From the NCBI GenBank assembly GCA_044229445.1, contig JBGASX010000012.1, positions 4,671 through 68,670 of the forward strand: a stretch of 64,000 nt of DNA, written 5' to 3'. Below the pieces are notes generated by a model. That model ran no database searches. It saw nothing but the letters and a program-made list of their open reading frames with translations, and had not been told where the DNA came from. Position 1 is the stretch's first letter. Every line of letters starts with the position of its first letter. A program made the translations under genes and the position numbers. Source of the stretch: Gemmatimonadales bacterium (GTDB lineage Bacteria > Gemmatimonadota > Gemmatimonadetes > Gemmatimonadales > GWC2-71-9). Shown in pieces: positions 1 through 64,000 of the stretch.

Positions 1-366
1 CTGCAGCCGTATGCCTACACCCAGCAGGTGGTCGGGCCGGCGGGCGGCACACTGCACATCGGCAAGCATCTCCTGGTCATCCCCGCAGGCGCGCTGGCAC
101 AAGCCACGCTGATCACGGGTGAGGCGCCCTCCGACTTCGTGAGCTCGGTCCGGTTCAAGCCCGAGGGGCTGCACTTCCTCCGTGGCGCCACACTCACCCT
201 GGACTACTCCAGTTGCCCGGCGGCGAGGCTCCAGCTGCTCAAGCGGGTGGCCTACACCACCGACGGTCTCGACATCCTGAGCTACCTGCTCTCCCGCGAT
301 GACCTGCTCCACATGAGGGTCAGTGCGGACCTGCAGCACTTCTCCCGGTACGCGGTGGCCTGGTAG
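1..366 (+). CDS. hypothetical protein, C-terminal fragment (5' end outside window)
   Basis: Frame +1 is open from base 1 (LQPYAYTQQVVGPAGG...) to the stop at 364-366. No domain recognised. Confidence 0.4.
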   Translation: MQPYAYTQQVVGPAGGTLHIGKHLLVIPAGALAQATLITGEAPSDFVSSVRFKPEGLHFLRGATLTLDYSSCPAARLQLLKRVAYTTDGLDILSYLLSRDDLLHMRVSADLQHFSRYAVAW

Positions 367-368
367 TC

Positions 369-1991
369 ATGCCTGTCGTCCGGCGGGCCAGTGCACTCGG
401 CGGGGTGGGAGAGACGACGGAGACGCCGCCATCCGCGGGCGACTGCCTCGCCGAGGCCCGTGTGCACGAGCGGGCGGGACGAATGCCCGAGGCGATCGCG
501 GCCTTCGAGGCCGCGATCCACCTCGCGGACCTCGAGGAGGAGCCGCGGATTCTGGCCGAGGCGCTGCGGCGGCTCAGCGTCCTCTGTCACCTGCGGAGTG
601 AACCGGAGCGGTCCCGGTCGCTGTGCCGTCGGAGCCACGAGACGGCCCGGGCGCTTGGCGATCGAGGGCTCGCCGCCGAGGCGCTGAATACCCTCGGAGG
701 ATTTGAATTCGAGCATGGGGCGATGGGGCCGGCGCGCGAGCTGCTGCAGCAGGCGCTGCTGCTCGGTGGCGACCGGGCCGATCTGCGAAGCCGGATCGAG
801 CAGAACCTTGGCATCATCGCCACGATTCAGGGCGACCACGCTGCGGCGCTCGTGCATTACCGGTCCTCCCTCGATGCCTGTCAGGCATCCGGGGACGAGA
901 AGGGCTGCGCGATCGCCTATCACAATCTTGCGATGATCAGCGCCGATCGCCTCGAGTGGGACCAGGCGGAATGCTACTACGCAGCCAGCGAACGGATTGC
1001 CGAGCGGATCGGTGACGTGCACCTGCAGGGACTCTGCCGGCTCAACCACGCGGAGGTCCATCTGGCACGGCAGGCCTACGGTCCGGCGCGGGAGAGCGCC
1101 GAGGCGGCGCTGGCGATCTTCGATCGCCTGGGCTCCCGCATCGACAAGGCGGATGCCTACCGGGTGATCGGGATGGTATACCGCGCGACCGGACGGAACG
1201 CGCTGGCGGAGGCGAGACTCCGCTCGGCGATCGCGACCGCGGTGGAGACCGGCTCCGTCCTCAGTGAGGCCGAGGCCTGCCGGGAACTGGCCAGACTCTT
1301 CCAGACGATGGGCCGCAATCAGGAGGCGCTGGCACACCTCAACACGGCATGGCGGCTGTTCGGGCGACTCGATGCGCATCTCGACCTCGTCGACGTCGAG
1401 GCCAAGGTGTCGGATCTCGAAGGGACCTTCCTCGCCGTCGTGCGCGACTGGGGTGAGTCGATCGAATCGGCGGACAGCTACACCCACGGGCATTGCGAGC
1501 GGGTGGCCGATCTGGCCGTCGCGGTCGCCCGCGAACTCGGCCTCTCCGAGGGGGACGTCACCACCATCCGCCTTGGTGCCTACCTCCACGACGTCGGCAA
1601 GGTGAAGGTCCCGCACGAGATCCTGAACAAGCCCGGGCGGCTGACCAGTGAAGAGTTCGCGGTGATCCAGCAGCACCCCGTCTGGGGCGTCGAGCTGCTG
1701 GCGTCGATCGAGTTTCCCTGGGACATCAAGCCGATCATTCGCTGGCACCATGAGAAATACGATGGCTCGGGCTATCCGGACCGTCTGGTGGGCGACCAGA
1801 TACCGCTGGGCGCCCAGATCATCGGCATCGTCGATGTCTATGATGCCCTGACCACGACCCGGAGCTACCGCGCCGCAATGCCCCCCGAGGAGGCGATTGC
1901 CTGCATGCGCATGACCCCCGGCGCCTGGCGCAGCGAGCTCTTCGAAGCGTTCCTCCGGGCGACGGCCGTCCCGTGGGCGGCGGTGGCCTGA
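369..1991 (+). CDS. TPR-repeat / HD-GYP domain signalling protein (probable c-di-GMP phosphodiesterase family)
   Basis: 540-aa ORF. The N-terminal two-thirds are TPR-like helical repeats. The C-terminus carries HD-GYP signatures (HGHCERVADLA, YLHDVGKVKVP, WHHEKYDGSGYPDRL). Confidence 0.85.
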   Translation: MPVVRRASALGGVGETTETPPSAGDCLAEARVHERAGRMPEAIAAFEAAIHLADLEEEPRILAEALRRLSVLCHLRSEPERSRSLCRRSHETARALGDRGLAAEALNTLGGFEFEHGAMGPARELLQQALLLGGDRADLRSRIEQNLGIIATIQGDHAAALVHYRSSLDACQASGDEKGCAIAYHNLAMISADRLEWDQAECYYAASERIAERIGDVHLQGLCRLNHAEVHLARQAYGPARESAEAALAIFDRLGSRIDKADAYRVIGMVYRATGRNALAEARLRSAIATAVETGSVLSEAEACRELARLFQTMGRNQEALAHLNTAWRLFGRLDAHLDLVDVEAKVSDLEGTFLAVVRDWGESIESADSYTHGHCERVADLAVAVARELGLSEGDVTTIRLGAYLHDVGKVKVPHEILNKPGRLTSEEFAVIQQHPVWGVELLASIEFPWDIKPIIRWHHEKYDGSGYPDRLVGDQIPLGAQIIGIVDVYDALTTTRSYRAAMPPEEAIACMRMTPGAWRSELFEAFLRATAVPWAAVA

Positions 1992-2884
1992 GCCCCGCCG
2001 TGGAGCCTCCCGCGTCATCCTCGGGAGAGGCCCTCTTCGAGCTCGCCATGGCAACTGCCCGCCGTGGAGAGCTGCAGGCCGCTGACCAGCTTGCCCGTCA
2101 GCTGTACCGGGAGACCTCCGATCCAGGCCGCCTCACACGGCTGGCCAATCTCCTGGGGGGTATCGCCTTCGAGGCCGGTCGCCTCGACGAAGCGGAAGGC
2201 TGGCTGGAGGAGGTCATCCGCCGGTCCGGGCCCGGGATCGATCCGCTCATGGCGGCACGCGCGTCCAACAACCTCGCCTCCATCGCCCACCTGCGCGGCA
2301 AGCGCCATCTTGCGCTGAGCCTCTACCAGAGCGCCCTGCGCATCTGGTCCGAAGCGGGCGACCGACTCGGTGAGGCGCAGACCGCGCACAACCTCGGCAT
2401 CGTGGCCAGGGAAGAGGGGGAATTCGCCGCGGCATGGCTCCATGCCGAGCGGGCGGTGAGAGCTGCCCGGTTGGCCGGGGACCCGGGTCTGGAGGGGCTG
2501 GCGCTGATGGGGCGTGCGGAAATCGCGCTCGCGCGTGGCGATGGGACGGCGGCGCGCGCCGACCTCGCAACGGCACGTGCGCTCGTGAGGCAGGCAGGGG
2601 ATGCCGGCGGGTCAGTGGAGGCCGATCGTCTGGCGGCCCGGATCGCGCTCGCCGAAGGCAGGCCGCGGGAGGCGCTCCGCATGGCGCAGGCCGGCTACGC
2701 CGCGGCCAGTCGGCTGGGCATGAGCCAGCTGGCCGGCGAATGCGCCGAACTCTGCGCCCTCGCCTCCCGCAGGCTGCTGCCGGCCGAGCGCGTGGCCGGC
2801 TACCGTGCCGAGGCCACTCGCCGCTATGCGGCGCTCGGCGCCAGGGCGCTGCTTCGGCGCATGACCTCGGAATCCGGGCGCTGA
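1973..2884 (+). CDS. TPR-repeat protein
   Basis: 303-aa Ala/Leu/Arg-rich ORF with repeated TPR-like helix pairs (e.g. NNLASIAHLRGKRHLALSLYQSALRIW, HNLGIVAREEGEFAAAWLHAERAV). The start is uncertain; it overlaps the upstream stop. Confidence 0.6.
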   Translation: MGGGGLSPAVEPPASSSGEALFELAMATARRGELQAADQLARQLYRETSDPGRLTRLANLLGGIAFEAGRLDEAEGWLEEVIRRSGPGIDPLMAARASNNLASIAHLRGKRHLALSLYQSALRIWSEAGDRLGEAQTAHNLGIVAREEGEFAAAWLHAERAVRAARLAGDPGLEGLALMGRAEIALARGDGTAARADLATARALVRQAGDAGGSVEADRLAARIALAEGRPREALRMAQAGYAAASRLGMSQLAGECAELCALASRRLLPAERVAGYRAEATRRYAALGARALLRRMTSESGR

Positions 2885-2920
2885 CTCTCGCGGACTGGCG
2901 GGGGCAGGTATCTTCTGTCC

Positions 2921-3937
2921 ATGTCCATCACCCATATTGGCTGGGCGCCGGATGCCGGCGTACGCTTTCTCGACCAGACGCTGCTCCCGAGCGAGGAACG
3001 GTACCTCGAGGTCTACACCGTCGAGGAGATCGCCGAGGCGATCCGCATCCTGAGAGTGCGCGGGGCGCCGCTCATCGGCGTCGCGGCGGCCATGGGGGCG
3101 ACGCTCGCCGCGCGCAACCTTCCCGCGGGAGCGCCCCCCGCAGTGGCCCTCGAAACGGCCCTCGCCGCCTGTGACCTGCTCGAAGCCACCCGCCCGACGG
3201 CGGTGAACCTCGCCTGGGCCCTCGCCCGCATGCGTACGGCCGCGCGCCGGAGCGGCGGGGAGGGACTGCATGCGGCGCTTCTCGCCGAGGCCAATGCCAT
3301 CTGGGAGGAGGACCGCGCGATGTGCGAACGCATCGGCGCGGCCGGCCTGCCGCTGGTGCCGGACGGCGCGCTGGTCCTCACGCACTGCAATGCCGGGGCG
3401 CTTGCGACGGGCGGCATTGGCACCGCCCTCGCGCCGATCTATCACGCCCATGCGCTGGGACGGAAGATACGGGTCATCGCGGATGAGACCCGTCCGCTGC
3501 TGCAGGGCAGTCGGCTGACGGCGTGGGAACTCACCAATGCCGGCATTCCGACGACGGTGATCGCGGACAACATGGCCGCGAGCCGGCTCCGCCTCGGCGA
3601 CGTCACCTGCGTGATTGTCGGTGCCGACCGGATCGCCCGGAACGGTGATGTGGCCAACAAGATCGGTACGTACAGTGTGGCACTGGCTGCCCGCGAGCAC
3701 GGCGTGCCGTTCTACGTCGCCGCGCCGAGGTCGACCTTCGACCCGATGACCCCGGACGGGCCCGCGATTCCGATCGAGGAGCGCACTCCGGACGAAGTGC
3801 GCCGGGTCGGCCCCGCGGCGGCGCGCGCCACCATCTGGAATCCGGCCTTCGACGTCACTCCCGCCGCGCTGGTGCGCGGTTACATCACCGATGCCGGGCT
3901 GCTGACGAAAGAGCAACTGGGCCGCCTCGCCGACTAG
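2921..3937 (+). CDS. mtnA: S-methyl-5-thioribose-1-phosphate isomerase (eIF-2B alpha/beta/delta family)
   Basis: 338-aa ORF with family hallmarks: LDQTLLP, VRGAPLIGVAAAMG, THCNAGALATGGIGTA, GADRIARNGDVANKIGTY. Confidence 0.85.
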   Translation: MSITHIGWAPDAGVRFLDQTLLPSEERYLEVYTVEEIAEAIRILRVRGAPLIGVAAAMGATLAARNLPAGAPPAVALETALAACDLLEATRPTAVNLAWALARMRTAARRSGGEGLHAALLAEANAIWEEDRAMCERIGAAGLPLVPDGALVLTHCNAGALATGGIGTALAPIYHAHALGRKIRVIADETRPLLQGSRLTAWELTNAGIPTTVIADNMAASRLRLGDVTCVIVGADRIARNGDVANKIGTYSVALAAREHGVPFYVAAPRSTFDPMTPDGPAIPIEERTPDEVRRVGPAAARATIWNPAFDVTPAALVRGYITDAGLLTKEQLGRLAD

Positions 3938-3982
3938 GCTCGCGGCCAGAATCGCCTGACAACCAACCCGCACCGTCCGCCG

Positions 3983-5464
3983 ATGCCATCGATCCTCGCC
4001 CTCGATCAGGGCACCACCGGCAGTACCGCGCTCGTCATTCACCAGGACGGGCGCATCCTCGGCCGCGGGTATCGCGAGTTCACTCAGTTCTTTCCGCGGC
4101 CGGGCTGGGTGGAGCACGATCCGGAGGAGATTCTCCGGGTAACGGTGGAGGCCGCGCGCGAGGCAATCACTGCGGCCGGCGAGATGCCCACCGGGGTGGG
4201 GATCACCAATCAGCGGGAGACCGTCGTCCTCTGGGACCGCGCCACGCTCCGTCCCGTGGCGCCCGCGATCGTCTGGCAGGACCGCCGCACCGCGGAGCGA
4301 TGCCGCGAACTGAAGGCAGCCGGTTGTGAGGCGATGATCCGGGAACGTACCGGGCTGCTTCTCGATCCCTACTTCTCCGCGACCAAGCTGGAACTGCTGC
4401 TTCGGGATCCCGAGTCGAGGCGCCGAGCCGAACGGGGAGAACTCGCGGCGGGGACGATCGACACCTGGCTCATCGCGCGACTGACCGGTGGGCGCGTCCA
4501 CGTCACCGACCATACCAACGCCTCCCGGACCCTGCTGTACGGACTCGCGTCGCGGGACTGGGATCCCGCGCTGCTGGATCTCTTCGGCGTGCCGAGAAGT
4601 GTGCTGCCCGAGATCGTCCCGTCGGCGGGAACGGTGGGTGAATCCGACGCGGAGTTCTTCGGCGCTGCGCTCCCGATCGCAGGGATCGCCGGCGACCAGC
4701 AGGCGGCGCTCTTCGGCCAGGGCTGCGTACGGGAGGGTCTCGCGAAGAACACCTACGGGACCGGGGCGTTCCTGCTCACCTATACCGGGCAGCACCGTCC
4801 CAGTCCGGGGGAGGGCCTGCTGCTGACGGCGGCCTGCGGCCCCCGCGGCGAGCCGGCCTATGCGCTGGAAGGAAGCGTCTTCATCGCGGGCGCTGCCATC
4901 CAGTGGCTGCGCGACGGCCTGGGCCTCATCGCGCGGGCGCACGAGACCGAGGCGCTGGCGCGTTCGGTGGCTGACACGGGCGGGGTCTATTTCGTCCCGG
5001 CCTTTGTGGGGCTGGGGTCGCCGCACTGGGAGGCCGAAGCCCGTGGGACGATCGTCGGACTGACCCGCGGCACGACGCGCGCCCACCTGGTCCGCGCGGC
5101 GCTGGAGGCGATGGCATTCGCCAGCGCCGATCTGCTCCAGTCGATGGCTGCGGCCTCGCATCTCACCGTCTCGGCCCTGAGAGTCGACGGCGGCGCGACG
5201 GCAAACGACTGGATGATGCAGTTCCAGTCGGACGTCCTCGGCGTGCCGGTCGAGCGGCCGGACAACGTCGAGACGACGGCCCTCGGCGCCGGGGCGCTCG
5301 CGGGGATCGCGCTCGGGGTATGGCCGGCGATCGATGCCTTTCTCGCGGGCCGGGTGTTCACGCGGTTCGAGCCCGGGCTCGACCCGGCGGGGCGCGAGGA
5401 GGGCTGGCGTGGCTGGCGTCGGGCGGTTCACGCGACACTCGCCTGGGCGAGGCATCATCCCTGA
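3983..5464 (+). CDS. glpK: glycerol kinase
   Basis: 493-aa ORF with FGGY-kinase/GlpK motifs: ILALDQGTTGS, GWVEHDPEEI, GITNQRETVVLWD, AGDQQAALFGQGC, VDGGATANDWMMQFQSD. Confidence 0.92.
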   Translation: MPSILALDQGTTGSTALVIHQDGRILGRGYREFTQFFPRPGWVEHDPEEILRVTVEAAREAITAAGEMPTGVGITNQRETVVLWDRATLRPVAPAIVWQDRRTAERCRELKAAGCEAMIRERTGLLLDPYFSATKLELLLRDPESRRRAERGELAAGTIDTWLIARLTGGRVHVTDHTNASRTLLYGLASRDWDPALLDLFGVPRSVLPEIVPSAGTVGESDAEFFGAALPIAGIAGDQQAALFGQGCVREGLAKNTYGTGAFLLTYTGQHRPSPGEGLLLTAACGPRGEPAYALEGSVFIAGAAIQWLRDGLGLIARAHETEALARSVADTGGVYFVPAFVGLGSPHWEAEARGTIVGLTRGTTRAHLVRAALEAMAFASADLLQSMAAASHLTVSALRVDGGATANDWMMQFQSDVLGVPVERPDNVETTALGAGALAGIALGVWPAIDAFLAGRVFTRFEPGLDPAGREEGWRGWRRAVHATLAWARHHP

Positions 5465-5507
5465 CGCGCCGCGTGGAAGGCCGCGCGCCGGACAGTCCGG
5501 GAAAAGG

Positions 5508-5540
5508 AACGGGGCGACCGATGCCGGTCGCCCCGTTTCG
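5508..5540. terminator. candidate bidirectional stem-loop terminator between convergent glpK and the beta-barrel gene
   Basis: Inverted repeat AACGGGGCGACCG-atgc-CGGTCGCCCCGTT, flanked by GAAAAGG upstream (T-run on the minus strand) and TTCG downstream. Confidence 0.5.
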
Positions 5541-5558
5541 CGTGCGTGTCCGGTGGCG

Positions 5559-7181
5559 TCAGAAGCGCCAGGTCAGGCTGCTGTAGAAGAGCGTGGTCGT
5601 GAACCCGGGACTCTTCTCCCGCTGGCCGGACAGCGACAGGAACCAGCTGCGCGCCAGACTCACGTCGAGGTCGAGCCCATACCATGTGATCGTGCTGCTG
5701 GGCGGACTGTTGTGCGGGTTCCGGTCCTTGCGCAGGCCGCCCTCGAGGTCCACATGAATCGGCTGCCACGGATCCGCTCCCAGTCGCAGCACGTAGATCT
5801 CGCCGCTGTTCTTGAGCGAGAAACCGGTGCTGTCCGGGCTGGCATGGCTCTGGTACCAGGTCGCTCGGCTCGTCACACTGAGGTGCAGGGGCGTGAACCG
5901 GTCCAGTCCGAAGGTCCCGGTGTAGGACGTCGCCTTCCCCGCACCGGCGCCGTCCGAGAAGCGGACGTCGCCCGAGACACGCGTGCGATGCCCCATCAGC
6001 GAGAGTCCGCCCCAGACGCCCTGACGGTAGGCATCGTCGAAGGCGATCGCGGGATTGGTCGCGTCCCGATAGAGCCGCACGCTGCGGCGGTTGTCGTAGC
6101 CGCCGTTGAACGAGAGCCAGCTCGCCGGCCGAACGGCGCCATTCAGGTAGGTGCTGGTCGGCGAGATGGAGTTCTCACCAAGGGAAACCTTCCACGGCCG
6201 GTAGTAATCCACCTCCTGCAGGGCATACAGCGACACCACCCGGCTGCTCACGCTGGCCTGTGCGAAGGCAAACTCGCGGTTGGATTTCCCGCCCGCGTAG
6301 GAGCCGACCGCGCCCGTCGTGAAGGACCACGGGATTCCGCGCCCGGCCTTGTTATGCAGCTGGACGTATCCGCCGAAGTCCTGGATCTCCTTCGAGAATC
6401 CGAGGTTGACCTTGTCCGGCTCCACGCCACCAAACGCGCCGAAGGTCAGGTGCGACCCCCCGACCTCGACGAGGGCGCCGTCGAAAAGGCTCACCCAGGT
6501 GACGGCGGTGAGATACTGCCGTCCGGCCGCCATGCGGAACCGGTCCCCGGGCGCGTTCCAGAGCAGGGCGGCCTGATACACCCGCGTGTGCCCATCCACG
6601 GCACTCGAGCCGTCCGAGCGGGTCGCCGCGGTGCGTCGGGTCCGCAGGTCCACCGCCAGTCCGAATGGTGATCCCCCCAGTTCGCTGCCATCGAGGCGCA
6701 GGTCGAGGGACGGCTGATTGAACCCGCCGCTGTTCGGGGTGGTCTGGGAGAGGAGGTAGCGGCCACCGACGCGACCGTGAAGCCCCGGTCCGCTCAGCCG
6801 GTGGGGGCGTGATCGTGCCCTCGCGAGGGTCGCCGGATCGCCGCGCTTCGCCGACGCCGACGGGGTGAATCGCACCAGGTCGCCCACCGCGATGTCGGTA
6901 GCCCCGCGAACCACCTCGCAGGAGGACTGTCGTGAAGAGAGGTACACCACCTTGAGGGTCGCGGCGGTGGAATCGTGCCGGATCACCGACAGCTCCTGGC
7001 CCTCCACCAGGCCGTCGGTGCGCCCCGCGCTCACATAGATCGAGGTGCCGGAGATGTACGTGACACTCGCGCTCAGGACCGAACTGGTGTCCTGGGCGGC
7101 GCTCGTCGAGGTGAGGCCGATGCCGAATAGGATGGCCGCGCACGCGCCCCGAAGGGCTGTCTGCATCGGTAGTCTCCGCAT
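5559..7181 (-). CDS. outer-membrane beta-barrel protein, last gene of cytochrome cluster 1
   Basis: The track ORF 5559..8036 is trimmed to the in-frame ATG at 7181 (MRRLPMQTALRGACAAILFGIGLTSTSAAQD, a signal peptide), because its upstream part overlaps the 17-haem gene. The body shows alternating hydrophobic/polar strands rich in Y/W/G/S/R, and the C-terminus LTWRF is a typical barrel beta-signal. Confidence 0.65.
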   Translation of the reverse strand: MRRLPMQTALRGACAAILFGIGLTSTSAAQDTSSVLSASVTYISGTSIYVSAGRTDGLVEGQELSVIRHDSTAATLKVVYLSSRQSSCEVVRGATDIAVGDLVRFTPSASAKRGDPATLARARSRPHRLSGPGLHGRVGGRYLLSQTTPNSGGFNQPSLDLRLDGSELGGSPFGLAVDLRTRRTAATRSDGSSAVDGHTRVYQAALLWNAPGDRFRMAAGRQYLTAVTWVSLFDGALVEVGGSHLTFGAFGGVEPDKVNLGFSKEIQDFGGYVQLHNKAGRGIPWSFTTGAVGSYAGGKSNREFAFAQASVSSRVVSLYALQEVDYYRPWKVSLGENSISPTSTYLNGAVRPASWLSFNGGYDNRRSVRLYRDATNPAIAFDDAYRQGVWGGLSLMGHRTRVSGDVRFSDGAGAGKATSYTGTFGLDRFTPLHLSVTSRATWYQSHASPDSTGFSLKNSGEIYVLRLGADPWQPIHVDLEGGLRKDRNPHNSPPSSTITWYGLDLDVSLARSWFLSLSGQREKSPGFTTTLFYSSLTWRF

Positions 7182-7243
7182 GCGCCTCCCGGTGCGGGGC
7201 TCGCCCCGCTGCTCGCGCTGAGGTCGTTCCAGGGTGCTCGGCA

Positions 7244-8686
7244 TCAGTCGCAGGTCCCCTGGTTGAGGTAGGTGCAGGTCGGACGGTGATGGTGGGTGCT
7301 GCACGTCGACTGCTTGAGGTCGCTGGTCACATGGCAGGTGGCGCACACGTTGTTCGCACCCTGATGCCGGGCACTGAACATCGAGTGGTACTGGGTCGGC
7401 AGCGTGACGCCCGCGTCCCAGGCCACCGTATTGCTGGAGCCGGAGTGGCAGGTGATGCAGGTCTGCGGCCAGTTGTACTGCGTGTGGCTCGGGTTCGCCG
7501 CACTGGTGTAGTCCGCCAGATGGCACACCTGGCAGGTGGTAAGCGTCCCCTGGGTCCCCTTGTAGACACCATTGGTGTGGCACTTGTCGCAGGCCGTCGT
7601 GATGTGCGTGCCGGTAAGCTGGAACGCAGTGGTGCTGTGCTTGAACGTCGACGGGACCCACGCGTTCGTGTTGTGACAGTTCGTGCACGTCGTGACGAAG
7701 CTCGGCAGCGTGTGGGCCGGGTTGGGGACGGGCGCGCCGTTGGTGCCGTTGTAGTCCTTCTGGTGACAGCTGAAGCAGTCGGTCGGCTTGCCCTTGTAGA
7801 CGCCGTCCGCATGGCACTGGACGCAGTTCAGCGCCTGGTGGCCACCCGTCAGCGGGAACTGGCCCTTCGAGTGATCGAAGGCGGCATTCCAGTCCGAGGT
7901 GTTGTGGCAGAGCACGCAGTCCGTGCTGAAACCGCTCGAGCTGTGCGGCGGAGTCGCCGTCGCGTTGTACTTGTCCAGGTGACAGCTCACGCACGTTGTG
8001 CCGAGTGGCGTCTGGAAGTTCGAATTCTTGTGACACTGGTCGCAGGCCGTTCGGGCATGCACCCCCGTCAGCGGGAAGCCCGACGCGTCATGATTGAATC
8101 GCGCCGTCGTCCACGCGGTCACGCTGTGACACTGGGTGCAATCCTGCGGGAAGTTGTTCTGGAGGTGGTCGGGCGCCTTCGCGGCCAGATAGTTCGGCCG
8201 GTGGCAGCTGATGCAGTCGGCCGCCCGGGCGACGAACTGCAGATGCCCCTGTTCGGTCGGGGCGTGGCACGCCGTGCAGTCCGTCGCGAGGTGGGCACCC
8301 TCCAGCGGGAACCGGGTCAGCTGGTGGGCCCGGGTCATCCGCCCGCGGTCGATGAAGCTGCGGGTGGTATGACACTGGACGCAATCGGCGCCCAGTTCGC
8401 CCCGGTGCGCATCCTCATGGCAGGAGGCGCAGGTGCTCGGCGTGCCCTTGAAGTCGAGGGACTGGTGACAGGCGCGGCAGGCCGCGGTCGTGTGCGCGCC
8501 GATGAGGGAGAAACCGAACTTGTTGTGATCGAACGACCGGCTGATCGTCACGTGGGTCCACCCTTCCGAGCGGTGGCACGCGATGCAGTCGACCTTCAGC
8601 TCGCCATGCGGGGAGCGGGTGCGCTCCTGGGCCGCGAGGGGCCCCGCGAGGAGCAGGGCGAGGCCAACGAGGATCAGTCGCTTCAT
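7244..8686 (-). CDS. periplasmic multihaem c-type cytochrome, 17 CXXCH motifs
   Basis: 480-aa ORF with signal peptide MKRLILVGLALLLAGPLAAQ. I count 17 CXXCH, arranged in repeated modules of the form F-x-H-x(3-4)-F-x-L-x-G-x-H-x(4)-C-x-x-C-H. The start overlaps the upstream stop (ATGA at 8683-8686). Confidence 0.9.
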   Translation of the reverse strand: MKRLILVGLALLLAGPLAAQERTRSPHGELKVDCIACHRSEGWTHVTISRSFDHNKFGFSLIGAHTTAACRACHQSLDFKGTPSTCASCHEDAHRGELGADCVQCHTTRSFIDRGRMTRAHQLTRFPLEGAHLATDCTACHAPTEQGHLQFVARAADCISCHRPNYLAAKAPDHLQNNFPQDCTQCHSVTAWTTARFNHDASGFPLTGVHARTACDQCHKNSNFQTPLGTTCVSCHLDKYNATATPPHSSSGFSTDCVLCHNTSDWNAAFDHSKGQFPLTGGHQALNCVQCHADGVYKGKPTDCFSCHQKDYNGTNGAPVPNPAHTLPSFVTTCTNCHNTNAWVPSTFKHSTTAFQLTGTHITTACDKCHTNGVYKGTQGTLTTCQVCHLADYTSAANPSHTQYNWPQTCITCHSGSSNTVAWDAGVTLPTQYHSMFSARHQGANNVCATCHVTSDLKQSTCSTHHHRPTCTYLNQGTCD

Positions 8687-10716
8687 CGGTTCTCCTTGCC
8701 GCCGTGGCAGCTCTCACACTTTCCCGACAGGGGCCGGAAGATCAGCCGCTCCGAGTGCCCACCCGACACATCGTTCACATGACAGCGATTGCACGGCACG
8801 TTCTCGTGCGCGCCCTTCAGCGAGAAGGACGCATCCCGGTTGTGGTCGAATCGGCCCGCCGGCGAGAAGGCCTCGCTGGTGTGGCAGGCCTCGCACCGCC
8901 CGCCGTCCGCCCGGCTGGCGAACTGATTGCCATGCGGGTTCTCGTGGCAGTCGGCGCACGCCGTCTTTGCCGAGAACCGGAGTTCGGCGAAGCTCGCCCC
9001 ACCCGCGATGAGCGACGAGCGTTTCGGTGTGCCCGCCATCTGCTTCATGTCCGCGTGGCAGGCGATGCATGGCGTCGCCCCATGCGCTCCCTCGAGGGCC
9101 AGCCCGAAGTCCTTGTGGGTCGCGATCGTCGCCGTCGAGGGCCGGAACGCCCGCGTATCGTGGCAGGCGAGGCATCCCTGGCTCTTCATGCGTGCGCCGC
9201 CGGCCGAGAAGCGACCCTTGTGCGGATCCACATGGCAGGCGGCGCACTCGACCTGCGTGACCTTGAAGAGGATCCCGGCCTTACCCAGCACCGTGGTCGT
9301 TGTGAGTGGGGGCAGCCCCTTCCGGTCGCTGCCGTGACAGGCGCGGCATTCGATGTCGCCATGCCGGCCGTCGAGCGCCAGCTTCAGCCTGGCGTGCGCG
9401 GAACGGTCGAAGGTGCTGGGCTTCCATCCGGCCACGCCGTGACAGGCGGCACAGTCGCCGCGGTCAGCCCGTGCACGGAGCTGCCCTCCATGATCATCGG
9501 CATGGCAGTCGAGACATGTAGCCGCCGCGGGCCGCATCACCACCTTCGAACTGCCCCATTTCGGTACGGCCGCCGTGCCGGCGTCGCGTCGATGGCAGGC
9601 CGCGCACTTGACGGTCCCGTGCTTTCCTTCAAGCGGATACTTGGCCCTGGCGTGCTGCTCGACGGTGAAGGTCGAGGGCACAAAACCGGCGACCGTGTGG
9701 CAGGCATCGCATCCCACGATCTTCCCCGCCAGGGTCGCCGTTCCGTTATGCGCGTCCTTGTGGCAGGAGGCGCAACTCTGGAAGGCCGGCTTCTTCAGGG
9801 CCGCCGTGGAGAAATCGCCGTGGCAGTCGGCGCACCGCACGGTGGCATGTTCGCCCTTCAGCGGGTACTTGGTCCGGTCGTGATTGAAGCTGGACCGGTC
9901 GATCTGCTGGAAGCTCCGTGTCGAATGGCAGCTCGCGCAGTTGGCGCCGAATTGCCCCTTGTGGACGTCCTCGTGGCAGTCCGCGCAGCTCTGGTGAGGC
10001 ACCGGCTTGTAGACCGGTACCGGGCGCCCCTGCGCGTCGGTCTTCGGGGAGAGCCGCGGAGCCAGATGGCACTTCTCGCACTTCACGTCCGCATGCTTGT
10101 TGGTCAGCGGATACGCGGTGCTGTCGTGGCTGAACCCGGGAGTCACCGTCCATTTGCCGGTATCGTGACACTTCACGCAGTCAGTGCCGAGCGCGCCGCG
10201 ATGCACGTCGGCATGACAGCTGGTGCACGTCGTCTCGAGGCCGGTGTATCCCTGGCCGGTCTTCCGCGCGGACAGCTTGGCCGCATCGGAGACCTGGTAC
10301 TTCGGCTGGTGGCACTCGGTGCACTTCGTGTCGGCATGGGTCTGCGTCAGCGGCCAGCCCGCACGTCGGTGGTCGAACCGCGCGGCGCTGCCGTCCGGCC
10401 ACTTGACCATGCTGAACGTCTCACCGGCGTGATCCGGATGGCAGGAGGCGCACGGGGTGCCCTTGGCCTCCGTGCTCGCGTGGTAGCCCCGGCCACGATC
10501 GATCAGCCAGGCGAGATCCTTGTGACAGCTCTCGCAGCGGGTGGCCATGCCTTCCTTGCCGCCGCCATGGCACTTGGTGCACTTGAGCGTGCCCTCGAGC
10601 TCACGGTGCGCACGTGCCAGCGGCCCGGGGGAGACCTGTCCCCCTAGCCGACTGTTCGAGACCGCACTGAACCCGAGTGCCAGCATGATCACCAAGCCGA
10701 TCGATCGGAATTGCAT
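8683..10716 (-). CDS. periplasmic multihaem c-type cytochrome, 23 CXXCH motifs
   Basis: 677-aa ORF with signal peptide MQFRSIGLVIMLALGFSAVS. I count 23 CXXCH and 7 repeats of the (F/T)-x-H...PL-x-G-x-H...CxxCH module. The start overlaps the upstream stop by 1 nt (TAATG). Confidence 0.9.
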   Translation of the reverse strand: MQFRSIGLVIMLALGFSAVSNSRLGGQVSPGPLARAHRELEGTLKCTKCHGGGKEGMATRCESCHKDLAWLIDRGRGYHASTEAKGTPCASCHPDHAGETFSMVKWPDGSAARFDHRRAGWPLTQTHADTKCTECHQPKYQVSDAAKLSARKTGQGYTGLETTCTSCHADVHRGALGTDCVKCHDTGKWTVTPGFSHDSTAYPLTNKHADVKCEKCHLAPRLSPKTDAQGRPVPVYKPVPHQSCADCHEDVHKGQFGANCASCHSTRSFQQIDRSSFNHDRTKYPLKGEHATVRCADCHGDFSTAALKKPAFQSCASCHKDAHNGTATLAGKIVGCDACHTVAGFVPSTFTVEQHARAKYPLEGKHGTVKCAACHRRDAGTAAVPKWGSSKVVMRPAAATCLDCHADDHGGQLRARADRGDCAACHGVAGWKPSTFDRSAHARLKLALDGRHGDIECRACHGSDRKGLPPLTTTTVLGKAGILFKVTQVECAACHVDPHKGRFSAGGARMKSQGCLACHDTRAFRPSTATIATHKDFGLALEGAHGATPCIACHADMKQMAGTPKRSSLIAGGASFAELRFSAKTACADCHENPHGNQFASRADGGRCEACHTSEAFSPAGRFDHNRDASFSLKGAHENVPCNRCHVNDVSGGHSERLIFRPLSGKCESCHGGKENR

Positions 10717-11696
10717 TACCAGAACCAGGTCGCACCCATCGCGACGACGACCCCGACGTGCACCAGGACCGCCACGAGGGCGGTCAGGGCGAAGGGGCGA
10801 TGCGCCACGTGCCAGAATCGGAAGATGTCCCGCGTGGCCTCGAGCATCCGGGCCTGCTGAGTGAGCGCCATCTCCCGGCTGGCGAGTCGCACGACCTCGC
10901 GCAGGGCACGGCGGTCGAGCTGCTGGCCGCCGGGGCGATTCGCGCAGATGCGCCGGAGGGCGCGCGCCGCCCGCCGACGGGCGAGGTCGTCCTTGATCAT
11001 CAGGACGACCGTTTTCATGAAGCCCGCGCCTTCGTGAGGCGTCGGGTCTGACCGCAGGACGGACTCGACCTGGGCGACCGGCAACCCGGATGTCGCGGCG
11101 ACCGAGGCCATCAGTTCATGCCGCTCGGCGGCGATTTCTTCCGCCGTGAGTTCGAGACCGCTCGCGCTACGCGGGATATGGACGTAGAGGTAGCGGCCGG
11201 CGATCCCGCTCAGCGCGACGATGATCATCGACCAGTATCCCAGTCCGATCACGCCATCGAATCGCCAGGCGGCGTGGATGGCCGCAAGAAAGGGCAGGAC
11301 CAGCGCGGTCGCGACGTGGACGTCCATCCACTTCGACATCGCGCCCGTCCAGGCGAGCCAGCGGTGTTTCTTGCGGAAGGGGTAGAGCCACAGGAACACG
11401 AAGATCAGGACCGAGAGGATGCCCGCACTCTGGCCGATGTAGCCGGACGGTCGGAGCCAGGGATGCAGCGGGCTGCGAACCTGATCTCCAGGCGAAGCGA
11501 AGTAGTACCCGCTGCCTGCGATCGTCACGCCGAGGAGAATGGCGACCGATACGAAGACCGGGGTCAGGGTCTTGTCTCCCCGGGCCTTGGGCTTGGCGGC
11601 GGCTGGGTCGGGGCGGCCGGGCGGCTGCACTTTCAGCGACTGGGTCGCCGAGGGGGATGCGTCGGGGCGGATGCTGGCCAGGCTGGACCGGGTCAT
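10716..11696 (-). CDS. polytopic membrane protein with two H-x13-H helices (ferric-reductase-domain-like di-haem b candidate)
   Basis: 326-aa ORF with about 5 hydrophobic helices. Helix MDVHVATALVLPFLAAIHAAW and helix WHVAHRPFALTALVAVLVHVG each contain His-x13-His. It is the first gene of cluster 1. Haem b binding is inferred, not shown. Confidence 0.6.
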   Translation of the reverse strand: MTRSSLASIRPDASPSATQSLKVQPPGRPDPAAAKPKARGDKTLTPVFVSVAILLGVTIAGSGYYFASPGDQVRSPLHPWLRPSGYIGQSAGILSVLIFVFLWLYPFRKKHRWLAWTGAMSKWMDVHVATALVLPFLAAIHAAWRFDGVIGLGYWSMIIVALSGIAGRYLYVHIPRSASGLELTAEEIAAERHELMASVAATSGLPVAQVESVLRSDPTPHEGAGFMKTVVLMIKDDLARRRAARALRRICANRPGGQQLDRRALREVVRLASREMALTQQARMLEATRDIFRFWHVAHRPFALTALVAVLVHVGVVVAMGATWFW

Positions 11697-11941
11697 CGTG
11701 TGCTCGATGGTGCTCGAATTGTCTGGTTTTGATGAGCGCTGTCACGCCTTGTTACGGCACAAACCGTGCGAGACGCTAGTGGCGGAACCGCAAGCTTGGC
11801 TGGGAGTTGTGGAGCGCTAATCCGTTGGTGGGAATGGCCTGGAGGTCAGGTGTGAGACACCTCACCCCATTCACCAAGCGGTACAACGCATTCCACGTGT
11901 AATGAAATGTTGCACTTCATGAACGCCGGTGATTTTGCCAA

Positions 11942-13279
11942 ATGCTCATCTACCTTGCCTTCGCAGTATTGCTTGGCGTCGCGCTGGTCGCCCAGGTCCG
12001 CGGACTCAAGAAGCGTGAGGCAACCGCCCGGGCATCCGCGGAGCGCGCCGGCCTGACATCCTCAGGGCCGCGCGCCCAGCACCCGCACATCGATGTGAGC
12101 TGGTGCATCGGCTGCGGGGCCTGCGTGACGGCCTGCCCCGAAGGCGACGTGCTGGCGGTCATCGGGGGCAAGGCGGCACTCATCAACGGCCCCAAGTGCA
12201 TCGGGCACGGGCTCTGTGCCGATGCCTGTCCCGTCGGCGCCATCGAGATCGTGATGGCTCCCCCGAGCATGATGGCGGACATGCCCGCTCTCTCTCCCCA
12301 GTTCGAAACCAGCGTCCCGAACCTCTTCATCGTCGGGGAACTCGGCGGGCTCGCGCTCATCAAGAACGCCGTCAACCAGGGACGCGACTGCATCGACCAC
12401 ATCGCCGGACTGGTGCCGCAACTCCGCCGGCGGCGGGTGGGCGATGTCGTCGACGTCTGCGTGGTCGGCGCCGGCCCGGCAGGATTGTCGGCCTCGCTGC
12501 GCGCGGTGGAGAAGGGCCTGAGCTATGTCACGCTGGAGGCGGAGGACTTCGGGGGAACAGTTTCCAAGTATCCCCGGCAGAAGCTCGTCATGACGAGCCC
12601 CGTCGAGTTTCCGCTCTCGGGCAAATTCTCCAAGCTGGAGATTGGCAAGGAGGAACTGCTCGGCTTCTGGAAGAAGATCGCGCAGAAGGCCGGCCTGAAG
12701 ATCCGGACCCAGGAGCGGGTGGAGCACATCCAGCGCGAACCGGATGGGGCCTTCACCATCGAGACGACGAAGGGACGGTATCGGGCGCTGACGGTGGTGC
12801 TCGCCATCGGGCGGCGGGGCAGTCCCAACAAGCTCGGTGTGCCTGGGGAGGAACTCGATAAGGTGATGTACAGCCTGATCGAGGCGGAGCACTACAAGGA
12901 CAATCACATCCTCGTCGTCGGCGGGGGAGACAGCGCCATCGAGGCGGCCATGGGACTGGCCTATCAGAAGGGCAACAAGGTCACCCTGTCGTACCGGAAG
13001 GATGTGTTCAGCCGGCTCAAGGAACGCAACAACCAGCGAATCCGGGAGTGCATGCGCACCGGCAAGGTCACGGTGATCTTCAACTCCGAGCCGCTCGAGA
13101 TCCGGGAGAAGTCGGTGATCCTCAAGGTGCAGGGCGGCAAACGTGAGGTCCCGAACGACTACGTCTGGGTCTTCGCGGGAGGGACACCGCCGAACGCCTT
13201 CCTCCAGAAGATCGGGGTCCAGATCGGCCGGGTGGACCTGAGCGCCTCGGCGGCGGCCGAGGCGCGCGAAGTGGCCTGA
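11942..13279 (+). CDS. membrane-anchored 2x[4Fe-4S] ferredoxin-domain / FAD-NAD(P)-binding oxidoreductase
   Basis: 445-aa ORF with an N-terminal hydrophobic anchor (LIYLAFAVLLGVALVAQV), two ferredoxin motifs (CIGCGACVTACP, CIGHGLCADACP) and two Rossmann motifs (VCVVGAGPAGLS, ILVVGGGDSAIEAA). Confidence 0.8.
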   Translation: MLIYLAFAVLLGVALVAQVRGLKKREATARASAERAGLTSSGPRAQHPHIDVSWCIGCGACVTACPEGDVLAVIGGKAALINGPKCIGHGLCADACPVGAIEIVMAPPSMMADMPALSPQFETSVPNLFIVGELGGLALIKNAVNQGRDCIDHIAGLVPQLRRRRVGDVVDVCVVGAGPAGLSASLRAVEKGLSYVTLEAEDFGGTVSKYPRQKLVMTSPVEFPLSGKFSKLEIGKEELLGFWKKIAQKAGLKIRTQERVEHIQREPDGAFTIETTKGRYRALTVVLAIGRRGSPNKLGVPGEELDKVMYSLIEAEHYKDNHILVVGGGDSAIEAAMGLAYQKGNKVTLSYRKDVFSRLKERNNQRIRECMRTGKVTVIFNSEPLEIREKSVILKVQGGKREVPNDYVWVFAGGTPPNAFLQKIGVQIGRVDLSASAAAEAREVA

Positions 13280-13323
13280 ACTGGTATATTGGGGACGTAC
13301 GTTCAGCCCGGAGATTCAGGCAT

Positions 13324-13749
13324 ATGAAGGCTGGTCACAAGTTCATCATCGGGGCGGGAATCATCGTGGGCGCCGTCAGCGTCCTGATGGCCCAGGGTGT
13401 GAAGCAGTTCGGACAGTATTCGATGAAGCCTTCCGAACTCGCCCAGCGCGTCGAGCGGGATCCGAGCCTGTACGATACCGGGCTCAAGATGGAGGCGAAG
13501 GTCGTGCCGGGCTCGGTCACCCGGGACGCGGCCAGCCAGACGATTGATTTCAAGGTCAGCGATGGCGTGCAGACCTATGCCGTGAGCTATCGGGGGCTCG
13601 CGCCCGATACCTTCACTGACCAGAAGGACATCGAGGTCGTCGTCGAAGGCCGGCTTGGGCGCGATGGCGTCTTTCGAGCCACGACGCTCCTCGCCAAGTG
13701 CGGCTCCCGCTACGAAGCGAAGTACAACGAGCAGGGCAAGCAGGCCTAG
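13324..13749 (+). CDS. ccmE: cytochrome c maturation haem chaperone CcmE, CXXXY variant
   Basis: 141-aa ORF with an N-terminal anchor, an OB-fold-like body aligning to CcmE (KVVPGSV.RD...), and LLAKCGSRYEAKY where canonical CcmE has LAKHDENY. A GGAG motif lies upstream of the ATG. Confidence 0.85.
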   Translation: MKAGHKFIIGAGIIVGAVSVLMAQGVKQFGQYSMKPSELAQRVERDPSLYDTGLKMEAKVVPGSVTRDAASQTIDFKVSDGVQTYAVSYRGLAPDTFTDQKDIEVVVEGRLGRDGVFRATTLLAKCGSRYEAKYNEQGKQA

Positions 13750-13771
13750 CCAGAACGCTGCCATGACTGAT

Positions 13772-13815
13772 GAAGCGGGGTGGGACTCGATCCGAGTCCC
13801 ACCCCGCTTCGTTTG
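13772..13815. terminator. bidirectional rho-independent-type terminator between ccmE (+) and the 16-haem cytochrome gene (-)
   Basis: Perfect long hairpin GAAGCGGGGTGGGACTCG-atc-CGAGTCCCACCCCGCTTC followed by GTTTG. Confidence 0.65.
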
Positions 13816-13835
13816 CAGGCAACCGTGGTGCCGGG

Positions 13836-15269
13836 CTAGCGGGGGTCGGGAATACTCCGCCCATGGCACGCGGCGCACATCTGGGGGTTCCGCCGCAGCA
13901 GGCGGGCCGCATCGAACCCCGGGCCGTGCGGATCGAAGCGGCCACCTGCCTGCGCCGAGTGGCACTTGAGGCAGTCCCGCTCGCTGTGGCAGGTGACACA
14001 GGTCTCGAGTGATTGCCGCGCCGCCTGCCCATGTCCAGCGATGAACCCCGGCTTGTTTTCGTGGAAGCCGCCCTGCAGGGGGCCGCGCGGCGTCAACCCG
14101 GTTTCCTGGTGGCAGGTGCTGCAGAACTGCCCCTGATTGTGGCACTCCGAGCAGTCCGACTCGCGGTTGTACGCAGCCGCGGGGTGACTGGTGAGGAAGC
14201 CGCCGGGGTGATAGCTCCCGTTGTTGCTCGCGTTGGGCCGGTGGCACTCCAGGCACTCGGTCCGAGCATGGCAGGCGCTGCACGATCTCGAACCGCTGCT
14301 CGCCTGGAGTCCGTGGCGGTCCACGAAATCCTTGCCGTGGCTCAGCGGCATCTTGCGGACGACGTGGGCCCCCTCCGCGCGTCCCGGGCCCCCGAGGGCC
14401 ATCCCGCTCGCGACGGAGGGCTGGGCGCGGTGACAGGCGGTGCAGCTCTGCTGGGTGTGGCAGGCCGCGCAATTCTTCGGGGAGTGCCGCACCATCTCGC
14501 CGTGGCGGGACTGGAACCGATCCTCCCCATGGTTCGCCGGGGCCTTGAGTTCTTCCTTGAGCGCGAGCGACCTCGGGTCGGGCTCCAGCGCTTGAATGAG
14601 CGCAAGTTCCGGGGCATTGACGTGGCACTGTGAACAGAAATCCCGGGCATGGCAGACCGCACAACTCTGGGCCACGCTTGCCCTGGAGCCGGCCGGCGGC
14701 TTCGCCTGCACCCCGTGTCCCTTCGCCGTCATGAATCCCGGTGCGTCGTGCGAGGCGGGTTTCGCGAAGCTGGCGACGCGCTCGGTGGTCAGGCCCGGAG
14801 CCTTGGCGAGCGGTAGATGACAGGTCGCACACGCCGTATCCGGCGCCGCGACGTGCTTGGCGCGAATGCCGTGACAGGCCAGGCACGGCTCCGCCTTCGC
14901 TGGCTGCACCGACATCCAGGCTCGGCCGTCAGGCATGTGGCACTCGGCACACACCAGCACCGAATCGGCACCGAGCTTGTGCGTGGATTCCCGCGCATGC
15001 TCGACATGCGTGAAGCGGAGGTTGGAGACGCGCGGCGCGCTCGGGGCTTCCCATGTGACCCGCTTCTCCACGGTTCCGTCGTGGCAGGTGGCGCACGATT
15101 CGGCGGTCGGCCAGACCGATCGGGTGGTATCCCGGATTCCGGCATGACAGCCTTCGCAGCCCGGGAATACCTTCGCGTGCTTCACATGGTCGAACTTCTC
15201 CATCGGCTGCTGGGCGGAGGCGGATCCACTCAGCAACCCGAGGGCGAGCACGAGGAAGGCGGCTCTCAT
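13836..15269 (-). CDS. periplasmic multihaem c-type cytochrome, 16 CXXCH motifs
   Basis: The track ORF is trimmed to the ATG at 15269 (MRAAFLVLALGLLSGSASAQQ, a signal peptide), which overlaps the upstream stop as ATGA. I count 16 CXXCH. Confidence 0.9.
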   Translation of the reverse strand: MRAAFLVLALGLLSGSASAQQPMEKFDHVKHAKVFPGCEGCHAGIRDTTRSVWPTAESCATCHDGTVEKRVTWEAPSAPRVSNLRFTHVEHARESTHKLGADSVLVCAECHMPDGRAWMSVQPAKAEPCLACHGIRAKHVAAPDTACATCHLPLAKAPGLTTERVASFAKPASHDAPGFMTAKGHGVQAKPPAGSRASVAQSCAVCHARDFCSQCHVNAPELALIQALEPDPRSLALKEELKAPANHGEDRFQSRHGEMVRHSPKNCAACHTQQSCTACHRAQPSVASGMALGGPGRAEGAHVVRKMPLSHGKDFVDRHGLQASSGSRSCSACHARTECLECHRPNASNNGSYHPGGFLTSHPAAAYNRESDCSECHNQGQFCSTCHQETGLTPRGPLQGGFHENKPGFIAGHGQAARQSLETCVTCHSERDCLKCHSAQAGGRFDPHGPGFDAARLLRRNPQMCAACHGRSIPDPR

Positions 15270-16759
15270 CGTCCGATCGCCCGGCGCCGGGCCGGCGGCA
15301 GGGTCAGCATGTCGGCGGCCTTGGAGCCGAACAGCCATGAGAGGCTCATCCGGAGGCGTGTCTGGGACCAGGTGAAGGCGGAGGCGTCTGGCCGACGCCG
15401 GTCTTCATCGTAGCGGACCGCGCCGGCGGCGAGGCGAAGCCGGTCCGAAAAGTGGTAGTCGGTCGAGACACCGTACCATGTCATGCGCGGGTCGTTGTAG
15501 CGGAGTTCCAGTGGGCGCACCAGCGTGCCGCCCTCGACCGTCAGCGACAGCGCCGGGCGCGGTCGCCAGGTCAGATGGCCATCGGCCCCGGAGGATGAGG
15601 CGCCAGGGCCGAACTCGCGATGATAGACCGCGTCGAAGCTCCACCGCGGAATGAACGTGAGCGTTGTGCCGGCACTCCAGCGGAATCCCCGATCCTGGAG
15701 GCCCGCGCCGAGGGGCGCGGAGAACGCCGCGTCGGCATACCAGTAGCGCTCCCCGCTGGTGCGGAAGTCGACGCCCGCGATCGGCTGCACCCAGAACGAG
15801 CCGTTTACCGCCGAATACGGCACGGGACTGAAGGCCCCCCACAGGGTCCAGAGGTCGAAGAAGGGCCGGTAGCGGCGAATGCCTCCCGCGGCGCCCCATT
15901 TCCGCTGATTGACGCGCAGGGTCAGATCGGCCGAACCCCACCAACCGAACGCGAGGTCGTATTCACCGCCACCGCTCAGCGTCCAGCCATTGAAGGGCCG
16001 GAAGGTGGCGGTGACCGCCGCTCGCTCCGAGACAAGATTCCTCGGGTCACGATCGACCTCACGCTGATACTCGACGCGGGCATCCACTCGCGGTCCCTGC
16101 CACTCGAGCGCCGCGCCGGCGACGATCTGCCGCCGTGTAGGCTGGAACTTGTCGAGGGGGTTGATGGCATCACTGGTCACCGGGAGCGCGGTCGCTCGAG
16201 CGAGACCCAGGCCGACGAATCCGATGGCGGCCAGGCCGGCCTTCGGCAGCCGGTAGGTGAAGCGCCCGCCATCGTAACCGGTATACCCCAGACGGCCACG
16301 CTCGATCTGGCGGCCCAGACGGCCATTGATGCGGGCGCCGGCGTATTCGGCATAGCCTTCGAAGAGCTGTACCGGCGTCTGATTGCCAGGCCAGATGTCG
16401 GAGCCCCTGATGTCGACTCCGAGGCGGGCGTTGGCATGGAGGCTGACGCCGCGGATGCCGAACCCCCAGGCGGTGACGTCCGCGCTGGTCGTCAGCGGCG
16501 CCGTGTGCCGTTGAGGACCGGGGCGGTAGTAGTGACAGAAGTTGCTTCCCGCCGGACAGGTGAGGGCGATTCCGTTGGGCGTCTGCAGGCCGCCTCCCGG
16601 GGCAGGCAGGGCCTGCGACAGCGGCAGGGAGTCGTAGCTCAGTCCGCGATACGCTGCCGTCTGCATCCGGGCGTCGAGGCGCACGAGGTACTGCTGTGCG
16701 CCCGCGGCGTTGGTCCCGGCGAGCACGAGGCCGGCCGCGAGGCCGAGGGTGCGCCTCAT
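15266..16759 (-). CDS. outer-membrane beta-barrel protein of cytochrome cluster 2
   Basis: The track ORF is trimmed to the ATG at 16759 (MRRTLGLAAGLVLAGTNAAGAQQ, a signal peptide), which overlaps the upstream stop as ATGA. Composition is strand-like and rich in aromatics/Gly/Arg, with a near-terminal MSLSWLF motif and an N-terminal Cys pair (CPAGSNFC). Confidence 0.6.
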   Translation of the reverse strand: MRRTLGLAAGLVLAGTNAAGAQQYLVRLDARMQTAAYRGLSYDSLPLSQALPAPGGGLQTPNGIALTCPAGSNFCHYYRPGPQRHTAPLTTSADVTAWGFGIRGVSLHANARLGVDIRGSDIWPGNQTPVQLFEGYAEYAGARINGRLGRQIERGRLGYTGYDGGRFTYRLPKAGLAAIGFVGLGLARATALPVTSDAINPLDKFQPTRRQIVAGAALEWQGPRVDARVEYQREVDRDPRNLVSERAAVTATFRPFNGWTLSGGGEYDLAFGWWGSADLTLRVNQRKWGAAGGIRRYRPFFDLWTLWGAFSPVPYSAVNGSFWVQPIAGVDFRTSGERYWYADAAFSAPLGAGLQDRGFRWSAGTTLTFIPRWSFDAVYHREFGPGASSSGADGHLTWRPRPALSLTVEGGTLVRPLELRYNDPRMTWYGVSTDYHFSDRLRLAAGAVRYDEDRRRPDASAFTWSQTRLRMSLSWLFGSKAADMLTLPPARRRAIGR

Positions 16760-18819
16760 CGTGCCCTCCCCGAACGCAGCAACCGTGGCTGATAGTCCTG
16801 CGGATGCGACTGCAGGTGGCACTCGGTGCATTCGCGCGGGCCGTAGTGGTCGACCTTCTGGTCGTGGCAGGCGAGGCAGAACGAGCGCGTCGGTACGAGG
16901 GAGGTAATCTTGGCGGTCGCGTGGCAGGCGTCGCATGCGACGTGCGCCTGGGCCGGCAGCGCGTGGGCCTGCGTGATGGAGGTCGTCCGGTGGCAGGTGG
17001 CGCAATCACGCCCGGACTTGTGATGATCCACATGACACCCCGTGCAGGTCGCCGCCGAATCCACCGGTGGCAGCGACACGACTCCGGCATGACACGCCCG
17101 GCAGTCGAGATCCGTGTGCGCCGAGTGGCGGAAGGTGACCGTGCGCTCGCGGGAGGGCTTTCCGGCCGCGGCGATCCGGACGCTCACCGCGTTGGAGGCC
17201 GGGAGTTCCTCCCTGGCATGACAGGACTTGCAATCGCTCTGTGCCGGCGCCTGATGATGACAGATCTGGCAGCCACGCGGCGCTTCGAACGTGACCTTCT
17301 TGCCCGAAGAGGTCACGTGGCAGGTGAGGCAGGCCAGTTTCTTATGTCGGGTGTGTGAGAAGGTGTCGCTCGGCAGGGCGGTGCGGGTGCTCAAATCCCG
17401 CGTGGGAGGGTCTGCACCAGGCGGGGCATCACCTTTCACCTTGCTCGGCCGCTCGAGGCTCGGAAGCTCCTGGAGCGGCGCCATCGACTGCTTGAGGGCC
17501 TTGAGGGTATCGAAGGGTTGTGGCGGCTTCACGCGCGAGTGACTGCGTTCGCGGACCGCATTGTGGCATCCGGTGCAGTCGCTGGCGTCCACGCGCGCCG
17601 CGTGCGGCACGTGGCAGAGCGTGCACTGCTCCTGCTTGCCGCGATGCTGGGCGCCGACGTGGAAGGGGACCTTCTTGTAATCGGCGTGACACCCCTCGGA
17701 AGCGCAGGATTTCCGCGTCTCACCGACGGTCTTCTGGGCATGGGGATTGTGGCACATGCCGCAGGTGCCGTTGTGCGGATCGGCGCCCGGCGCGAAGCTG
17801 GGAATCAGCTTCTCCATGTCGTGGCACGAGAGGCACTGCTTCAGCGCCGGCCGCAGCGCCCCGGCGGCGGAGTCACGGGTGGCGAGCGCAGCCACCGGCT
17901 TGGTGAACTGATGGCAGACGATGCAGTGCAGGTCGGTCTGCCCCTGCATCTTGCCCAGCCGGATCCGGGTCTCGTCCGTGAGATGGCAGCCCTTCTGCAC
18001 GCAGGTGGTGTCCGCGGGAAGGAAACGATGGGCCGTTCTCGCGTGACAGGTCAGGCATTCGACCTTGCCCTTGAGCGCCGAGGAATCCGATTCGAGGTGC
18101 GTCCGATGCCCGGCGGTGGCCGCGATCGCCTGCCAGGTCTCCTTGGCGGCACCGCGCACATGACACCGCTCGCAGGTCGCCCGCGGCACTCGCGCGTGGG
18201 GCGGGATCCGCTCGTCCCGGACACCAGACATCCAGAAGATGAGCTTCACTCCCTCCTTGAGCGGCTTGAGCGGGTGACAGGTATGGCAGCTGATGGAATC
18301 GTGCTTGCCCTCGAGCCGGGGGACCAGGGTGTAGTCGCCCGTGTCAGGCACGACCCACTTCTGCCCGCTGGCGATGAAGATGTGGCACCCGTTGCAGAAG
18401 CGCTTGTCGGTCTCGACGAACTTGTAGCTGCCATACCCCGCGCCCGCCACGCCGGCAACGGCCAGAAAGGCGGCGGCGACGAGGCCGAACTTGACCGAGG
18501 CGCTGCGCGTCGCCAGCCACTCCAGGATGCTCCGCCGGTTGTGCCACAGCGCTCGAAGGATGACGAAGGCGATGGCGGCAGCGATGAGCGCGCCCATCCA
18601 CATCACCCAGGGCTGCTTCTGGAAGAGCCACTGGATGATGGGGGTGACCCGGTCGCCGAGCAGGGTCTTGTCGACGGTGGAGTCGGCGGGATGCATCGGC
18701 ATCTGCGACGGCAGCGCTGCGGTACTGTCGTGGATCGCCTGGAGGGAGAATACACCCGCCCCGGCAAGCGAGAGCTTGCCGGGGCGGGTGGTATTACCTG
18801 TCGGAGAAACGAGCATCAA
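16756..18819 (-). CDS. membrane-anchored NapC/NirT/CymA-like multihaem cytochrome, 18 CXXCH + 2 CX4CH
   Basis: 687-aa ORF with two N-terminal hydrophobic helices followed immediately by FCNGCH, the arrangement seen in NapC/NrfH-type quinol dehydrogenases. It then has 17 more CXXCH plus CVQKGCH and CASEGCH. Confidence 0.85.
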   Translation of the reverse strand: MMLVSPTGNTTRPGKLSLAGAGVFSLQAIHDSTAALPSQMPMHPADSTVDKTLLGDRVTPIIQWLFQKQPWVMWMGALIAAAIAFVILRALWHNRRSILEWLATRSASVKFGLVAAAFLAVAGVAGAGYGSYKFVETDKRFCNGCHIFIASGQKWVVPDTGDYTLVPRLEGKHDSISCHTCHPLKPLKEGVKLIFWMSGVRDERIPPHARVPRATCERCHVRGAAKETWQAIAATAGHRTHLESDSSALKGKVECLTCHARTAHRFLPADTTCVQKGCHLTDETRIRLGKMQGQTDLHCIVCHQFTKPVAALATRDSAAGALRPALKQCLSCHDMEKLIPSFAPGADPHNGTCGMCHNPHAQKTVGETRKSCASEGCHADYKKVPFHVGAQHRGKQEQCTLCHVPHAARVDASDCTGCHNAVRERSHSRVKPPQPFDTLKALKQSMAPLQELPSLERPSKVKGDAPPGADPPTRDLSTRTALPSDTFSHTRHKKLACLTCHVTSSGKKVTFEAPRGCQICHHQAPAQSDCKSCHAREELPASNAVSVRIAAAGKPSRERTVTFRHSAHTDLDCRACHAGVVSLPPVDSAATCTGCHVDHHKSGRDCATCHRTTSITQAHALPAQAHVACDACHATAKITSLVPTRSFCLACHDQKVDHYGPRECTECHLQSHPQDYQPRLLRSGRAR

Positions 18820-20529
18820 TCAGCGCTGGTTTGTTGACGGTGCCGTGAGGCGGACCGCAGTCCGCACCTGGTTCGGGTTCATGATAGCAGCTTCCGTCGC
18901 CGGTGCCAGCTTGAGCTGCCCGCTGCGGACCGCGCCCTGAATCTGCGCGAGGATTGGAGCGGGCGGGGCGGGCAGAATTCCCGGATACTTCGCGAGGAGA
19001 TCCGCGATGCTCGCCTGGAGCAGCGCCCGATAGAGGAAGGGGTTGTGCACGCCCTTCGAGCCGTCGGGGTGGTCGGCGTAGCCCTCGCCGGTGAGCTGGA
19101 CGTTGAACACGGCGCCCTTCGCCGCGGTCAGCGCGTTCGGCGCGGCGTAGTTGAGGTCCGCAGGGACAGCAGCCTTGATCTTGGCCAGATAACCCGAGTC
19201 CGCGGGGTAGGCGTCCACACCCTCGACGCAGTTGCCCACCGGCACGCACTTGGTGGAGTTGATCCAGAGCGTCCTGGCGTAGCCGTCGATCTCGTTCCGC
19301 AGGTTGCTGAAGAGCTGCTGCGCGACCGCTTCGCCACCCACGTGACAGCCGGACGCCGTGCAGGCGCCCCAGGAACGGCTCGGGACGTCGTAGGCGCAGT
19401 TGTTCGTGAAGGTGGTGTCCACCACCGCCGGGCTCTTCTGCTGCAGGCAGGGCAGCGGGTGGAAGCTGTGCCCGCTGAAGGTGACCGAGTTTCCGTTCAC
19501 GTCCACGCCGGTCAGCTTGTTCACATGGCAGCCCGCGCAGAGCCGCGGATTGGCCGTCGAGCCATGGCTGGCGTAGAAGATCGTGGTGTCGTAGGACGTG
19601 CCGGGCGGGAAGTAGCCGGCATCGCCGAAGACGACGGGTCCTTGCACGCCGTGAGGGCCGCGGGTGCTCGGAGCCGCACCCGGCGAGGACCGGTCGACCC
19701 GGCCATGGCACTTGGTGCAGAGGTTCTGCGTGATGTCACGAGTATCGATGGCGAAGCGGAGCTGGCCGGGCAGCGTGTTGCCCAGGCTGTCCTTCGCGGT
19801 GCCGTGCGGATCGTGGCAGACGACGCAGTTCTGCGGAAGGTACGTGGTGGCCTGGCTGACTTCCTTGAACACCTGGCCCTGCGAGCCATACCAGGCGCGG
19901 AGGGCGCCCTTGCCCTCGTGGCAGGGCTGGCAGCTCGTCTGTACCTGCTCGGCCAGCCGGGGCTGGCCATGCCGGGAGGCGAGCCATTCCTTCAGATAGT
20001 TGTGGTGCTTGGATGGGGTGTTGTCGGTGTGGCACCCGCCGCAGCTCGAGTTGGTAATCGCGGCGGCCGTATCGATATTGATGCTGGGAATCGGCCGGTT
20101 CGCGAGGACCGTCGGGTTCTGTACGTGCTGCAGGCCGGGGCCGTGGCAGCTCTCGCACTGCACATCGTGGTAGGAGGCACTCGCGACGGAGTCGTAACCG
20201 ACGTGCGCGAAGGGCTGGTTGCCACGCGAGTTCACGCTGTGACAGCCGCTGCAGAAGGGCTGGGCGAAGCCGCTCGCCTGCAGATCGCCCCAGGCCGATG
20301 CGTGCTTGGTGTTGATCCAGTCGGCCTGCTGACCAACGTGGCAGTTGCCACAGGTGGTCTGCTGGGTGGCCGCGGTGTAATAACCGAGGAACCCGCTCGC
20401 CGCGTCAGGCGGCGGATTGAACGGCGCGCGATCGCGATACACCACATCTGTACAGGCGCCAAGCCAAGCGGCGGCTGCCAGCGCGAACGCCATCGACCCG
20501 AACCGGGACCGGACACGCGAAGCAATCAT
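18820..20529 (-). CDS. lipoprotein multihaem c-type cytochrome, 8 CXXCH + 1 CX4CH
   Basis: 569-aa ORF with a lipobox (AAWLGAC). It has 8 CXXCH plus CTASGCH, and W-x-x-[ST]-x-H-type elements (WINTKHASAW, WLASRHG). It is the first gene of cluster 2, and its stop abuts the next start. Confidence 0.85.
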   Translation of the reverse strand: MIASRVRSRFGSMAFALAAAAWLGACTDVVYRDRAPFNPPPDAASGFLGYYTAATQQTTCGNCHVGQQADWINTKHASAWGDLQASGFAQPFCSGCHSVNSRGNQPFAHVGYDSVASASYHDVQCESCHGPGLQHVQNPTVLANRPIPSINIDTAAAITNSSCGGCHTDNTPSKHHNYLKEWLASRHGQPRLAEQVQTSCQPCHEGKGALRAWYGSQGQVFKEVSQATTYLPQNCVVCHDPHGTAKDSLGNTLPGQLRFAIDTRDITQNLCTKCHGRVDRSSPGAAPSTRGPHGVQGPVVFGDAGYFPPGTSYDTTIFYASHGSTANPRLCAGCHVNKLTGVDVNGNSVTFSGHSFHPLPCLQQKSPAVVDTTFTNNCAYDVPSRSWGACTASGCHVGGEAVAQQLFSNLRNEIDGYARTLWINSTKCVPVGNCVEGVDAYPADSGYLAKIKAAVPADLNYAAPNALTAAKGAVFNVQLTGEGYADHPDGSKGVHNPFLYRALLQASIADLLAKYPGILPAPPAPILAQIQGAVRSGQLKLAPATEAAIMNPNQVRTAVRLTAPSTNQR

Positions 20530-20848
20530 ACGGATTAACCGTGTGTTAAGGGTTCGGAGCTAAAGTACCCGTAATTCTACGGAAGGCAAGCAAAGATCTA
20601 GTGAAACTGTCTTCATTTGAAGCATATGATTCTCTTAGAGTTCCGGGCTCAGGTTCCGCGTCGGAAAGGGTTCGCGCTCCCGGTGCTGCGGGTCGCTGGT
20701 CGGAGCGCCGAGTATCCGCCCACACCGCAGCATTCCGGACACGACGCAATGCCGATGCGGCACCTCCCGTTCTCAACCCGTCCCTCCTACCTTCACTGAC
20801 TGCCGCGATCGGTCGCTCCGGCGGCGTCCACATCCTCGAGAGATTCCA

Positions 20849-21634
20849 GTGACATCTGTCGTCTGCCCCTCCTGCGGCAAGCCTACCGGTGGGAAGTTCT
20901 GCCGGCACTGTGGTACCACTCTGGGAGGCGAGGGCTGCGCACGCTGCGGGAGTCCGATGCCCGCGGGTGCGCGTTTCTGCGCCAATTGTGGAACGTCCTC
21001 GGCGCAGGGACGCCAGGCGATCGGCGGGAACGAACGGCTCCTCTGGTTTCTCGCGGGCGGTGGTGTGGTTGCGGTGGTCGGCGGTCTGGCCCTCTACGCC
21101 ACGCGCGGGACCTCCGTCGCACCGGTCGCGGCACCGGCAGGCGCCGAGGCGCCGTTCGCGTCGGGAGGAGGCACGGGAGCGACCCCGCCCGACATCAGCA
21201 ACATGACGCCTCGAGAGCGGTTTGACCGATTGTTCGACCGCGTCATGCGCGCCGCCGAATCGGGGGACGAGGCGACGGTCACCAGTTTCGCGCCGATGGC
21301 CGTGAGTGCGTACGGGATGCTGGATGCTGCGGATCTCGACAGTGACGCCCGGTATGACGCGGCGCTGATCAAGCTGCACACGGGCGATGTCGATGGCGCC
21401 GCCGCCCTGGCGGACACCATCCTCAAGAAGCAGCCCGGGCACCTCTTCGGTATCATCCTGCAGGGCACCATCGCGCGCTTCAAGAAGGACGACAGGGGAT
21501 TGAAGAAGAGCTACGCCGACTATCTCAGTCATTACGATGCGGAAACCAAGGCCAAGCGTCCCGAGTATGAGAAGCACGCGCGCTCGATCGAACAGTTCCT
21601 GAAGGACGCGCGCGACGCCGGCGGAAAATCCTGA
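20849..21634 (+). CDS. double zinc-ribbon / single-TM protein with helical C-terminal domain
   Basis: 261-aa ORF (GTG start) with CPSCGKPTGGKFCRHCG and CARCGSPMPAGARFCANCG, then the TM helix LLWFLAGGGVVAVVGGLALYA, then a helical-repeat-like domain. It lies immediately upstream of ccmF. Confidence 0.6.
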   Translation: MTSVVCPSCGKPTGGKFCRHCGTTLGGEGCARCGSPMPAGARFCANCGTSSAQGRQAIGGNERLLWFLAGGGVVAVVGGLALYATRGTSVAPVAAPAGAEAPFASGGGTGATPPDISNMTPRERFDRLFDRVMRAAESGDEATVTSFAPMAVSAYGMLDAADLDSDARYDAALIKLHTGDVDGAAALADTILKKQPGHLFGIILQGTIARFKKDDRGLKKSYADYLSHYDAETKAKRPEYEKHARSIEQFLKDARDAGGKS

Positions 21635-21644
21635 GGGCTGAGTC

Positions 21645-23693
21645 ATGACACTGCTAGGACAATTCGCGCTGTGGGCCGCCTTCTTCATCGGTGGCTGGGC
21701 GGCGATCATCGGATTCTCAGGGCGCTGGCACGGACGGCCGGAACTGGCCGTCAGCGTGACCCGCTCGGTCTACGCCCTCTTCGGCGTGCTCGTGGTCGCG
21801 GCGATCTGCCTCTGGCAGGGGCTGATCACCCACGACTTCAACATCGAGTACGTCGCGAGCTACACCTCGAGAAACCTGCCGGGCTATTTCATCTTCTCGG
21901 CGTTCTGGGCCGGACAGAAGGGATCGTTGCTCTTCTGGGCCATCGTCCTGAGCATGTTCGCGGCGCTGGCCCAGTGGCTGACGGCCGCGCGATACCGGGC
22001 GCTCATGCCGTACGTGGCGGCGGTGACCAGTTCGGTCGTCGTTTTCTTCGTCACCGTGATGCTGTTTGCCGCCAACCCGTTCATGCGGCTGCCCTTCACG
22101 CCGCCCGACGGAAACGGCCTCAATCCGCAGCTGCAGAACATCGGGATGGTGATCCATCCGCCGATGCTCTACCTCGGCTACATCAGCATCACGATTCCGT
22201 TCGCCTTCGCGATCGCGGCGCTGCTGTCCCGCCGGCTGGACACCGGCTGGCTGCACGCCATCCGGAAGTGGACGCTGATGAGCTGGCTCTTCCTCTCGAT
22301 CGGCATCACCCTCGGCATGTGGTGGGCCTACGTCGAGCTGGGCTGGGGCGGGTACTGGGCGTGGGATCCGGTGGAGAACGCCAGCCTGCTGCCCTGGCTG
22401 ACCATGTCGGCGTTCCTGCACTCGGTGATGATCGAGGAGAAGCGGGGCATGCTGAAGCGCTGGAACATGACCCTCATCATCGGGTCGTTCCTGCTGAGCA
22501 TCTTCGGAACCTTCATCACCCGGAGCGGGGTGATCGCGAGCGTTCACAGCTTCACCCAGTCGAACGTCGGCTACTTCTTCCTCGCCTTCCTGCTGAGCAG
22601 CGGGGTCCTGGCCTTCACTCTGCTGTATACCAGGTGGGAGCGCCTCGAGGCCGAGGTGCAGCTGGAGAGCGTGGTAAGCCGCGAGGCGGCGTTCCTCTTC
22701 AACAACCTCCTGTTCGTCGGCATCGCCTTCTCGGTGCTCTGGGGGACGCTCTTCCCGATTCTCTCGGAAGCGGTGCGGGGCACCAAGATTACGGTCGGTC
22801 CGCCGTTCTTCAACAAGGTGAACGTGCCGCTCGGGCTGCTGCTCCTGGCGCTGACGGGCATCGGGCCGCTCATCGCCTGGCGCAAGGCCTCGACCGCCAA
22901 CCTCAAGCGTCAGTTCACCTGGCCGCTGGTGGCCGGGGCGATCGTGGTGGCGCTCTGCCTGGTGGGCCGGATGGAGAACTTCTACGCCATCGTCGCGCTG
23001 GGGCTCGCCGGTTTCACCGCCGGCACGCTGGTCCAGGAATTCACCCGCGGCACCCTGGCGCGGCACCGGATGTACTCCGAGTCGTATCCGGTCGCCTTTG
23101 CGCAGCTGGTGGCGCGGAACCGCCGGCGGTACGGCGGCTATATCGTGCACACGGGCATGCTGATCTACTTCGTCGCCTTCGCCGGCTATGCCTTCAAGAC
23201 CGAGATGGAGGCGACGCTCAAGCCCGGTGATTCGGCGACCCTCAAGAGTCCTTTCGGGCATACCTACGTGTTCACCCATGTCGGTGTCTCGCAGTTCGAG
23301 CAGATGAACCGGGTGGTGACGCAGGCCTCGGTGCAGGTCACCAAGGACGGCAAGTCGATCGGGGTCATCAACTCGGAGAAGCGGCAGCACTTCTCGGAGC
23401 CGGCACCCGGCGTCAGGCAGAAGTCGTTCGAGCCGTCGACCGAGGTCGGGATCCGCAGCACGCTGCAGGAGGACCTGTACATCGTCTATGCCGGCTCGGT
23501 GGCCGGCACCGAAGAGGCCGTCTACCGCTTCACGATCAACCCGCTGGTCATCTGGGTCTGGATCGGTGGCATCGTGCTGGTCGTCGGCGGGCTGATCACC
23601 ATGTGGCCCGGCGGCACCACGAGCACCGGCTCGCTCAAGCGGGCTGAGGCCGGCTACGAGGTCCAGCTTGCGGGCTCGGGGTCGACGACGTGA
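21645..23693 (+). CDS. ccmF: cytochrome c-type biogenesis protein CcmF (haem lyase subunit)
   Basis: 682-aa polytopic ORF with the WWD-type motif WGGYWAWDPVENASLLPWL and typical CcmF length and topology. Confidence 0.92.
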   Translation: MTLLGQFALWAAFFIGGWAAIIGFSGRWHGRPELAVSVTRSVYALFGVLVVAAICLWQGLITHDFNIEYVASYTSRNLPGYFIFSAFWAGQKGSLLFWAIVLSMFAALAQWLTAARYRALMPYVAAVTSSVVVFFVTVMLFAANPFMRLPFTPPDGNGLNPQLQNIGMVIHPPMLYLGYISITIPFAFAIAALLSRRLDTGWLHAIRKWTLMSWLFLSIGITLGMWWAYVELGWGGYWAWDPVENASLLPWLTMSAFLHSVMIEEKRGMLKRWNMTLIIGSFLLSIFGTFITRSGVIASVHSFTQSNVGYFFLAFLLSSGVLAFTLLYTRWERLEAEVQLESVVSREAAFLFNNLLFVGIAFSVLWGTLFPILSEAVRGTKITVGPPFFNKVNVPLGLLLLALTGIGPLIAWRKASTANLKRQFTWPLVAGAIVVALCLVGRMENFYAIVALGLAGFTAGTLVQEFTRGTLARHRMYSESYPVAFAQLVARNRRRYGGYIVHTGMLIYFVAFAGYAFKTEMEATLKPGDSATLKSPFGHTYVFTHVGVSQFEQMNRVVTQASVQVTKDGKSIGVINSEKRQHFSEPAPGVRQKSFEPSTEVGIRSTLQEDLYIVYAGSVAGTEEAVYRFTINPLVIWVWIGGIVLVVGGLITMWPGGTTSTGSLKRAEAGYEVQLAGSGSTT

Positions 23694-24310
23694 TCCAGAA
23701 TCGTCGTGCCTTCCTGTCGGGCGCTGCCGTCGCCGTCTTCGGCGGTGCCGTCGCCGGGCGGCTGACTGGCCAGGAGCCGTCGCTGCCGCCGCAGGCCGAG
23801 ACCGGGTCGCTGCGCGATCCCGAGTCCGCGGGGCGCTCGCAGGAGCGGGCGACTCACCGGGACAACGATCCGTTCATCACCGCCATCGAGAAGCGGATCC
23901 AGTGCACCTGCGGGTGCACGCTCGACGTCTATACCTGCCGCACCACGGACTTCACCTGTACGTACTCGCCCGCGCTGCACAAGGAAGTGCTCGCGCTCCA
24001 GGATGAAGGCAAGAACGCGGAGGAGATCATCGCCGCGTTCGTGGCCAAGTACGGCGAGAAGGTGCTGATGGCGCCCAAGCCGGAGGGATTCAATGTCGCC
24101 GGGTACGTGGTGCCCGGCCTGCTGATTCTGCTGGTCGGAGGCGTCATGCTGGCGATTCTGCAACGGCGCGCGCGATTGAGCCGGCCGGCGGTGCTGCCCG
24201 GGGCACCGGCGATGCCGACCGGCGCGGCCGGGGCCGTGGTCTCGGCACCGCCCGCATCGGCCGAGGAACTCGAGCGACTCGCACGCGAATTACGGGAGAT
24301 GGACCAGTAA
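23690..24310 (+). CDS. ccmH: CcmH/NrfF-family protein with atypical cysteine motif
   Basis: 206-aa ORF with a twin-Arg-like signal (NRRAFLSGAAVAVFGG). The segment LQDEGKNAEEIIAAFVAKYGEKVLMAPKPEG plus a following TM helix match the CcmH family layout. The Cys motif is QCTCGCTLDVYTC rather than RCxxC. Confidence 0.7.
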   Translation: MIQNRRAFLSGAAVAVFGGAVAGRLTGQEPSLPPQAETGSLRDPESAGRSQERATHRDNDPFITAIEKRIQCTCGCTLDVYTCRTTDFTCTYSPALHKEVLALQDEGKNAEEIIAAFVAKYGEKVLMAPKPEGFNVAGYVVPGLLILLVGGVMLAILQRRARLSRPAVLPGAPAMPTGAAGAVVSAPPASAEELERLARELREMDQ

Positions 24311-24852
24311 TGCTCTACGAAGCAATTGCCGCGGCACTCGTTGCCCTGGCCGCCGTGGCGCTGATCATCGGTCCGCTGACGCGTCCTGGCCAGGGACCGG
24401 TGGCTGGGGCCGATGAGCCGGAGGACATCGAGGAGACGCCGAAGGGCATGGCGCTCACCGCCCTCCGAGAGATCGAGTTCGACCGCGAGACCGGCAAGCT
24501 GTCGGATGACGACTACGCCGCGCTCAAGTCGAAGTACACCGCCGAGGCGCTCGCGATTCTCCGCCTCGAGTCCAGCGACCGCGGCACCGCGGCCCCGAGC
24601 CCCGCGACTACTGCGTCGGCTTCCGCCGCTTCCGGGGGAGACGCGGTCGAGGCCATGATCGCCGACCGTGTCCGCACCATGCAGGCGGGCAGCATCCGCT
24701 GCCGAAGCTGTGGACCTCGTCCGGAGAGCGACGCGCTCTTCTGCTCGTCCTGCGGCCGCTCGCTGACGGTGGGCGGGTGCTCGAGTTGCGGTGCTCCCCT
24801 CATCCCTGGCAGCAAGTTCTGCGAAGGCTGCGGCACAGCCGTTCCACGCTGA
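24310..24852 (+). CDS. single-TM protein with C-terminal double zinc ribbon
   Basis: 180-aa ORF with an N-terminal TM helix (IAAALVALAAVALIIGPL). The C-terminus is CRSCGPRPESDALFCSSCG...CSSCGAPLIPGSKFCEGCG. The start overlaps the ccmH stop. Confidence 0.6.
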   Translation: MLYEAIAAALVALAAVALIIGPLTRPGQGPVAGADEPEDIEETPKGMALTALREIEFDRETGKLSDDDYAALKSKYTAEALAILRLESSDRGTAAPSPATTASASAASGGDAVEAMIADRVRTMQAGSIRCRSCGPRPESDALFCSSCGRSLTVGGCSSCGAPLIPGSKFCEGCGTAVPR

Positions 24853-24855
24853 GTC

Positions 24856-25467
24856 CTACAGGCCGAGTCGCAGCCCGATCCCGAGGCTCCAGGACCGGAG
24901 GCTTTCGATCTTCGCTTCCGGGGGAAGGTCCCGTCGATTGAAAGGACTCGGGCCCAGGCCAAAGACGGCCCGGTTCTCGAGTTCCACCCGACCCAGCGGT
25001 ATCCGCAGCGCCACACCGATCCGTCCTCCCAACGCCGTCCGGTCACCGAGCCCCGTCGTGGTCCAATGGTCGATGACCGGCCCCAGCTGGAGCAGCAGAC
25101 TCGCCTCCCGCAGCGCCAGCAGCCTCCGTCCCACCAGGAGCGAACCACGATAGCGCTTCATCGGGGTGGTCTTGTCGTCCAGGACCAGCCGGTCCGTCCG
25201 CGCGCGAAGGTCGCCGCTCGCATAACCCGCCGTGAGTGCGAGCTCCCAATCGCCGATCTTCCGGCCCAGGCCGATCTCCGCCGCGAGGCGCGGGGCGGGA
25301 AAGACCTCGACGGTCGTGCCCGGAACCGTCGAGGTATCGCTCGACGCCCCGCCGAAACTCTCCCGCGCCACATTGAGGAGCAGCGCCCAGCGTGATTCTG
25401 GGCGCTGGGCGACGAGGGCCGTCGGGAGGAGCAGAGCGAGAAGGATCAGCGGGATGCGGGGCTGCAT
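24856..25467 (-). CDS. small outer-membrane beta-barrel-like protein
   Basis: 203-aa ORF with signal peptide MQPRIPLILLALLLPTALVAQ and alternating strand-like segments. No named family recognised. Confidence 0.5.
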   Translation of the reverse strand: MQPRIPLILLALLLPTALVAQRPESRWALLLNVARESFGGASSDTSTVPGTTVEVFPAPRLAAEIGLGRKIGDWELALTAGYASGDLRARTDRLVLDDKTTPMKRYRGSLLVGRRLLALREASLLLQLGPVIDHWTTTGLGDRTALGGRIGVALRIPLGRVELENRAVFGLGPSPFNRRDLPPEAKIESLRSWSLGIGLRLGL

Positions 25468-25521
25468 GGCACCTCCGGAAGTGAGAGAGGGCCGGCGGGG
25501 GGCGGCCCCGCCGGCGGGTGA

Positions 25522-26736
25522 TCACTGCATCTGGAGATTGACCCAGCCGTTCGTCACGTTGTTGTCGGCCCGGAGAATCCAGTTGTACCCGGGGTGGAAC
25601 TCTGCCACCACCTTGTCCTCCATGGCGTTCCCGATCAGATCGTCGTTGCTCTTGATCCAGCTCGCCAGTTTGGAGAGGAACTTTCTCAGCCCCTGAGCCG
25701 CCGCGAGGTAGCGCTTGACGCCGCCGGTGTCGACGGCTCCGGTGATGTCATGGTACAGCGGTCCGATGGTCCCGATGAACGCCGCCCAGCGATTCGAGTC
25801 GATCCGCATCTCGCAGGAGGTGTCGTCGTCCTCCATGGCCACGATCCGGAACACTTCGCCGGGGTGCGCCGCCTTGTAGCTGGCGATCTCCGCCGAACTG
25901 AACAGCATCACGTTGCCGGTCCAGTCGGTGCCCCCGTCCCAGTAGTACGGGGCCCCCTGGTGCTCCCCCGAGCACTGGTACTTGACCAGGGAGTCGGTGC
26001 TGCCTCGCTGCCCCATGATATGGATCTCAAATTCGGGACTCCCCTTCAACCAACCCTCAAAATCGTCGACGAAGTGGGCCTTCGTCATGTAGAGACCGGG
26101 GGCGGCGATGTTCCCGCTTCCCCCGCCGCCACCGCAGACGTCGCCGGGCACGCAGGTGACCGACGCCCGGACCGGGGGGCGATCGAAGTCCGTTTCCACC
26201 GGGACCACGGCGAGCACGGGTGTCTGCGGGGGACGGGTCGGATCGAGGAGGTGACGACCACCCTTGAGGTCGAAGGCGACGGGAAGTTCCCCATCCCGTG
26301 CCTGAGTCGCAACCAGCAGCCGGTCATCGCCGCGCCACTGGCGGCGGTGTTCGGGGTAGGGGAGATAGACCTCGAGCGGGCGGGTGACGCGAAGTACCGA
26401 GTCGGTCGTGGATTCCGATTCGCCATTCAGCTTCGCCAGCGCGTGGACCTCCCCCCGGCCTCCACCCTCGAGGGTGCGCTGCAGCTGGATCTTGCCCTCG
26501 GGGTAGGGCGAGTTGAGCAGTCGCCCGTACAGCCGGGCGCGGAAGGCGGGGTCATCGAGTGCCAGGGCCAGGCGGCGGGTGATACCCTCGAGTTGCCGGG
26601 TCTCGGCGGACACGGACAGCTGGGCACTCACTGCGGCGCCTCCCGGCGCGGTCGGGGTGCGAACCGGGTCGTCGGGGCCGCACGCCGCGAGCGCCAGGCT
26701 GGCGGCCAGGGCCAGTGACGCAGGATTCCGAATCAT
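25522..26736 (-). CDS. hypothetical lipoprotein
   Basis: The track ORF is trimmed to the ATG at 26736, which is preceded by GGAGGAAACG. The lipobox is LALAAC. No recognisable domain. Confidence 0.6.
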   Translation of the reverse strand: MIRNPASLALAASLALAACGPDDPVRTPTAPGGAAVSAQLSVSAETRQLEGITRRLALALDDPAFRARLYGRLLNSPYPEGKIQLQRTLEGGGRGEVHALAKLNGESESTTDSVLRVTRPLEVYLPYPEHRRQWRGDDRLLVATQARDGELPVAFDLKGGRHLLDPTRPPQTPVLAVVPVETDFDRPPVRASVTCVPGDVCGGGGGSGNIAAPGLYMTKAHFVDDFEGWLKGSPEFEIHIMGQRGSTDSLVKYQCSGEHQGAPYYWDGGTDWTGNVMLFSSAEIASYKAAHPGEVFRIVAMEDDDTSCEMRIDSNRWAAFIGTIGPLYHDITGAVDTGGVKRYLAAAQGLRKFLSKLASWIKSNDDLIGNAMEDKVVAEFHPGYNWILRADNNVTNGWVNLQMQ

Positions 26737-26915
26737 CGTTTCCTCCATGGCTTGGGATTGCGCCTGAGAGCGGCGCGGGACTGATCGCGGGGCCAAGGTA
26801 GGAAGCGGGTCTGTCTAGGTGCGGTACGGCGAAACGCATCGCGGTGCGAAGAACAACACGCGGTTTGCGGTGAGGCCGGCGGGGTCTAGCTTCCGAGCAA
26901 CCGCTGAGGAATCCC

Positions 26916-27872
26916 ATGATCTCGCTCGCCGATCTCGACGCCACCGCCCGGTTTCTCGCTCCCGTGCTGCCGCCGACGCCGACCATCGCCTGGCCGCTGC
27001 TCGGGTCGCGCTACGGTGCGGAGGTGTGGGTGAAACACGAGAACCATCTGCCGACGGGCGCCTTCAAGGTGCGCGGCGGCCTGGTGTATCTCGATCGGCT
27101 CCGCGCGGAGCAGTCCACACTTGCCGGCGTGATTACCGCGACCAGGGGAAATCACGGCCAGAGCATCGCGTTCGCTGCGGCTCGACTGGGGATGCGCGCC
27201 GTGATCGTGGTGCCGCACGGAAACGGCCAGGAGAAGAACGCGGCGATCCGCGCCCTCGGCGGGGAACTGGTCGAGGAAGGGCACGACTTCCAGGCGGCGC
27301 GCGAGTACGCCGTGGCGCGCGCTGCGCGGGAGGGGTTGCACATGATTCCCTCCTGGCACCCGCACCTGGTCCGTGGGGTGGCGACCTACGGGCTCGAGTG
27401 GCTGCGCGCGGTGCCGGACCTCGACACCGTCTATGTACCGATCGGGATGGGCTCGGGCATCTGCGGCGTCAGTGCGGCACGGGACGCGCTCGGCGCCCGT
27501 ACCCGGATCGTGGGCGTCGTCGCCGAGGGTGCACCGGCGTATGCCCTGTCGTTCGCGAAGGGTGAGGTGGTCGCGACCGCGCGTGCGGACACGATGGCCG
27601 ACGGGATCGCGACGCGGTCACCCGATCCCGATGCGCTCGCCGTGATCCGGCGGGGGGTGGAGCGAATCGTGACCGTGACCGAGGCCGGCATCGCCGAGGC
27701 GATGCGGGCGTGCTTCAGCGACGTGCATCAGGTGGCCGAGGGAGCCGCGGCGGCGGGGTTGGCGGCGCTGGCCCAGGAGCGGGCGACGATGCGGGGTCGC
27801 AAGGTCGGAGTGGTGCTCAGCGGGGGAAATGTGGACCGGAACCTGTACGCGAGGATACTGTCAGACGGCTAG
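26916..27872 (+). CDS. PLP-dependent threonine/serine dehydratase family protein
   Basis: 318-aa ORF with the PLP-lysine motif TGAFKVRGG, plus TATRGNHGQS and GMGSGICG (fold type II PLP enzymes). Confidence 0.8.
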   Translation: MISLADLDATARFLAPVLPPTPTIAWPLLGSRYGAEVWVKHENHLPTGAFKVRGGLVYLDRLRAEQSTLAGVITATRGNHGQSIAFAAARLGMRAVIVVPHGNGQEKNAAIRALGGELVEEGHDFQAAREYAVARAAREGLHMIPSWHPHLVRGVATYGLEWLRAVPDLDTVYVPIGMGSGICGVSAARDALGARTRIVGVVAEGAPAYALSFAKGEVVATARADTMADGIATRSPDPDALAVIRRGVERIVTVTEAGIAEAMRACFSDVHQVAEGAAAAGLAALAQERATMRGRKVGVVLSGGNVDRNLYARILSDG

Positions 27873-27967
27873 TTCCGAGTACCGAGTACCGTGTGCCGAG
27901 TTCCAGGTTCCGAGAAGAAGTTCCGCGCGCTGGGAACCCGGAACTCGGAACTCGGAACTCAAAACTC
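27871..27967. repeat. inverted arrays of heptamer repeats in a convergent intergenic region
   Basis: The left arm carries CCGAGTA x2, then CCGAGTTCC and GGTTCCGAG. The right arm carries GGAACTC x3 (27940-27960) plus AAAACTC. GGAACTC is the reverse complement of GAGTTCC. The centre is GTTCC-gcgcgctg-GGAAC. Confidence 0.5.
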
Positions 27968-29714
27968 CATTCCCTCCACCTTCTTGAGGCCGAGTCTGAT
28001 CGGGACGATCGTCATGGTCAGGCAGATGACGACCACGGCGAGCAGCGACCCGATCATCCATGGCCCGGCTGTCGGCTCCTTCCCGTTCAGTTGCGCCCGC
28101 AGGTATCCCAGCACCGGTGTCGCCTCCAGCACCAGGACGATACCGAGCAGCACGATCGCTGACATCATGAAGACCATGCCGCCGAAGCTGGTGGGGATCT
28201 GCGCGGCGTTCTCGGTGTCGAACCGCGGGTAGAGGGCGCCGAAGCCGAGGGCCATCGCGCTGATCGCGAAGGTGAGCAGCACGATGGTACCGAGGCTGAT
28301 CGCCATCATGAACGGCGAGGCCTGCAGCAGCACGTTGGTGCTGAAGGTGATGGCCACCGCGAGGGGCGAGGCCTGCAGCAGCACGTTGGTGCTGAAGGTG
28401 ATGGCCACCGCGAGGATCAGCAGCGGAATCGTCCCCGTCCAGTACTTGCTCCAGAGCAGCGCCTTGAGGTCGAGCGGGCTCGAGCGGAGCAGCCACATCT
28501 GCTTGCCCTCGAGCGAGACCGCGGGAAAGACGAAGCGCGCGGCCACCGCGGCGAGCACGAAGCCCGCGAGTCCGAGATTCAGGAACACGACCAGCGTGAC
28601 GAGGAAGACGGGGACGGTCTCGCCCGAGAAGAGCGGGAGCGTCTTGATGTTGAAGACGTAAACCACGAGCAGGACCGCCAGCAGGATGAGCTGGCTCCAC
28701 TGGGTGGTGTCCCGGAAGAACACCCGGAGATCCTTGAGGATGAACTCGCGGCGGGACGGCGGCATGCGGCGGAAGACCCGGCCCAGCAGCCCCGACCAGG
28801 CGCGCCCGCGGACGAAGCGTTCCGCCCCCTCCTGTGCCTTGGAGAATCCGGCGTGGTACAGTCGTCCGTGCAGCATCGCGCCGAGGACGACGAAGGCCGC
28901 CGCGGTGGTCCAGAGCAGGACGATTGGCAGCGGATCCGCCACATGCTGCAGCCAGTTCATCACCATGCCCGTGGCCCACTCGCTGGGCAGGAAGGGGCTG
29001 GTCGGCGTGCGGAGGGCGGAGAGGTAGTCGAGCAGGTTGCGCACCCCCTCGGGGCGCGCGAGCTGCTCGGGGCGGATGAGCCGGAAGAGCAGCACCAGGC
29101 CGCCGAAGGCCCCGATCGCGATCAGGCTCAGCAGGTCGCGGGTGCGGCGAGCGGGGAAGACGTTTACCAGGATCAGCGTGATCGCCGAACCCAGGACGCA
29201 GGGGAGAATGAAGTAGGGCAGCAGGGCCGCCACGACGACCAGCGGGAACAGCACGCCACCGTTGAAGACCATCCCGTAGGCCGTGAAGATCGGCACCGCC
29301 ATCAGCACGACCATCCAGGAGGAATGCAGCAGCGTCTCGCCCAGCTTGGCGAAGTACAGCCGCAGCCAGTCGGTCGGGGAGGAGACCAGCAGGTCGAGGT
29401 CCTTCGCCAGGAAGAAGCTCGACAGGGCGGTGATCAGGTTGGACAGCAGAAGCAGCGACGCGAAGGCGAGCAGGATGATGCCGAGAAACTTTCCCGCGAG
29501 CGGCACGCCGACTTCGGTGGTCGACTGGATGTAGCGGAGAATCTTGTACGACAGCCCGAAGACCGCCGCCCAGAAGCCCAGCGCGACCAGCGCGAGGAGA
29601 TAGAACTTGCCGTTGCCGCCGGAGCGCTCCTGCTGCAGGCGGTTGAGCGCGCTCCGCCACTTCGGGACCAGGATGGTCTGGAGGCTCGGCTGGGGGATGG
29701 CGGGGGCCGTCATG

Positions 29715-29734
<20 letters not shown>
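27959..29734 (-). CDS. large polytopic membrane protein, putative permease partner of the adjacent ABC ATPase
   Basis: 591-aa ORF with many hydrophobic helices. Its start overlaps the stop of the upstream ATPase gene. Confidence 0.7.
28314..28415. repeat. perfect 51-bp x2 in-frame tandem duplication inside the permease CDS
   Basis: 28314-28364 and 28365-28415 are identical (GGCGAGGCCTGCAGCAGCACGTTGGTGCTGAAGGTGATGGCCACCGCGAGG). The protein reads LAVAITFSTNVLLQASP twice in a row. Confidence 0.9.
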
Positions 29735-30469
<735 letters not shown>

Positions 30470-30473
<4 letters not shown>

Positions 30474-31978
30474 CGCGTCTCCTCGAGGACATCCAGGTAC
30501 AGCCGCCCCGCGCGCAGGGCCAGATCGAGCTGCCGCGCATTCCCCCCGGTCCACAGCCGGATTCGTGCCGTGGACGGGCTCGCGCCGGGATCCGCCGGAT
30601 CGGCCGGAGTCCAGGTACCCGTCCAGATCTCGGCCCACTCGCGGAGCTGCCACCGGCCGTTCACCCGCACCAGGCCAGAGACCATTCTGCTCTCCATCCC
30701 TGCCGACCGGGCGAGGGCGACCAGCACTCGGATGCGCTCGCCCGGCGTGCCGCTCCGCAACTCGTAGGCGCGGACCGCACTCCATGTGCCGGATCCCACC
30801 CTTGGACGTATCGACCGCCGCACCCAATCGCTGAGTGCCTGGACGACCCGCGCGGGATCCCGTTCCCGTCCGGCGGTCAATGCCGCCGCGCGGGCCAGTC
30901 CAGGGTCATCTGCTCCCAGGAGCGGATCGGCGAGCACGGCCGCCTCCGGAGCGGAATCGGTTGCACTGCGCGCCATGATCTCGAGGGTGTCGCCCCGTCG
31001 CGATTGCCATCCCTCGTCGAGCGCCGGCAGAACTTTCGGGAGCATCCCGGGCGGCATCAGCCGGACGACCACGACCACCCGCTTTGCCGGTTCGGCGGCG
31101 CCCTCGCGGACGGAATAGTTCGGCGCCGCCGCGCTGGTGTCCCACACCGGGATGGGAAGTGCGCGGAAGTTGCTGTTCACGAGTTCGAACGCCGACCGGT
31201 CGAGCACCGCACCCAGCGGGTGCTGCAGTCGGACGGTCATCCCCGAGGCGTCGATCCACTGCAGCACGGGCAGGCCGTGTTCGAGCCGTTCAAGCCGCCA
31301 GGCCCGCACGGTATCCGAGTGGACCGCGGTCCAGCGTTTGATCGACGCATTGAATTCGGCACTGTCCGGCACGGTGAACAGCGACTCCGCCGCGACGGTG
31401 AGATGCTCCACTCGCAGTTCATGGTCGAGCGCATCATAGATCTCGACGTTGAGCCTGCTGCCGGTACGCGGCAGGCCACGCGAGGCGGCCACCAGCGGGA
31501 TCGCCGAGGGCAGCACCACGGGGCGGCGCAGCCTGACCACCAGGGTTTCGGGCGACTCGCCCTCACCGCTGTTGACGACCCGGAGGAGGGTGTCGCCACT
31601 CACCTCGCCATTCGAGGTGCTGCGCCCCAGTTCGGTGAGCAGGCGCGTGCTCCAGCGCCGGAGCTGCAGCGCGCGGGAATACAGGGCCTCGGTGCGGGCA
31701 CTGGTCCGGCGAGGGACTCCGGGCTGGCCGGGAGGGAGGTCGATCGTCGTGAGCTCGACGACCCGAAGGCCCTCGGGTACGGTGTCGATGGCGAGGGAGG
31801 CGATGCCGTATTGCCGGCCGCCAATGCGCAGTGCATGGAATGCCGATCCGGGCGGGACTGGCCAGCGAGGCGTGTCCGACTCTCGCGGCGCGCTCAGGTA
31901 GTGCCGTTGCACGAGCCAGCCTAGCGCGGAGAACCAGGCCAGCAGAATGACGGTCGCGGCAGTGCGGCGATTCATCAC
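30470..31978 (-). CDS. membrane-anchored protein with C-terminal transglutaminase-like domain lacking the catalytic Cys/His
   Basis: 502-aa ORF with an N-terminal TM helix (AATVILLAWFSALGWLV). The C-terminus SGTPGERIRVLVALARSAGMESRMVSGL...REWAEIWTGTWTPADP follows the pattern G-x-C...ARxxGIPARxVxG...HAWxE...DPT, but with Cys and His substituted. Confidence 0.5.
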
Positions 31979-32475
31979 GATGGGTTCGGCAGCAACGGCT
32001 CGATGGCCCCGCGCTGGCCGGCGTGGTCGAGCACGATCTGCAACTCGGCCGGGAAGCCCGTGGCGCCGGCGCGGTCGCGAAAGGTCTCGACCAGGGCGAC
32101 GGCTGCTTCCTCAAGCGACAGCGCGCTGCCGCCGAGGCCTGTGAGCGCGGCCGCGACGGTGGTGAGCTGCCATCCCTCGGCACGATGCCAGGCGGAGGTC
32201 AGGGCCTTGCGGATCGTGTCCCTGGACGCGGTGCGGTCCTCACCCTGCACCACGATGTGCAGCACGAATTCGGCGGCGAGTTCTCCCCCGCCGGTGATCA
32301 CGGCCGATCCGACTTCGAGCGCCGCCTGCACCCGGCGCTGCTCGGCGAAGCGATCACCGGCCGCGCGGTCCAGCGCCTCGCTGGTGCTGCCGATCGGCCG
32401 AAGATGATCGTCCGCGCTGCGCACGATTGCGTCCACCGGCAGATCGGCGAGGGCGCGTTCGACGAGGCGAATCAC
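31975..32475 (-). CDS. macro-domain-like protein
   Basis: 166-aa ORF. The order VDAIVRSADDHL...ALDRAAG...GSAVITGGGELAAEFVLHIV resembles the macro (ADP-ribose binding) domain motif order. This is a by-eye assignment. Confidence 0.5.
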   Translation of the reverse strand: MIRLVERALADLPVDAIVRSADDHLRPIGSTSEALDRAAGDRFAEQRRVQAALEVGSAVITGGGELAAEFVLHIVVQGEDRTASRDTIRKALTSAWHRAEGWQLTTVAAALTGLGGSALSLEEAAVALVETFRDRAGATGFPAELQIVLDHAGQRGAIEPLLPNPS

Positions 32476-33263
32476 GCGTCGCCGACCTCGCGCGCGCGGC
32501 GATACATCGCCTGCGCATCATCGGGCTTGCCCATCCGGTCGAGCACCCGGCCGAGCAGCCGGTAGGTGCGTCCGTGATCGGGCCCGTACTGGGCCGCCTG
32601 CTCGAGGGCCGCGCGGGCCCCGGGAAGGTCGCCCGCCTGGTTGAGCGCCTCGCCCAGATAGTAGAAGGCCGTGGCGTTCTGCGGTTCGAGCTGGAGCGCG
32701 CGCCGGAGCGCTTCCGCGGCATCCTTGGGCCGGCCCTTGCGCCAGAGGACCAGGCCGAGAGTCATGTGCCCCTGGACATGATCGGGGTCGAACCGGAGCG
32801 CCCGCCGGAGATCGGTCTCCGCCTCGCCATACTGCTTGAGGCGCCCGTGAATGGCGCCGCGGGAGACGAGCATGTTCACGTCGTCCGGCGCCACCTTGAG
32901 CGCGGCGGAGAGCTGCTCCAGTGCCTCGGCCGGATCGCCGGTGGTCTCGAGGAGGGCGGAGAGATTGTTGCGGGCGGCGACGTGGCCGGGATCGAGCGCG
33001 AGCAGCTCGCGATAGCGATGGATCGCTTCGCTCACCCGGCCGCGGCTCGCCGCTTCGACCGCACGGCGGTAGAGCCGCTCCACCGGTGACTCGTCGGTCC
33101 GTGCCTCCGTCGCGACCAGGTCGTCCTGGGGTACCTCGGCGGCAAAGGGCCGCAGCGGGTACCCCGAGTCGGGGGTATCCGGTGCCGGATCCGCCTCGAC
33201 ACCCGAGGTGCCGAAGAGGTCGTCCAGCATCGATTCGAGGCCGGTGGCTCGGTGCGGTGACAT
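32472..33263 (-). CDS. TPR-repeat protein
   Basis: 263-aa ORF with consecutive 34-residue TPR units (e.g. AEALRRALQLEPQNATAFYYLGEALNQAGDLPGA). Confidence 0.75.
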   Translation of the reverse strand: MSPHRATGLESMLDDLFGTSGVEADPAPDTPDSGYPLRPFAAEVPQDDLVATEARTDESPVERLYRRAVEAASRGRVSEAIHRYRELLALDPGHVAARNNLSALLETTGDPAEALEQLSAALKVAPDDVNMLVSRGAIHGRLKQYGEAETDLRRALRFDPDHVQGHMTLGLVLWRKGRPKDAAEALRRALQLEPQNATAFYYLGEALNQAGDLPGARAALEQAAQYGPDHGRTYRLLGRVLDRMGKPDDAQAMYRRAREVGDA

Positions 33264-33427
33264 GGGCCTCGGCCCTCAGGCAGACATGGTCTTGAACGAT
33301 CGGAACATGGGCACCCTCAATGATCACCACCCCCGGGTATTGGCGGTAGCTCTTGGCCGGGATCGGTCCCCGGGTGCTACCCGGCGGAGTTGAACCCGGT
33401 CCATCGCCGGGGTACGTTCCCCTGCTT

Positions 33428-36286
<2,859 letters not shown>

Positions 36287-36348
36287 GGCCGAAACGAATC
36301 GCCCGCCGTTCCGTCGTTACCGCGTCCCGAACCCGGAGCCTCCCAGCC

Positions 36349-38631
36349 GTGCGCCGTCCCGTTCTGCTGCTGCTCGCCGCCGCCACGCTGCTCGCCTCCG
36401 CGCCAGCCTCGGCCCAGGTTCCCGATTCCTCGCTCCTCTCGGTCGCTCGGATCTACGGGTCGGCCGAGTTCCGCTCCGAATCCTTCGGCCCGGCCCGCTG
36501 GCTGGCGAAGGGTGCGGCCTACACGACCCTCGAACCATCGGCCGAGCGGAAGGGCAGCCAGGACCTGGTGCGCTACGACACTCAGTCAGGCGCCCGGACG
36601 ATTCTGGTCGCCGCCAGGCGCCTGATCCCCGCCCGCGATACCGCGCCGCTGACCGTCGAGGACTACCGCTGGTCCGATGATGAGCGGCAGCTCCTGATCT
36701 TCACCAACTCGAAGCCGGTCTGGCGCCAGAATACCCGGGGCGACTACTGGGTCCTCGATCTCCGCACCTGGCGTCTGCGGAAGCTGGGTGGCCTCCGCGC
36801 CAAGCCGTCGACGCTGATGTTCGCCAAGTTCTCGCCTGACGGCCGGCGCGTCGGCTATGTGCGCGAGCACAACCTCTTCGTCGAGGACCTCGCCACCGGG
36901 CGGATCACGCAGCTCACCCGGGACGGCACTCGCACGGTCATCAACGGCACCTTCGACTGGGTGTACGAGGAGGAACTCGGCGATCGCGATGGCTGGCGCT
37001 GGAGTCCGGACGGGCGGACGATCGCCTTCTGGCAGCTCGACGCCGACAAGGTTCGCGACTTCATCCTGCTCAACGACACCGATTCCCTCTATCCGCAGGT
37101 CAACCGGATCCAGTACCCCAAGGCCGGCGAGGCGAACTCCGCCGCCCGGGTCGGCGTGGTGCCGGCGATCGGCGGGAAGGTGACCTGGTTCGCGATTCCG
37201 GGCGATCCCCGCAATAACTACCTCGCCCGCATGGAGTGGGCCGCCTCGAGTGATGAGGTGATCATCCAGCACCTCAACCGGCTGCAGGACACGAACACCG
37301 TCTATCTCGGCGAGCGGAAGACCGGGGCGGTGCGGCCGGTGCTCGTCGAATCGGACAGCGCCTGGGTGGATGTGGTGGATGCGACGCCGTGGGTGGCCGG
37401 CGGCACGAGCTTTATCTGGCAGAGCGAGCGCGACGGCTGGCGCCACATCTACAGCGTGTCGCGCGATGGCGCCAGGGTCCGGCTGCTGACGCCCGGTGCG
37501 TTCGACGTGGCCTCGGTGGCCGCCGTCGACGACGCGGGAGGCTGGCTCTACTACGTGGCCTCGCCTGACAATCCCGCGCAGCGCTATCTCTACCGGGTGC
37601 GACTGGACGGCACCGGCGCCGCCGAGCGGGTCACCCCGGCCGATCAGCCGGGCACCCACGGGTACAACATCGCCCCCGATGCGAAGGTGGCCTTCCATAC
37701 CTGGTCCCGCTTCGATGCCCCCCCGGTCACCGAGCTGATCCGCCTTCCGGAGCACTCCTCGGCGCGGACGCTGGTGGCGAACACGACGCTCAAGGCACGG
37801 GTCGCCGCCCTTCGCCGTGGACCCGTGGAGTTCTTCGCCGTGGATGTCGGGGATGGAGTGAAGCTCAACGGCTGGGTCATGAAGCCGGCCGACTTCAACC
37901 CCTCGCGCAAGTATCCCCTGTTCTTTACCAACTACGGAGGGCCCGGCTCGCAGACGGTGCTCGACAGCTGGGGCGGGTCAGGCTATCTCTGGAACCTGCT
38001 GCTCACCCAGAAGGGCTACCTGGTGGCGAGCGTCGACAATCGCGGGACGGGGATGCGCGGCCGAGCCTGGCGGAAGATCGTGTACCGGCGCCTAGGCGTC
38101 ATCGAGACGCAGGATCAGGCCAACGCGGCGCGGGCGATGGGGCGCTGGAGTTACGTCGACTCCACCCGAATCGGTGTCTTCGGCTGGAGCTACGGAGGCT
38201 TCATGAGTCTCAACGGCCTCTTCCAGGCGCCGGACGTCTACCGCATGGCCATCGCCGTCGCACCGGTCACCCACTGGAAGTTCTACGACAACATCTATAC
38301 CGAACGGTACAACGGGCTGCCACAGGACAACTCCGAGGGATACGACAAGGGGTCGCCGCTCAGCTACGTGGACCAGATGAAGGGCCGTCTCCTCCTGGTG
38401 CACGGGACGGGGGATGACAACGTGCACTACCAGAACACCGAGGCCCTGCAGAATGCGCTCGTGAAGGCGGGCAAGTCGTATGACTTCATGAGCTATCCGA
38501 ACCGGAACCACGGGATTTTCGGGGGCAACACCACCCTGCATCTGCGGGAGATGCTGACGCGCTTCGTCGACGAGACCCTCGGTCCGCCGCTGGTCCTGCC
38601 GCACACGGAACCCGCGCCACTCACCAACTGA
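36349..38631 (+). CDS. dipeptidyl-peptidase IV-type S9B serine peptidase
   Basis: 760-aa ORF with a signal peptide, a DPP-IV N-terminal beta-propeller-like region (FDWVYEEE) and a C-terminal hydrolase with GWSYGG plus a GTGDDNVH...NH triad context. Confidence 0.9.
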   Translation: MRRPVLLLLAAATLLASAPASAQVPDSSLLSVARIYGSAEFRSESFGPARWLAKGAAYTTLEPSAERKGSQDLVRYDTQSGARTILVAARRLIPARDTAPLTVEDYRWSDDERQLLIFTNSKPVWRQNTRGDYWVLDLRTWRLRKLGGLRAKPSTLMFAKFSPDGRRVGYVREHNLFVEDLATGRITQLTRDGTRTVINGTFDWVYEEELGDRDGWRWSPDGRTIAFWQLDADKVRDFILLNDTDSLYPQVNRIQYPKAGEANSAARVGVVPAIGGKVTWFAIPGDPRNNYLARMEWAASSDEVIIQHLNRLQDTNTVYLGERKTGAVRPVLVESDSAWVDVVDATPWVAGGTSFIWQSERDGWRHIYSVSRDGARVRLLTPGAFDVASVAAVDDAGGWLYYVASPDNPAQRYLYRVRLDGTGAAERVTPADQPGTHGYNIAPDAKVAFHTWSRFDAPPVTELIRLPEHSSARTLVANTTLKARVAALRRGPVEFFAVDVGDGVKLNGWVMKPADFNPSRKYPLFFTNYGGPGSQTVLDSWGGSGYLWNLLLTQKGYLVASVDNRGTGMRGRAWRKIVYRRLGVIETQDQANAARAMGRWSYVDSTRIGVFGWSYGGFMSLNGLFQAPDVYRMAIAVAPVTHWKFYDNIYTERYNGLPQDNSEGYDKGSPLSYVDQMKGRLLLVHGTGDDNVHYQNTEALQNALVKAGKSYDFMSYPNRNHGIFGGNTTLHLREMLTRFVDETLGPPLVLPHTEPAPLTN

Positions 38632-40484
38632 TGGCCGATCCGGTTCTCGACGCGCTTGCCCCGCTGCTGGCGGGCACCTACACGATCGAGCGGGAGCTTG
38701 GTCGTGGCGGGATGGGCGTCGTGTACCTCGCGCGCGAGATCCGGCTCGACCGGCTCGTCGCCATCAAGGTCCTGCCCCCGCACCTGGCGGGCGACGCCAC
38801 GGTGCGGGAGCGCTTCCTCCGCGAGGCGCGCACGGCGGCCCAGCTCTCTCATCCGCACATCGTTCCCATCTACCGTGCGGAGGAGGTCGGCGGCTTCGCC
38901 TACTTCGCGATGGCGTTCATCGAAGGAGAGAACCTGTCGGAGCGGGTGCGCGACCGCGGACCCCTGCCGGCCGTGGACGTCGTCCGCTGGCTCCGCGAGT
39001 CGGCGTGGGCGCTGGCCTATGCCCATGCGCGGGGCGTGGTGCATCGCGACATCAAGGCCGCCAACATCATGCTCGAGCGCGGCTCGGGCCGGGCCGTGCT
39101 CACCGATTTCGGGATCGCCCGCGACGGCAGTGCCTCCTCGCTGACCCAGGCAGGCGAAGTCGTCGGCACGGTCTACTACATGAGCCCGGAGCAGGCCAAC
39201 GGCCACACTCTCGATGGCCGGAGCGACCTCTACTCGCTCGGAGTCGTCGGCTTTCAGGCGCTGAGTGGCCGGCTCCCCTTCGAAGGGGAAAATCCCGCAT
39301 CCGTGCTGCTTGCGGTGGCGGCCCGTGAGGCTCCGTCTCTCGCGGCCGTCGCCCCCCGGGTCCCGCGCCCGCTGGTCGAGGTCATCGACCGCTGCCTCCG
39401 CAAGGATCCCTCGGACCGCTACGCCACCGGCGAGGAACTCGCCGAGGCGCTGGGGCAGGCGCTGGAACGGAGCCGCACCTCGGTCGTGGCGTCGGGGAGC
39501 GACCGGGTGATCCCCGAGGAGCAGGCCCAGGCGATCTGGCTCCGCGCGGCCCAGTTGCAGGCGGATGCCGCCACCCGCGTCGAGCAGCGCTCCCGCGAGC
39601 GGACCGGCCTCACCGGAGTCACCACCGCGCTCGCGACCGGCGGGTACCTGCTCCGCGACGTCGAAGCCGCCGCCCAGGAAGTCGGCATCAATCCGGAGTT
39701 CGTGGCGCTGGCGCTCGCCGAGCAGACGGGCCCGCGCGATCGCAGCGTCGCCCCCGTCGCCGGCGAGCGGAAGGAGCGTGCGTTCACGACGCTGCTCGGG
39801 ACCAGCGCGAGAAGTCTCTCGGTTTCCCGCGTCATCCGGGGCGCGCCCAAGGCCATTCTCGAGGCGATCGGCCGAGTGCTGCCGACGCGGCCCTACCTGC
39901 TCACGTTCAAGGACACGGTCGGCGGGCATCCGCTGGATGGCGGGGTGCTCGTCTTCAGCGTTCCCAACATGATGCGCGGGATGGGCATGGGCGCAGGCTC
40001 CGCGGAGCACTACACCACGTTCACCTACCGGATGTATCAGCTCGAGCTCTTCCAGCTCAACGTCACGCTGCGCCCTGTGCAGGGGCAGACAGGCGGCGCG
40101 TGCGAGGTGACGGTGTATGGTGATCTTCGCCCCGGCATGCACAAGAATCTCGCGGCCAACAAGTGGATTGCGTCGCTCCTCGCGACCGGCGCCGGGGCCG
40201 CGAGCGTGGCCGGGGGCGTCGCACTCGCGCAGGGCGGCTTGGCCGTGCTGCCGGCTCTGGCGGTGGCCGGATTGCTGGGTGGAGGGAGTCTGCTCTGGTA
40301 TCGCTGGCTCTACCGCCACGCACTCCAGAAGAGCACCGAGGAGCTCGAGGGGATGCTCGAGGCCCTGGAGACCCATCTCCGATCGCAGCAGCTGTTCGGT
40401 GCGCCTCCTCCACCGCCGCAGACCCCGCCGAGACGTCCGCCGGATGATGGCGGAATCGGCGGCGTGATCGCCGCCATCGGGTGA
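38631..40484 (+). CDS. serine/threonine protein kinase with C-terminal membrane segments
   Basis: 617-aa ORF with GRGGMGVVY, AIKVL, HRDIKAANIML, DFGIA and YMSPEQ, plus hydrophobic helices near the C-terminus. Confidence 0.9.
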   Translation: MADPVLDALAPLLAGTYTIERELGRGGMGVVYLAREIRLDRLVAIKVLPPHLAGDATVRERFLREARTAAQLSHPHIVPIYRAEEVGGFAYFAMAFIEGENLSERVRDRGPLPAVDVVRWLRESAWALAYAHARGVVHRDIKAANIMLERGSGRAVLTDFGIARDGSASSLTQAGEVVGTVYYMSPEQANGHTLDGRSDLYSLGVVGFQALSGRLPFEGENPASVLLAVAAREAPSLAAVAPRVPRPLVEVIDRCLRKDPSDRYATGEELAEALGQALERSRTSVVASGSDRVIPEEQAQAIWLRAAQLQADAATRVEQRSRERTGLTGVTTALATGGYLLRDVEAAAQEVGINPEFVALALAEQTGPRDRSVAPVAGERKERAFTTLLGTSARSLSVSRVIRGAPKAILEAIGRVLPTRPYLLTFKDTVGGHPLDGGVLVFSVPNMMRGMGMGAGSAEHYTTFTYRMYQLELFQLNVTLRPVQGQTGGACEVTVYGDLRPGMHKNLAANKWIASLLATGAGAASVAGGVALAQGGLAVLPALAVAGLLGGGSLLWYRWLYRHALQKSTEELEGMLEALETHLRSQQLFGAPPPPPQTPPRRPPDDGGIGGVIAAIG

Positions 40485-40577
40485 CAGATTTCGGGTCGCA
40501 CACCGACACCCTCCATCGGCCTCTTTCCGCAACAGCACAATTCCCTACATTCGCAGTATTCCCCGCACGGAGGCCCC

Positions 40578-40793
40578 ATGACCTACGAGCAGATTGTGGC
40601 CGCGCTGGGTTACGCTGCCAGCAGTGAGCGCGCGGTCCGGATCGTCACCACCGGAGGTCAGGAGGTCGTCGGTGTCCCAACGAGTGTGGACACCCACGTG
40701 ACCGCCCATGAGGTCTACCTCCAGCCGCCCGGAGACGATGAAACCGAGATCGCCCTGAGTCTCGGTACCATTCGCGAGGTCGAGCTGTTGTAG
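40578..40793 (+). CDS. small hypothetical protein
   Basis: 71-aa ORF preceded by GGAGG. No domain recognised. Confidence 0.4.
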   Translation: MTYEQIVAALGYAASSERAVRIVTTGGQEVVGVPTSVDTHVTAHEVYLQPPGDDETEIALSLGTIREVELL

Positions 40794-40801
40794 ATTCCTT
40801 C

Positions 40802-41467
40802 ATGGTCTCTCTGCTCGATATCATCGGCCCCGTCATGGTGGGCCCCTCGTCCTCACATACCGCGGGTGCCTGCCGGATCGGGCTGTTCGCCCGGAACCTG
40901 GTGGGCGGACAGCCCACCTCCGCCAAGATCGAACTGCACGGCTCATTCGCCCGAACGGGGAGCGGTCACGGCACCGACCGGGCGATCGTCGGCGGGCTCC
41001 TCGGCTTCCTGCCCGATGATGAACGGCTCCGCGAAAGCCTCGAGCTCGCGGAGAAGGCCGGCCTTGAATTCAGCTTCGTGAACAGCAAACTGCGTGGAGA
41101 GCACCACCCGAACACCACCCGGATCAGTCTGCGCCAGGGCGATCAGGAGGCCGTCGTGACCGGTTCCTCCATCGGCGCGGGCCGGATCGTGATCACCGAG
41201 ATCGACGGCTTTCCCGTCGAGGTGACCGGTGCCTTCCCCACGCTGGTCTTCGTCGCCAAGGACGTGCCCGGCATTATCTCGGCCGTCAGTACCGCACTGG
41301 CCCGCCAGGGCGACAACATCGCGACCATGAAGGTCTCCCGTCGGCAGAAGGGCGGGAGTGCCATTCACATCTACGAACTGGACCACGTGGCGAACCCCGA
41401 AGCGATGGACGAAATCCGTGCGATCTCCGCCGTGAGCATGATCCGCTCGATTCCGAGGATCGCCTGA
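40802..41467 (+). CDS. sdaAB: L-serine dehydratase, iron-sulfur-dependent, beta subunit
   Basis: 221-aa ORF with the N-terminus SLLDIIGPVMVGPSSSHTAGACRIG and an ACT-like C-terminal part. Confidence 0.9.
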   Translation: MVSLLDIIGPVMVGPSSSHTAGACRIGLFARNLVGGQPTSAKIELHGSFARTGSGHGTDRAIVGGLLGFLPDDERLRESLELAEKAGLEFSFVNSKLRGEHHPNTTRISLRQGDQEAVVTGSSIGAGRIVITEIDGFPVEVTGAFPTLVFVAKDVPGIISAVSTALARQGDNIATMKVSRRQKGGSAIHIYELDHVANPEAMDEIRAISAVSMIRSIPRIA

Positions 41468-42348
41468 TGTTCCAGTCACTGGGCGAGGCGGTCGAACAGG
41501 CGGAAGCGCAGGGGCTCAGTCTCGGCGAGCTCGCCCTGCGAACCGAGGTCGAGAGCGGACTCAAGACCCGGCCCGAGATCGAGGCCGCGCTGCAGCGGGC
41601 ACTGGATGTGATGCGGCACGCGGTGGCCCGGGGACTTCCGGGGGACCTCAAGAGCGTGAGCGGACTTGTGGGCGGCGACGCCGCGAGGATGACGAAAGGC
41701 GCGGGACCGCTCGCCGGCACGGTGTTCACGGAGGTCATCGCCTCGGCGCTGGCGGTGCAGGAGGTGAACGCAGCCATGGGTGTCATCGTTGCGGCACCGA
41801 CGGCTGGAGGGGCTGGAGTGCTCCCGGGCGTGCTGCTCGGTCTTGCCCGACATCGTCCCACGACCGATGATCAGCTGGTGCGCGCGCTGGCGACGGCGGG
41901 TCTTGTGGGCGCGGTGGTTGCCGTGCGCGCCTCGCTCTCCGGCGCCGAGGGCGGCTGTCAGGCGGAAACGGGTGCTGCAGCCGGGATGGCTGCTGCCGCG
42001 GGTGTGGAACTGCTTGGCGGCTCACCGACCGAGGCGGCGCATGCGGTCGCGCTTACGATGCAGGGGACCCTCGGGCTGGTGTGCGATCCGCTGGGTGGAC
42101 TGGTCGAGGTCCCCTGCGTCTACCGCAACGCCACAGGCGGGGCGATGGCCCTCGCCGGGATCGAGATGGCTCTGGCCGGCATCCGTTTCCCGATTCCGGT
42201 CGACGAAGTCATCGACACCATGGGAGAGATCGGGCGCTCCATGGATGTGCGTTACCGTGAGACCGCCGGCGGTGGGCTGGCGGCCACTCCGACGGGTCGG
42301 AAACTCGCCAAGGAGCGTCTGGTCCAGCTCAAGGGCAAGCGCCAGTAG
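41467..42348 (+). CDS. sdaAA: L-serine dehydratase, iron-sulfur-dependent, alpha subunit
   Basis: 293-aa ORF overlapping the sdaAB stop. Contains SLSGAEGGCQAE and LGLVCDPLGGLVEVPC. Confidence 0.9.
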   Translation: MFQSLGEAVEQAEAQGLSLGELALRTEVESGLKTRPEIEAALQRALDVMRHAVARGLPGDLKSVSGLVGGDAARMTKGAGPLAGTVFTEVIASALAVQEVNAAMGVIVAAPTAGGAGVLPGVLLGLARHRPTTDDQLVRALATAGLVGAVVAVRASLSGAEGGCQAETGAAAGMAAAAGVELLGGSPTEAAHAVALTMQGTLGLVCDPLGGLVEVPCVYRNATGGAMALAGIEMALAGIRFPIPVDEVIDTMGEIGRSMDVRYRETAGGGLAATPTGRKLAKERLVQLKGKRQ

Positions 42349-42524
42349 TTCGGGGCATCAGCCCCGGCTCCCGCGCTCAACCCCTGATTCGGTGGAAGGT
42401 TGCCGGGAACCCAGGCTTGAACGATCCACCCTGAAACATCCTGAAACATCCCCCCGTACGGCAGCAACGCCGCCCCGGGCCGGGGCGGAACATCAGGAAC
42501 ACGACGCACCATCTCGAGGGGCCA

Positions 42525-42803
42525 ATGGACGGTCCGACGATCCCGCTGTCGATCTTCTTCATCATGGGCGGTCTGGTGCTGATTGCCCGGAGTCAGATCG
42601 GCGCCGCCATCGCGCACGCGATCCGGGTGAATGCGACGGATGTGGATGAGGAAGGCTTGACGCTGCTCGGACAGGAACTCGGGGAGGTCAAGCGCGAACT
42701 GGAAGCGGTCCGCCACGAGCTTGCGGAAACCCAAGAGCGGCTCGACTTCACCGAGCGCCTGCTCGCCGCGGGCCGGGAGCCCGAACCTCGGCTGAGGCCC
42801 TGA
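42525..42803 (+). CDS. LDFTERLL-motif small membrane protein, paralog 1 of 12
   Basis: 92 aa. TM helix LSIFFIMGGLVLIA. C-terminus ETQERLDFTERLLAAG. Confidence 0.65.
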   Translation: MDGPTIPLSIFFIMGGLVLIARSQIGAAIAHAIRVNATDVDEEGLTLLGQELGEVKRELEAVRHELAETQERLDFTERLLAAGREPEPRLRP

Positions 42804-42804
42804 G

Positions 42805-43131
42805 ATGACCATGATGCAGACGGCCGCTGGTGGCGGCCCGCCGGTCGGTGTACTGATCGTTGCGATCCTGGGCTCGATTCCGATCATGGGCATCGTTGCG
42901 TGGACGGCGGTCAAGATTCTGGGGCCGGTCGGCCAGGCGTTCGCCCACCGCATCGGCGGCGGCAGCGAGAGCCATCCGCTGCTCGAGCAACGGGTGGACC
43001 AGCTGAGTGAGGAACTCGACCAGGTCCGCGCGCAGCTCGCGGAAACGCACGAGCGCCTGGAGTTCGCCGAGCGGCTCCTCGCGCAGGGGCGGACGCCGGA
43101 CCAGCTCTCGGCCGGACTGGATCATGAATAA
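42805..43131 (+). CDS. LDFTERLL-motif small membrane protein, paralog 2 of 12
   Basis: 108 aa. TM helix VGVLIVAILGSIPIMGIVAW. Juxtamembrane GPVGQAFAHRIGGG. C-terminus ETHERLEFAERLLAQG. Confidence 0.65.
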   Translation: MTMMQTAAGGGPPVGVLIVAILGSIPIMGIVAWTAVKILGPVGQAFAHRIGGGSESHPLLEQRVDQLSEELDQVRAQLAETHERLEFAERLLAQGRTPDQLSAGLDHE

Positions 43132-43396
43132 TTCGGAAGCGCTGGTCGCCATCGCGGGAATGGTGGCTGGCGTGCTGGTCACCTGGGGGCTCGCCTGGGG
43201 CATCATCCGGGGGATCCGGGAATGGCGCGCTGGCGGACTGCCGGACCGGGCGCTCGACGGTGAATTGGGGGCGCTCCGGGACCAGATGGAGCAGATGCAG
43301 CAGCAGCTGATCGAGGCGCACGAGCGGATCGACTTCACCGAACGGCTGCTCTCGCAGTCCAGGGCGCCCGAGGCCCTGTCCAAGGGCGAACCGTGA
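43124..43396 (+). CDS. LDFTERLL-motif small membrane protein, paralog 3 of 12
   Basis: Start at the ATG at 43124, inside track ORF 43007..43396, giving an 8-nt overlap with paralog 2. TM helix ALVAIAGMVAGVLVTWGLAWGII. C-terminus EAHERIDFTERLLSQS. Confidence 0.65.
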   Translation: MNNSEALVAIAGMVAGVLVTWGLAWGIIRGIREWRAGGLPDRALDGELGALRDQMEQMQQQLIEAHERIDFTERLLSQSRAPEALSKGEP

Positions 43397-43656
43397 GCGA
43401 CGCCGAGGTCATCGTCTCGCTCGGCGGGATGCTCACGACGATTGTCGGGACGATTGCCATCTCGTGGGCGGTGGTGCAGGGGATTCGGATCAGGGCGCAG
43501 GGGAAGGTGGGGCCCTCCGACACCGCCCGCGCCGTGGCGGACCTGGAAGAGCGGGTCGACCAGTTGCAGCAGCAGCTCATCGAGGCTCACGAGCGGATCG
43601 ACTTCACGGAGCGGCTGCTGACGCGCGGCCGGGACTCTAACGAGGGCGGCGCCTGA
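43393..43656 (+). CDS. LDFTERLL-motif small membrane protein, paralog 4 of 12
   Basis: 87 aa. The GTG start overlaps the previous stop (GTGA). TM helix VIVSLGGMLTTIVGTIAISWAVV. C-terminus EAHERIDFTERLLTRG. Confidence 0.65.
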   Translation: MSDAEVIVSLGGMLTTIVGTIAISWAVVQGIRIRAQGKVGPSDTARAVADLEERVDQLQQQLIEAHERIDFTERLLTRGRDSNEGGA

Positions 43657-43657
43657 C

Positions 43658-43915
43658 ATGGATATCGAAGGCATACTCGCGATCGTTCTGATCTTCGGTG
43701 GTGGCACCGCGATCGCGATCTCGTTCAGTCCGATCGGCCGGGCCATTGCGGAGCGGATTCGCGGTGCCCTGCCGGAGCCGGGTACGGACCCGGTGGTCTA
43801 CGAGGAACTGGAGCGGATGCGCGGCGAGATGGCGGAGCTGCAGGAGCGGGTCGACTTCACCGAACGGCTGCTTGCCAAGTCGCGCGACGTGGAACAGCTC
43901 CCTGGAGGCAAGTGA
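43658..43915 (+). CDS. LDFTERLL-motif small membrane protein, paralog 5 of 12
   Basis: 85 aa. TM helix ILAIVLIFGGGTAIAISF. Juxtamembrane SPIGRAIAERIRGA. C-terminus ELQERVDFTERLLAKS. Confidence 0.7.
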   Translation: MDIEGILAIVLIFGGGTAIAISFSPIGRAIAERIRGALPEPGTDPVVYEELERMRGEMAELQERVDFTERLLAKSRDVEQLPGGK

Positions 43916-44169
43916 TGGAAGGCTCACTGTTCATCATCATCGTGTTTGGCGGCGGGATGCTGTTCGCGCTGTCCAAGACGGAGCTCGGCCGCGCGCTCGC
44001 GGATCGTATTCGCGGCGGCGCCGCCCCGGCGGCACCGGATCCCGCCCTGCTGGAGGAGATCGACCGCCTGCGGGCCGACGTGGCAGAGCTGCAGGAGCGG
44101 GTGGATTTCACCGAGCGGCTGCTGGCGCGCCAGCGAGAGGCACCGGAAATCGGTGGTACCCGCGAGTGA
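43912..44169 (+). CDS. LDFTERLL-motif small membrane protein, paralog 6 of 12
   Basis: 85 aa. The start overlaps the previous stop. TM helix LFIIIVFGGGMLFAL. Juxtamembrane LGRALADRIRGG. C-terminus ELQERVDFTERLLARQ. Confidence 0.7.
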   Translation: MMEGSLFIIIVFGGGMLFALSKTELGRALADRIRGGAAPAAPDPALLEEIDRLRADVAELQERVDFTERLLARQREAPEIGGTRE

Positions 44170-44432
44170 ATGCGGACCAGCACTTCGCGTTGATCATGGT
44201 CGTCATCTTCGGCGTGGTGATGCCGGGGATGCTGGCCATCGGGATTCCGGCGGGGAAGGCGTGGGCCCGGCGTCTCGAGCGGATGGGCCACCAGGAGGAT
44301 GGTGGCGAGACGGCCGCGGAGCTCCAGGAACTCCGTGCCCGGGTCGCGGAGCTCGAGGAACGGCTCGACTTCACCGAGCGCGTCCTTGCCTCACACCGGG
44401 AATCGAATCAGCTCGGTGCCGGTGATGGATGA
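44166..44432 (+). CDS. LDFTERLL-motif small membrane protein, paralog 7 of 12
   Basis: Start at the GTG at 44166 (GTGA overlap), in the frame of track ORF 43698..44432. TM helix FALIMVVIFGVVMPGMLAIGI. Juxtamembrane AWARRLERM. C-terminus ELEERLDFTERVLASH. Confidence 0.6.
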   Translation: MNADQHFALIMVVIFGVVMPGMLAIGIPAGKAWARRLERMGHQEDGGETAAELQELRARVAELEERLDFTERVLASHRESNQLGAGDG

Positions 44433-44462
44433 CCCTCGTGCTCTCAGCGTGAGAGGCTGACC

Positions 44463-44822
44463 ATGCTGACTCAGGTCGTCGTGCAGGGACCGCCGGAGAT
44501 TCCGCCGATCCCGCAGATTCCGATCCTGCCGCCATGGATGACGCTGCCCCCATGGGTGACGGCCCTGGTCGCGCTGGGGTTCTTCGCCGGGTGCGCGATC
44601 GTGCTCTATCCGCTGATGCGCGCGATCGGGCGGAGGCTCGAGGGCCGGACCGCCAGCCCTGACCCCATGCTTCGCGAGGAGATCGAGCGACTGAACGCGC
44701 GCCTCAATGAGTTGGACGGATTGCAGCACCATGTGGCGGAGCTGGAAGAGCGACTCGACTTCGCCGAGCGTCTGCTGGCGCAGCGCCGTGAACCGGACCG
44801 GCTCGGAGGCGGACGGGTGTGA
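44463..44822 (+). CDS. LDFTERLL-motif small membrane protein, paralog 8 of 12
   Basis: 119 aa with a Pro-rich N-terminus. TM helix WVTALVALGFFAGCAIVLY. Juxtamembrane MRAIGRRLEGR. C-terminus ELEERLDFAERLLAQR. An internal ATG at 44538 is an alternative start. Confidence 0.65.
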   Translation: MLTQVVVQGPPEIPPIPQIPILPPWMTLPPWVTALVALGFFAGCAIVLYPLMRAIGRRLEGRTASPDPMLREEIERLNARLNELDGLQHHVAELEERLDFAERLLAQRREPDRLGGGRV

Positions 44823-45190
44823 ACATCAAGCGCTTTCTGGGTATCGACGGCTTCGACTTCTTCATCCAGTTCGGCATCACCTGCATGCTGATGGTGGTCG
44901 CCAGCAGCGCGGCAACTGGCGGGCGGGACGAAGTGCCGATCGCGGTGATTGTGGCGGCCTCGCTGGGGGTGCTGGCCTGGCGCCGCAACCGGGCGATGAA
45001 GCGGATGGGCTCCGACACCGGGGAAGTGCAGCTCGACCGGCTCCAGGAGCTGGAGCAGCGGGTCGCCGAGCTCGAATTCCATCAGGAGCGGGTGCTGGAG
45101 CTGGAAGAGCGCCTGGACTTCACGGAGCGGCTGCTGACCCAGCAACGAGAGGTGGTCCGCCAGCTCGGCCTGCCCCGCGAGGAGGTCTGA
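44819..45190 (+). CDS. LDFTERLL-motif small membrane protein, paralog 9 of 12 (two hydrophobic segments)
   Basis: 123 aa. The GTG start overlaps the previous stop. Hydrophobic segments FFIQFGITCMLMVVASSAA and IAVIVAASLGVLAW. C-terminus ELEERLDFTERLLTQQ. Confidence 0.6.
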   Translation: MNIKRFLGIDGFDFFIQFGITCMLMVVASSAATGGRDEVPIAVIVAASLGVLAWRRNRAMKRMGSDTGEVQLDRLQELEQRVAELEFHQERVLELEERLDFTERLLTQQREVVRQLGLPREEV

Positions 45191-45471
45191 TGGATCCGGA
45201 GCAAGTGCTGGTTGCCGGCATGATGCTCGCCGTGATGGTGCTCATCGGCAAGGTCGTGATTCCGATCGCCAATGCGTATGCGCGGCGGGTTGAAGCGAAG
45301 GGAGACGGGCTGGACGAGCGCAGGGGATTGGCAGAGCTCGAGGCCAGAGTGCATGAGCTGGAGCTCCGTGAGGCGCGGGTGGCGGAACTGGAGGAACGGC
45401 TCGACTTCACCGAACGACTGATCGCCCAGCAGCGGGATGGCGGCCGTCTGGGGGCGGGGGAGCAGCGATGA
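45190..45471 (+). CDS. LDFTERLL-motif small membrane protein, paralog 10 of 12
   Basis: Start at the ATG at 45190 (TGATG overlap), in the frame of track ORF 44707..45471. TM helix VLVAGMMLAVMVLIGKVVIPI. Juxtamembrane ANAYARRVEAKG. C-terminus ELEERLDFTERLIAQQ. Confidence 0.65.
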   Translation: MDPEQVLVAGMMLAVMVLIGKVVIPIANAYARRVEAKGDGLDERRGLAELEARVHELELREARVAELEERLDFTERLIAQQRDGGRLGAGEQR

Positions 45472-45800
45472 TCATCTATCTGGGGCTGGCTGAGGTCTCG
45501 CCTGAGCAGGTGAAGGTGCTCGGCATCGTGGCCGTGATGGTGACGGCGTTCGCGGCCGCCCTCCTCTCGCCCATCGCGCGAGCGTACGCCCGACGACTGG
45601 AGGGGCGGGCGCCGGCGGAAACCCTGCGCCAGGAACTGGCGGAGATCAACGCCCGTCTCGATGAGCTCCAGCAGGGGCAGGCGCGGATGCTCGAGCTGGA
45701 GGAACGGCTCGACTTCGCCGAACGGCTGCTGATCAGCGGGCGGCAGACGAGCGCGACCGAGGCGGACACGCCCCCGGAGCCGGTGGACGCGGCCCGGTAA
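45468..45800 (+). CDS. LDFTERLL-motif small membrane protein, paralog 11 of 12
   Basis: 110 aa. The start overlaps the previous stop. TM helix VLGIVAVMVTAFAAALL. Juxtamembrane SPIARAYARRLEGR. C-terminus ELEERLDFAERLLISG. Confidence 0.65.
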   Translation: MIIYLGLAEVSPEQVKVLGIVAVMVTAFAAALLSPIARAYARRLEGRAPAETLRQELAEINARLDELQQGQARMLELEERLDFAERLLISGRQTSATEADTPPEPVDAAR

Positions 45801-45806
45801 CGACCG

Positions 45807-46022
45807 ATGCAGACCGTCGTCATCGTGCTGCTGCTGGGGGCGGGTGCCACGGCCTCGTGGGGACTCTTCATGGGTCCGATCGGCAAGGCGGTGGCGCGAT
45901 GGATCGAGGCGAGGACGCCCCAGGCCCACGGGCAGCTCATGGCCGACCTTGCGGAGCTCGAGGGACGGGTGACCCGGATGGAGCGGTTGCTCAGGGAAAC
46001 TTCACGGCCCGGACGGCGGTAG
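45807..46022 (+). CDS. degenerate member of the small membrane protein array, paralog 12 of 12
   Basis: 71 aa. TM helix VVIVLLLGAGATASWGLFMG. The juxtamembrane PIGKAVARWIEAR is conserved. The C-terminal motif is reduced to LEGRVTRMERLLRET. Confidence 0.5.
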   Translation: MQTVVIVLLLGAGATASWGLFMGPIGKAVARWIEARTPQAHGQLMADLAELEGRVTRMERLLRETSRPGRR

Positions 46023-46107
46023 GCCTGGCAGCGTTGGCGCCGGGGACGAGCCGATTAGATTCAGCCGGTCGGCCGGAACGTCGGCCGGGACAATCCGGAG
46101 AACGACT

Positions 46108-46500
46108 ATGGTAGGCAAGGAAGATATCGAGGGCTATATCGACCGGCTCGACAGCGGCTCTGCCGAAGTCGAAGAGATCGAGGCCGGTGTCTGGATGGTG
46201 CGCACGACGGCGGGGGCCGAGGTGCTGGTGCAGTACGCGCCGCCGGTCGTGATCCTCCGGGTGGCGGTGATGCCGCTGCCCTCGGGCGCCGAGCGGCAGA
46301 CCGAGCTCTGCCGGCAGCTCCTGTCGTACAACGCGAGTGAACTGGTCCACGGCGCCTACGGACTCGAGGGCGACCGGGTGGTCCTGGTGGATACGCTGGA
46401 ACTGCAGAACCTGGATTTCAACGAGTTCGAGGCGAGCTTCGATTCCCTGACGCTCGCGCTGGCCACGCACCTCGGCGCCCTGGCGCCGTACCGGGAGTAA
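46108..46500 (+). CDS. YbjN-like / secretion-chaperone-like small acidic protein
   Basis: 130-aa acidic ORF preceded by GGAGA. The alpha/beta pattern (IEGYIDRL...GVWMV...VLVQY...VVILRV...ELCRQLLSYNASELVHGAYGLEGDRVVLVDTLE) resembles the YbjN / type III chaperone-like fold family. This is a by-eye call. Its stop lies 2 nt before pspA. Confidence 0.45.
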   Translation: MVGKEDIEGYIDRLDSGSAEVEEIEAGVWMVRTTAGAEVLVQYAPPVVILRVAVMPLPSGAERQTELCRQLLSYNASELVHGAYGLEGDRVVLVDTLELQNLDFNEFEASFDSLTLALATHLGALAPYRE

Positions 46501-46502
46501 GC

Positions 46503-47264
46503 ATGGGGATCTTTGACCGTTTCTCGACGTTGCTCCGGTCGAACATCAACGACCTCATCTCCCGGGCGGAAAATCCCGAGAAGATGCTCAATCAGCTCAT
46601 CGCGGACATGAAGGGGCAGCTGGCCAAGGCGAAGCAGCAGGTCGCCTCCGCGATCGCCGATGAGAAGAAGCTGCAGGCCGACGCCGAGGCCATGAAGAAG
46701 CAGGCCGAGGACTGGGAGCGGCGCGCGATGCTCGCGGTGCAGGAGGGCCGGGACGATCTCGCCAAGCAGGCCCTCATGCGCTTCAACGAGGCGATGCAGG
46801 GGGCCCAGCAGCTGCACGAGACCTGGGTGAAGCACAAGGCCGAGACCGAAAACCTCAAGGGCTCGCTGCGCCAGCTCAACGACAAGATCGAAGAGGCGAA
46901 GCGCAAGAAGAACATTCTCATCGCCCGGGCCCGCCGCGCGGAGGCGCAGCAGCGGATCCAGGAGACGATGTCCGGAATGTCCGACAAGTCGGCCTTCGAG
47001 TCGTTCGAGCGGATGACGGAGAAGATCGAGAACCAGGAGCGGAAGGCCATCGCCGCCGCCGAACTCCAGAACGAGTTCGAGGGCGACAACCTGCTGCAGC
47101 AGTTCCAGGCGCTCGAGTACAAGGGAGCCCCAGACCAGCAACTGCTCGAACTGAAGGCCAAGATGGGGATGCTCGGTCCCGGCGGTGGCGGGGCGAAGCA
47201 GATCGGCAAGGGCGGCGATACCGTCGATGCCGAAGTGGTCGATGATGACGACGAGAAGAAGTGA
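46503..47264 (+). CDS. pspA: PspA/IM30 family protein
   Basis: 253-aa ORF with the N-terminus MGIFDRFSTLLRSNINDLISRAENPEKMLNQLIADM, typical of PspA/Vipp1. Coiled-coil composition throughout, with an acidic tail. Confidence 0.92.
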   Translation: MGIFDRFSTLLRSNINDLISRAENPEKMLNQLIADMKGQLAKAKQQVASAIADEKKLQADAEAMKKQAEDWERRAMLAVQEGRDDLAKQALMRFNEAMQGAQQLHETWVKHKAETENLKGSLRQLNDKIEEAKRKKNILIARARRAEAQQRIQETMSGMSDKSAFESFERMTEKIENQERKAIAAAELQNEFEGDNLLQQFQALEYKGAPDQQLLELKAKMGMLGPGGGGAKQIGKGGDTVDAEVVDDDDEKK

Positions 47265-47287
47265 CCGGTAACGGTCGTACAGGGCAC

Positions 47288-47330
47288 GAGGGGGTGGGCT
47301 CCGGCAGCGGGGCTCACCCCCTCCGCTTTT
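47288..47330 (+). terminator. rho-independent-type terminator after pspA
   Basis: GAGGGGGTG...CACCCCCTC stem followed by CGCTTTTCC. Confidence 0.6.
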
Positions 47331-47425
47331 CCGCACGACTCGCTAGCTTGTCTGTCGCCCGGGAGGAGGGTCCGGGGGCCCGGACGCCGTTCACTCCCCA
47401 ACTCTGACACTTCACGCCCAAATCC

Positions 47426-48511
47426 ATGCACGGCTCGCGCTTCCTGATTCTGGCCGACGGCGAATTCAATCCGCTGACCTCCAAGACGGCGAACTCGGTC
47501 ATCCGGTACCTTCCCGAGCGCATCGTGGCGGTGGTGGATCGCGTCCACGCCGGCAAGACCGTGCAGGAGGTCCTGGGCTTTGGCGGCGCGATCCCCGTCG
47601 TCGGCAGCATGGCCGAAGGGCTCGCGCGCCGGCCGGATGCGGTGCTGATCGGCATCGCGCCGGTCGGAGGCCGGCTCCCGGAGGAGTGGCGCCAGTGGCT
47701 GCTCGCGGCGATCGATGCCGGCTGCCATCTCTGGAGCGGGCTGCACACCTTCCTCGCCGACGATCCGCTCCTCGCCGAGCGTGCCCGGCTGAAGGGCGTC
47801 GACATTCACGACCTGCGCCGCCCTCCCGCCGATCTTCCGGTATCGTCCGGGAAGGCGAAGGCGGTCGACCCCTTCGTCATCCTCACCGTGGGCACCGACT
47901 GCAACGTCGGCAAGATGACGAGTCAGCTCCAGATCACGAAGCACCTCAACGCGCGCGGCCTGCGCACCCGCTTCGTCGCCACGGGGCAGACCGGCATCAT
48001 GATCGAGGGCTGGGGCATCGCCGTCGACGCCGTCGTCGCCGACTTCATCGCGGGTGCGGCCGAGTGGCTGGTGCTGGAGGGCAGCAAGGACGCCGATATC
48101 GTGCTGGTCGAGGGACAGGGGAGTCTCAATCACCCGGGCTACTCCGGCGTGACCTGTGGACTGCTCCATGGCTCCTGTCCCGATGCGCTGATCCTCTGCC
48201 ATCAGGCGACGCGTGAGTACATCGGAGACTACCGGAAGGCCTCCTGGCTCAGGATCCCGCCGCTGAGCGAGTACGTGCGCCTGTACGAGACCGTCGCCGG
48301 TTTCGTGCATCCGACGAAGACCATCGGCATCTCCCTCAACACCTACGATCTGAGCGAGGCTGATGCGAAGGCGGCGATCGCCGCCGCCGAGAAGGAGACC
48401 GGACTCCCGTGCACCGACCCGGTGCGGTTCGATCCTGCGCCGCTCGTCGACGCCGTGGCGCGGGCCCGCGATGCCTATCGTGCCGCGCGAAGCACGCGGC
48501 CGACCGACTGA
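47426..48511 (+). CDS. DUF1611-family protein
   Basis: 361-aa ORF with ILADGEFNPLTSKTA, IGIAPVGGRLPEEW, VGTDCNVGKMT and VATGQTGIMIEG, an ordering I recognise from DUF1611 proteins. Confidence 0.65.
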   Translation: MHGSRFLILADGEFNPLTSKTANSVIRYLPERIVAVVDRVHAGKTVQEVLGFGGAIPVVGSMAEGLARRPDAVLIGIAPVGGRLPEEWRQWLLAAIDAGCHLWSGLHTFLADDPLLAERARLKGVDIHDLRRPPADLPVSSGKAKAVDPFVILTVGTDCNVGKMTSQLQITKHLNARGLRTRFVATGQTGIMIEGWGIAVDAVVADFIAGAAEWLVLEGSKDADIVLVEGQGSLNHPGYSGVTCGLLHGSCPDALILCHQATREYIGDYRKASWLRIPPLSEYVRLYETVAGFVHPTKTIGISLNTYDLSEADAKAAIAAAEKETGLPCTDPVRFDPAPLVDAVARARDAYRAARSTRPTD

Positions 48512-49472
48512 GGCCGCCCGTTCCGTGACCGGTGCGCCCGCCCTGGCGATCGAGGCGCTCACCAAGCTCTATCCCGGTCCCCCCGACATACACGCGTTGC
48601 AGGGTGTCGATCTCGCGGTCGCGCCGGGCGAGATCTTCGCCCTCCTCGGTCCGAACGGGGCGGGGAAGACCACCACCGTCGGCGTCTGTACCACCAGAGT
48701 CCGCGCCACGAGCGGCCGGGTCACGCTCGACGGCCTCGACGTGCGCGCCAGCCCGGCGGCGGTCAAGCGGCGCATCGGGGTCGTCACCCAGTACAACACG
48801 CTCGATCGCGCCTGTACCGTCCGCGAGAACCTCTACTACCACTGCCGCTATTTCGGGATGAATGGCGCGGACTCCGCCGCACGGGCCGATGCCCTGCTGG
48901 AGCAGTTCCGTCTCGCCGACCGGGCGGGGGCCATGGCGGTGACGTTGTCCGGCGGGCTCGCGCAGCGGGTGCAGATTGCCCGGGCGATCGCCCATCATCC
49001 CCGCATGCTCTTCCTCGATGAACCCACGGCCGGCCTCGATCCGCAGAGTCGCCTGGCGCTCTGGGAGCTGATCGGGGAACTCCGGGCGAGCGGCCTGACG
49101 GTGCTTCTGACGACGCACTACATGGAGGAGGCCGACCGCCTCAGCGACCGCGTCGCCATCATCGATCACGGCAAGGTGCTGGTCATCGGGACCGCCGGGG
49201 AACTGAAACGGCAGGTCGGGGCGGGGACGATCGTCGAGGTCGAACTCGCGCGCACCGATGAGGCGCTTCGCCTCGCGATCGCCGACCTGCCTTCCGTCCG
49301 GGAGGTGCAGCCCTCCGTGCGCGGACTGCGCATTCTCGCGGATTCGCGGGAGGGCCTGCTGCCACGCCTGGTGGAGGTCACGCTGCCCTACGGGCTCCGC
49401 GACGTCTCGGTCTTCGAGCCGACGCTCGAGACGGTCTTCATTCAGCTCACCGGGCGCGACCTGCGTGAATAG
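48471..49472 (+). CDS. ABC transporter ATP-binding protein (ABC-2/DrrA-like)
   Basis: Walker A GPNGAGKTT, signature LSGGLAQR, Walker B MLFLDEP. The start is either the ATG at 48471 (41-nt overlap with the upstream gene) or the GTG at 48525. Confidence 0.85.
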   Translation: MPIVPREARGRPTEAARSVTGAPALAIEALTKLYPGPPDIHALQGVDLAVAPGEIFALLGPNGAGKTTTVGVCTTRVRATSGRVTLDGLDVRASPAAVKRRIGVVTQYNTLDRACTVRENLYYHCRYFGMNGADSAARADALLEQFRLADRAGAMAVTLSGGLAQRVQIARAIAHHPRMLFLDEPTAGLDPQSRLALWELIGELRASGLTVLLTTHYMEEADRLSDRVAIIDHGKVLVIGTAGELKRQVGAGTIVEVELARTDEALRLAIADLPSVREVQPSVRGLRILADSREGLLPRLVEVTLPYGLRDVSVFEPTLETVFIQLTGRDLRE

Positions 49473-50259
49473 CTATCTCGCGCCCCTGTGGGGCATGGTG
49501 CTCCGCGATCTCCGCGTGTTGCGGCGCAACCTGCTGCCGCTGGTCGTGCGCACGGTCATGAACCCGCTGATGTTCATCTTCGTCTTCACCTTCGTGCTCC
49601 CGAGGATCGGTCAGGCGTTCCAGGGTGGCGGGGGCGGCACTAGCTACGCCACGATCGTGGTGCCGGGACTCGTCGCGGTGGGGATGGTGTTCACCGGCAT
49701 CTCCGCCGTCGCACTTCCGCTATCAATCGAACTCGGCGGCACCCGCGAGATCGAGGACCGGGTGCTGGCTCCCATTCCCGTGGAACTGGTCGCGATCGAG
49801 AAGCTGGTGATGGGCGCGGTGCAGGGCATCCTCGGTGGGCTGGTGGTGTTCCCTCTGGTCTACGTCATCCCCGCTACCCCCGTCGAGGTCCATGTCGCCA
49901 GCTGGCCCCTGCTGGTCGCGGTCGTCCTGCTGGCAAGCCTGACCGCTGGCGCCCTCGGCCTCGCCCTCGGGACCATCGTTCGTCCGCAGCAGATCGGGCT
50001 GATGTTCGCCGTGGTGGTCGTGCCGATCACCTTTCTTGGCTGCGTCTACTACCCGTGGGCGCTCCTCCGGGCCATTCCCTGGTTACAGCTCGCCGTGCTG
50101 GTGAATCCGCTCGTCTACATGAGTGAGGGGCTCCGTGCTGCACTGACGCCGGCCACTCCGCACATGTCCCCCTGGGCATTTCTCGGTGCCCTGACAACCG
50201 CCACCCTCGCACTCGGATGGGTCGGCGTGCGGGCCTTCGTTCGTCGAACGCTGAGCTAG
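49465..50259 (+). CDS. ABC-2 type transporter permease
   Basis: The in-frame GTG at 49465 overlaps the ATPase stop; the alternative is the ATG at 49495. About 6 hydrophobic helices, in a typical ABC-2 layout after its ATPase. Confidence 0.75.
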   Translation: MNSYLAPLWGMVLRDLRVLRRNLLPLVVRTVMNPLMFIFVFTFVLPRIGQAFQGGGGGTSYATIVVPGLVAVGMVFTGISAVALPLSIELGGTREIEDRVLAPIPVELVAIEKLVMGAVQGILGGLVVFPLVYVIPATPVEVHVASWPLLVAVVLLASLTAGALGLALGTIVRPQQIGLMFAVVVVPITFLGCVYYPWALLRAIPWLQLAVLVNPLVYMSEGLRAALTPATPHMSPWAFLGALTTATLALGWVGVRAFVRRTLS

Positions 50260-50309
50260 CGCGTCCCGCTGTCGTCCGCGCCGCTGCGGCGGATTCGAAT
50301 CGAGACCCG

Positions 50310-51581
50310 ATGCCCGCAGAGTCCCGCCAGGCCACGAAGCCCGAGCGCTCCCTCCTTTCCGCGATCGGCCCCGGTGTCATTGCCGGTGCCGCGGACGACG
50401 ATCCTTCCGGCATCGCGACCTACACCGTGGTCGGCGCCCAGTACGGAACCTCGCTGCTCTGGACTGCACTGCTGACGTGGCCCCTCATGATGGCGGTCCA
50501 GCTCATGTGCGCCCGGATCGGGATGGTCACCGGGATCGGCCTGATCGACCTGCTCCGCCGGCGATTCCCGAAACCGCTCATCATCCTGTTCGCACTCGCG
50601 CTGCTGCTCGCCAACACGATCAACGTGGGAGCGGACCTGTCAGGGATGGCCGATGCCGCCGAGTTGTTCACGGGCATCAATTCACATCTGTTCGTGGTGC
50701 TGTTCGGTGCCGCGACCGCCTGGGCCACGATCCGGCTCCGCTACAGCCAGATCTCCGGGATTCTCAAGTGGCTCACCCTCGTGCTCTTGGCCTATGTGGT
50801 GACCGCGTTTCTGGTCGGCCCCGACTGGGGGCAGGTGCTGCACGACACCTTCGTGCCTTCCCTGCCGACAGGAAGTGGTTACTGGGCCGCGCTGGTCGCG
50901 ATTCTCGGGACCACGATCAGTCCCTACCTCTTCTTCTGGCAGGCCTCGCAGGAGGTTGAGGAGGAGAAGGCGATGGGCCGCACCCGGCCAAGGGAGCGCG
51001 AGGGAGCGACCGAGGGCGAGCTCCGGACGCGGACGATCGATGTCGGGGCGGGTACCCTGTTCTCGAACGTGGTCATGTTCTTCATCATCCTGACGGCTTC
51101 TCTCACGCTCCATGCCCATGGTCTTACCACAGTGCAGACCTCGGGTGAGGCCGCCATGGCGCTGAAGCCGCTCGCCGGTGCCTTCGCCTCTGGCCTGTAC
51201 GCCATCGGCGTCCTTGGTGTCGGCTTTCTGGCGATCCCGACACTCACCGCCTCGGCCGGGTACGCCCTGTCGGAGACCTTCGGGTGGCGGCAGGGTCTCG
51301 ATACGGGCTGGAACGGTGCCCCGGGTTTCTATGGCGTCGTCCTGGTGGCTACCATCGGCGGGGTGGCCATGGATTTCCTGAATCTGAATCCCGTATCGGC
51401 ACTCTTCTGGTCGGCGGTCATCAACGGGGTGCTGGCTCCATTCCTCCTGCTGGCCATCCTCGTCGTCTCCACCGACCATCAGCTGATGCGGCGCCAGCCC
51501 TCGGGTCGGCTCCTTCGTGTGTCGGTTTCGGTCGCCATCGTCGTCATGTTTGGCAGCCTCGCCGGGATGCTCTTCCTGTAA
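50310..51581 (+). CDS. mntH: NRAMP-family divalent metal cation transporter
   Basis: Start at the ATG at 50310. Contains GPGVIAGAADDDPSGIATY and PLMMAVQLMCARIGMVTG. 10-11 hydrophobic helices. Confidence 0.8.
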   Translation: MPAESRQATKPERSLLSAIGPGVIAGAADDDPSGIATYTVVGAQYGTSLLWTALLTWPLMMAVQLMCARIGMVTGIGLIDLLRRRFPKPLIILFALALLLANTINVGADLSGMADAAELFTGINSHLFVVLFGAATAWATIRLRYSQISGILKWLTLVLLAYVVTAFLVGPDWGQVLHDTFVPSLPTGSGYWAALVAILGTTISPYLFFWQASQEVEEEKAMGRTRPREREGATEGELRTRTIDVGAGTLFSNVVMFFIILTASLTLHAHGLTTVQTSGEAAMALKPLAGAFASGLYAIGVLGVGFLAIPTLTASAGYALSETFGWRQGLDTGWNGAPGFYGVVLVATIGGVAMDFLNLNPVSALFWSAVINGVLAPFLLLAILVVSTDHQLMRRQPSGRLLRVSVSVAIVVMFGSLAGMLFL

Positions 51582-51683
51582 CTGCCTCCGGCGCGGCGCT
51601 CATGAACGACCAGTTGCGCAAGCGGAGCCTGGTCCACATTGTGTGGAGTGAGCCACCGCGCCCGAAGGCGCAGGGAGGACCCG

Positions 51684-52346
51684 ATGCACACACTGCCGCC
51701 ACCCCGTCCCACCTGGCAGACCGGCGCCGCCGCGATCATCAGCGGTGCGGCGCACCTGTTGGTCATTGCATTGGTGCTTGCCGGGCCCAGCACGATGCAA
51801 TTCCTCGATGACTCGAAGATCCTCCCGGCCCTCTATCTCTACGCCCACGATCGGATCCCCTCCGAGGAGCGGGAGACCCGGCTGCCGATCCCCGCGCCGC
51901 CGGGGAACGGCGAGCTGATCAGCCGTCCGCCGGGAGGACTGCAGGTCGACCACCATACGTTGCCGCGCCAGACCAGGGTCCCCGGACTGGTTCCGCCGGG
52001 CCTCGCTTCCGCCCGGTTCGATTCCGTGTTCACCGTCCTGGGTGTCGATTCTGAAGTCGTGCGAATGGATGGCAGCGCGGCTCCGGCGTATCCGAATAAC
52101 CTCCTCGATGCCGGTATCGAGGGTTTCGTCGAAGCGGAGTTTGTGGTGGATACCAGCGGCTGGGTGGATCTGAGCAGTGTCCGCATTCTCAACAGCACCC
52201 ACCAGGACTTCTCGGCTTCAGTCAGGCTTGCACTCATGGGGATGCAGTTCCGCCCGGCGTGGCGGGGTGCCCGCAAAGTCCGGCAACTCGTGAGTCAGCG
52301 CTTCAGCTTCCGAATGGAACACCCAACACCTTCCACAACGCTCTGA
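51684..52346 (+). CDS. TonB-family energy transducer-like protein
   Basis: Start at the ATG at 51684. N-terminal TM helix (AAAIISGAAHLLVIALVLAG), a Pro-rich linker, and a C-terminal TonB-type domain (APAYPNNLLDAGIEGFVEAEFVVDTSGWVD...RPAWRGARKV). Confidence 0.65.
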   Translation: MHTLPPPRPTWQTGAAAIISGAAHLLVIALVLAGPSTMQFLDDSKILPALYLYAHDRIPSEERETRLPIPAPPGNGELISRPPGGLQVDHHTLPRQTRVPGLVPPGLASARFDSVFTVLGVDSEVVRMDGSAAPAYPNNLLDAGIEGFVEAEFVVDTSGWVDLSSVRILNSTHQDFSASVRLALMGMQFRPAWRGARKVRQLVSQRFSFRMEHPTPSTTL

Positions 52347-52384
52347 CCATCACCAAAGCGCTGGCTCGGCGTTCGGAACCAAAG

Positions 52385-52415
52385 AGGGCGACCCTGGCGG
52401 TCGCCCTTCCTGTTT
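52385..52415. terminator. candidate stem-loop terminator between the convergent tonB-like gene and nosY
   Basis: AGGGCGACC-ctggc-GGTCGCCCT followed by TCCTGTTT. Confidence 0.45.
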
Positions 52416-52443
52416 GCCGCACCACGCACGACGCGGGCTTGCG

Positions 52444-53235
52444 CTAGAAATCGCGGCGCTGGAAGCCGCGCTGGCCGAGCCAGAGCGGCAGGGCGGACCA
52501 GAGGAGGAGTGCCCCAGTCGCGACGCCGAGGCCGAGTACGGTGCCAAGGAAATGCTGGAATACCGCCCCGGTGTACCCCATGAGAGCCGCAACGTCGAGG
52601 TCGAGGAGCAGCAGGACTCGGCCCAGGTCGAGCGGGTTGAGCAGCATCAGCACGAGGAGCGGGGTCTCGAGCGGGTAGTTGCCGAAGATGGCGACAATGA
52701 GCAGCACCAGACCATCGTAAACCACGGCGCATGCCAGCCAGACCACCAGGGCTGCCCCGAAGCCGCGCGCGCGATCCTCGAAGCGGAGCGCGATGACGAA
52801 TGCCAGCGCCGTGAAGGCGCTCGTGAGCAGGGCACCGGTGCCGAGGAGCATCAACAGGGACCGCACCGGGACCGCGCCGTCGCTGGTGTGAAGCAGGAAA
52901 GGCAGGCCCACACCGACCAGGAGCGCGACGATCAGCGGCAGCACGAGGCCCGCCCACAGCCCGGCGAACATCGAGCGCCGGCCCACCGGTTGCGCGAGCA
53001 GCAGTTCGATGAACTCACGCGCCGAGTAGAGATACAGCGTTCCGAAGGTGAGGGCGACGAGCGGGACGAAGATCAGCACGATGTTGAGCAGCGACAGCAC
53101 CACTCGGCCGCCGTCCCCCCCCAGGCGGAAGAGCGCCTCGGTGAGGACCAGCAGCACGAGGGTGTAGGCGATCACCCACTTGTTGCGCAGCACATCCCGC
53201 AGCTGATAGCCCAGGATCTTCCCCGCGTTTCTCAT
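52444..53235 (-). CDS. nosY: nitrous-oxide reductase accessory ABC-2 permease NosY
   Basis: 263-aa six-helix ORF immediately downstream of, and overlapping, nosF within the nos cluster. Confidence 0.8.
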   Translation of the reverse strand: MRNAGKILGYQLRDVLRNKWVIAYTLVLLVLTEALFRLGGDGGRVVLSLLNIVLIFVPLVALTFGTLYLYSAREFIELLLAQPVGRRSMFAGLWAGLVLPLIVALLVGVGLPFLLHTSDGAVPVRSLLMLLGTGALLTSAFTALAFVIALRFEDRARGFGAALVVWLACAVVYDGLVLLIVAIFGNYPLETPLLVLMLLNPLDLGRVLLLLDLDVAALMGYTGAVFQHFLGTVLGLGVATGALLLWSALPLWLGQRGFQRRDF

Positions 53236-53960
53236 CCGGTCCCCTGCTGCATGAGGGCCGCGATGGCCCGCTCGAGGTTGGCGAAGCCGGTCATCTGCAT
53301 CAGCCGGGCGACCGGGCCGTGGAAGCGGATCTGCCCATCGAGCAGGAAGACGATGTCGTCGGCGAGTTCCTCGAGTTCGCTCAGGGTGTGGGAGGCCAGC
53401 AGCACTGAGGCGCCACGCTCCCGGGTGGCGAGCAGCTTGTCCTTGAAGATGCCGCTGGCGACCGGATCCAGGCCGGCCGTCGGCTCGTCGAGGATCAGCA
53501 ACTCCGGGCTGAACAGGAATGCGACGACGGCGGAGAGTTTCTGCCGGGTGCCGCCTGAGAGCGCCCGCACCGGCTTGCCGAGTTCTCCCTCGAGGCGGAA
53601 GCGCTCGAGCAACTCCAGGTCCCGTGCCGGCCCCGGTCCGCGCAGGTCGCCGATCATCGCCAGCACCTCGGCGCCGGTGAGGTTGTCCGGGAAGCGCGCC
53701 GCCTGCGGCATGTAGCCGATGCCGTGCCGGTAGCGCTCGTCGCCATTCACGGTGTGGCCGAGCACGGTGAGCAGGCCGGTGTCCGGCCGGACCAGGCCAA
53801 GCAGAGACTTGATGAATGTCGACTTGCCCGCCGCGTTCGGCCCGACGAGACCGGTGATCCGGCCCGGCTGGATCGCCAGATCGATTCCCTTGAGCACCTC
53901 CAGGCGTCCGAAGCGCTTCGTCAGCTTCGCGGCCTCGATCACGGGGCGCCCGGCGTTCAT
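53232..53960 (-). CDS. nosF: nitrous-oxide reductase accessory ABC ATPase NosF
   Basis: Walker A GPNAAGKST, signature LSGGTRQK, Walker B LLILDEP. Positioned between nosD and nosY. Confidence 0.88.
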   Translation of the reverse strand: MNAGRPVIEAAKLTKRFGRLEVLKGIDLAIQPGRITGLVGPNAAGKSTFIKSLLGLVRPDTGLLTVLGHTVNGDERYRHGIGYMPQAARFPDNLTGAEVLAMIGDLRGPGPARDLELLERFRLEGELGKPVRALSGGTRQKLSAVVAFLFSPELLILDEPTAGLDPVASGIFKDKLLATRERGASVLLASHTLSELEELADDIVFLLDGQIRFHGPVARLMQMTGFANLERAIAALMQQGTG

Positions 53961-55243
53961 TGCGCGCTCCAGTGCATGAGGGGCCGGCGGTCGACCATCG
54001 TCTGCGGGGTCAGCACCGGCGCCACCCGCTCCGCGGCATCCAGAAGCGACACGAAGAAGCTCCGCATGAGGATCAGGGCCGGCTCGCTTTGTTGCACCAC
54101 GAGCGCGAAGAGCCGTACCGGCGGGAAGGGGATATCACCGAAGCCATCGCGGTCGAGGTCGTAGCCGGTGTACCGGTCCCAGTAGTTCCCGTCGAACCCG
54201 CTGTTCGCGCTGGCGCTGTTGGTGGTGACATCAAAAGAATTGCCCTCGAAGCGATTGCCGTGGAAGACCGTCCCCTGCGCATCGGCCATGACCTCCACAC
54301 CCCATCCGTTGGTCAGGAACTCGTTCCCGCTGACCTCAACCCGGTTGGTGCCCTCCGCATACAGGCCGACCGAGTTGCTGCGGAAGCTGTTGTGCAGGAG
54401 GTGGCTGTCGGTGATCTCCTTGAGCAGCAGCCCGTATGAGCCGCTGCCCCAGCTGTGTTCAAAGCGGTTGCGCTCCATGTCGACGCCGTGGCTGTACATC
54501 ACGGCGACGCCGGCCCGGTTCCCGGTGAAGGTATTGTCGGTGTACGTGCAGTCGTTCGAGAACATGAAGTGCAGCCCGTAGCGAAGCGCGCGCGTGCTGA
54601 GATTGCGGCGGACGACGGCCCCGGTGGTAAACTCGAAGTAGATGCCGTCGCGATGCCCGCGGACCACATTGTCCTCGATCACCAGGTGACTCGAACTCCA
54701 GGAATGGATGGCGTTGCCGGCGAGCGATTCCGTCGTGCCGGAGCCGCGGACGCGGTTGTTCCGGATGAGGCAGCCGTCCACCTTCGAGAGGTAGATGCCG
54801 AAGAACGTGTCGAGAAGGGTGTTGTCCTCGAGGTGGCATCCCCGTGCGTCGATCACCTTGATCGCGGCCCGGTCGTCCGTGGCGCTCGGTGAGACGTCGC
54901 GGAGCACCAGGCCGGTGATCGTCACACTGTCCGCCGTGATCCGGAGAATCTGGTGGTCGCCCCCGTAAAAAACCGGCCAGCCCCGGCCGACGATCGTGAC
55001 GCGTCGGCTGACGAGGAGCTCCGCTTCATGGTAGTCACCCGTCTCGACCACGATCGTGTCCCCATCGCCTGCGTGTGCCAGCGCCGCCGTCAGCGTAGGA
55101 ATGGGAGAGCCCGGGGCGACCGTCCATCGAGCTGGCACGGAGCCCGTCCCTGCCGTGCCCGACCAGACCGCCAGGAGCAGGGCGCCGATCACGGGGAAGG
55201 CGAAGGCTGGTGTTGGTGCGGCGCGGAGAGCACCTCCCGCCAC
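53957..55243 (-). CDS. nosD: periplasmic beta-helix copper-processing protein NosD
   Basis: 428-aa ORF with repeated parallel-beta-helix units (e.g. NNRVRGSG, IEDNVVRGHRDGIYFEF, YTDNTFTGNRAGVAVMYS, EVSGNEFLTNGWGVEVM). The alternative GTG start at 55192 would give a GTGA overlap with the nosL stop. Confidence 0.88.
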   Translation of the reverse strand: MAGGALRAAPTPAFAFPVIGALLLAVWSGTAGTGSVPARWTVAPGSPIPTLTAALAHAGDGDTIVVETGDYHEAELLVSRRVTIVGRGWPVFYGGDHQILRITADSVTITGLVLRDVSPSATDDRAAIKVIDARGCHLEDNTLLDTFFGIYLSKVDGCLIRNNRVRGSGTTESLAGNAIHSWSSSHLVIEDNVVRGHRDGIYFEFTTGAVVRRNLSTRALRYGLHFMFSNDCTYTDNTFTGNRAGVAVMYSHGVDMERNRFEHSWGSGSYGLLLKEITDSHLLHNSFRSNSVGLYAEGTNRVEVSGNEFLTNGWGVEVMADAQGTVFHGNRFEGNSFDVTTNSASANSGFDGNYWDRYTGYDLDRDGFGDIPFPPVRLFALVVQQSEPALILMRSFFVSLLDAAERVAPVLTPQTMVDRRPLMHWSAQ

Positions 55244-55641
55244 GAGTGCAGCGCTCCGCCCATCGCCGCCCGCACGCTGTCCGCTTCGCGGCCCGCCCGG
55301 AGGGCGATCAACCCGCTGGCCATCGGGGTGCGCAGGCTGTCGGTCTGCAAATACACGGCGGAATCCGCCGGCAACCAGGTCCGCCGGTCGACGAAACTCG
55401 TGACCCAGGACGAAGCGACCGGCGCGCTGTTCTCGTCAAGCCAGGCCGCGAGACAGCCCACGTCGTCGAAGACGGTGATCTTGCCCGTCGTGGAAATGGC
55501 CTCCGCCGTGAAGCGGGCGTCGGCGACGGTCATGTGGCAGTGAGCGCACGACTCCGTGCCGAGGGCGATCGGCCGCGGCCCGCCCGGCCCGCAGGCCACC
55601 AGCAGGATAGCGCCAAGCAGCGCGGGGAGCAGGCGGGGCAC
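55189..55641 (-). CDS. nosL: copper chaperone lipoprotein NosL
   Basis: 150-aa ORF with lipobox LLVAC. Contains CAHCHMTV and VFDDVGCLAAWL, typical of NosL. Confidence 0.85.
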   Translation of the reverse strand: MPRLLPALLGAILLVACGPGGPRPIALGTESCAHCHMTVADARFTAEAISTTGKITVFDDVGCLAAWLDENSAPVASSWVTSFVDRRTWLPADSAVYLQTDSLRTPMASGLIALRAGREADSVRAAMGGALHSWREVLSAPHQHQPSPSP

Positions 55642-55646
55642 GGCGA

Positions 55647-56240
55647 TCAGGCGGTGACGGCGGGATGCCGGGTGGCCCGATACTCCCGCAGGACCAGCAT
55701 CAGGCCCACCAGCACTGCGGCCACGAGTACCCAGCCGCCCGAGGCAGGCCAGCTGGTTGCATGGAAGTTGAGCAGCTGTTTGTCGCCGATCAGCGGAGGC
55801 TGGTAGCTCATCCCCGTGATCTTGATGATGGCCTCGGGATCGAGATTGTGACCGTAGTCGTAGCCCCAGCGGTAGAAGTCGGCGAGCCCCGCGACCGCCC
55901 CGGCCACGAAGAGGCCCACCCAGGCGTAGAGCAGGCCACGCTTTCCGCTGGCGGCCGCCAGCAGTCCGAGGCCGATCAGCCCGCCGACGAAGATGGGCAT
56001 GAAGCGGAGCTCCGGGATCGACTCCGGGATGATCCGCTTCATGCCGATGTAGTGATTCAGATTGTTGATGCTGGTGAGGTCCTGCGGCTTCTCGCCGACG
56101 ATCTTGTTGATCCCGATATAGAGGCCGAGGCCTTCCGGATACTGGGGTGCCTCCAGGCCGATGTGCCAGAGCGGAAGCAGGTACACCAGGGCCAGCGAGA
56201 GCGAGGCGGCGGCCAGGACCAGGCGAGTCGAGCGCGACAT
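55647..56240 (-). CDS. nosB: integral membrane protein in the nosB position of clade II nos clusters
   Basis: 197-aa ORF with about 4 helices, directly downstream of nosZ. That position is where the clade II-specific nosB membrane gene is described. The assignment rests on synteny only. Confidence 0.6.
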   Translation of the reverse strand: MSRSTRLVLAAASLSLALVYLLPLWHIGLEAPQYPEGLGLYIGINKIVGEKPQDLTSINNLNHYIGMKRIIPESIPELRFMPIFVGGLIGLGLLAAASGKRGLLYAWVGLFVAGAVAGLADFYRWGYDYGHNLDPEAIIKITGMSYQPPLIGDKQLLNFHATSWPASGGWVLVAAVLVGLMLVLREYRATRHPAVTA

Positions 56241-56303
56241 AGAGATACCAGGCGGAATCGGGGGAGGACGGCGGTTCGCCGGCCTCCCCCTCCGTGAGTC
56301 AGT

Positions 56304-58265
56304 TCACTTCGGGGTGTTGTAGGACACCGTCACGTTCGATCCCTTCGGGGAGACCCGGATGTATCCCTGCATCTCCTGGTGCAGCGCCGAGCAGAAGTCG
56401 GTGCAGTAGAAGGGGAAGACACCGGGGCGGTCGGGCGTCCAGACGATCGTGCGGGTCTGGCCGGGCATGACCAGCAGCTCGGAGTTGTGCATGCCGGTCA
56501 CCGCGAAGCCGTGCGGAACGTCCCAGTCCTGCTCGACGTTCGTTACATGGAGATAGACGCTGTCGCCGACCTGCACGCCCTCGATGTTGTCCGGCACGAA
56601 GTGACTGCGGATCGCGGTCATGTAGATGTGTACCACGTTCCCCTTCCGCACGACCCGGGCGTCCTTCTCGGCCTTGGTCGCGTTCGGGTCCTTGTTGTCG
56701 GCCAGGTTGAAGGTCTTGATCTGCGCATCCTTGATCTTCGAGGCGAGAATCGCCTGGGCGTAGTGCGGCTCGCCGATGGTCGGGAAGTCGAGCAGCAGCT
56801 TCATCTTGTCGCCCGAGATGTCGATCAGCTGCGCCGACTGGGTGAGTTCGGGACCCGTGGGCAGGTACCGGTCCTTCGTGATCTTGTTGAGCGCCACGAC
56901 GTACTTCCCATCCGGCTCCCGGGTGTCGCCGCCGATGACCATGAGATGCCCGATCGAATAGTAGGTCGGGATCCGGTCGAGCACCTTGCAGTCCTTCACG
57001 CTCCACTTGACGATTTCGGAGGAGAGGAACATCGACGTGTAGGCGTTGCCCTTCGCATCGAACTCGGTGTGCAAGGGGCCAAGGCCGGGCTGGGGCACTT
57101 CGCAGGCGCTGATGGCCTCGTACTTGAGGACCGGGATCCCGTCGACCATGCGGTCGATGGCCTTGTCCGCGATCGCCTTCTGGATCTTGGTGAACGAGGC
57201 GACCGGAATGACCGCGGCCAGCTTGCCGCCCGCCGCGATGAACTCGCCCGACGGATCGACGTCGACGCCGTGGGGTGACTTCGGCGTGGGGAGGAAGTAG
57301 ACCATGTCCGGACAGTCGGCCGGCTCCAGCACCTTCTCGCTGGTCAGCATCTCCGAGTGCGCGATATCGGCGTCATCCACCCAGTTGTGCGCGTACTTCG
57401 TGCTCCACGTCTTGGCCTTGCCCGCCGCCACGCACTGCTCGGCCACCTTCCAGTTCACCGCCGTGATGAAGTCCTTGTCGTTCTGCGAGGCGTTGCGCTC
57501 GAGCAGTGTGCTGGCCTGCTCCGTGTTGTAGGAGGTGAAGAAGGCCCAGCCGTGCGAGACGCCTTTGCCGGGGCGGGCGAGGTCGTAGTCGAAGCCTGGC
57601 ATATGGATCTGGAAGGCCAGCGACATCTTGCCGCTCTTCGGGTCGACCGCCACGAAGCCGATCTGCCCGCCGAAGTTTTCCTTGTAGGTCGAGATCGGCA
57701 CATCCTTCTGCGGCATCGGCACGCTGAAGCGCGTGGCCGTCACCACGTACTCGGTTCCCTGGGTCACGAACGGCGACGCATGGTTGCCAGCGGCGTTCGG
57801 GATCTCGATGATCTCCTTGGTGTTCATCTCGGCCAGGTCGATCCGGGCCACCCGCGGCGTGTTGTTGCCGTTGATGAACAGCCAGCGTCCGTCGTTCATC
57901 GCATCGGTCTTGGAGAGCGACGGGTGGTGGGCATCGTCCCAGGGGATGAAGCCGTAGCTGGTCTCCAGCATCGGCTTGCTCTGCTCGCTGTACCCGTAGG
58001 ACTTCTCCGCATCCTGGGAGAAGACCGGGATCACGCGAAAGAGGCGGCCGGACGGCAGCCCGTAGACGCTGACCTGTCCCGAGAATCCGCCTGAGGCGAA
58101 CATGTAGTACTCGTCGTACTGTCCCGGCGCGACATACACCTTCGACGCCGCATCGCCGGTGCCTCCCGCCTGGGTGTTGGTCTTGCCGCAGCCAGCCGCC
58201 AGCAGCACCGCTCCAACGGCGGCGCTTATCCGGCCGATCCGGGACAACGTACTCGCGCGCATCAT
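56304..58265 (-). CDS. nosZ: nitrous-oxide reductase, clade II (Sec/lipoprotein-type signal)
   Basis: 653-aa ORF. CuZ-region histidines (WDDAHHPS, AAGNHASP, GEPHYAQ). The C-terminal CuA motif is FYCTDFCSALHQEMQGY. The N-terminus has no twin-arginine motif and ends in LLAAGC. Confidence 0.95.
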   Translation of the reverse strand: MMRASTLSRIGRISAAVGAVLLAAGCGKTNTQAGGTGDAASKVYVAPGQYDEYYMFASGGFSGQVSVYGLPSGRLFRVIPVFSQDAEKSYGYSEQSKPMLETSYGFIPWDDAHHPSLSKTDAMNDGRWLFINGNNTPRVARIDLAEMNTKEIIEIPNAAGNHASPFVTQGTEYVVTATRFSVPMPQKDVPISTYKENFGGQIGFVAVDPKSGKMSLAFQIHMPGFDYDLARPGKGVSHGWAFFTSYNTEQASTLLERNASQNDKDFITAVNWKVAEQCVAAGKAKTWSTKYAHNWVDDADIAHSEMLTSEKVLEPADCPDMVYFLPTPKSPHGVDVDPSGEFIAAGGKLAAVIPVASFTKIQKAIADKAIDRMVDGIPVLKYEAISACEVPQPGLGPLHTEFDAKGNAYTSMFLSSEIVKWSVKDCKVLDRIPTYYSIGHLMVIGGDTREPDGKYVVALNKITKDRYLPTGPELTQSAQLIDISGDKMKLLLDFPTIGEPHYAQAILASKIKDAQIKTFNLADNKDPNATKAEKDARVVRKGNVVHIYMTAIRSHFVPDNIEGVQVGDSVYLHVTNVEQDWDVPHGFAVTGMHNSELLVMPGQTRTIVWTPDRPGVFPFYCTDFCSALHQEMQGYIRVSPKGSNVTVSYNTPK

Positions 58266-58296
58266 GTCAGCCTCTCCTGAATGGTGATCCTGCCAC

Positions 58297-58794
58297 TCAC
58301 TGGGCAGTCGTGCTGGGAGCCTGGGTACGGAGGTATTCGACGACCTGGCGGGCCTGCTCCTGCGTGAGCCCGAGATTCGGCATCTGGGTCATGTACTCGC
58401 CGAGGAGTTGCTTCACGACCGGGTGCTTCGAGTACATCCCCTCGGGGTTGAGCACCTGATTCATGATGAAGGCCGGCGTCCGGCGCACGGTGACCGCACC
58501 GAGCGGCGGGCCGACGTACTTGTCGGTCATCTTGTGGCAGGCGCCACACTTCGAGTCGAAGATCTGTTTGCCCGCGTCCGCCATGCCCTTGTCGACCGGC
58601 CCGAGTGTGATGGCCTCGGTCACGGGGCCGATCCCGTTCTCGAGCTGGAATGGCGTCAGGTCCGATCCGGGAGTCGCGGCGGATGCCGCCGCGCTGGTGG
58701 CGGGGGGGGCTGGGGTTTCGGAGCCGCCGCAGGCCGAGCAGAACAGCAGTGCCGTAACGGCCAGACTGAGGCGAGGGGCGAACGAGCGAGGCAT
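58297..58794 (-). CDS. monohaem class I c-type cytochrome lipoprotein, first gene of the nos operon
   Basis: 165-aa ORF with lipobox-like LLFCSAC, a single CGACH, and a distal Met candidate (MNQVLNPEGM). Confidence 0.85.
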   Translation of the reverse strand: MPRSFAPRLSLAVTALLFCSACGGSETPAPPATSAAASAATPGSDLTPFQLENGIGPVTEAITLGPVDKGMADAGKQIFDSKCGACHKMTDKYVGPPLGAVTVRRTPAFIMNQVLNPEGMYSKHPVVKQLLGEYMTQMPNLGLTQEQARQVVEYLRTQAPSTTAQ

Positions 58795-58953
58795 GGCAAC
58801 GGTCCTTGGCTTGAAAGTCGGGGTGGGCGGGTAATCCCCACGCTCACGCAGCGATTATAGGCTATTCACATGAAATGGTGATATATGATTTGATGAAAGG
58901 AAATTCAGAGATTTCGATGAGATTTACAGCCGATTGTCAGGTAAAATGCAGCC

Positions 58954-59364
58954 ATGCTCAACCAGACAGCCGAATACGCGCTCCGGGCCGTCGTCACGAT
59001 CGCCGAACAGCCCGATGGGCGACCGATCGGGGCGGGAAAGCTCGCCAGCAGCCTCGGAATTCCCCAGAACTACCTCTCCAAGACCCTGCACCAGCTGGCA
59101 CGGGCCGGCGTCCTCGAGTCATCGCGGGGGAAGTTCGGGGGGTTCCAGCTCGCCCGCCCCGCTGGCAAGATCCTCCTCCTCGACATCGTCACCGAGTTCG
59201 ATGAGATCGTCGGGCAGCAGACCTGTTTGATGGGGCGTACGCTGTGCAGTGACCACACACCGTGTGCCGCGCACTCCCGGTGGAAGAGTGTCGGTGAGAA
59301 GATGGCGGGGTTTTTCCGGGAAACGACGGTGGCAGACCTGATGCGGCCGAAGCGGACGAGCTGA
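58954..59364 (+). CDS. Rrf2-family transcriptional regulator (NsrR/IscR-like, three-Cys cluster ligands)
   Basis: 136-aa ORF with the N-terminus MLNQTAEYALRAVVTIA, a wHTH segment (LGIPQNYLSKTLHQLARAGVLESSRG) and the Cys triad C-x6-C-x5-C (CLMGRTLCSDHTPC). Divergent from the nos operon. Confidence 0.88.
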   Translation: MLNQTAEYALRAVVTIAEQPDGRPIGAGKLASSLGIPQNYLSKTLHQLARAGVLESSRGKFGGFQLARPAGKILLLDIVTEFDEIVGQQTCLMGRTLCSDHTPCAAHSRWKSVGEKMAGFFRETTVADLMRPKRTS

Positions 59365-59775
59365 TCAGCTCGGAGCGCCACCAAAGGGTTTCGCCCGCCC
59401 CCAGAGCAGCAGGACGAAGCCGAATGACGCGCCCGCGAGGAGCAGCATCCCCGCGGGCGCGAGTCCGTTGATGGACAGAACCAGCCCGAGGAGCGCGAGC
59501 CCGAGGCCGCCGAGGAATGCGCCGAAGGCCACCCACCCGGCCCATCCAGGACCACGGTCGGGGGCACGCGGGAAGCGCGGCAGCATCCAGTACGCCACGC
59601 CGAGCACGAACTGCACCAGCCACCCGAAGAGCAGCAGCGTGAGGTGGACCTCTCTGAGGGAGGCGCGCACCGCGTCGTAACCTGGCTCGGTGGCGAGGAG
59701 CAGTGCGCCCAGGGCCGTGCCGGCCAGCAGCGCGACGAAGGCGCTCCGCAGCATCCAGACGGTCAGCTTGGGCAT
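59365..59775 (-). CDS. small four-helix membrane protein, paralog B of a tandem pair
   Basis: The track ORF 59365..60039 is trimmed to the ATG at 59775 (MPKLTVWML), which overlaps the upstream stop (TGATG). Motif: EVHLTLLLFGWLVQFVLGVAYWMLPRF. Confidence 0.6.
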   Translation of the reverse strand: MPKLTVWMLRSAFVALLAGTALGALLLATEPGYDAVRASLREVHLTLLLFGWLVQFVLGVAYWMLPRFPRAPDRGPGWAGWVAFGAFLGGLGLALLGLVLSINGLAPAGMLLLAGASFGFVLLLWGRAKPFGGAPS

Positions 59776-60170
59776 CAGCTTCGGAGTTCGCGGATGCGGG
59801 GCCAGAGCAGCAAGACGAGGAGGGCCACCGCGACGAACTGGAGCAGTGCCGACGCCAGGAGCGGCCACGAAGGGCCACCCATCCCCAGCCGCCAGAGCTC
59901 GCCGATCAGGCGCAAGGCGAGTCCGCCATTGAGCAGCGTGAGTCCGGCCCAGCCGAGGCGCTCGTCGCCGCGGGGGGGGCGGGTCGGATGCCGGGGAAAC
60001 ATCCAGAAGGCGACCCCGCTGATGAGCTGCAGCAGCCACCCGACAGTGAGCAGGTGGATCGCGCCAAGATGCAGTGCGGTGTCGGGAAGGTCCGGGAGGA
60101 CGTCCGCCGGGCGGGCGAGCAGGGCCTCGAGGAGCAGCGCGAGCGCGAGGGAGATGAAGCCCGATTTCAC
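59775..60170 (-). CDS. small four-helix membrane protein, paralog A of a tandem pair
   Basis: 131-aa ORF. The motif LHLGAIHLLTVGWLLQLISGVAFWMFPRH aligns with paralog B along its whole length. Confidence 0.6.
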   Translation of the reverse strand: MKSGFISLALALLLEALLARPADVLPDLPDTALHLGAIHLLTVGWLLQLISGVAFWMFPRHPTRPPRGDERLGWAGLTLLNGGLALRLIGELWRLGMGGPSWPLLASALLQFVAVALLVLLLWPRIRELRS

Positions 60171-60204
60171 GAGCCAGCGGGAGAGGGGAGGCAGGGCGCG
60201 GCTC

Positions 60205-61305
60205 CTATTTGAGTAGCCCGAGGACGATCTCCAGCGCGATCAGGACGATCACGATCCACTCCAGGGCCTCCATGCGGATGGCCGCGGCCTTGTCGGAGAG
60301 CTTCTGGTAGATGCTCTCGATCGTCGACAGCTTCCGCGTGATGGTCGCTTCGAGTTCGACGAGGTGGAATCGTCCCGCTGCCAGCCGGTAGATCCGGGCC
60401 AGGTACTCTTCGCCGAACACCTTGAGGGCGTTGGACACCCGCTCCAGCATGACCGCACTTTCGAGCTGCAACTCGGCCACCTGGTGCATGTCGGCACTCA
60501 CGGCACTGGGCAGCACCATCCGCCACCCCTGCCGCCGCGCCAGGAGCAGGTACGATCGCTCGATGGCATCGTCCAGCTGCAGGTCCAGCCAGCGCATCTC
60601 GAGCAGCTGCACGTTCGCGAACTCCAGCACCGCTCGCACATCCTCCGGATCGGGGTCGAGCACGAACGCGGCGTCCCAGTCCACGATCGTCACATCGGTC
60701 GGTCCGAAGGAGATCTGGACTTCGGTCGCATTCCGGATCTCCTCGGCGGAAGGGCGTCCCGCGTCGGGCCGAAGAATGCGGGTGATCGCTTCCGCGTGCG
60801 CCTCGCAGAAGGCCGACGCACTTGCCCCGGTCGGCAGCTGGCGCATCCCGTAGATCAGATAGTCTTCGCTGAACTCCGCCACGCTCGGTTTCTGGACGGC
60901 CGTTCCAAGGGAACGGAGGAGCGCCTCGACCCGGCCGCGGGCATCGAGCTTCAGGAGGTCTGAGCCGCGGAGCGACCGGCTGGCGGCAGAGAGTTCCTCG
61001 AGACCGCCGTGGACGGGAATGTGGTATGTCACCGACGCGGCGCCGAAGTCGTACAGGACCAGCTCCACCGACGGCTCGGTCTTCCAGCTTTCAATCACGA
61101 TCGGCGTGCGTTCCTGCGAGACGCGGAGCGGAGCGGGGCGGTACTGAAAGAACAGTGTGGCTCGCCCCCGGTGCCGAAAGGTCTGCCGTTCGGATCCTCC
61201 TCCCATCGACCGCTCCGCCTGGTCGAGATCGATGGCCTGCGCGACCTCGAAGACGAAGATCGGGTGAATCTCGGGCATTTCTGTCACCGCTCCTTCACGG
61301 TTCAC
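60205..61305 (-). CDS. hypothetical protein with C-terminal membrane anchor (possibly RMD1/DUF155-like)
   Basis: 366-aa ORF. The C-terminus AAAIRMEALEWIVIVLIALEIVLGLLK resembles the terminal helix of DUF155-type proteins. Low-confidence by-eye call. The ATG at 61278 is an alternative start. Confidence 0.5.
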   Translation of the reverse strand: MNREGAVTEMPEIHPIFVFEVAQAIDLDQAERSMGGGSERQTFRHRGRATLFFQYRPAPLRVSQERTPIVIESWKTEPSVELVLYDFGAASVTYHIPVHGGLEELSAASRSLRGSDLLKLDARGRVEALLRSLGTAVQKPSVAEFSEDYLIYGMRQLPTGASASAFCEAHAEAITRILRPDAGRPSAEEIRNATEVQISFGPTDVTIVDWDAAFVLDPDPEDVRAVLEFANVQLLEMRWLDLQLDDAIERSYLLLARRQGWRMVLPSAVSADMHQVAELQLESAVMLERVSNALKVFGEEYLARIYRLAAGRFHLVELEATITRKLSTIESIYQKLSDKAAAIRMEALEWIVIVLIALEIVLGLLK

Positions 61306-61353
61306 TCATGCATCTGAAGCAACATTTATGTCGAAGGCCCCTAGGAGGACCCC

Positions 61354-62010
61354 ATGGTAACGCTGACACGAGCAGAAGCCGGGCGCCGACTTGCGATGGG
61401 CCTGAGCGCCATGATCAAGGAAGTCCCCGTCGTTCTCGCACTCTCTCCGGGCGGCGCACGGGTGGCGAGCGAGATTGCGAAGTCCTTCGAAGCCCCTCTC
61501 GATGTCAGTCCGGTGCGACGACTCGAAGTCTCGGGTCGGCCCCGCTCCACCTTCGGTGCGGTGGCCGAAGGCACCACGCTGATCCTCTCGGAGCGAGTCG
61601 CCCAGCTCGGGCTGCCGGACGACTACGTGAGCGCGATGGCCGATCTGGCGCACCGGGAGATCGATCTGCTCGCGTCGGCGTGGCGGGGCGGCGCTCCACC
61701 GGTGAACCTCAGCGGCCGCACGGCGGTGCTGGTGGACGACGGTCTCAGTGATGCCGTCGCGATCGCGGCCGCCGCACACGGGCTCCGGGAGCAGGGAGCG
61801 GCCCGCGTCCTGTATGCGGGCCCGACGGCCGGGCGGGCACTCTACGACGCCATTCGCGCGGAGTGCGACGATTGCCTCCTGCTCTTCGATGACGGCGCGC
61901 CCGCATCGGCCTTCATGTGCGATCCGGATTTCAGTCAGACCACCCGATTCGACGTGCGCTCGATGGTGCGGAAGAGCCGGCCCGATTTTGCCGCCGTGGT
62001 CGGTCCCTGA
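61354..62010 (+). CDS. phosphoribosyltransferase-family protein
   Basis: 218-aa ORF with a PRPP-binding-type motif (TAVLVDDGLSDAVAIAAA). Confidence 0.7.
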   Translation: MVTLTRAEAGRRLAMGLSAMIKEVPVVLALSPGGARVASEIAKSFEAPLDVSPVRRLEVSGRPRSTFGAVAEGTTLILSERVAQLGLPDDYVSAMADLAHREIDLLASAWRGGAPPVNLSGRTAVLVDDGLSDAVAIAAAAHGLREQGAARVLYAGPTAGRALYDAIRAECDDCLLLFDDGAPASAFMCDPDFSQTTRFDVRSMVRKSRPDFAAVVGP

Positions 62011-62049
62011 GCCTGAGAATCTACGGGCTCCGCTGGCTGCGGGCGAGGC

Positions 62050-63048
62050 GTGAGCATGACGCGGTACGGAGCAGGGCAGGACACCGAGGCGCTGGTCGAG
62101 CGATCGCTCGACGAGCGCCTCGATGCATTTCGGCGCTCGCGGGACGACTGCGCCGAGGACCCATCCCCTGAGGCGGTGCACGAGGTCCGGATTGCGACCA
62201 GGCGCCTGCGTGCCGCCCTCACCCTTTTCGATCCATTACTGATCCTCCCTGACGGCGTCGCTCCCCGGGTGCTCCGGCGGGTCGAACGACGCTTCGGCCG
62301 TGTCCGGGATCTTGACGTCGTGGGCGCTTCGCTGCGCTCGGCAGCCACGGCCGAGGTGTCCCCCGCTCGCACGGCCGGCTACGCAGATCTTGGCGCGACG
62401 GTTGACGCGGCGAGGAGCGAGGCACGGAAGCGGGCCAAGGCCGAACTTGCTCGCCAGAGGCTCCGCCGTCTGACGAGCGACCTGCGTTCCTGGCTCGAGG
62501 ATCCCGCCTTTACGCCGGTGGCGACGCTGCCCATCGCGCTCCTGGTGCCGGATCTCCTGTTGCCGTTGCTGTCGCGCACGCTGCTCGAACCGGGGTGGCA
62601 GGTGGCAGAGCCACCGGATCCTGATGCCCGCACCGCGGCTCCCCTGCATGCGATTCGGCGTCGACTCAAGCAGTTGCGCTACGCCATCGAGTGCGTCACC
62701 GACTGGTACGGAGCTCCGGTGGAATCCTGGCTCGACGAACTGCACGCGATGCAGGATGCGCTGGGGGAGTGGCACGACGCGGGTCTGCTGCTCGAGCGGC
62801 TCAAGGATCACGAAGCATCCTCATCGCTTCGTCCGGTCTTCCTCGCCCGCGCTCGGGCGGCACTGGCTCCGTGGCCGGCATGGCGGCTCCGCTATCTCGA
62901 TCCCGAGGTCCGCGCCGGATTCCGTCACCTGCTGGGCGGGTGTCCGCCGGGCAGCCTGGATGCAGTACCCGGCGAAGCGCGGCGCAGGGACACGCAGGCG
63001 CTGCGTCGCCGGCGCGCATCGACGCCAGCCCCACTCCCCGGTATCTAA
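62050..63048 (+). CDS. CHAD domain-containing protein
   Basis: 332-aa helical ORF with CHAD-type conserved His/Arg helices (VHEVRIATRRLRAALTLF, LHAIRRRLKQLRYAIE, LGEWHDAGLL). Confidence 0.8.
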   Translation: MSMTRYGAGQDTEALVERSLDERLDAFRRSRDDCAEDPSPEAVHEVRIATRRLRAALTLFDPLLILPDGVAPRVLRRVERRFGRVRDLDVVGASLRSAATAEVSPARTAGYADLGATVDAARSEARKRAKAELARQRLRRLTSDLRSWLEDPAFTPVATLPIALLVPDLLLPLLSRTLLEPGWQVAEPPDPDARTAAPLHAIRRRLKQLRYAIECVTDWYGAPVESWLDELHAMQDALGEWHDAGLLLERLKDHEASSSLRPVFLARARAALAPWPAWRLRYLDPEVRAGFRHLLGGCPPGSLDAVPGEARRRDTQALRRRRASTPAPLPGI

Positions 63049-63056
63049 CCCCGGAG

Positions 63057-63539
63057 TCAAAGTGGGAGGGTATGCGCGTGAGCCTGCAGTTCGTCCGCGA
63101 CCCGGCGGAGGCGTTCGCTGGCGCGGGTCATCAATGCGAGAATCTTCGAATCGGTCCTGAGCCCCGCGAGGTGCACCATCGAGACCGGATTGAGGATCCG
63201 CACCATGGAATGCTGCTCATCCACTCGTTCCACCGTCACATTGCACGGGAGCAGCAGTCCCACCTCCGGCCTGCTGGACAATGCTTCGTGCGCCAGCTGC
63301 GGATGGCAGGCTCCGAGAATGGTGTAAGGGCGAAAACTGATCCCGAGTTTCTCATGGAAGACGGTGTGTGCGTCGATCCGGGTGATCACACCGAATCCTT
63401 CCGCCTTGAGTCCGTCCATGACGCGGGCAAGTGCCTGATCCGTGGTCAGCGGCAGTTTCACCTCGAACGCCATCGGCTGCGGCGCGGGGGCGGGCTCCGG
63501 CAGCGCGGTGACGCGCGCTGGCGCCTTCGATTTTTTCAT
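63057..63539 (-). CDS. DUF302 domain-containing protein
   Basis: The track ORF is trimmed to the ATG at 63539, preceded by AAGGAGGA. The core is GFGVITRIDAHTVFHEKLGISFRPYTILGACHPQLAHEAL...LLPCNVTV. Confidence 0.75.
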   Translation of the reverse strand: MKKSKAPARVTALPEPAPAPQPMAFEVKLPLTTDQALARVMDGLKAEGFGVITRIDAHTVFHEKLGISFRPYTILGACHPQLAHEALSSRPEVGLLLPCNVTVERVDEQHSMVRILNPVSMVHLAGLRTDSKILALMTRASERLRRVADELQAHAHTLPL

Positions 63540-63704
63540 CAGATCCTCCTTGGTGCGGCTCCTGCGAGGAGCTACGCGAAGATGCCCGGTCTGTCCTGAA
63601 ATCGACCTGAACCCCAATTGAAGCGCTGTCACCGGTCCTTCATACCCTCTTCAGTACGTCGGACATTCTTTGCAGACCTCGTCGCTGCCGGGAAGGCGGA
63701 TCGC

Positions 63705-64000
63705 GTGCACTCGATCCAATCGCCGCAAGAGGAGTTCTTCACCCTGGTCTCCTTCGAGGGACCGGACGGTTACTCGACCTGCGGTGGTCTGGCAGAACGA
63801 GTTACTCGCCTTGCGGCGCGACTCGCGAGCCACGGATTCGAGACTCACCTCTTCTTCCTCGGCGCACCCGGGCTGCCCCCGAACGAGCGGATCCGTGCGT
63901 CCCGACTCACCCTGCACCGCTGGGCGCAGTGGCTCAGCGCCAGCCATCCCGGCGGTGTCTACGATGGCGAGTGGGCGAAAGTCCGGGAGATGGCGGATTC
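63705..64000 (+). CDS. glycosyltransferase-like protein, N-terminal fragment (3' end outside window)
   Basis: This open frame is absent from the ORF track because it runs off the window. It reads (GTG)HSIQSPQEEFFTLVSFEGPDGYSTCGGLAERVTRLAARLASHGFETHLFFLG, resembling the GT-B (GT4-like) N-terminal GGL...L...GHEV pattern. The start codon is uncertain. Confidence 0.4.
   Translation, partial: MHSIQSPQEEFFTLVSFEGPDGYSTCGGLAERVTRLAARLASHGFETHLFFLGAPGLPPNERIRASRLTLHRWAQWLSASHPGGVYDGEWAKVREMAD

Follow-up and report, generated by a model that had tools for sequence, protein, structure and literature searches.

Five neighbouring genes from a Gemmatimonadales bacterium may encode a PCC3-type electron conduit that spans the cell envelope and carries its own input enzyme. 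In this reading, which we hold with middling confidence, electrons would run outward from NAD(P)H through a flavoprotein, an inner-membrane protein (IMP), and a haem wire to a porin-cytochrome assembly, free of quinones. The genes lie in a 64-kb stretch of DNA that was analysed as a whole (the window). An earlier note on this DNA had described a four-gene unit and missed the divergent flavoprotein gene; the unit comprises five genes, this one included (Table 1).

Table 1. Features of the module, with positions in the window.
Feature	Position	Strand	Length	Remark
g4, outer-membrane barrel protein	5559-7181	minus	540 aa	
g3, secreted cytochrome with 17 CXXCH	7244-8686	minus	480 aa	
g2, secreted cytochrome with 23 CXXCH	8683-10716	minus	677 aa	
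g1, IMP	10716-11696	minus	326 aa	
Spacer separating the flavoprotein gene from the operon g1-g4	11697-11941		245 bp	divergent
Fdx-flavoprotein gene	11942-13279	plus	445 aa	divergent from g1-g4

Genes g1 to g4 are co-oriented, and g2 overlaps both g1 and g3. The plus strand reads CATTA at 10714-10718 and TCAT at 8683-8686, corresponding to TAATG and ATGA on the coding strand. These junctions are as the earlier note had placed them, and its CXXCH counts for the two cytochromes, its five-helix protein with two H-x13-H helices, and its signal-peptide barrel ending in LTWRF were all recovered. The intergenic region contains one sigma-70-like site (11745-11718, minus strand), which is weak evidence because shuffled sequences give as many. 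When all six frames of the 64 kb were scanned, CXXCH motifs were confined to five cytochrome ORFs except for four isolated matches, so their clustering in g2 and g3 does not reflect chance. The three other ORFs belong to a second cytochrome/barrel cluster that is unrelated to g1 to g4, and genes for cytochrome c maturation (ccmE, ccmF, and ccmH) also lie near the module; the region is thus generally cytochrome rich.

The module was compared across 87 loci bearing an IMP homologue. The flavoprotein gene adjoins the IMP gene in 83 of them (within 600 bp in 80 of the 83), and all five genes are present in 65, the remaining loci lying mostly on cut contigs. These 65 loci bear out the synteny expected for the four genes of the operon. 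Two loci with 10-kb flanks (L039 and L043) have no flavoprotein gene nearby. With F for the flavoprotein, I for the IMP, C1 and C2 for the cytochromes, and B for the barrel, the gene orders seen are F<-I-C1-C2-B, I-F-C1-C2-B, F-I-C1-C2-B, C1-C2-B-I-F, and I-C1-C2-B-F, among others. Despite this shuffling, the five genes are kept across at least five phyla (Gemmatimonadota, Eisenbacteria, Acidobacteriota, Zixibacteria, and Bacteroidota), and the barrel gene is present in both the Emticicia and the Zixibacteria modules. Emticicia oligotrophica DSM 17448, a cultured Bacteroidota isolate, carries a full module on plasmid pEMTOL02, with 26% (IMP), 41% (flavoprotein, E 2e-116), and 32% (23-CXXCH cytochrome) identity to the window proteins. 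Also encoded are a cytochrome with 40 CXXCH and a barrel homologue of 538 aa, and ccsA lies beside this module. To our knowledge, neither soil Gemmatimonadales nor aerobic Emticicia are known as metal reducers.

The Fdx-flavoprotein comprises, in order, an N-terminal TM anchor, a K/R-rich stretch, a ferredoxin domain for two [Fe-S] clusters, and a TrxR/YpdA-like FAD- and NAD(P)-binding domain. Its Fe-S motifs are CxxCxxCxxxCP and CxxHxxCxxxCP, and the Cys3-His set of the second is kept in 71/72 loci. Pfam searches returned Fer4 families and Pyr_redox_3 (8.5e-47), while the YpdA-like and TrxR-like NCBIfam matches were all under cutoff (174 bits for the YpdA model, against an equivalog cutoff of 340). 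Dinucleotide-binding motifs (GxGxxG/A, for FAD and NAD(P)) occur at residues 176 (GAGPAG) and 327 (GGGDSA), and no redox-active CxxC was found outside the Fe-S motifs. With two dinucleotide-binding domains and no redox-active disulfide, the protein fits the TrxR-like ferredoxin-NAD(P)+ reductase/YpdA type, to which it adds the N-terminal ferredoxin fusion and the TM anchor. In 27 of the 31 loci with an aligned N-terminus, the TM segment is followed by a K/R cluster and preceded by no positive or twin-arginine region. The flavoprotein is predicted to sit on the cytoplasmic side of the inner membrane, and we propose that it acts on that face as an NAD(P)H dehydrogenase supplying the conduit. Within the plasmid collection, the only complete Fdx-fused homologue found belongs to this module. 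Apparent fusions of the IMP to the flavoprotein proved to be frameshift artefacts; thus, the pairing has no Rosetta-stone support.

In the predicted model of the IMP (pLDDT 87.6), five TM helices occupy residues 44-60, 86-110, 120-141, 148-172, and 285-319, with a cytoplasmic helical insert of ~110 residues separating TM4 from TM5. TM3 bears the motif W123-x3-H127-x13-H141, TM4 bears S163-G164-I-A-G167 (SGxxG), and TM5 bears W295-x3-H299-x13-H313. Among 78 IMP relatives (22-58% identity), the four His, SGxxG, and W295 are invariant and W123 is nearly so. These relatives gave weak Pfam matches to DUF4405 (25/78; best E, 5.7e-6), Ferric_reduct (13/78; best E, 1.5e-4), and Ni_hydr_CYTB (8/78). 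Two distant homologues bear a precomputed match to PF14358 (DUF4405), and the window IMP bears none; kinship between the IMP and DUF4405, a family for which haem b binding has been shown by experiment (PMC11334425), is suggested at the superfamily level only. The sole Pfam match of the window IMP was a subthreshold one to Ni_hydr_CYTB (E 0.0035), and the model had no significant fold match in the PDB to NOX, STEAP, MsrQ, or any other entry (best E, 0.55). No quinone-binding family signature was found in Pfam/NCBIfam searches that included the IMP relatives, although the IMP may still have a quinone site. We infer that the IMP is a transmembrane electron relay with two putative haems b, an assignment resting on motif conservation because the fold search gave no significant match and the Pfam match is below threshold.

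The earlier note had called this input protein FRD-like. NOX/FRE ferric reductases (PF01794), MsrQ, PepSY_TM, and DUF4405 proteins do have H-x13-H pairs on the third and fifth helices, as in the IMP, where they would hold two stacked haems b; with the weak matches among its relatives, the description stands at the superfamily level. Membership of the IMP in the FRD family was rejected, however, because only these pairs agree: the window IMP has no PF01794 match, no PDB fold match, and five TM helices plus the cytoplasmic insert instead of the six of NOX/FRE. The proposed operation of the module also resembles that of NOX/FRE, with a cytoplasmic NAD(P)H flavoenzyme as input, the outer face as output, and independence from quinones. 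In contrast, the module dehydrogenase is a separate polypeptide of the TrxR/YpdA-like type with a ferredoxin domain rather than FNR-like, and its proposed acceptor is a multihaem c wire rather than O2 or Fe(III) directly.

The 25 non-motif His of g2 and the 23 of g3 equal or exceed the haem count of each cytochrome, which fits bis-His electron-transfer haems. In g2, the motifs are spaced at ~29 aa per haem in repeated three-haem c7-type units (Pfam Cytochrome_C7 over seven stretches, 2.9e-28), and we propose that the protein forms a haem wire across the periplasm. At ~8 Å per haem, scaled from MtrA (PDB 6R2Q), 23 haems would reach ~180 Å. A similar span argument has been made for the 21- to 27-haem proteins of PCC3 (PMC9900912). 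The g3 protein is rich in Thr (12.7%; Thr, Ser, Ala, and Gly together, 36%) and holds a segment like domain II/IV of MtrC/MtrF (PF22113; 56 bits, cutoff 30). No lipobox was present in g3, and neither a secretion route nor a surface-export signal was identified for it. Haem number is variable in g3 (6-58 across orthologous loci) and steady in g2 (23 in 51 loci and 20 in 15), a pattern expected of a surface-exposed part under environmental selection. The g3 protein is proposed as the terminal cytochrome, putatively inserted in the barrel and/or exposed at the surface. As the earlier note had stated, there is no decahaem MtrA-like unit: the MtrA/DmsE model TIGR03508 gave 62 bits for g2 and 25 bits for g3 against a cutoff of 192.

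The AlphaFold2 model of g4 (pLDDT 79, pTM 0.71) has a small N-terminal beta domain (residues 36-105), which would lie in the periplasm, followed by 22 beta strands (135-539), a number that gives the modelled barrel the width to accommodate a haem wire. The protein has a signal peptide and a C-terminal W-R-F beta-signal (W538, R539, and F540), invariant or nearly so among homologues. The NCBI protein P0001 is identical in sequence with a length of 535 aa, which a g4 start at the second Met (7166) would fit. No Pfam or NCBIfam family was retrieved by g4 at E <= 0.1, MtrB_PioB included. Foldseek against the PDB returned generic large barrels (ushers, OprD/Occ, and AlgE; best, the PapC usher, TM 0.36-0.40), and MtrB was absent among the best 50 matches. 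All 603 homologues of g4 are annotated "hypothetical," and a gene of this family adjoins cytochromes in every homologue locus examined. The parts list of a conduit drawn up before was recovered, with a putative dihaem-b-type IMP, a long haem wire for the periplasm, one more multihaem cytochrome, and an outer-membrane barrel of large size.

By its parts list and IMP signature, the module resembles PCC3, which was predicted from Proteobacteria genomes (He et al. 2017, PMC5566968); the two were compared by description, not by protein sequence. The IMP of PCC3 has ~300 aa, five TM helices, SGxxG on TM4, and Wx3Hx13H on TM3 and TM5, and the 326-aa IMP agrees in size, helix number, and every motif. 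The periplasmic cytochrome of PCC3 carries 21, 24, or 27 haems at 26-27 aa per haem, similar to the 23 haems, repeats, and spacing of g2. In both systems the second cytochrome is rich in Thr, Ser, Ala, and Gly and variable in haem number (10-63 in PCC3), and both have a large barrel, with 22 TM strands predicted for the Leptothrix PCC3 porin. Sideroxydans lithotrophicus ES-1 has PCC3 clusters at Slit_0867-0870 and Slit_1446-1449, one of which pairs 17- and 21-haem cytochromes (PMC8788666), compared with 17 and 23 in the module. The "distinct conduit" of the earlier note is distinct from Mtr, but its novelty was overstated, as the PCC3 architecture and IMP motif set had already been described (PMC5566968).

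Several features nevertheless set the module apart from PCC3. Its order of IMP, 23-haem cytochrome, 17-haem cytochrome, and barrel, with a fifth flavoprotein gene, is unlike that of the four-gene PCC3 of Sideroxydans CL21 (extracellular MHC, porin, periplasmic MHC, IMP), although gene order is a weak criterion for membership because it varies widely within the family. PCC3 hosts are Alpha-, Beta-, and Gammaproteobacteria (PMC5566968), including Gallionellaceae (PMC9900912), whereas the module occurs in the phyla listed above; no proteobacterial PCC3 sequences were retrieved in the plasmid searches or among the best 120 matches of a distant-profile search. Finally, the Fdx-flavoprotein gene is nearly always part of the module and is unreported for PCC3.

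The module shares its logic with MtrCAB, MtoAB, and PioAB (Shewanella, Sideroxydans, and Rhodopseudomonas), in which a periplasmic multihaem cytochrome in a large barrel meets a surface cytochrome, and the PF22113 segment of g3 is a further likeness. However, the barrels of those systems are 26-stranded members of the MtrB_PioB family, whereas g4 has 22 strands and falls outside it. The module also differs from Mtr in lacking a CymA-type quinol dehydrogenase as well as a decahaem MtrA, its haem counts being 23 and 17 rather than 10. A single 23-haem protein would cross the periplasm in place of diffusible carriers, and a flavoprotein/dihaem-b pair would provide the electron input. The Geobacter Pcc (OmbB-OmaB-OmcB, with an octahaem OmaB and a lipoprotein OmcB) does not fit the haem numbers or the missing lipobox; no Pfam/NCBIfam model reached its cutoff in this comparison, which covered the general libraries.

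Porin-less clusters of the type "MHC + short IMP + redox protein" were listed by He et al. 2017 (Suppl. Table 6, PMC5566968), and a cluster on the Methylophaga pinxianii plasmid pWTT2411 falls in this class. Here, a shorter IMP homologue (E 7e-10) lies between an NAD-binding/FAD/2Fe-2S reductase and a 7-haem cytochrome, an arrangement like that of the module. Such clusters differ from it in their IMP of ~190-250 aa, 7-10 haems, FNR/2Fe-2S reductase, and lack of a barrel and a second cytochrome. Because the Methylophaga reductase is unrelated to the Fdx-flavoprotein, the IMP family has two distinct kinds of NAD(P)H-type reductase as partners on one side, with c-type cytochromes on the other. 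A more distant likeness is the flavin-based EET of Listeria (a dedicated Ndh2, demethylmenaquinone, EetA/B, and PplA), in which a dedicated NADH dehydrogenase also feeds an extracellular branch apart from aerobic respiration. That system is Gram-positive and quinone dependent, relies on flavinylated lipoproteins in place of haems, and lacks any part in an outer membrane.

With the flavoprotein gene conserved, NAD(P)H replaces quinol as the likely source of electrons. At the cytoplasmic face, the flavoprotein would oxidise NAD(P)H at its FAD and pass electrons to its two Fe-S clusters, one of them Cys3-His. The IMP would then move them over the inner membrane via two bis-His haems b, the one held by H127/H299 lying toward the cytoplasm and the one held by H141/H313 toward the periplasm; g2 would bridge the periplasm through its c7-type repeats; and g3 with the 22-strand barrel would deliver them across the outer membrane, where Fe(III)/Mn(IV) minerals, humic matter, or a further cell could, for example, serve as the extracellular acceptor. 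The net flow would be outward and around the quinone pool, as if a NOX/ferric reductase had been divided among several proteins and stretched over a diderm envelope. In this scheme, haem b binding, the flavoprotein-IMP contact, and the choice of cytochrome for the barrel are inferred, as are the direction in which electrons run, their acceptor, and whether the system serves respiration, redox balancing, or reductive iron acquisition. Electrons moving inward from Fe(II)-like donors to NAD(P)+ (-320 mV) have to make a steep energetic climb, with the inside-negative membrane potential also opposing them. For this reason, and because the PCC3 clusters of ES-1 are down-regulated on Fe(II) (PMC8788666), the outward direction is favoured.

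Taking cytochrome b of bc1 and hydrogenase as analogues, the authors who described PCC3 suggested that it couples to quinone (PMC5566968). Applied to the module, the IMP would link the outside with the quinone pool, possibly for inward oxidation of Fe(II), Mn(II), or other donors, which would leave the flavoprotein in an accessory role, for example as a side branch or as a reductase for regulation or repair. We regard this as unlikely, even though the architecture and IMP motifs equal the published description, organisms known to oxidise Fe(II) and Mn(II) carry PCC3 (PMC5566968, PMC9900912), iron-oxidising cells of Sideroxydans CL21 had raised levels of the IMP from PCC3 copy 2, and L039 and L043 do without a nearby flavoprotein gene. 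An accessory role is hard to square with flavoprotein-IMP adjacency in nearly all loci, in several gene orders, and across at least five phyla. The plasmid homologue tied to the module, the lack of a quinone-binding signature in the Pfam/NCBIfam searches, and the response of ES-1 to Fe(II) also argue against it, and NAD(P)+ would be out of reach of inward flow without energy input.

It is improbable that the flavoprotein and IMP feed cytoplasmic reducing power to both cytochromes purely as a periplasmic electron store or as donors to periplasmic reductases, with the barrel acting as an ordinary porin or export channel. The porin-less clusters indicate that the input module can serve periplasmic cytochromes alone, and the absence of a lipobox or identified export signal in g3 and the generic Foldseek matches of g4 would suit such a role. 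Set against this are a barrel family known only as "hypothetical" proteins beside cytochromes and kept in the 65 complete loci, a strand number that matches the Leptothrix porin and leaves room for a haem wire, and the MtrC/MtrF-type domain and variable haem number of g3 next to a steady g2. That the genes are unrelated neighbours without shared function in a cytochrome-rich genomic island, as the second cluster and ccm genes close by might suggest, is effectively refuted by the synteny analysis, with the five genes together in rearranged order across phyla, translational coupling through the two overlaps, and a different genomic background for the plasmid-borne Emticicia module; we give this reading next to no weight.

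Returning to the outward, NAD(P)H-driven conduit, we tentatively suggest that it may represent a widespread class of diderm EET, found in at least five phyla, in which the quinone pool is wholly bypassed and a flavoprotein docks on a new five-helix dihaem-b protein that feeds a 23-haem wire and a surface porin-cytochrome. Proteobacterial PCC3 and the porin-less IMP clusters may belong with it to one superfamily, as further branches. The PCC3-like architecture was known as a prediction (PMC5566968); the conserved fifth gene, encoding the Fdx-flavoprotein, is new. If this reading is true, PCC3-type systems would be devices for electron export or ferric reduction rather than Fe(II) oxidases.

The four genes that the earlier note had tentatively assigned to a transenvelope electron conduit lie where it placed them, in a tight minus-strand pack at 5559-11696, and the overlaps that it quoted are exact. 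The junction between the inner-membrane protein (IMP) gene g1 and the first cytochrome gene g2 reads CATTA on the plus strand at 10714-10718 (TAATG on the coding strand), while that between g2 and the second cytochrome gene g3 reads TCAT at 8683-8686 (ATGA on the coding strand). Both cytochromes carry the reported numbers of haem motifs, and the barrel gene g4 encodes the expected signal-peptide protein with its LTWRF terminus. In a six-frame scan of the 64 kb, CXXCH motifs were nearly confined to five cytochrome ORFs, with 4 stray matches elsewhere; thus, the haem-motif density is not a product of chance. The G+C content of the window is ~68%, and Gemmatimonadales metagenome-assembled genomes are the source of close homologues of the encoded proteins. 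Scanning for promoters and terminators gave no signal above chance. Taken together, the earlier interpretation holds in outline, but the design is not unprecedented, as a porin-cytochrome cluster of this kind (PCC3) had been predicted before, and one gene of the module had been missed.

Features of the conduit module, its surroundings and two plasmid-borne relatives
Feature	Location	Strand	Description
glpK	3983-5464	+	
g4	5559-7181	-	barrel, 540 aa, signal-peptide-like N-terminus, C-terminal LTWRF
g3	7244-8686	-	second cytochrome, 480 aa, 17 CXXCH
g2	8683-10716	-	first cytochrome, 677 aa, 23 CXXCH
g1	10716-11696	-	IMP, 326 aa
Fifth gene	11942-13279	+	ferredoxin-flavoprotein
ccmE	13324-13749	+	
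Cluster 2	13836-20529	-	separate cytochrome/barrel set
Cluster 2, cytochrome	13836-15338	-	16 CXXCH
Cluster 2, barrel-like protein	~15266-16750	-	~490 aa, no Pfam or NCBIfam family
Cluster 2, cytochrome	16756-18819	-	18 CXXCH, N-terminal TM segments
Cluster 2, cytochrome	18820-20529	-	8 CXXCH, lipobox-like LGAC
ccmF	21645-23693	+	
ccmH	23690-24310	+	
Emticicia locus L084	NC_018749.1 (pEMTOL02) 81299-89995		complete five-gene module
Methylophaga locus L085	NZ_CP095734.1 7088-10442		three-gene mini-module, next to ccmABCDEF

The missing gene encodes a ferredoxin-flavoprotein. At each of the three homologous loci that were inspected first, a ~450-aa Fer4 and Pyr_redox_3 protein is encoded immediately upstream of, and divergent from, the IMP gene, and the window has the same arrangement. 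An IMP motif scan of one genome per GTDB species returned at least 599 pattern matches, at least 577 of which encode relatives. The best 80 of these loci, all from Gemmatimonadota, Eisenbacteria, or Acidobacteriota, were taken for comparison, and all loci were searched with the five window proteins, giving 87 loci with an IMP. The flavoprotein was present in 83 of the 87 (within 600 bp in 80), so the proposed four-gene unit is one gene too small. All five genes were found in 65 loci, and most of the others are cut by contig ends.

The synteny comparison suggested in the earlier note shows gene content kept across phyla and gene order varying. With F for the flavoprotein, I for the IMP, C1 and C2 for the two cytochromes, and B for the barrel, the order is F<-I-C1-C2-B (F divergent upstream) in 18 Gemmatimonadales loci and I-F-C1-C2-B, on one strand, in 35 loci from Gemmatimonadaceae, Eisenbacteria, and some Acidobacteriota. 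Terriglobia/Acidobacteriota have C1-C2-B-I-F (L081 and L083) or variant orders (L080 and L082), and I-C1-C2-B-F occurs in one Zixibacteria genome and one further contig of 4.7 Mb. That the content stays the same from phylum to phylum while the order is shuffled argues strongly, on comparative grounds, for one functional unit. Five Gemmatimonadales loci (L007, L018, L019, L020, and L050) carry, downstream of the IMP and 21- or 23-haem genes and on the opposite strand, a barrel ~36% identical to g4 together with a 34-37-haem second cytochrome; L018 has an extra 19-haem ORF. It looks as if the outer-membrane half had been swapped as a cassette in these loci. Several loci also have small, conserved-looking ORFs of 118-127 aa 3' of the module (L001 11623-11979, L002 11659-12042, and L087 16481-16840). 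No such ORF follows the module in the window, because glpK abuts the barrel gene.

A complete module also occurs in a cultured, aerobic member of the Bacteroidota, Emticicia oligotrophica DSM 17448, on the 100-kb plasmid pEMTOL02. There the order is ccsA, the IMP, an annotated "NAD(P)-binding domain-containing protein," a 23-CXXCH cytochrome, a 40-CXXCH cytochrome, and a 538-aa g4 homologue, followed by a GW-dipeptide-domain lipoprotein-like gene. The plasmid location suggests that the module can move horizontally, and the ccsA gene here, like the ccm genes that flank both cytochrome clusters of the window, fits a heavy demand for haem attachment. When PLSDB was searched by tblastn with the IMP and 23-haem protein, only Emticicia was retrieved, along with weak matches to short IMPs. 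Emticicia was likewise the only plasmid match to the flavoprotein that also spanned the ferredoxin domain, the others being plain YpdA-type flavoproteins in unrelated contexts.

The IMP family itself extends further. Among 1.84 billion representatives, its profile retrieved 2412 clusters at 50% identity, 1314 of them at E <= 1e-10; named members include Krumholzibacteriia, Calditrichota, Zixibacteria, and Schekmanbacteria, and none is annotated beyond "hypothetical protein." Proteobacteria were absent from the best 120 matches to a profile of distant members, which included Calditrichota, Zixibacteria, and Schekmanbacteria. A full-text literature search covering few subscription journals yielded no description of the module in Gemmatimonadota, Eisenbacteria, or Acidobacteriota or of its link to a flavoprotein, and the Caldithrix and Zixibacteria genome papers do not describe it.

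The AlphaFold2 model of g1 is confident (pLDDT 87.6, pTM 0.81) and contains five transmembrane helices (44-60, 86-110, 120-141, 148-172, and 285-319) and a four-helix insert (185-283). Judging from where the charges lie, the N-terminus, the RKKHR loop, and this Arg-rich insert are predicted to be cytoplasmic, a topology that would bring H127/H299 near the cytoplasmic face and H141/H313 near the periplasmic face. This geometry suits two stacked bis-His haems. Across 78 IMP representatives (22-58% identity to g1), all four histidines are invariant, as are W295, G164, and G167, and W123 and S163 are nearly so. The description of g1 as FRD-like can be kept at the superfamily level only: the window protein itself has a single, sub-threshold match to Ni_hydr_CYTB, and since a Foldseek search of the PDB found no significant fold match, we do not claim membership in the FRD/NOX fold. 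Weak family matches among the 78 relatives were to DUF4405 (25/78), Ferric_reduct (13/78), and Ni_hydr_CYTB (8/78), and haem b binding has been demonstrated for the DUF4405 family (PMC11334425). Three long representatives resembling IMP-flavoprotein fusions (P0267, P0257, and P0336) do not serve as Rosetta-stone evidence. P0267 and P0257 are frameshift artefacts, each a singleton on one contig, in which the IMP C-terminus is out of frame, lacks the TM5 motif, and runs into the next gene.

At the N-terminus of the flavoprotein is a hydrophobic helix without a basic or twin-arginine stretch ahead of it and with a K/R cluster behind it (MLIYLAFAVLLGVALVAQV-RGLKKRE), a pattern found in 27 of the 31 loci with an aligned N-terminus and in Emticicia. 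By the positive-inside rule, this would leave the catalytic part in the cytoplasm. FAD and NAD(P) dinucleotide motifs are present, there is no redox-active CxxC, and the closest matches to the flavin domain are YpdA and thioredoxin-reductase-like enzymes, although under every curated cutoff. The ferredoxin part has two motifs, CxxCxxCxxxCP and CxxHxxCxxxCP. Ferredoxins normally have Cys at the position of this His, which is nonetheless kept in 71/72 loci and may mark a His-ligated [4Fe-4S] or [3Fe-4S] cluster at the electron exit site. In relatives of the P0267/P0257 type, a zinc-ribbon-like CxxC...CxxC segment is inserted after the TM anchor and ahead of the ferredoxin domain; the window protein lacks it. 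We consider the flavoprotein to be probably the cytoplasmic partner of the conduit.

The first cytochrome is a series of c7-type repeats of three haems each (Pfam Cytochrome_C7, seven stretches), with ~29 residues per haem. The second is Thr-rich and includes a segment similar to domain II/IV of MtrC/MtrF (56 bits versus a cutoff of 30). In both, non-motif His residues outnumber the haems, as expected of bis-His electron-transfer haems. For the first cytochrome, the count is 23 haems at 51 loci and 20 at 15, whereas for the second it lies anywhere from 6 to 58, as would suit a fixed spacer across the periplasm and a terminal part that faces the environment and evolves fast. The barrel protein belongs to no Pfam or NCBIfam family, and its 603 homologues are all "hypothetical." Its model (pLDDT 79, pTM 0.71) has 22 strands and a small N-terminal beta domain (36-105). 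Foldseek returned only generic large barrels, with the PapC usher best (TM 0.36-0.40), and MtrB was absent from the best 50 PDB matches, giving no specific link to MtrB. Some homologues (P0039, P0040, and others) are 650-840 aa long, i.e., 100-300 residues longer, and in P0039 and P0040 the N-terminal domain weakly matches FlgT_C (PF16538); the g4 domain may belong to this fold class and might act in periplasmic docking or as a plug.

The earlier note had set the cluster apart from MtrCAB, and we agree. The Mtr/Mto/Pio systems have their own barrel, MtrB_PioB, whereas g4 does not match that family; the DmsE/MtrA model reached 62 bits against a cutoff of 192, and no Geobacter Pcc model reached threshold. 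The "EET1-4" clusters of peat Acidobacteriota and Verrucomicrobiota (bioRxiv 10.64898/2026.05.27.727921), with 8-13-haem Mtr/Omc-like proteins, are another module. The closest description is that of PCC3 from Proteobacteria, so the design is of a kind previously predicted from genomes rather than a distinct one. PCC3 comprises a porin, two cytochromes, and a ~300-aa IMP (PMC5566968). Of the cytochromes, the "extracellular" one varies widely in haem number and the "periplasmic" one has a median of 21 haems; the IMP has five helices, with SGxxG on the fourth and Wx3Hx13H on the third and fifth. Judged against this published description of architecture and motifs, the window cluster has every one of the features. 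One Sideroxydans cluster has 17 and 21 haems (PMC8788666) compared with 17 and 23 here, and for a Leptothrix porin the predicted number of strands is 22, that of the g4 model. Gene order and phyla differ, and a flavoprotein is not mentioned for PCC3. PCC3 of strain ES-1 is down-regulated on Fe(II) (PMC8788666), and in Sideroxydans CL21 one PCC3 IMP gene alone rises with iron oxidation. We regard the window cluster as very probably a PCC3-type, envelope-spanning cytochrome conduit.

Cluster 2 was considered as a relative and rejected, as the barrels have no detectable homology (E 0.2) and the cytochromes are marginally similar; by sequence, it is a separate system. An 8/18/16-haem ORF set also lies beside the five-gene module in five other Gemmatimonadales loci (L010, L016, L021, L045, and L055). 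A porin-less relative was found on a Methylophaga pinxianii plasmid, where a short IMP homologue (252 aa, E 7e-10) lies between a 612-aa reductase (FAD_binding_6/NAD_binding_1/2Fe-2S, with TM segments) and a 254-aa, 7-haem cytochrome. It matches the porin-less class of He et al. (Supplementary Table 6; PMC5566968). The IMP family thus has c-type cytochromes on one side and, on the other, flavo-Fe-S reductases of the NAD(P)H type that belong to two unrelated folds, the placement expected of a cytoplasm-fed transmembrane electron relay.

In the scheme that we propose, NAD(P)H would reduce the FAD and then the two Fe-S clusters of the flavoprotein, which would pass electrons to an inner and then an outer haem b in the IMP. 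From there, electrons would cross the periplasm along the 23-haem wire to the 17-haem cytochrome, seated in or on the 22-strand barrel, and reach an extracellular acceptor. To move electrons inward, from donors of the Fe(II) type to NAD(P)+, means working against the membrane potential and is strongly uphill, whereas outward transfer is downhill; these bioenergetics argue for the outward direction. The 10 haems of MtrA extend ~80 Å (PDB 6R2Q), so that 23 haems would scale to ~180 Å, roughly the width of the periplasm. The 21-27-haem PCC3 proteins of Gallionellaceae have likewise been argued to span the periplasm (PMC9900912). Such a conduit could serve respiration, redox balancing, or reductive iron acquisition. 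For the scheme as a whole, NAD(P)H-fed, outward, and quinone-independent, we put the chances at about even.

To our knowledge, PCC3-type clusters rank among the commonest multihaem systems of environmental genomes that are still uncharacterized. The observation holds up and makes biological sense; the module is widespread, reaching beyond Proteobacteria with IMP relatives at at least 577 places in GTDB species genomes, and its mechanism is concrete and falsifiable. The nearly obligatory flavoprotein yields a definite prediction, quinone-independent outward electron flow, which the presence of the module in a culturable aerobic isolate, E. oligotrophica, makes directly testable. If the prediction is true, Gemmatimonadota, Acidobacteriota, and Eisenbacteria, phyla abundant in soil and sediment, would acquire a way to reduce minerals, humics, or partners, and the link between the cell surface and NAD(P)H in the cytoplasm would be a new kind of wiring.

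Follow-up and report, generated by a model that had tools for sequence, protein, structure and literature searches.

A membrane-anchored Fe-S flavoprotein inherited with a PCC3-like inner-membrane protein: a candidate NAD(P)H input to multihaem cytochromes

The window, a 64,000-nucleotide stretch of contig JBGASX010000012.1 from a Gemmatimonadales bacterium, contains two divergent genes that encode a 326-aa membrane protein and a 445-aa Fe-S flavoprotein (Table 1). These genes are separated by a spacer of 245 bp, in which a single weak sigma-70-like site was found on the minus strand (11745-11718). The stop codon of the membrane-protein gene overlaps the start codon of the gene for a 677-aa cytochrome (TAATG), an arrangement read here as translational coupling, and an ATGA overlap couples this gene to that of the second cytochrome. 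With 23 and 17 CxxCH motifs in the two genes that follow the membrane-protein gene, the 40-haem chain described in an earlier note on this sequence is correct. The last protein of the operon has a signal peptide, ends in ...LTWRF and shares 23% identity (E 1e-16) with the last protein, of 538 aa, of an operon in Emticicia; we term it porin-like from the signal peptide, the C-terminal Phe and the Emticicia homology only. A 526-aa protein of similar size, with no Pfam match, follows the two cytochrome genes in a further locus (L092).

Table 1. Features of the divergent gene pair, the cytochrome operon and the flanking region (positions in the window)
Feature	Coordinates	Strand	Basis or remark
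Porin-like outer-membrane protein, ~540 aa, start codon uncertain	5559..7181	minus	ORF sequence
480-aa multihaem cytochrome c, 17 CxxCH	7244..8686	minus	ORF, motif count
677-aa periplasmic multihaem cytochrome c, 23 CxxCH	8683..10716	minus	ORF list, motif count
326-aa inner-membrane protein, predicted dihaem cytochrome b of PCC3-IMP type	10716..11696	minus	ORF list
Divergent intergenic region	11697..11941	.	Presumed promoters for both genes
445-aa membrane-anchored Fe-S flavoprotein	11942..13279	plus	ORF list, Pfam + NCBIfam
ccmE	13324..13749	plus	Pfam CcmE 6e-25; context, outside core module

Hydropathy and an AlphaFold2 model (pLDDT 87.9) agree on five transmembrane helices in the 326-aa protein, modelled at residues 44-60, 86-110, 120-141, 148-172 and 285-319. 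The N-terminus is predicted to be cytoplasmic, a helical cytoplasmic insert of ~110 residues separates helices 4 and 5 (with modelled helices across 185-283) and the chain ends only seven residues past helix 5; the core is ~285 aa in homologues. Two His-x13-His pairs had been reported for this protein, and both were located in hydrophobic segments on modelled transmembrane helices, H127-VATALVLPFLAAI-H141 on helix 3 and H299-RPFALTALVAVLV-H313 on helix 5. Together with W123 and W295 they form the motif W-x3-H-x13-H twice, while helix 4 carries an SGxxG motif (S163-G164-I-A-G167). Two or more HX13H pairs were obtained in 2.5% of 100,000 shuffles of the sequence, a chance rate that is not negligible. 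We nevertheless accept the pairs because all four His, whose conservation in orthologues the earlier note had proposed as a test, are present in each of 79 homologues (79/79; 22-58% identity). G164, G167 and W295 are likewise invariant in the 79 sequences, and W123 and S163 are invariant or nearly so. According to the positive-inside rule, each face of the membrane has one His of each pair nearby.

A membrane protein of this type has been known since 2017, when He et al. (PMC5566968) described the 'conserved inner membrane protein' (IMP) of the porin-cytochrome gene clusters PCC3 and PCC4 as a protein of ~300 aa that has five predicted helices, the fourth with an SGxxG motif and the third and fifth each with Wx3Hx13H. 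Its gene accompanies those for a porin, a 21-27-haem periplasmic cytochrome and another large multihaem cytochrome, and the likeness of its HX13H pairs to ferric reductases was drawn in the same study, with a quinone-active interpretation (PMC5566968). The 326-aa protein has the size, helix number and both motifs of this signature, and its operon is PCC3-like in the coupled order of membrane protein, 23-haem cytochrome, 17-haem cytochrome and porin-like protein; the comparison covered motifs, topology and gene context. Of the 76 loci with a homologue of the 23-haem cytochrome, all 76 have it downstream of the membrane-protein gene in the same orientation, and the Emticicia orthologue also has 23 haems.

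The earlier note had assigned the 326-aa protein to the ferric-reductase-domain (FRD) superfamily of NOX, FRE and MsrQ. It does resemble these proteins in its cytoplasmic N-terminus and in the bis-His pairs, which lie on helices 3 and 5 with a spacing of 13 residues, but family membership was not established. The protein has five helices in place of six, lacking the sixth helix of FRD proteins, and the Pfam profile Ferric_reduct (PF01794) matched 18 of 79 family members, all below threshold (best E 1.5e-4), and did not match the window protein itself. Alignment with hhalign gave E 0.15 over 24 columns for Escherichia coli MsrQ and E 0.15 for E. coli CybB. A PDB sequence search with the membrane protein returned no matches, and a Foldseek search of the PDB with the full model, including the cytoplasmic insert, gave none with E <0.5 and no likeness to NOX, MsrQ or any cytochrome b; the insert dominated the weak matches. 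Those weak Pfam matches that were detected in the family are limited to dihaem cytochrome b families, namely DUF4405, Ferric_reduct, Ni_hydr_CYTB and PepSY_TM. An identity as a prokaryotic cytochrome b561 of the Ni_hydr_CYTB family (PF01292) was rejected from the sub-cutoff score of the 326-aa protein (17.6 bits against 30.1; 14/79 members match weakly), the CybB result above and the placement of the His ligands on different helices. FdnI and CybB have four helices, with the His ligands spread over helices 1, 2 and 4. DUF4405 (PF14358) is the family most often matched weakly by the homologues (31/79 at E <0.05, best 5.7e-6) and is a precomputed annotation on a few of them, while its profile did not match the window protein itself in the Pfam search. 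Haem b binding has been demonstrated for a DUF4405 protein, and the DUF4405, MsrQ-like and PepSY-like cytochromes b likewise have four central conserved transmembrane His and a predicted role in transmembrane electron transfer (Huang et al. 2024, PMC11334425). These cytochromes, however, have six helices and are associated with ApbE-flavinylated extracytosolic proteins (PMC11334425), whereas the 326-aa protein combines five helices with a long helical insert in the cytoplasm, and its putative partners are multihaem cytochromes c and an Fe-S flavoprotein on the cytoplasmic side.

The 445-aa protein begins with a single hydrophobic helix (residues 1-19) followed by RGLKKRE. Fer4-type domains (47-105) and Pyr_redox_3 (174-427, E 8.5e-47) were detected by Pfam, and the dinucleotide motifs GAGPAG and GGGDSA are found at 176 and 327. 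The N-terminal anchor, the two dinucleotide motifs and a canonical first Fe-S motif (C55-x2-C58-x2-C61-x3-C65-P) therefore stand as initially reported, but the second Fe-S motif is not canonical, since His replaces the second Cys (C86-x2-H89-x2-C92-x3-C96-P, or CxxHxxCxxxCP). This His is retained in 15 of 16 homologues. The closest PDB entries are the YpdA/Bdr structures 7a76 (8e-31) and 7a7b (1.8e-28), followed by ferredoxin-NADP+ reductases (FNRs) of the thioredoxin-reductase (TrxR) type at ~1e-11. The 445-aa protein shares with both groups a two-Rossmann FAD/NAD(P)H fold without CxxC, to which it adds a membrane anchor at the N-terminus and, as a fused part, a two-cluster ferredoxin domain that includes the His-containing motif. 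YpdA itself is not known to carry an anchor or a ferredoxin domain. These additions, together with a score of 174.4 bits that falls far under the cutoff of 339.9 for the NCBIfam YpdA model (TIGR04018), led us to reject an identity as a bacillithiol-disulfide reductase of the YpdA/Bdr type. Inspection of motifs and Cys positions showed that the CxxC redox disulfide of thioredoxin reductase is absent, and an Ala occupies what we take to be the position of the Bdr Cys (GAGPAG). The protein thus appears to serve in electron transfer, as opposed to disulfide reduction.

We examined the association of the two genes in 80 species-level genome loci, using a neighbourhood of 10 kb. A flavoprotein homologue was present within 10 kb of the membrane-protein gene in 77 of these loci. 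In 58 it lies divergently upstream (median spacer ~320 nt, as measured from alignment ends), in 18 it is inserted between the membrane-protein gene and the cytochrome genes, and in one it is downstream. Of the three loci without a flavoprotein, two are at contig ends; the third (L076) has none despite ~8 kb of upstream and 10 kb of downstream sequence. Pairing persists down to 25-30% identity, as seen in metagenome contigs, Acidobacteria and a plasmid of the cultured Emticicia oligotrophica; in Emticicia and in loci L081 and L091 the flavoprotein gene lies within the operon of the membrane protein and cytochromes. Apparent fusions of the two proteins turned out to be frameshifted gene calls, and none was genuine. 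The co-conservation that had been set as a test of this association was therefore observed in three gene arrangements and several phyla, with host MAGs from Gemmatimonadota, Bacteroidota, Calditrichota and Acidobacteriota, and we conclude that the membrane protein and flavoprotein are inherited together, very strongly, with giant multihaem cytochromes. Remote, shorter relatives with the same motifs are situated between a 7-haem cytochrome and an FNR-fold FAD/NAD/2Fe-2S protein (FAD_binding_6, NAD_binding_1 and a weak NAD_binding_6 match), which suggests that two unrelated Fe-S flavoproteins of the NAD(P)H type were separately recruited to one type of membrane protein.

This flavoprotein link appears to be the new part of the system. 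Proteobacterial PCC3 is described with four genes and no flavoprotein (PMC5566968; PMC12442390), as opposed to the near-constant fifth gene for a membrane-anchored Fe-S flavoprotein in the Gemmatimonadota, Bacteroidota, Calditrichota and Acidobacteriota. Our literature search found no report of a flavoprotein linked to a PCC3-type membrane protein; in Table S6 of PMC5566968, an 'other redox protein' is given without a name for clusters that lack a porin, and for those alone.

We consider it somewhat more probable than not (approximately 55%) that the products of the divergent genes form a single conduit from NAD(P)H to multihaem cytochromes, one supplying its cytoplasmic and the other its membrane portion, and that this conduit feeds a PCC3-like porin-cytochrome system. 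In such a conduit the FAD of the anchored flavoprotein would oxidise NAD(P)H and pass electrons through its two Fe-S clusters, with the His-containing cluster as the likely exit. If the two proteins make contact, the electrons would then move into the 326-aa protein, first to a haem b on H127/H299 near the cytoplasm, next to another on H141/H313 near the periplasm and, bypassing the quinone pool, to the 23-haem periplasmic cytochrome, from which the 17-haem cytochrome and porin would complete the outward path.

The best reading of this arrangement is that it works like a two-component NOX or ferric reductase with a multihaem cytochrome as acceptor and a different flavoprotein fold. In NOX and FRE, NAD(P)H electrons reach an extracytoplasmic acceptor by way of flavin and a stack of two haems, and bacteria have a split version of this system in MsrQ and its soluble flavin reductase, Fre. 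The acceptors of NOX, FRE and MsrQ are O2, Fe(III) or MsrP, in place of the multihaem cytochrome c proposed here. The NOX-like input envisaged by the earlier note was thus borne out in the invariance of the His, the co-conservation of the genes and the coupling to cytochromes, but not in FRD membership or homology to NOX. Its description of the genes as a NOX split into separate polypeptides fails on the flavoprotein, which has a thioredoxin-reductase/YpdA fold and two Fe-S clusters and not the FNR-type FAD_binding_8/NAD_binding_6 domains of NOX; the module is therefore an analogue. In favour of the earlier note, the FNR fold found beside the remote relatives belongs to the same class as the dehydrogenase domain of NOX. 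A similar layout across the membrane is seen in Hmc, Tmc and Qmo of sulfate reducers, in which a cytochrome b in the membrane links a multihaem cytochrome c of the periplasm to an Fe-S (flavo)protein on the cytoplasmic side. These complexes have NarI- or HdrE-like cytochromes b and HdrD- or HdrA-like cytoplasmic subunits, and are thought either to deliver electrons inward for sulfate reduction or to trade electrons with menaquinone; we saw no sequence relationship between them and the window proteins. In pathway terms, the module occupies the place of CymA, ImcH, CbcL and CbcBA, the quinol-oxidising inner-membrane entry points to periplasmic multihaem cytochromes, but with a dedicated NAD(P)H-type flavoprotein. 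No NapC/NirT similarity was detectable in the module, and the sub-threshold Ni_hydr_CYTB matches are its sole link to the CbcL/CbcB cytochrome b family.

Alternatively, the membrane protein may be a quinone-active cytochrome b that links the quinone pool to the multihaem cytochromes by electron exchange. In that case the flavoprotein would provide an NAD(P)H:quinone input through shared haems, in an arrangement of flavoprotein, Fe-S and dihaem b resembling complex II, or be an accessory subunit. To our knowledge, all well-studied routes of extracellular electron transfer in Gram-negative bacteria begin at quinol dehydrogenases, and the weak Pfam matches of the membrane protein include a quinone-reactive family, Ni_hydr_CYTB. 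This is also the published hypothesis for the IMPs of PCC3 and PCC4 (PMC5566968), and the absence of a flavoprotein gene from descriptions of the proteobacterial PCC3 clusters implies that the membrane protein can apparently use another partner, possibly quinol. Against this, we identified no quinone-site motif in the membrane protein, the flavoprotein is nearly always present in this clade and is inside the operon in many lineages, and the adoption of a different NAD(P)H flavoprotein by the remote branch is more easily explained if a cytoplasmic donor is the normal partner. We regard a quinone-active role as rather unlikely, though the most probable of the alternatives.

Less probable still is an inward flow, in which electrons from extracellular Fe(II), minerals or a cathode would pass through the porin-cytochromes and the two haems b to NAD(P)+ on the flavoprotein. 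In principle, flavoproteins with a thioredoxin-reductase fold can run in either direction. PCC3 came to light in Fe(II) oxidisers, and its inner-membrane component is upregulated during iron oxidation by Sideroxydans CL21 (PMC5566968; PMC12442390). Inward flow, if true, would supply reducing power without reverse electron transport. However, movement of electrons from the positive to the negative side opposes the membrane potential, reaching NAD(P)+ (-320 mV) from the typical potentials of Fe(II) or cytochrome c is a steeply uphill step, and FNR-fold FAD/NAD/2Fe-2S proteins, such as the partner of the remote relatives, normally carry electrons from NAD(P)H to an acceptor. We also know of no Fe(II) oxidisers among the Gemmatimonadota, Bacteroidota, Calditrichota or Acidobacteriota. 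Finally, it is very improbable that the flavoprotein lies outside the conduit in an incidental position, either belonging with the cytochrome c maturation (ccm) genes or acting as a YpdA-like reductase of low-molecular-weight thiols. For this reading, ccmE starts 45 nt downstream on the same strand with ccmF and ccmH nearby, the best characterised relatives are the YpdA/Bdr bacillithiol-disulfide reductases and JGI labels homologues 'YpdA family'. Against it, only 25 of 80 loci have ccmE beside the flavoprotein gene, as against 77 of 80 with the membrane-protein gene within 10 kb; the flavoprotein gene is intra-operonic in Emticicia, L081, L091 and the 18 loci noted above, with no adjacent ccm or with ccsA on the other side; and the YpdA score lies far below its cutoff.

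Here we have described a PCC3-type membrane protein that is inherited with an Fe-S flavoprotein and giant multihaem cytochromes in several phyla. Against the preferred reading, a conduit from NAD(P)H to multihaem cytochromes, stand the lack of a genuine fusion, the flavoprotein-free locus L076, the Foldseek search that gave no likeness to NOX, MsrQ or a cytochrome b, and the description of proteobacterial PCC3 without a flavoprotein. A further point on this side of the balance is that direct export of these electrons would dissipate the membrane potential and not conserve energy. The co-inheritance suggests a direct exit route from the cell for the electrons of cytoplasmic NAD(P)H, and such export would be better suited to redox balancing than to respiration.

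The genes for the 326-aa membrane protein and the 445-aa Fe-S flavoprotein occur together far beyond the window. We compared 80 loci, no two of them from the same species-level genome, and in 77 a flavoprotein homologue lay within the distance limit of 10 kb from the membrane-protein gene. The flavoprotein gene was divergent and upstream, as in the window, in 58 loci, co-directional and placed between the membrane-protein and cytochrome genes in 18, and downstream in one; none was found in three loci, two of which run into a contig end. Wherever a locus possessed a 23-haem cytochrome homologue, this followed the membrane-protein gene on the same strand (76/76). The pairing is kept for membrane-protein members of only 25-30% identity and in other gene orders: membrane protein, flavoprotein, cytochromes (L081 and L091); membrane protein, 20-haem cytochrome, 25-haem cytochrome, 526-aa protein, flavoprotein (L092); and cytochrome, AMIN protein, 270-aa protein, membrane protein, flavoprotein (L087/L088 and the acidobacterial L093/L094). 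Within the last group, the L094 operon has a cytochrome of at least 39 haems and a 1064-aa AMIN-domain protein at its start and the flavoprotein at its end, and L093 has the 270-aa, membrane-protein and flavoprotein genes in common with it. Because this neighbourhood is conserved across phyla and survives three rearrangements, it constitutes strong evidence that the two genes and the multihaem chain form a functional unit, which bears out the pairing proposed in the earlier note. Linkage of the flavoprotein to cytochrome c maturation was rejected on the counts, since ccmE is next to the flavoprotein gene in only 25 of the 80 loci, as against 77 with the membrane-protein gene inside the 10-kb limit. 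A search of the open-access literature yielded no paper describing a flavoprotein partner of this membrane protein; for these phyla, an almost universally present Fe-S flavoprotein partner appears not to have been described before.

No true fusion of the two proteins was found. The apparent fusions of the membrane protein with Fer4/Pyr_redox domains in public collections, P0267 (863 aa) and P0257, were rejected because their linkers are Arg/Pro/Gly-rich out-of-frame junk of a kind typical of frameshifted calls in high-GC DNA. A third candidate, P0337 (742 aa), has the family domain at its C-terminus only, and the genes of its contig are called as short fragments, one of them a 138-aa Pyr_redox piece. 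None of the three should be taken for a Rosetta-stone fusion. In P0257 and P0267, which derive from co-directional genes, the anchor is separated from the ferredoxin domain by a CxxC...CxxC insert that resembles a double zinc ribbon. For the longer acidobacterial flavoproteins (609-615 aa, 61-62% identical), a fused membrane domain was rejected, the extra part being a second, partial C-terminal NAD(P)-binding domain. Flavoproteins of the co-directional loci (L046, L047, L055 and others) form a separate group, 39-48% identical to the window protein; those of the divergent loci are 62-98% identical, even though membrane-protein divergence is comparable between the two groups.

The window has a GC content of about 67% and its proteins are 94-100% identical to those of the Gemmatimonadales metagenome-assembled genome JBGATI010000001.1. 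The first two junctions of the membrane-protein operon are stop/start overlaps (TAATG, then ATGA). A second multihaem cluster adjoins the module in a subset of related genomes only (e.g. L001, L009, L012, L021 and L038); its 579-aa ORF, which has no Pfam match, is possibly a porin. The system I maturation genes scattered about the cytochrome clusters are flanked by two zinc-ribbon proteins, one with an additional TPR-like match, and the equivalent place in Emticicia is taken by the system II gene ccsA. The proximity of ccm genes and ccsA, respectively, suggests that the giant cytochromes may travel with their own maturation genes.

Features of the module in the window and in related loci
Feature	Coordinates	Strand	Remarks
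Porin-like protein	window, about 5559-7181	-	signal peptide, C-terminus ...LTWRF; same operon as the membrane protein
480-aa cytochrome c	window, 7244-8686	-	17 CxxCH; same operon
677-aa cytochrome c	window, 8683-10716	-	23 CxxCH; same operon
326-aa membrane protein	window, 10716-11696	-	first gene of the tightly packed operon
445-aa flavoprotein	window, 11942-13279	+	across a 245-bp spacer from the membrane-protein gene
Second Fe-S motif of the flavoprotein	window, 12197-12232		residues 86-97, C86-x2-H89-x2-C92-x3-C96-P
ccmE	window, 13324-13749	+	after the flavoprotein gene
Second multihaem cluster	window, 13836-20529	-	500-aa (16 CxxCH), 579-aa, 687-aa (18 CxxCH) and 569-aa (8 CxxCH) products
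System I maturation genes ccmE, ccmF, ccmH	window, 13324-13749 and 20849-24852		scattered about the cytochrome clusters
Complete module, Emticicia oligotrophica DSM 17448 (L095)	plasmid pEMTOL02, NC_018749.1, 78197-89995		ccsA, 281-aa membrane protein, 440-aa Fe-S flavoprotein, 23-haem cytochrome, 40-haem cytochrome, 538-aa outer-membrane protein
Acidobacterial flavoprotein	L093, 8001-9848
Acidobacterial flavoprotein	L094, 8001-9830
Short membrane-protein relative locus, Methylophaga pinxianii	plasmid, L096, 6088-9442
Short membrane-protein relative locus, Acetobacter aceti	plasmid, L097, 5684-8406

The two HX13H pairs of the membrane protein, H127/H141 and H299/H313, are located where the earlier note had placed them. 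Two such pairs arise in 2.5% of shuffles of the sequence, so that the motif alone is weak evidence; the conservation of these residues is strong evidence for the motifs, as all four His are invariant in two sets, one of 30 homologues (59-91% identity) and one of 79 representatives (22-58% identity). W123, W295, G164 and G167 vary little or not at all in the same sets. An AlphaFold2 model built with 79 diverse homologues reached a pLDDT of 87.9 and a pTM of 0.81 (with 30 close homologues, the pLDDT was 64 and Foldseek matches were meaningless). This model agrees with hydropathy and charge distribution on five transmembrane helices, a cytoplasmic N-terminus, a four-helix cytoplasmic insert of some 110 residues that separates helix 4 from helix 5, and one His from each pair near each membrane face.

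The family comprises 2,416 clusters at 50% identity with E-values up to 0.001 (1,311 with E-values up to 1e-10), and among the matches listed all members are named 'hypothetical protein' in their sources. The 326-aa protein itself has no Pfam or NCBIfam match above threshold. Scanning of 79 representatives gave recurrent weak Pfam matches to DUF4405 (31), Ferric_reduct (18), Ni_hydr_CYTB (14) and PepSY_TM (3), which we take to form one clan of dihaem cytochromes b. As these are the only recurrent matches, the family is a predicted member of the dihaem cytochrome b superfamily. Haem b binding has been demonstrated experimentally for DUF4405, which has four central His (PMC11334425). Specific assignment to the ferric reductase domain (FRD) family is not possible, because the sixth helix is missing (FRD proteins have six helices, this protein five), profile comparisons were uninformative and Foldseek found no related solved structure. 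Alignment of the family profile with hhalign to E. coli MsrQ and CybB, as single sequences rather than reference-family profiles, gave an E-value of 0.15 each. Sequence searches of the PDB with the single protein and with a 79-sequence profile returned coiled-coil noise on the cytoplasmic insert only, and a Foldseek search with the higher-confidence model detected no cytochrome b, NOX or other related solved structure.

A matching protein has been described as the conserved inner membrane protein of the porin-cytochrome cluster types PCC3 and PCC4, with about 300 aa, five helices, SGxxG on helix 4 and WX3HX13H on helices 3 and 5 (He et al. 2017, PMC5566968). All of these signature elements are present in the 326-aa protein, and the window operon matches PCC3 in its make-up: the haem count of its periplasmic cytochrome falls between 21 and 27, and it further encodes another large cytochrome and a porin. 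He et al. compared their protein with the ferric reductase domain and cytochrome b and proposed a quinone-active dihaem cytochrome (PMC5566968). The 'FRD-type bis-His' reading is thus correct as a resemblance but is not new, as the same comparison was drawn in 2017 (PMC5566968). In 2025, PCC3 was described as a cluster of four genes whose function was still a hypothesis (PMC12442390).

The flavoprotein begins with a helix followed by basic residues, which indicates that the bulk of the protein is cytoplasmic, and combines a ferredoxin-type domain with a Pyr_redox_3/thioredoxin-reductase-fold module. Among solved structures YpdA/Bdr is the closest (8e-31); thioredoxin reductases and ferredoxin-NADP reductases of the thioredoxin-reductase type come next. 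This fold differs from that of the NOX dehydrogenase domain. Two Fe-S motifs are present, as had been recognized, but the second is not a classical 4Fe-4S motif and reads CxxHxxCxxxCP. Since H89 is kept in 15 of 16 homologues and some homologues have Ser or Thr in place of the first motif's second Cys, the pattern suggests that one cluster is a His-ligated (Cys3His) [4Fe-4S] or a [3Fe-4S] cluster, as opposed to two classical four-Cys clusters. A disulfide reductase of the thioredoxin-reductase type was rejected, as the flavin module has no CxxC. The second Rossmann motif is followed by S-Y-R-K, which is similar to HRR, the NADPH motif of thioredoxin reductases, and is a hint only.

Among cultured Bacteroidota, Emticicia oligotrophica DSM 17448 also has the complete module, carried on a plasmid. 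Its membrane-protein orthologue is WP_015031196.1 and its flavoprotein is annotated as 'NAD(P)-binding domain-containing protein'; pairwise E-values between Emticicia and window proteins are 6e-36, 2e-117 and 1e-16. A tblastn search of 7.3 Gb of plasmid sequence detected more remote relatives of the membrane protein (E-values 3e-5 and 7e-4), of 242-252 aa with two HX13H motifs and SGxxG. In both Methylophaga and Acetobacter, the short relative sits between an FNR-fold protein (FAD_binding_6/NAD_binding_1/2Fe-2S) and a 7-haem cytochrome c. The Methylophaga reductase has an additional N-terminal region of roughly 200 residues, possibly periplasmic, and one transmembrane helix. These loci resemble the clusters of 'multihaem cytochrome + IMP + other redox protein' that He et al. 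tabulated but did not discuss further (2017, PMC5566968, Table S6). The same kind of predicted dihaem membrane protein and cytochrome c has thus recruited two unrelated Fe-S flavoproteins of NAD(P)H type, and the one beside the short relatives shares its fold class with the NOX dehydrogenase domain. These independent recruitments support a working logic in which electrons would pass from NAD(P)H through flavin, Fe-S and two haems b to cytochrome c.

In the proposed mechanism, NAD(P)H would reduce the FAD of the flavoprotein, from which electrons would pass to the two Fe-S clusters, the cytoplasmic haem b (H127/H299), the periplasmic haem b (H141/H313) and the 23-haem cytochrome, and finally to the porin and the cytochrome with 17 haems. 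Redox potentials and membrane potential would favour outward flow, in line with the way in which FNR-type 2Fe-2S reductases usually run. The chief alternative is the published model of a quinone-active inner membrane protein, which is plausible because no flavoprotein has been reported for the proteobacterial PCC3 clusters. As for the split NOX of the earlier note, the conserved module with its multihaem chain was upheld; by the available tests it does not belong to the NOX/FRD family, although a function akin to that of a split NOX is plausible. Our most far-reaching reading, to which we give a probability of roughly 0.4, is of a widespread, quinone-independent five-part machine that would wire cytoplasmic NAD(P)H directly to the cell surface in Gemmatimonadota, Bacteroidota, Calditrichota, Acidobacteriota and others. 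Its parts would be an Fe-S flavoprotein of thioredoxin-reductase fold, a cytochrome b with two haems, a periplasmic cytochrome with 23, an outer cytochrome and a porin.

If this reading is true, the machine would amount to an NADPH oxidase of bacteria that yields a reduced cytochrome wire outside the cell. To our knowledge, the well-studied extracellular electron transfer chains of Gram-negative bacteria all start with a quinol dehydrogenase; a dedicated flavoprotein of NAD(P)H type, docked on the membrane protein with its two haems, would provide another kind of entry point, and the cytoplasmic connection of PCC3-type systems has been a guess since 2017. Such a route would be electrogenic like NOX, dissipating charge and conserving no energy, which suggests a role in redox balancing or in the rapid charging of very long cytochrome wires. 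Because the module lies on a plasmid of a cultured strain, Emticicia offers a ready experimental system in which the entry point can be tested directly by genetics and membrane assays. Finally, this reading would provide a function for more than 2,000 sequence clusters labelled only 'hypothetical protein' in abundant phyla of soil, sludge and sediment.

Follow-up and report, generated by a model that had tools for sequence, protein, structure and literature searches.

The window analysed here, the whole stretch of 64,000 nucleotides, carries four minus-strand genes (A–D, hereafter cluster 2) that abut or overlap one another and lie between ccmE on one side and ccmF and ccmH on the other. The features of the locus are as follows.

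18820-20529, minus strand: gene A, lipoprotein cytochrome of 569 amino acids with eight CXXCH motifs and one CX4CH motif
16756-18819, minus strand: gene B, membrane-anchored cytochrome with 18 CXXCH and two CX4CH motifs
15266-16759, minus strand: gene C, barrel protein of 497 amino acids with two cysteines and no haem motif
13836-15269, minus strand: gene D, periplasmic cytochrome of 477 amino acids with a signal peptide and 16 CXXCH motifs
13773-13809, minus strand: perfect 17 bp hairpin in the gap between the convergent genes D and ccmE, 27 nt past the D stop codon
13324-13749, plus strand: ccmE (haem chaperone; PF03100, E = 6e-25), convergent with D
20530-20848, no strand: divergent intergenic region of 319 bp between A and the zinc-ribbon/TPR-ccmF-ccmH genes
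20849-21634, plus strand: zinc-ribbon/TPR gene, divergent from A, between A and ccmF/ccmH
21645-24310, plus strand: ccmF and ccmH (haem lyase components; CcmF_C, E = 1.6e-55; CcmH, E = 6e-13)

The four-gene arrangement had been described in the earlier note, and its coordinates, junctions and motif counts were all reproduced. The TGA stop codon of A is followed directly by TTG ATG, and ATGA overlaps join B to C (16756-16759) and C to D (15266-15269). Translation of B from the TTG at 18819 gives 687 residues; the ATG one codon downstream, at 18816, gives the 686-residue form that is on public record (NCBI). The haem motifs of A, B, C and D number 9, 20, 0 and 16, respectively, giving 45 sites in three cytochromes. 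The sum of 85 motifs given previously for this cluster and the neighbouring cluster 1 (23+17+16+20+9) is likewise correct, and the five cytochromes of the two clusters are the only multihaem open reading frames in the window. We rejected as a gene the open reading frame of 387 codons at 20546-21709 (minus strand), which is a shadow of the plus-strand zinc-ribbon/TPR gene.

The hairpin 3' of D has a fold energy of -45.9 kcal/mol (z = -7.0). It is not followed by a U tract and was missed by a consensus terminator scan, but it likely marks the end of the transcript. The promoter is presumed to lie in the 319 bp region upstream of A, in which a scan for the sigma-70 consensus gave nothing above shuffle expectation and a search against Rfam gave no family match.

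The signal peptide of A ends in the lipobox LGAC, and the pattern L-[GSA]-[AG]-C-T-[DE], with threonine at position +2, is kept in about 50 homologues. Nine haem motifs are present in every full-length homologue, about 50 of 56 of which have the 8+1 pattern, in agreement with the original description of A as a lipobox-bearing cytochrome. When the A-family profile was compared with the PDB, the best matches were OmhA (6qvm_A, E = 6.6e-16) from Carboxydothermus ferrireducens and OcwA (6i5b_A, E = 1.4e-15) from Thermincola potens, the next family following at E = 1.9e-5. The alignment with OmhA is a single stretch of 209 positions with six haem motifs in register, and the C-terminal DGSxGVHN motif of A is also aligned with OcwA and OmhA. 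OcwA has nine haem motifs, as does A. In the RGPH-x-PQ segment of A the histidine is invariant, but the adjoining histidine of the paired distal HH of OcwA and OmhA is a proline, so that a Pro-His pair stands in its place. This significant homology, with haem motifs in register, assigns A to the OcwA/OmhA clade, of which OmhA and OcwA are the only two structurally characterized surface iron reductases (PMC6703420, PMC7829351, PMC9250108). We predict that A is an outer-membrane or surface terminal redox protein. OcwA and OmhA differ from A in setting: their hosts have a single membrane and carry them in the wall or S-layer, whereas the host of A has two membranes, and A is a lipoprotein encoded together with a barrel.

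C carries a signal peptide, and AlphaFold2 gives it a barrel fold with about 22 strands (22-23 strand elements according to DSSP; pLDDT 77.8, pTM 0.69). Its cysteines, Cys68 and Cys75, are invariant in 28 homologues, which bears out the proposal of a barrel-like outer-membrane protein with an N-terminal cysteine pair. Searches against Pfam (E up to 0.01) and NCBIfam gave no matches, and Foldseek searches with the model returned only generic large barrels at r.m.s.d. values of 9-18 Å. The best of these have 24-26 strands and are headed by the 24-strand FimD usher (TM-score 0.49); MtrB (6r2q_B) ranks 19th, with a TM-score of 0.39 and 9% identity. Assignment of C to the MtrB/PioB family was rejected on the basis of this score and the lack of a Pfam match. 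As judged by these searches, C is a member of no described family, although it has 443 relatives in GTDB species genomes. The modelled barrel would be within the size range of those that sheathe cytochromes (about 20 strands or more).

D directly follows the barrel gene, and the C-D pair is found in every related locus that extends past C. Of about 70 D homologues, only two do not have 16 CXXCH motifs. The earlier reading of D as a 16-haem periplasmic cytochrome stands. The five N-terminal haems resemble those of ActA of alternative complex III (6lod_A, E = 4e-8). A barrel gene adjoining a periplasmic multihaem cytochrome gene is the gene-level mark of a porin-cytochrome complex, and D is likely to be the cytochrome that threads the barrel.

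B is the only membrane-anchored product of the four genes and can be divided into an anchor, two haem-bearing modules and a linker.

18409-18612, minus strand: helical hairpin anchor (residues 69-136), two helices with an Arg/Lys-rich loop between them
17560-18396, minus strand: 11-haem module (residues 141-419), with a diverged NapC/NirT-like head at haems 1-3
17362-17559, minus strand: proline-rich linker (residues 420-485), delimited by alignment and low pLDDT
16759-17361, minus strand: 9-haem module (residues 486-686) of c7-type units

The two N-terminal helices are conserved in the alignment of homologues and are the sole part of B that AlphaFold2 models confidently (helical residues 69-92, 94-103 and 106-136; pLDDT 78-91); the cytochrome domains have a pLDDT of 45. 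FCNGCH starts about five residues past helix 2, and all 20 haem motifs are invariant across 29 homologues. The model, alignment and motif count thus agree with the arrangement first noted for B, in which two transmembrane helices are followed by FCNGCH and by 18 CXXCH and two CX4CH motifs in all. From the positive-inside rule, and because c-type haem attachment needs the periplasm, we infer that the N- and C-termini are both periplasmic. We note that in this topology a tail of 40-65 residues, which has no signal peptide, must be moved across the membrane. B has more than 880 homologues, and all of the named ones among the 120 listed are from Gemmatimonadota. The linker motif ERPSKVKGDAPP varies in copy number among homologues (alignment columns ~500-640). 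The C-terminal module is, by homology, built of repeated c7-type trihaem units: residues 489-686 exceed the cut-offs of the Pfam models Cytochrom_CIII and Cytochrome_C7, and the B-family profile matches the dodecahaem cytochrome GSU1996 (3ov0_A, E = 1.4e-7) and PpcA-type c7 (E about 2e-4).

The head of B had been labelled as of the NapC/NirT/CymA type. Residues 61-300 score 18 bits against PF03264 (E = 0.0026), which does not reach the gathering cut-off of 24.1 bits, and the family was found in none of the 120 listed B homologues. The first motif, FCNGCHIF, has a family-invariant phenylalanine at the methionine position of CXXCHxM, and it follows the second of two helices, not a single N-terminal helix directly. 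Direct comparison of the B head with the NapC/NirT head using hhalign was no better than controls. When the head was searched against 1.84 billion proteins, however, it matched P0351, P0363 and P0388 (E = 5e-12 to 6e-9), all of which pass the PF03264 cut-off (27.8, 26.4 and 24.9 bits, respectively). Two of these bridging homologues were retrieved and have the motifs FCVSCHLM (P0351, 33% identical to B across 156 residues) and FCTTCHLM (P0388). Furthermore, an hhalign comparison of the B family with NapC/NirT-headed 22-haem cytochromes (99.9%, E = 2e-31, B columns 244-664) indicates that B is homologous from haem 4 onward to this classical protein, the operons of which have the same barrel-D core. 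Since B lies below the PF03264 cut-off and the bridging relatives lie above it, the NapC-like reading is one of transitive homology, which supports a NapC/NirT-like head at the superfamily level. The label thus survives only indirectly, through the bridging homologues and the homology from haem 4 onward, but not as regards the Pfam threshold, the methionine or the single helix.

B shares with NapC, NirT, NrfH and CymA a first CXXCH placed a few residues past a membrane helix and a conserved histidine about six residues before the second CXXCH. It differs from them in 13 residues inserted between the first and second haems, in the phenylalanine that replaces methionine after CXXCH, in the extra N-terminal helix and in having 20 haems as opposed to four or five. 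ImcH, which is defined by three N-terminal helices, a membrane-adjacent CX3CH and 5-9 further CXXCH motifs (PMC6295460), was considered and rejected; B lacks CX3CH and has two helices, one fewer than ImcH, and 20 haems compared with about seven.

The order A-B-C-D, the conservation of which had been proposed as a check, is found in 47 of 56 informative Gemmatimonadota loci, down to 40-50% identity. This supports A-D as a conserved four-gene unit that has, as judged from gene content, the components of a porin-cytochrome complex. Variant operons swap or drop the inner-membrane head, while A, the 9-haem module, C and D stay. The 9-haem module is the part of B common to all three operon architectures: in locus L002 it stands alone as a protein of 243 residues with a signal peptide, and in L003 it is the C-terminus of a NapC/NirT-headed protein (33% identity, E = 2e-20). 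In five loci the inner-membrane head is absent from the operon, which indicates that a fused head is not essential. The hosts are uncultured Gemmatimonadales of soil and sludge; the genomes with cluster 2 are all metagenome assemblies, with no isolate among the best 80 loci. Gemmatimonadota in culture are aerobes and are not known to reduce metals.

Comparison with known systems would place cluster 2 among porin-cytochrome conduits. It shares with MtrCAB of Shewanella and with MtoAB/PioAB a barrel gene adjoining a periplasmic multihaem cytochrome gene, and with MtrCAB/CymA a lipoprotein cytochrome (at the surface in the case of MtrC, predicted to be so for A) that is fed, or in cluster 2 would be fed, by a quinol dehydrogenase of NapC/NirT type. 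The MtrA/DmsE model TIGR03508 (cut-off 192 bits) gives 33 bits with A, 23 bits with B and no match with D. The predicted surface protein is of the OcwA/OmhA type and not of the MtrC type, and the putative quinol module is built into a 20-haem wire, whereas in MtrCAB/CymA the quinol dehydrogenase is a separate tetrahaem protein used with soluble carriers. As in the OmbB-OmaB-OmcB and ExtABCD clusters of Geobacter, porin-like, periplasmic multihaem and lipoprotein multihaem genes lie together; c7-type trihaem units serve there as periplasmic carriers, and the C-terminal module of B matches two such proteins, GSU1996 and PpcA. None of the NCBIfam models for the Geobacter components reaches its cut-off with A-D. 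The inner-membrane partners of the Geobacter clusters are ImcH or CbcL. Here the barrel and the inner-membrane module share one operon, an arrangement that was not seen for imcH in the survey PMC6295460. On these comparisons cluster 2 appears to be a variant of the porin-cytochrome conduit, the logic of which is known, with no part that belongs to the MtrCAB, MtoAB or PioAB families.

According to He et al. 2017 (PMC5566968), the PCC3 and PCC4 candidate clusters of iron oxidizers, which were likewise predicted from genomes only, encode a conserved b-type protein of the inner membrane that has five helices and two WX3HX13H motifs. Cluster 2 was rejected as a member of this group, as there is no such five-helix gene among A-D and the membrane-anchored cytochrome is of c type. 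Cluster 1, the first gene of which encodes a 326-residue membrane protein with a weak cytochrome-b561 match, may be a PCC3-like cluster. The barrels and membrane proteins of clusters 1 and 2 have no significant similarity to each other, and D gives only weak, patchy matches to the 480-residue cytochrome of cluster 1; by sequence comparison these three cluster 1 proteins do not appear to be specifically related to their cluster 2 counterparts. Cluster 1 adjoins cluster 2 in only 14 of 58 loci. Given this infrequent adjacency and the unrelated parts, the two are independent units and not an obligate pair, and a functional pairing is not supported as first put. Of the two proposals made originally, that of parallel conduits fits, and nothing speaks for that of an inward-outward pair.

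We consider it probable, taking the operon and the whole of the proposed path together, that A-D form one operon for extracellular electron transfer and encode a porin-cytochrome conduit that is complete in itself. B would be anchored in the inner membrane by its two-helix hairpin, with the first haem at the membrane surface in a diverged NapC/NirT-type head that exchanges electrons with the (mena)quinone pool. Electrons would pass through the 11-haem module and along the flexible proline-rich linker to the 9-haem c7-type module, which would dock on D, itself sheathed in the outer membrane by the approximately 22-strand C. From D they would reach A, the nine-haem OcwA/OmhA-type lipoprotein on the outer membrane, which may pass them to acceptors that are insoluble or outside the cell, for instance humic substances or oxides of Fe(III) or Mn(IV). 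Electrons could also take this path in the opposite direction.

This reading draws on the abutting and overlapping genes with a hairpin after D, the conserved order, the universal C-D pair, the conserved haem sites, the lipobox of A and its match to OmhA and OcwA, the size of the barrel, the links of the B head to NapC/NirT and of the B body to the 22-haem protein, the restriction of variation to the inner-membrane module and the linkage to ccmE, ccmF and ccmH. We count against it the score of B below the PF03264 cut-off and its missing methionine, the direct head comparison at the level of controls, the low pLDDT of the B domains, the lack of specific similarity of C to MtrB, the N-out tail of B, the five headless loci, the restriction to metagenome assemblies and the aerobic cultured relatives. 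A stronger version is possible but in our judgement doubtful: B alone would draw on the quinone pool and reach across the periplasm as a 20-haem wire, its c7-type module would serve as a dedicated adaptor to the 16-haem cytochrome and barrel, and the OcwA-type surface reductase would cap this unit, giving a hard-wired 45-haem path without diffusible carriers. If it holds, hundreds of species of soil and sludge Gemmatimonadota would have such a conduit; and if the conduit itself is real, it lies in a phylum that is not regarded as electroactive.

The same architecture might instead work inwards, with B as the quinone reductase and with extracellular Fe(II), Mn(II), reduced humics or partner cells as the source of the electrons that enter the quinone pool. 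We think this unlikely, but it is the likeliest of the alternatives. In its favour, the hosts are soil and sludge Gemmatimonadales, the cultured members of which are aerobes, and a second, unrelated conduit is next door in those loci where cluster 1 is adjacent. The direction of porin-cytochrome systems is not revealed by sequence, and porin-cytochrome genes and proteins of the NapC/CymA or CbcL type occur in reducers and oxidizers alike (PMC6295460, PMC5566968). On the other hand, the closest characterized relatives of A are terminal reductases of iron reducers, genes for carbon fixation or other lithotrophy were not seen in the examined part of the window, and nothing that we found points specifically inwards.

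It is more improbable still that A is a periplasm-facing multihaem enzyme acting on a soluble substrate (nitrite, hydroxylamine, sulfite or tetrathionate, for example), fed by B and D, with C a substrate porin or unrelated. The OcwA/OmhA clade is akin to NrfA, octahaem nitrite reductases (ONR), hydroxylamine oxidoreductase (HAO), MccA and cytochrome c554, and its members reduce nitrite in vitro (PMC9250108); the A-family profile itself matches HAO, ONR and c554 at E = 1e-4 to 1e-5. The matches to OcwA and OmhA are, however, stronger than these by ten orders of magnitude, the lipoprotein A has threonine at +2, and the 36 further haems would be disproportionate for supplying a periplasmic enzyme. 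Moreover, C and D are translationally coupled and are never apart in any locus, as in cytochrome-sheathing systems. That C exports or assembles A or D at the surface, like an usher or a surface-lipoprotein translocon, and is not a permanent sheath, has very little probability in our view: C is without a known family and resembles FimD more than MtrB, but such structural matches are what any large barrel would give, an usher plug and periplasmic domains are missing from the model, and the strict partner of C is D rather than the lipoprotein A.

Returning to the locus as a whole, the membership of A in the OcwA/OmhA type, the modularity of B and the flanking ccm genes are points that were absent from the earlier note. 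The ccmF/ccmH arrangement recurs in about 20 related loci. In ccmE the haem-binding motif is CxxxY and not HxxxY (sequence LAKCGSRYE), and among 29 ccmE hits from related loci the CxxxY form is kept in all 26 that cover this region.

Four open reading frames follow one another on the minus strand at 13836-20529, in a window of about 68% GC, and make up cluster 2:

A, minus strand, 569 residues: lipoprotein cytochrome with eight CXXCH motifs and one CX4CH motif
B, minus strand, 687 residues from a TTG start: membrane-anchored cytochrome with 18 CXXCH and two CX4CH motifs
C, minus strand, 497 residues from the ATG at 16759: barrel with no haem motifs
D, minus strand, 477 residues from the ATG at 15269: cytochrome with 16 CXXCH motifs

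Translation and motif counting reproduced exactly the numbers given in the earlier note, and its total of 85 haem motifs is correct: the multihaem reading frames of the window encode five proteins only, three in cluster 2 and two in the neighbouring cytochrome/barrel cluster (cluster 1). The TGA stop of A is followed immediately by TTG ATG, while B overlaps C, and C overlaps D, by ATGA. Entries in the public collection (NCBI source) give B in its ATG form (686 residues) and C and D in the forms listed here, all from a contig of 74,667 bp. A perfect 17 bp hairpin lies at 13773-13809, 3' of the D stop codon (-45.9 kcal/mol, z = -7); promoter and terminator consensus scans and an Rfam search returned nothing exceeding background.

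In the window A and B are in frame across a TGA. Read-through from A to give an A-B fusion was rejected: the two genes are in the same frame in 20 of 64 loci, as expected by chance. In one related locus (L063, 1261-4866) A and B form a single 1220-residue reading frame with 29 haem motifs; given the chance level of frame sharing, the probable cause is loss of a stop codon or an error in assembly. Membrane topology would permit an A-B fusion, provided that B has its N terminus in the periplasm.

The barrel C has more than 1,000 database relatives, and those that are named all come from Gemmatimonadales or Gemmatimonadota metagenome assemblies, where they are annotated as hypothetical. When each GTDB species was represented by a single genome, a scan gave 443 relatives. 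Many of the related loci derive from Danish datasets, such as MFD and those of wastewater plants. Among the best 80 of the 443, 78 are titled Gemmatimonadota, the remaining two being Bacillota and Acidimicrobiaceae MAGs, and the closest (JBGATI010000001.1) is 94-98% identical over the whole region. Operon architecture was surveyed in the 56 loci with sufficient upstream DNA. The order A-B-C-D was found in 47, A followed by a stand-alone nine-haem protein, C and D in five, and a longer operon whose last gene before C-D encodes a b561-type cytochrome b in four; C and D occur together in every locus whose contig extends far enough. Synteny, on which the earlier note had made its reading depend, is thus conserved, as the recurring gene order and the highly conserved motifs indicate.

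In the five loci of the second type, B is replaced by a 243-residue protein consisting of a signal peptide and the nine-haem module only. The four sister operons of the third type (L003, 1132-12987, and also L058, L064 and L077) encode, in order, an A-like lipoprotein, a 153-residue protein of unknown function, a bc-type cytochrome b, a 417-residue multihaem cytochrome, a NapC/NirT-headed 22-haem cytochrome with the same nine-haem module at its C-terminal end, a 424-residue multihaem cytochrome, the b561-type cytochrome b, the barrel and D. This layout resembles the 'PCC4 with bc1 subunits' idea of the literature. One sister operon shares its genome with a locus of the stand-alone nine-haem type. 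Common to all three architectures are an A-type lipoprotein, the nine-haem module, the barrel and D, and they differ in the inner-membrane module only. We infer that the nine-haem module is an adaptor which docks on the C-D unit.

Searches with the single sequence of A retrieved generic multihaem families only. A profile built from 29 homologues matched OmhA from Carboxydothermus ferrireducens (6qvm_A; E = 6.6e-16), with six haem motifs in register along a single stretch, and OcwA from Thermincola potens (6i5b_A; E = 1.4e-15). These two were far ahead of all other solved structures, weaker matches (E = 1e-4 to 1e-5) being to hydroxylamine oxidoreductase (HAO), octahaem nitrite reductase and cytochrome c554. 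In Gram-positive bacteria, OcwA and OmhA are the terminal iron reductases at the cell surface, and they fall in one clade with c554 and MccA (PMC6703420, PMC7829351, PMC9250108). The lipobox, L-[GSA]-[AG]-C-T-[DE], and the 8 + 1 haem motifs, both noted earlier for A, recur in about 50 homologues. By these profile matches A is a cytochrome of the OcwA/OmhA type, with a lipoprotein anchor gained in a bacterium that has two membranes.

The NapC/NirT-type assignment proposed earlier for B holds at the level of homology, but not by direct comparison with the classical family. B scores 18 bits against PF03264, below the cut-off of 24.1, the domain is absent from all 120 listed B homologues, and an invariant Phe replaces the Met of CXXCHxM. 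In PDB searches NrfH matched an unrelated region only. Direct hhalign comparison of the B head with the classical NapC/NirT head gave 87-91% probability and was discarded because unrelated multihaem control segments of A, B and D scored equally high, up to 93%. The homology is seen in the sister operons and in distant relatives. The 22-haem cytochrome of the sister operons (665-670 residues) has a classical single-helix NapC/NirT head (FCKSCHIM; PF03264 at 41 bits), and from haem 4 onwards B is homologous to the body and C-terminal module of this protein (hhalign 99.9%, E = 2e-31). The B head alone found 173 relatives in a search of 1.84 billion representative proteins. Three distant ones exceed the Pfam threshold (P0351, P0363 and P0388; 27.8, 26.4 and 24.9 bits, respectively); in P0351 and P0388 a single helix leads into FCVSCHLM or FCTTCHLM. 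Another relative, P0340, has the two-helix hairpin together with FCLGCHIM. B is 33% identical to P0351 over 156 residues covering helix 2 and haems 1-4. The sister-operon homology and the distant relatives that pass the Pfam threshold mark the B head as what appears to be a diverged offshoot of the NapC/NirT superfamily.

From its N terminus B consists of a variable tail, a conserved two-helix hairpin with a connecting loop rich in Arg and Lys, 11 haems, a proline-rich linker and the nine-haem module; all 20 haem motifs are invariant across 29 homologues. Attachment of c-type haem is periplasmic, from which we infer a periplasmic position for both hairpin ends. In the AlphaFold2 model of full-length B the membrane hairpin alone is confident, and with an overall pLDDT of 45 the model was dropped as a basis for the structure of the head. 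Matches of the nine-haem module are to GSU1996, a dodecahaem cytochrome of c7 type (E = 1.4e-7), and to PpcA. The linker (17362-17559, minus strand) contains a repeated unit, ERPSKVKGDAPP, which is present in two or more copies in some B homologues (P0178, P0181, P0212 and P0223), P0178 having a duplication of about 70 residues. The two haem modules are therefore separated by a linker of variable length.

No Pfam or NCBIfam match was found for C. Its AlphaFold2 model, built with 28 homologues, is a barrel of 22-23 strand elements (pLDDT 77.8, pTM 0.69), in agreement with the earlier β-barrel call. Foldseek comparison of the model with the PDB returned generic large barrels only, the best being the 24-strand FimD usher (TM-score 0.49), with MtrB at rank 19 (0.39). 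Cys68 and Cys75 of C are invariant. D has a signal peptide; its region of haems 1-5 is similar to alternative complex III subunit ActA (E = 4e-8), and paired CXXCH motifs follow. Of about 70 homologues, only two depart from the count of 16 CXXCH motifs. Full-length PDB searches with B and D indicated domain-level likeness only (c7, c3, ActA and MtrA).

In our view, the best reading of these sequence data is that cluster 2 encodes a porin-cytochrome conduit. Electrons would pass from the quinone pool to the head of B, through its 11 haems and across the linker to the nine-haem adaptor, then to D within the barrel C, to A at the outer membrane and on to an external acceptor; flow may instead run the other way along this path. 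The published geometry of Mtr is roughly 8-9 Å per haem, by which measure the 20 + 16 haems would be ample to bridge the periplasm without soluble carriers. Such working logic would be like that of MtrCAB with CymA, or of the Geobacter porin-cytochrome systems, but every membership test for those families was negative. B is not ImcH (PMC6295460), and cluster 2 has no counterpart of the b-type membrane protein found in PCC3 and PCC4 (PMC5566968). Across many phyla, surveys of metagenomes report porin-cytochrome clusters whose partners are NapC- or ImcH-like (PMC13264449). For the type of cluster 2 in Gemmatimonadota, we found survey-level mentions only in the literature and no description.

In soil, Gemmatimonadota rank with the more abundant phyla, and their physiology is poorly known; to our knowledge, metal respiration has been demonstrated in no member. 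A conserved, complete-looking conduit across the envelope in 443 species-level genomes would suggest a large unrecognised role in the redox cycling of iron, manganese and humic matter in soils and wastewater sludge. Cluster 2 would also unite parts normally of separate lineages: a surface reductase of the Gram-positive-thermophile type, a quinol module of NapC/NirT descent joined to a long wire, and a family-less barrel. The operon variants (fused head, headless, and classical NapC/NirT head with b-type cytochromes) are natural controls that bear on how inner-membrane modules couple to outer-membrane conduits. Similar gene clusters are now routine in metagenome surveys, and cluster 2 is known here from sequence alone.

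The neighbouring genes are as follows:

5559-11696, minus strand: cluster 1, encoding a 326-residue membrane protein, cytochromes with 23 and 17 haems and a barrel of about 545 residues
11942-13279, plus strand: fusion of a 2x[4Fe-4S] ferredoxin and a pyridine-nucleotide-disulphide oxidoreductase (YpdA-like), directly upstream of ccmE
13324-13749, plus strand: ccmE (PF03100, E = 6e-25), convergent with D
20849-21634, plus strand: zinc-ribbon/TPR gene (double zinc ribbon, with Pfam support), divergent from A

The interpretation in the earlier note appears largely supported, except for its pairing of cluster 2 with cluster 1. The latter is adjacent in just 14 of 58 loci. Sequence comparison showed no specific relationship: no significant similarity was found between the barrels or between the membrane proteins of the two clusters, and matches between D and the 480-residue cytochrome of cluster 1 are weak and patchy. 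The membrane protein of cluster 1 has a weak cytochrome-b561 match and its barrel has no family match; in layout the cluster is similar to PCC3 as defined by He et al. (2017). The ferredoxin-oxidoreductase fusion lies between the two clusters and is kept in the 14 loci that have both. Genes for ferredoxin-NADP reductase next to porin-cytochrome clusters were also recorded in a 2026 survey (PMC13264449).

The cluster 2 operon lies within cytochrome c maturation genes. On the plus strand, ccmF, ccmH and another zinc-ribbon gene (24310-24852) come after the zinc-ribbon/TPR gene, and the zinc-ribbon/TPR-ccmF-ccmH arrangement divergent from A is common to about 20 loci. A 387-residue reading frame upstream of A (20546-21709, minus strand) is almost certainly spurious, given its Arg/Gly/Ala-rich shadow-ORF composition, its lack of any family match and the Pfam-supported zinc-ribbon/TPR gene opposite. 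The haem-binding motif of CcmE, LAKCGSRYE, is CxxxY and not the usual HxxxY; among 29 ccmE hits in related Gemmatimonadales loci, CxxxY is present in all 26 that cover the motif region. This variant occurs in Desulfovibrio and some archaea, and it may matter for heterologous expression of the cluster 2 cytochromes.
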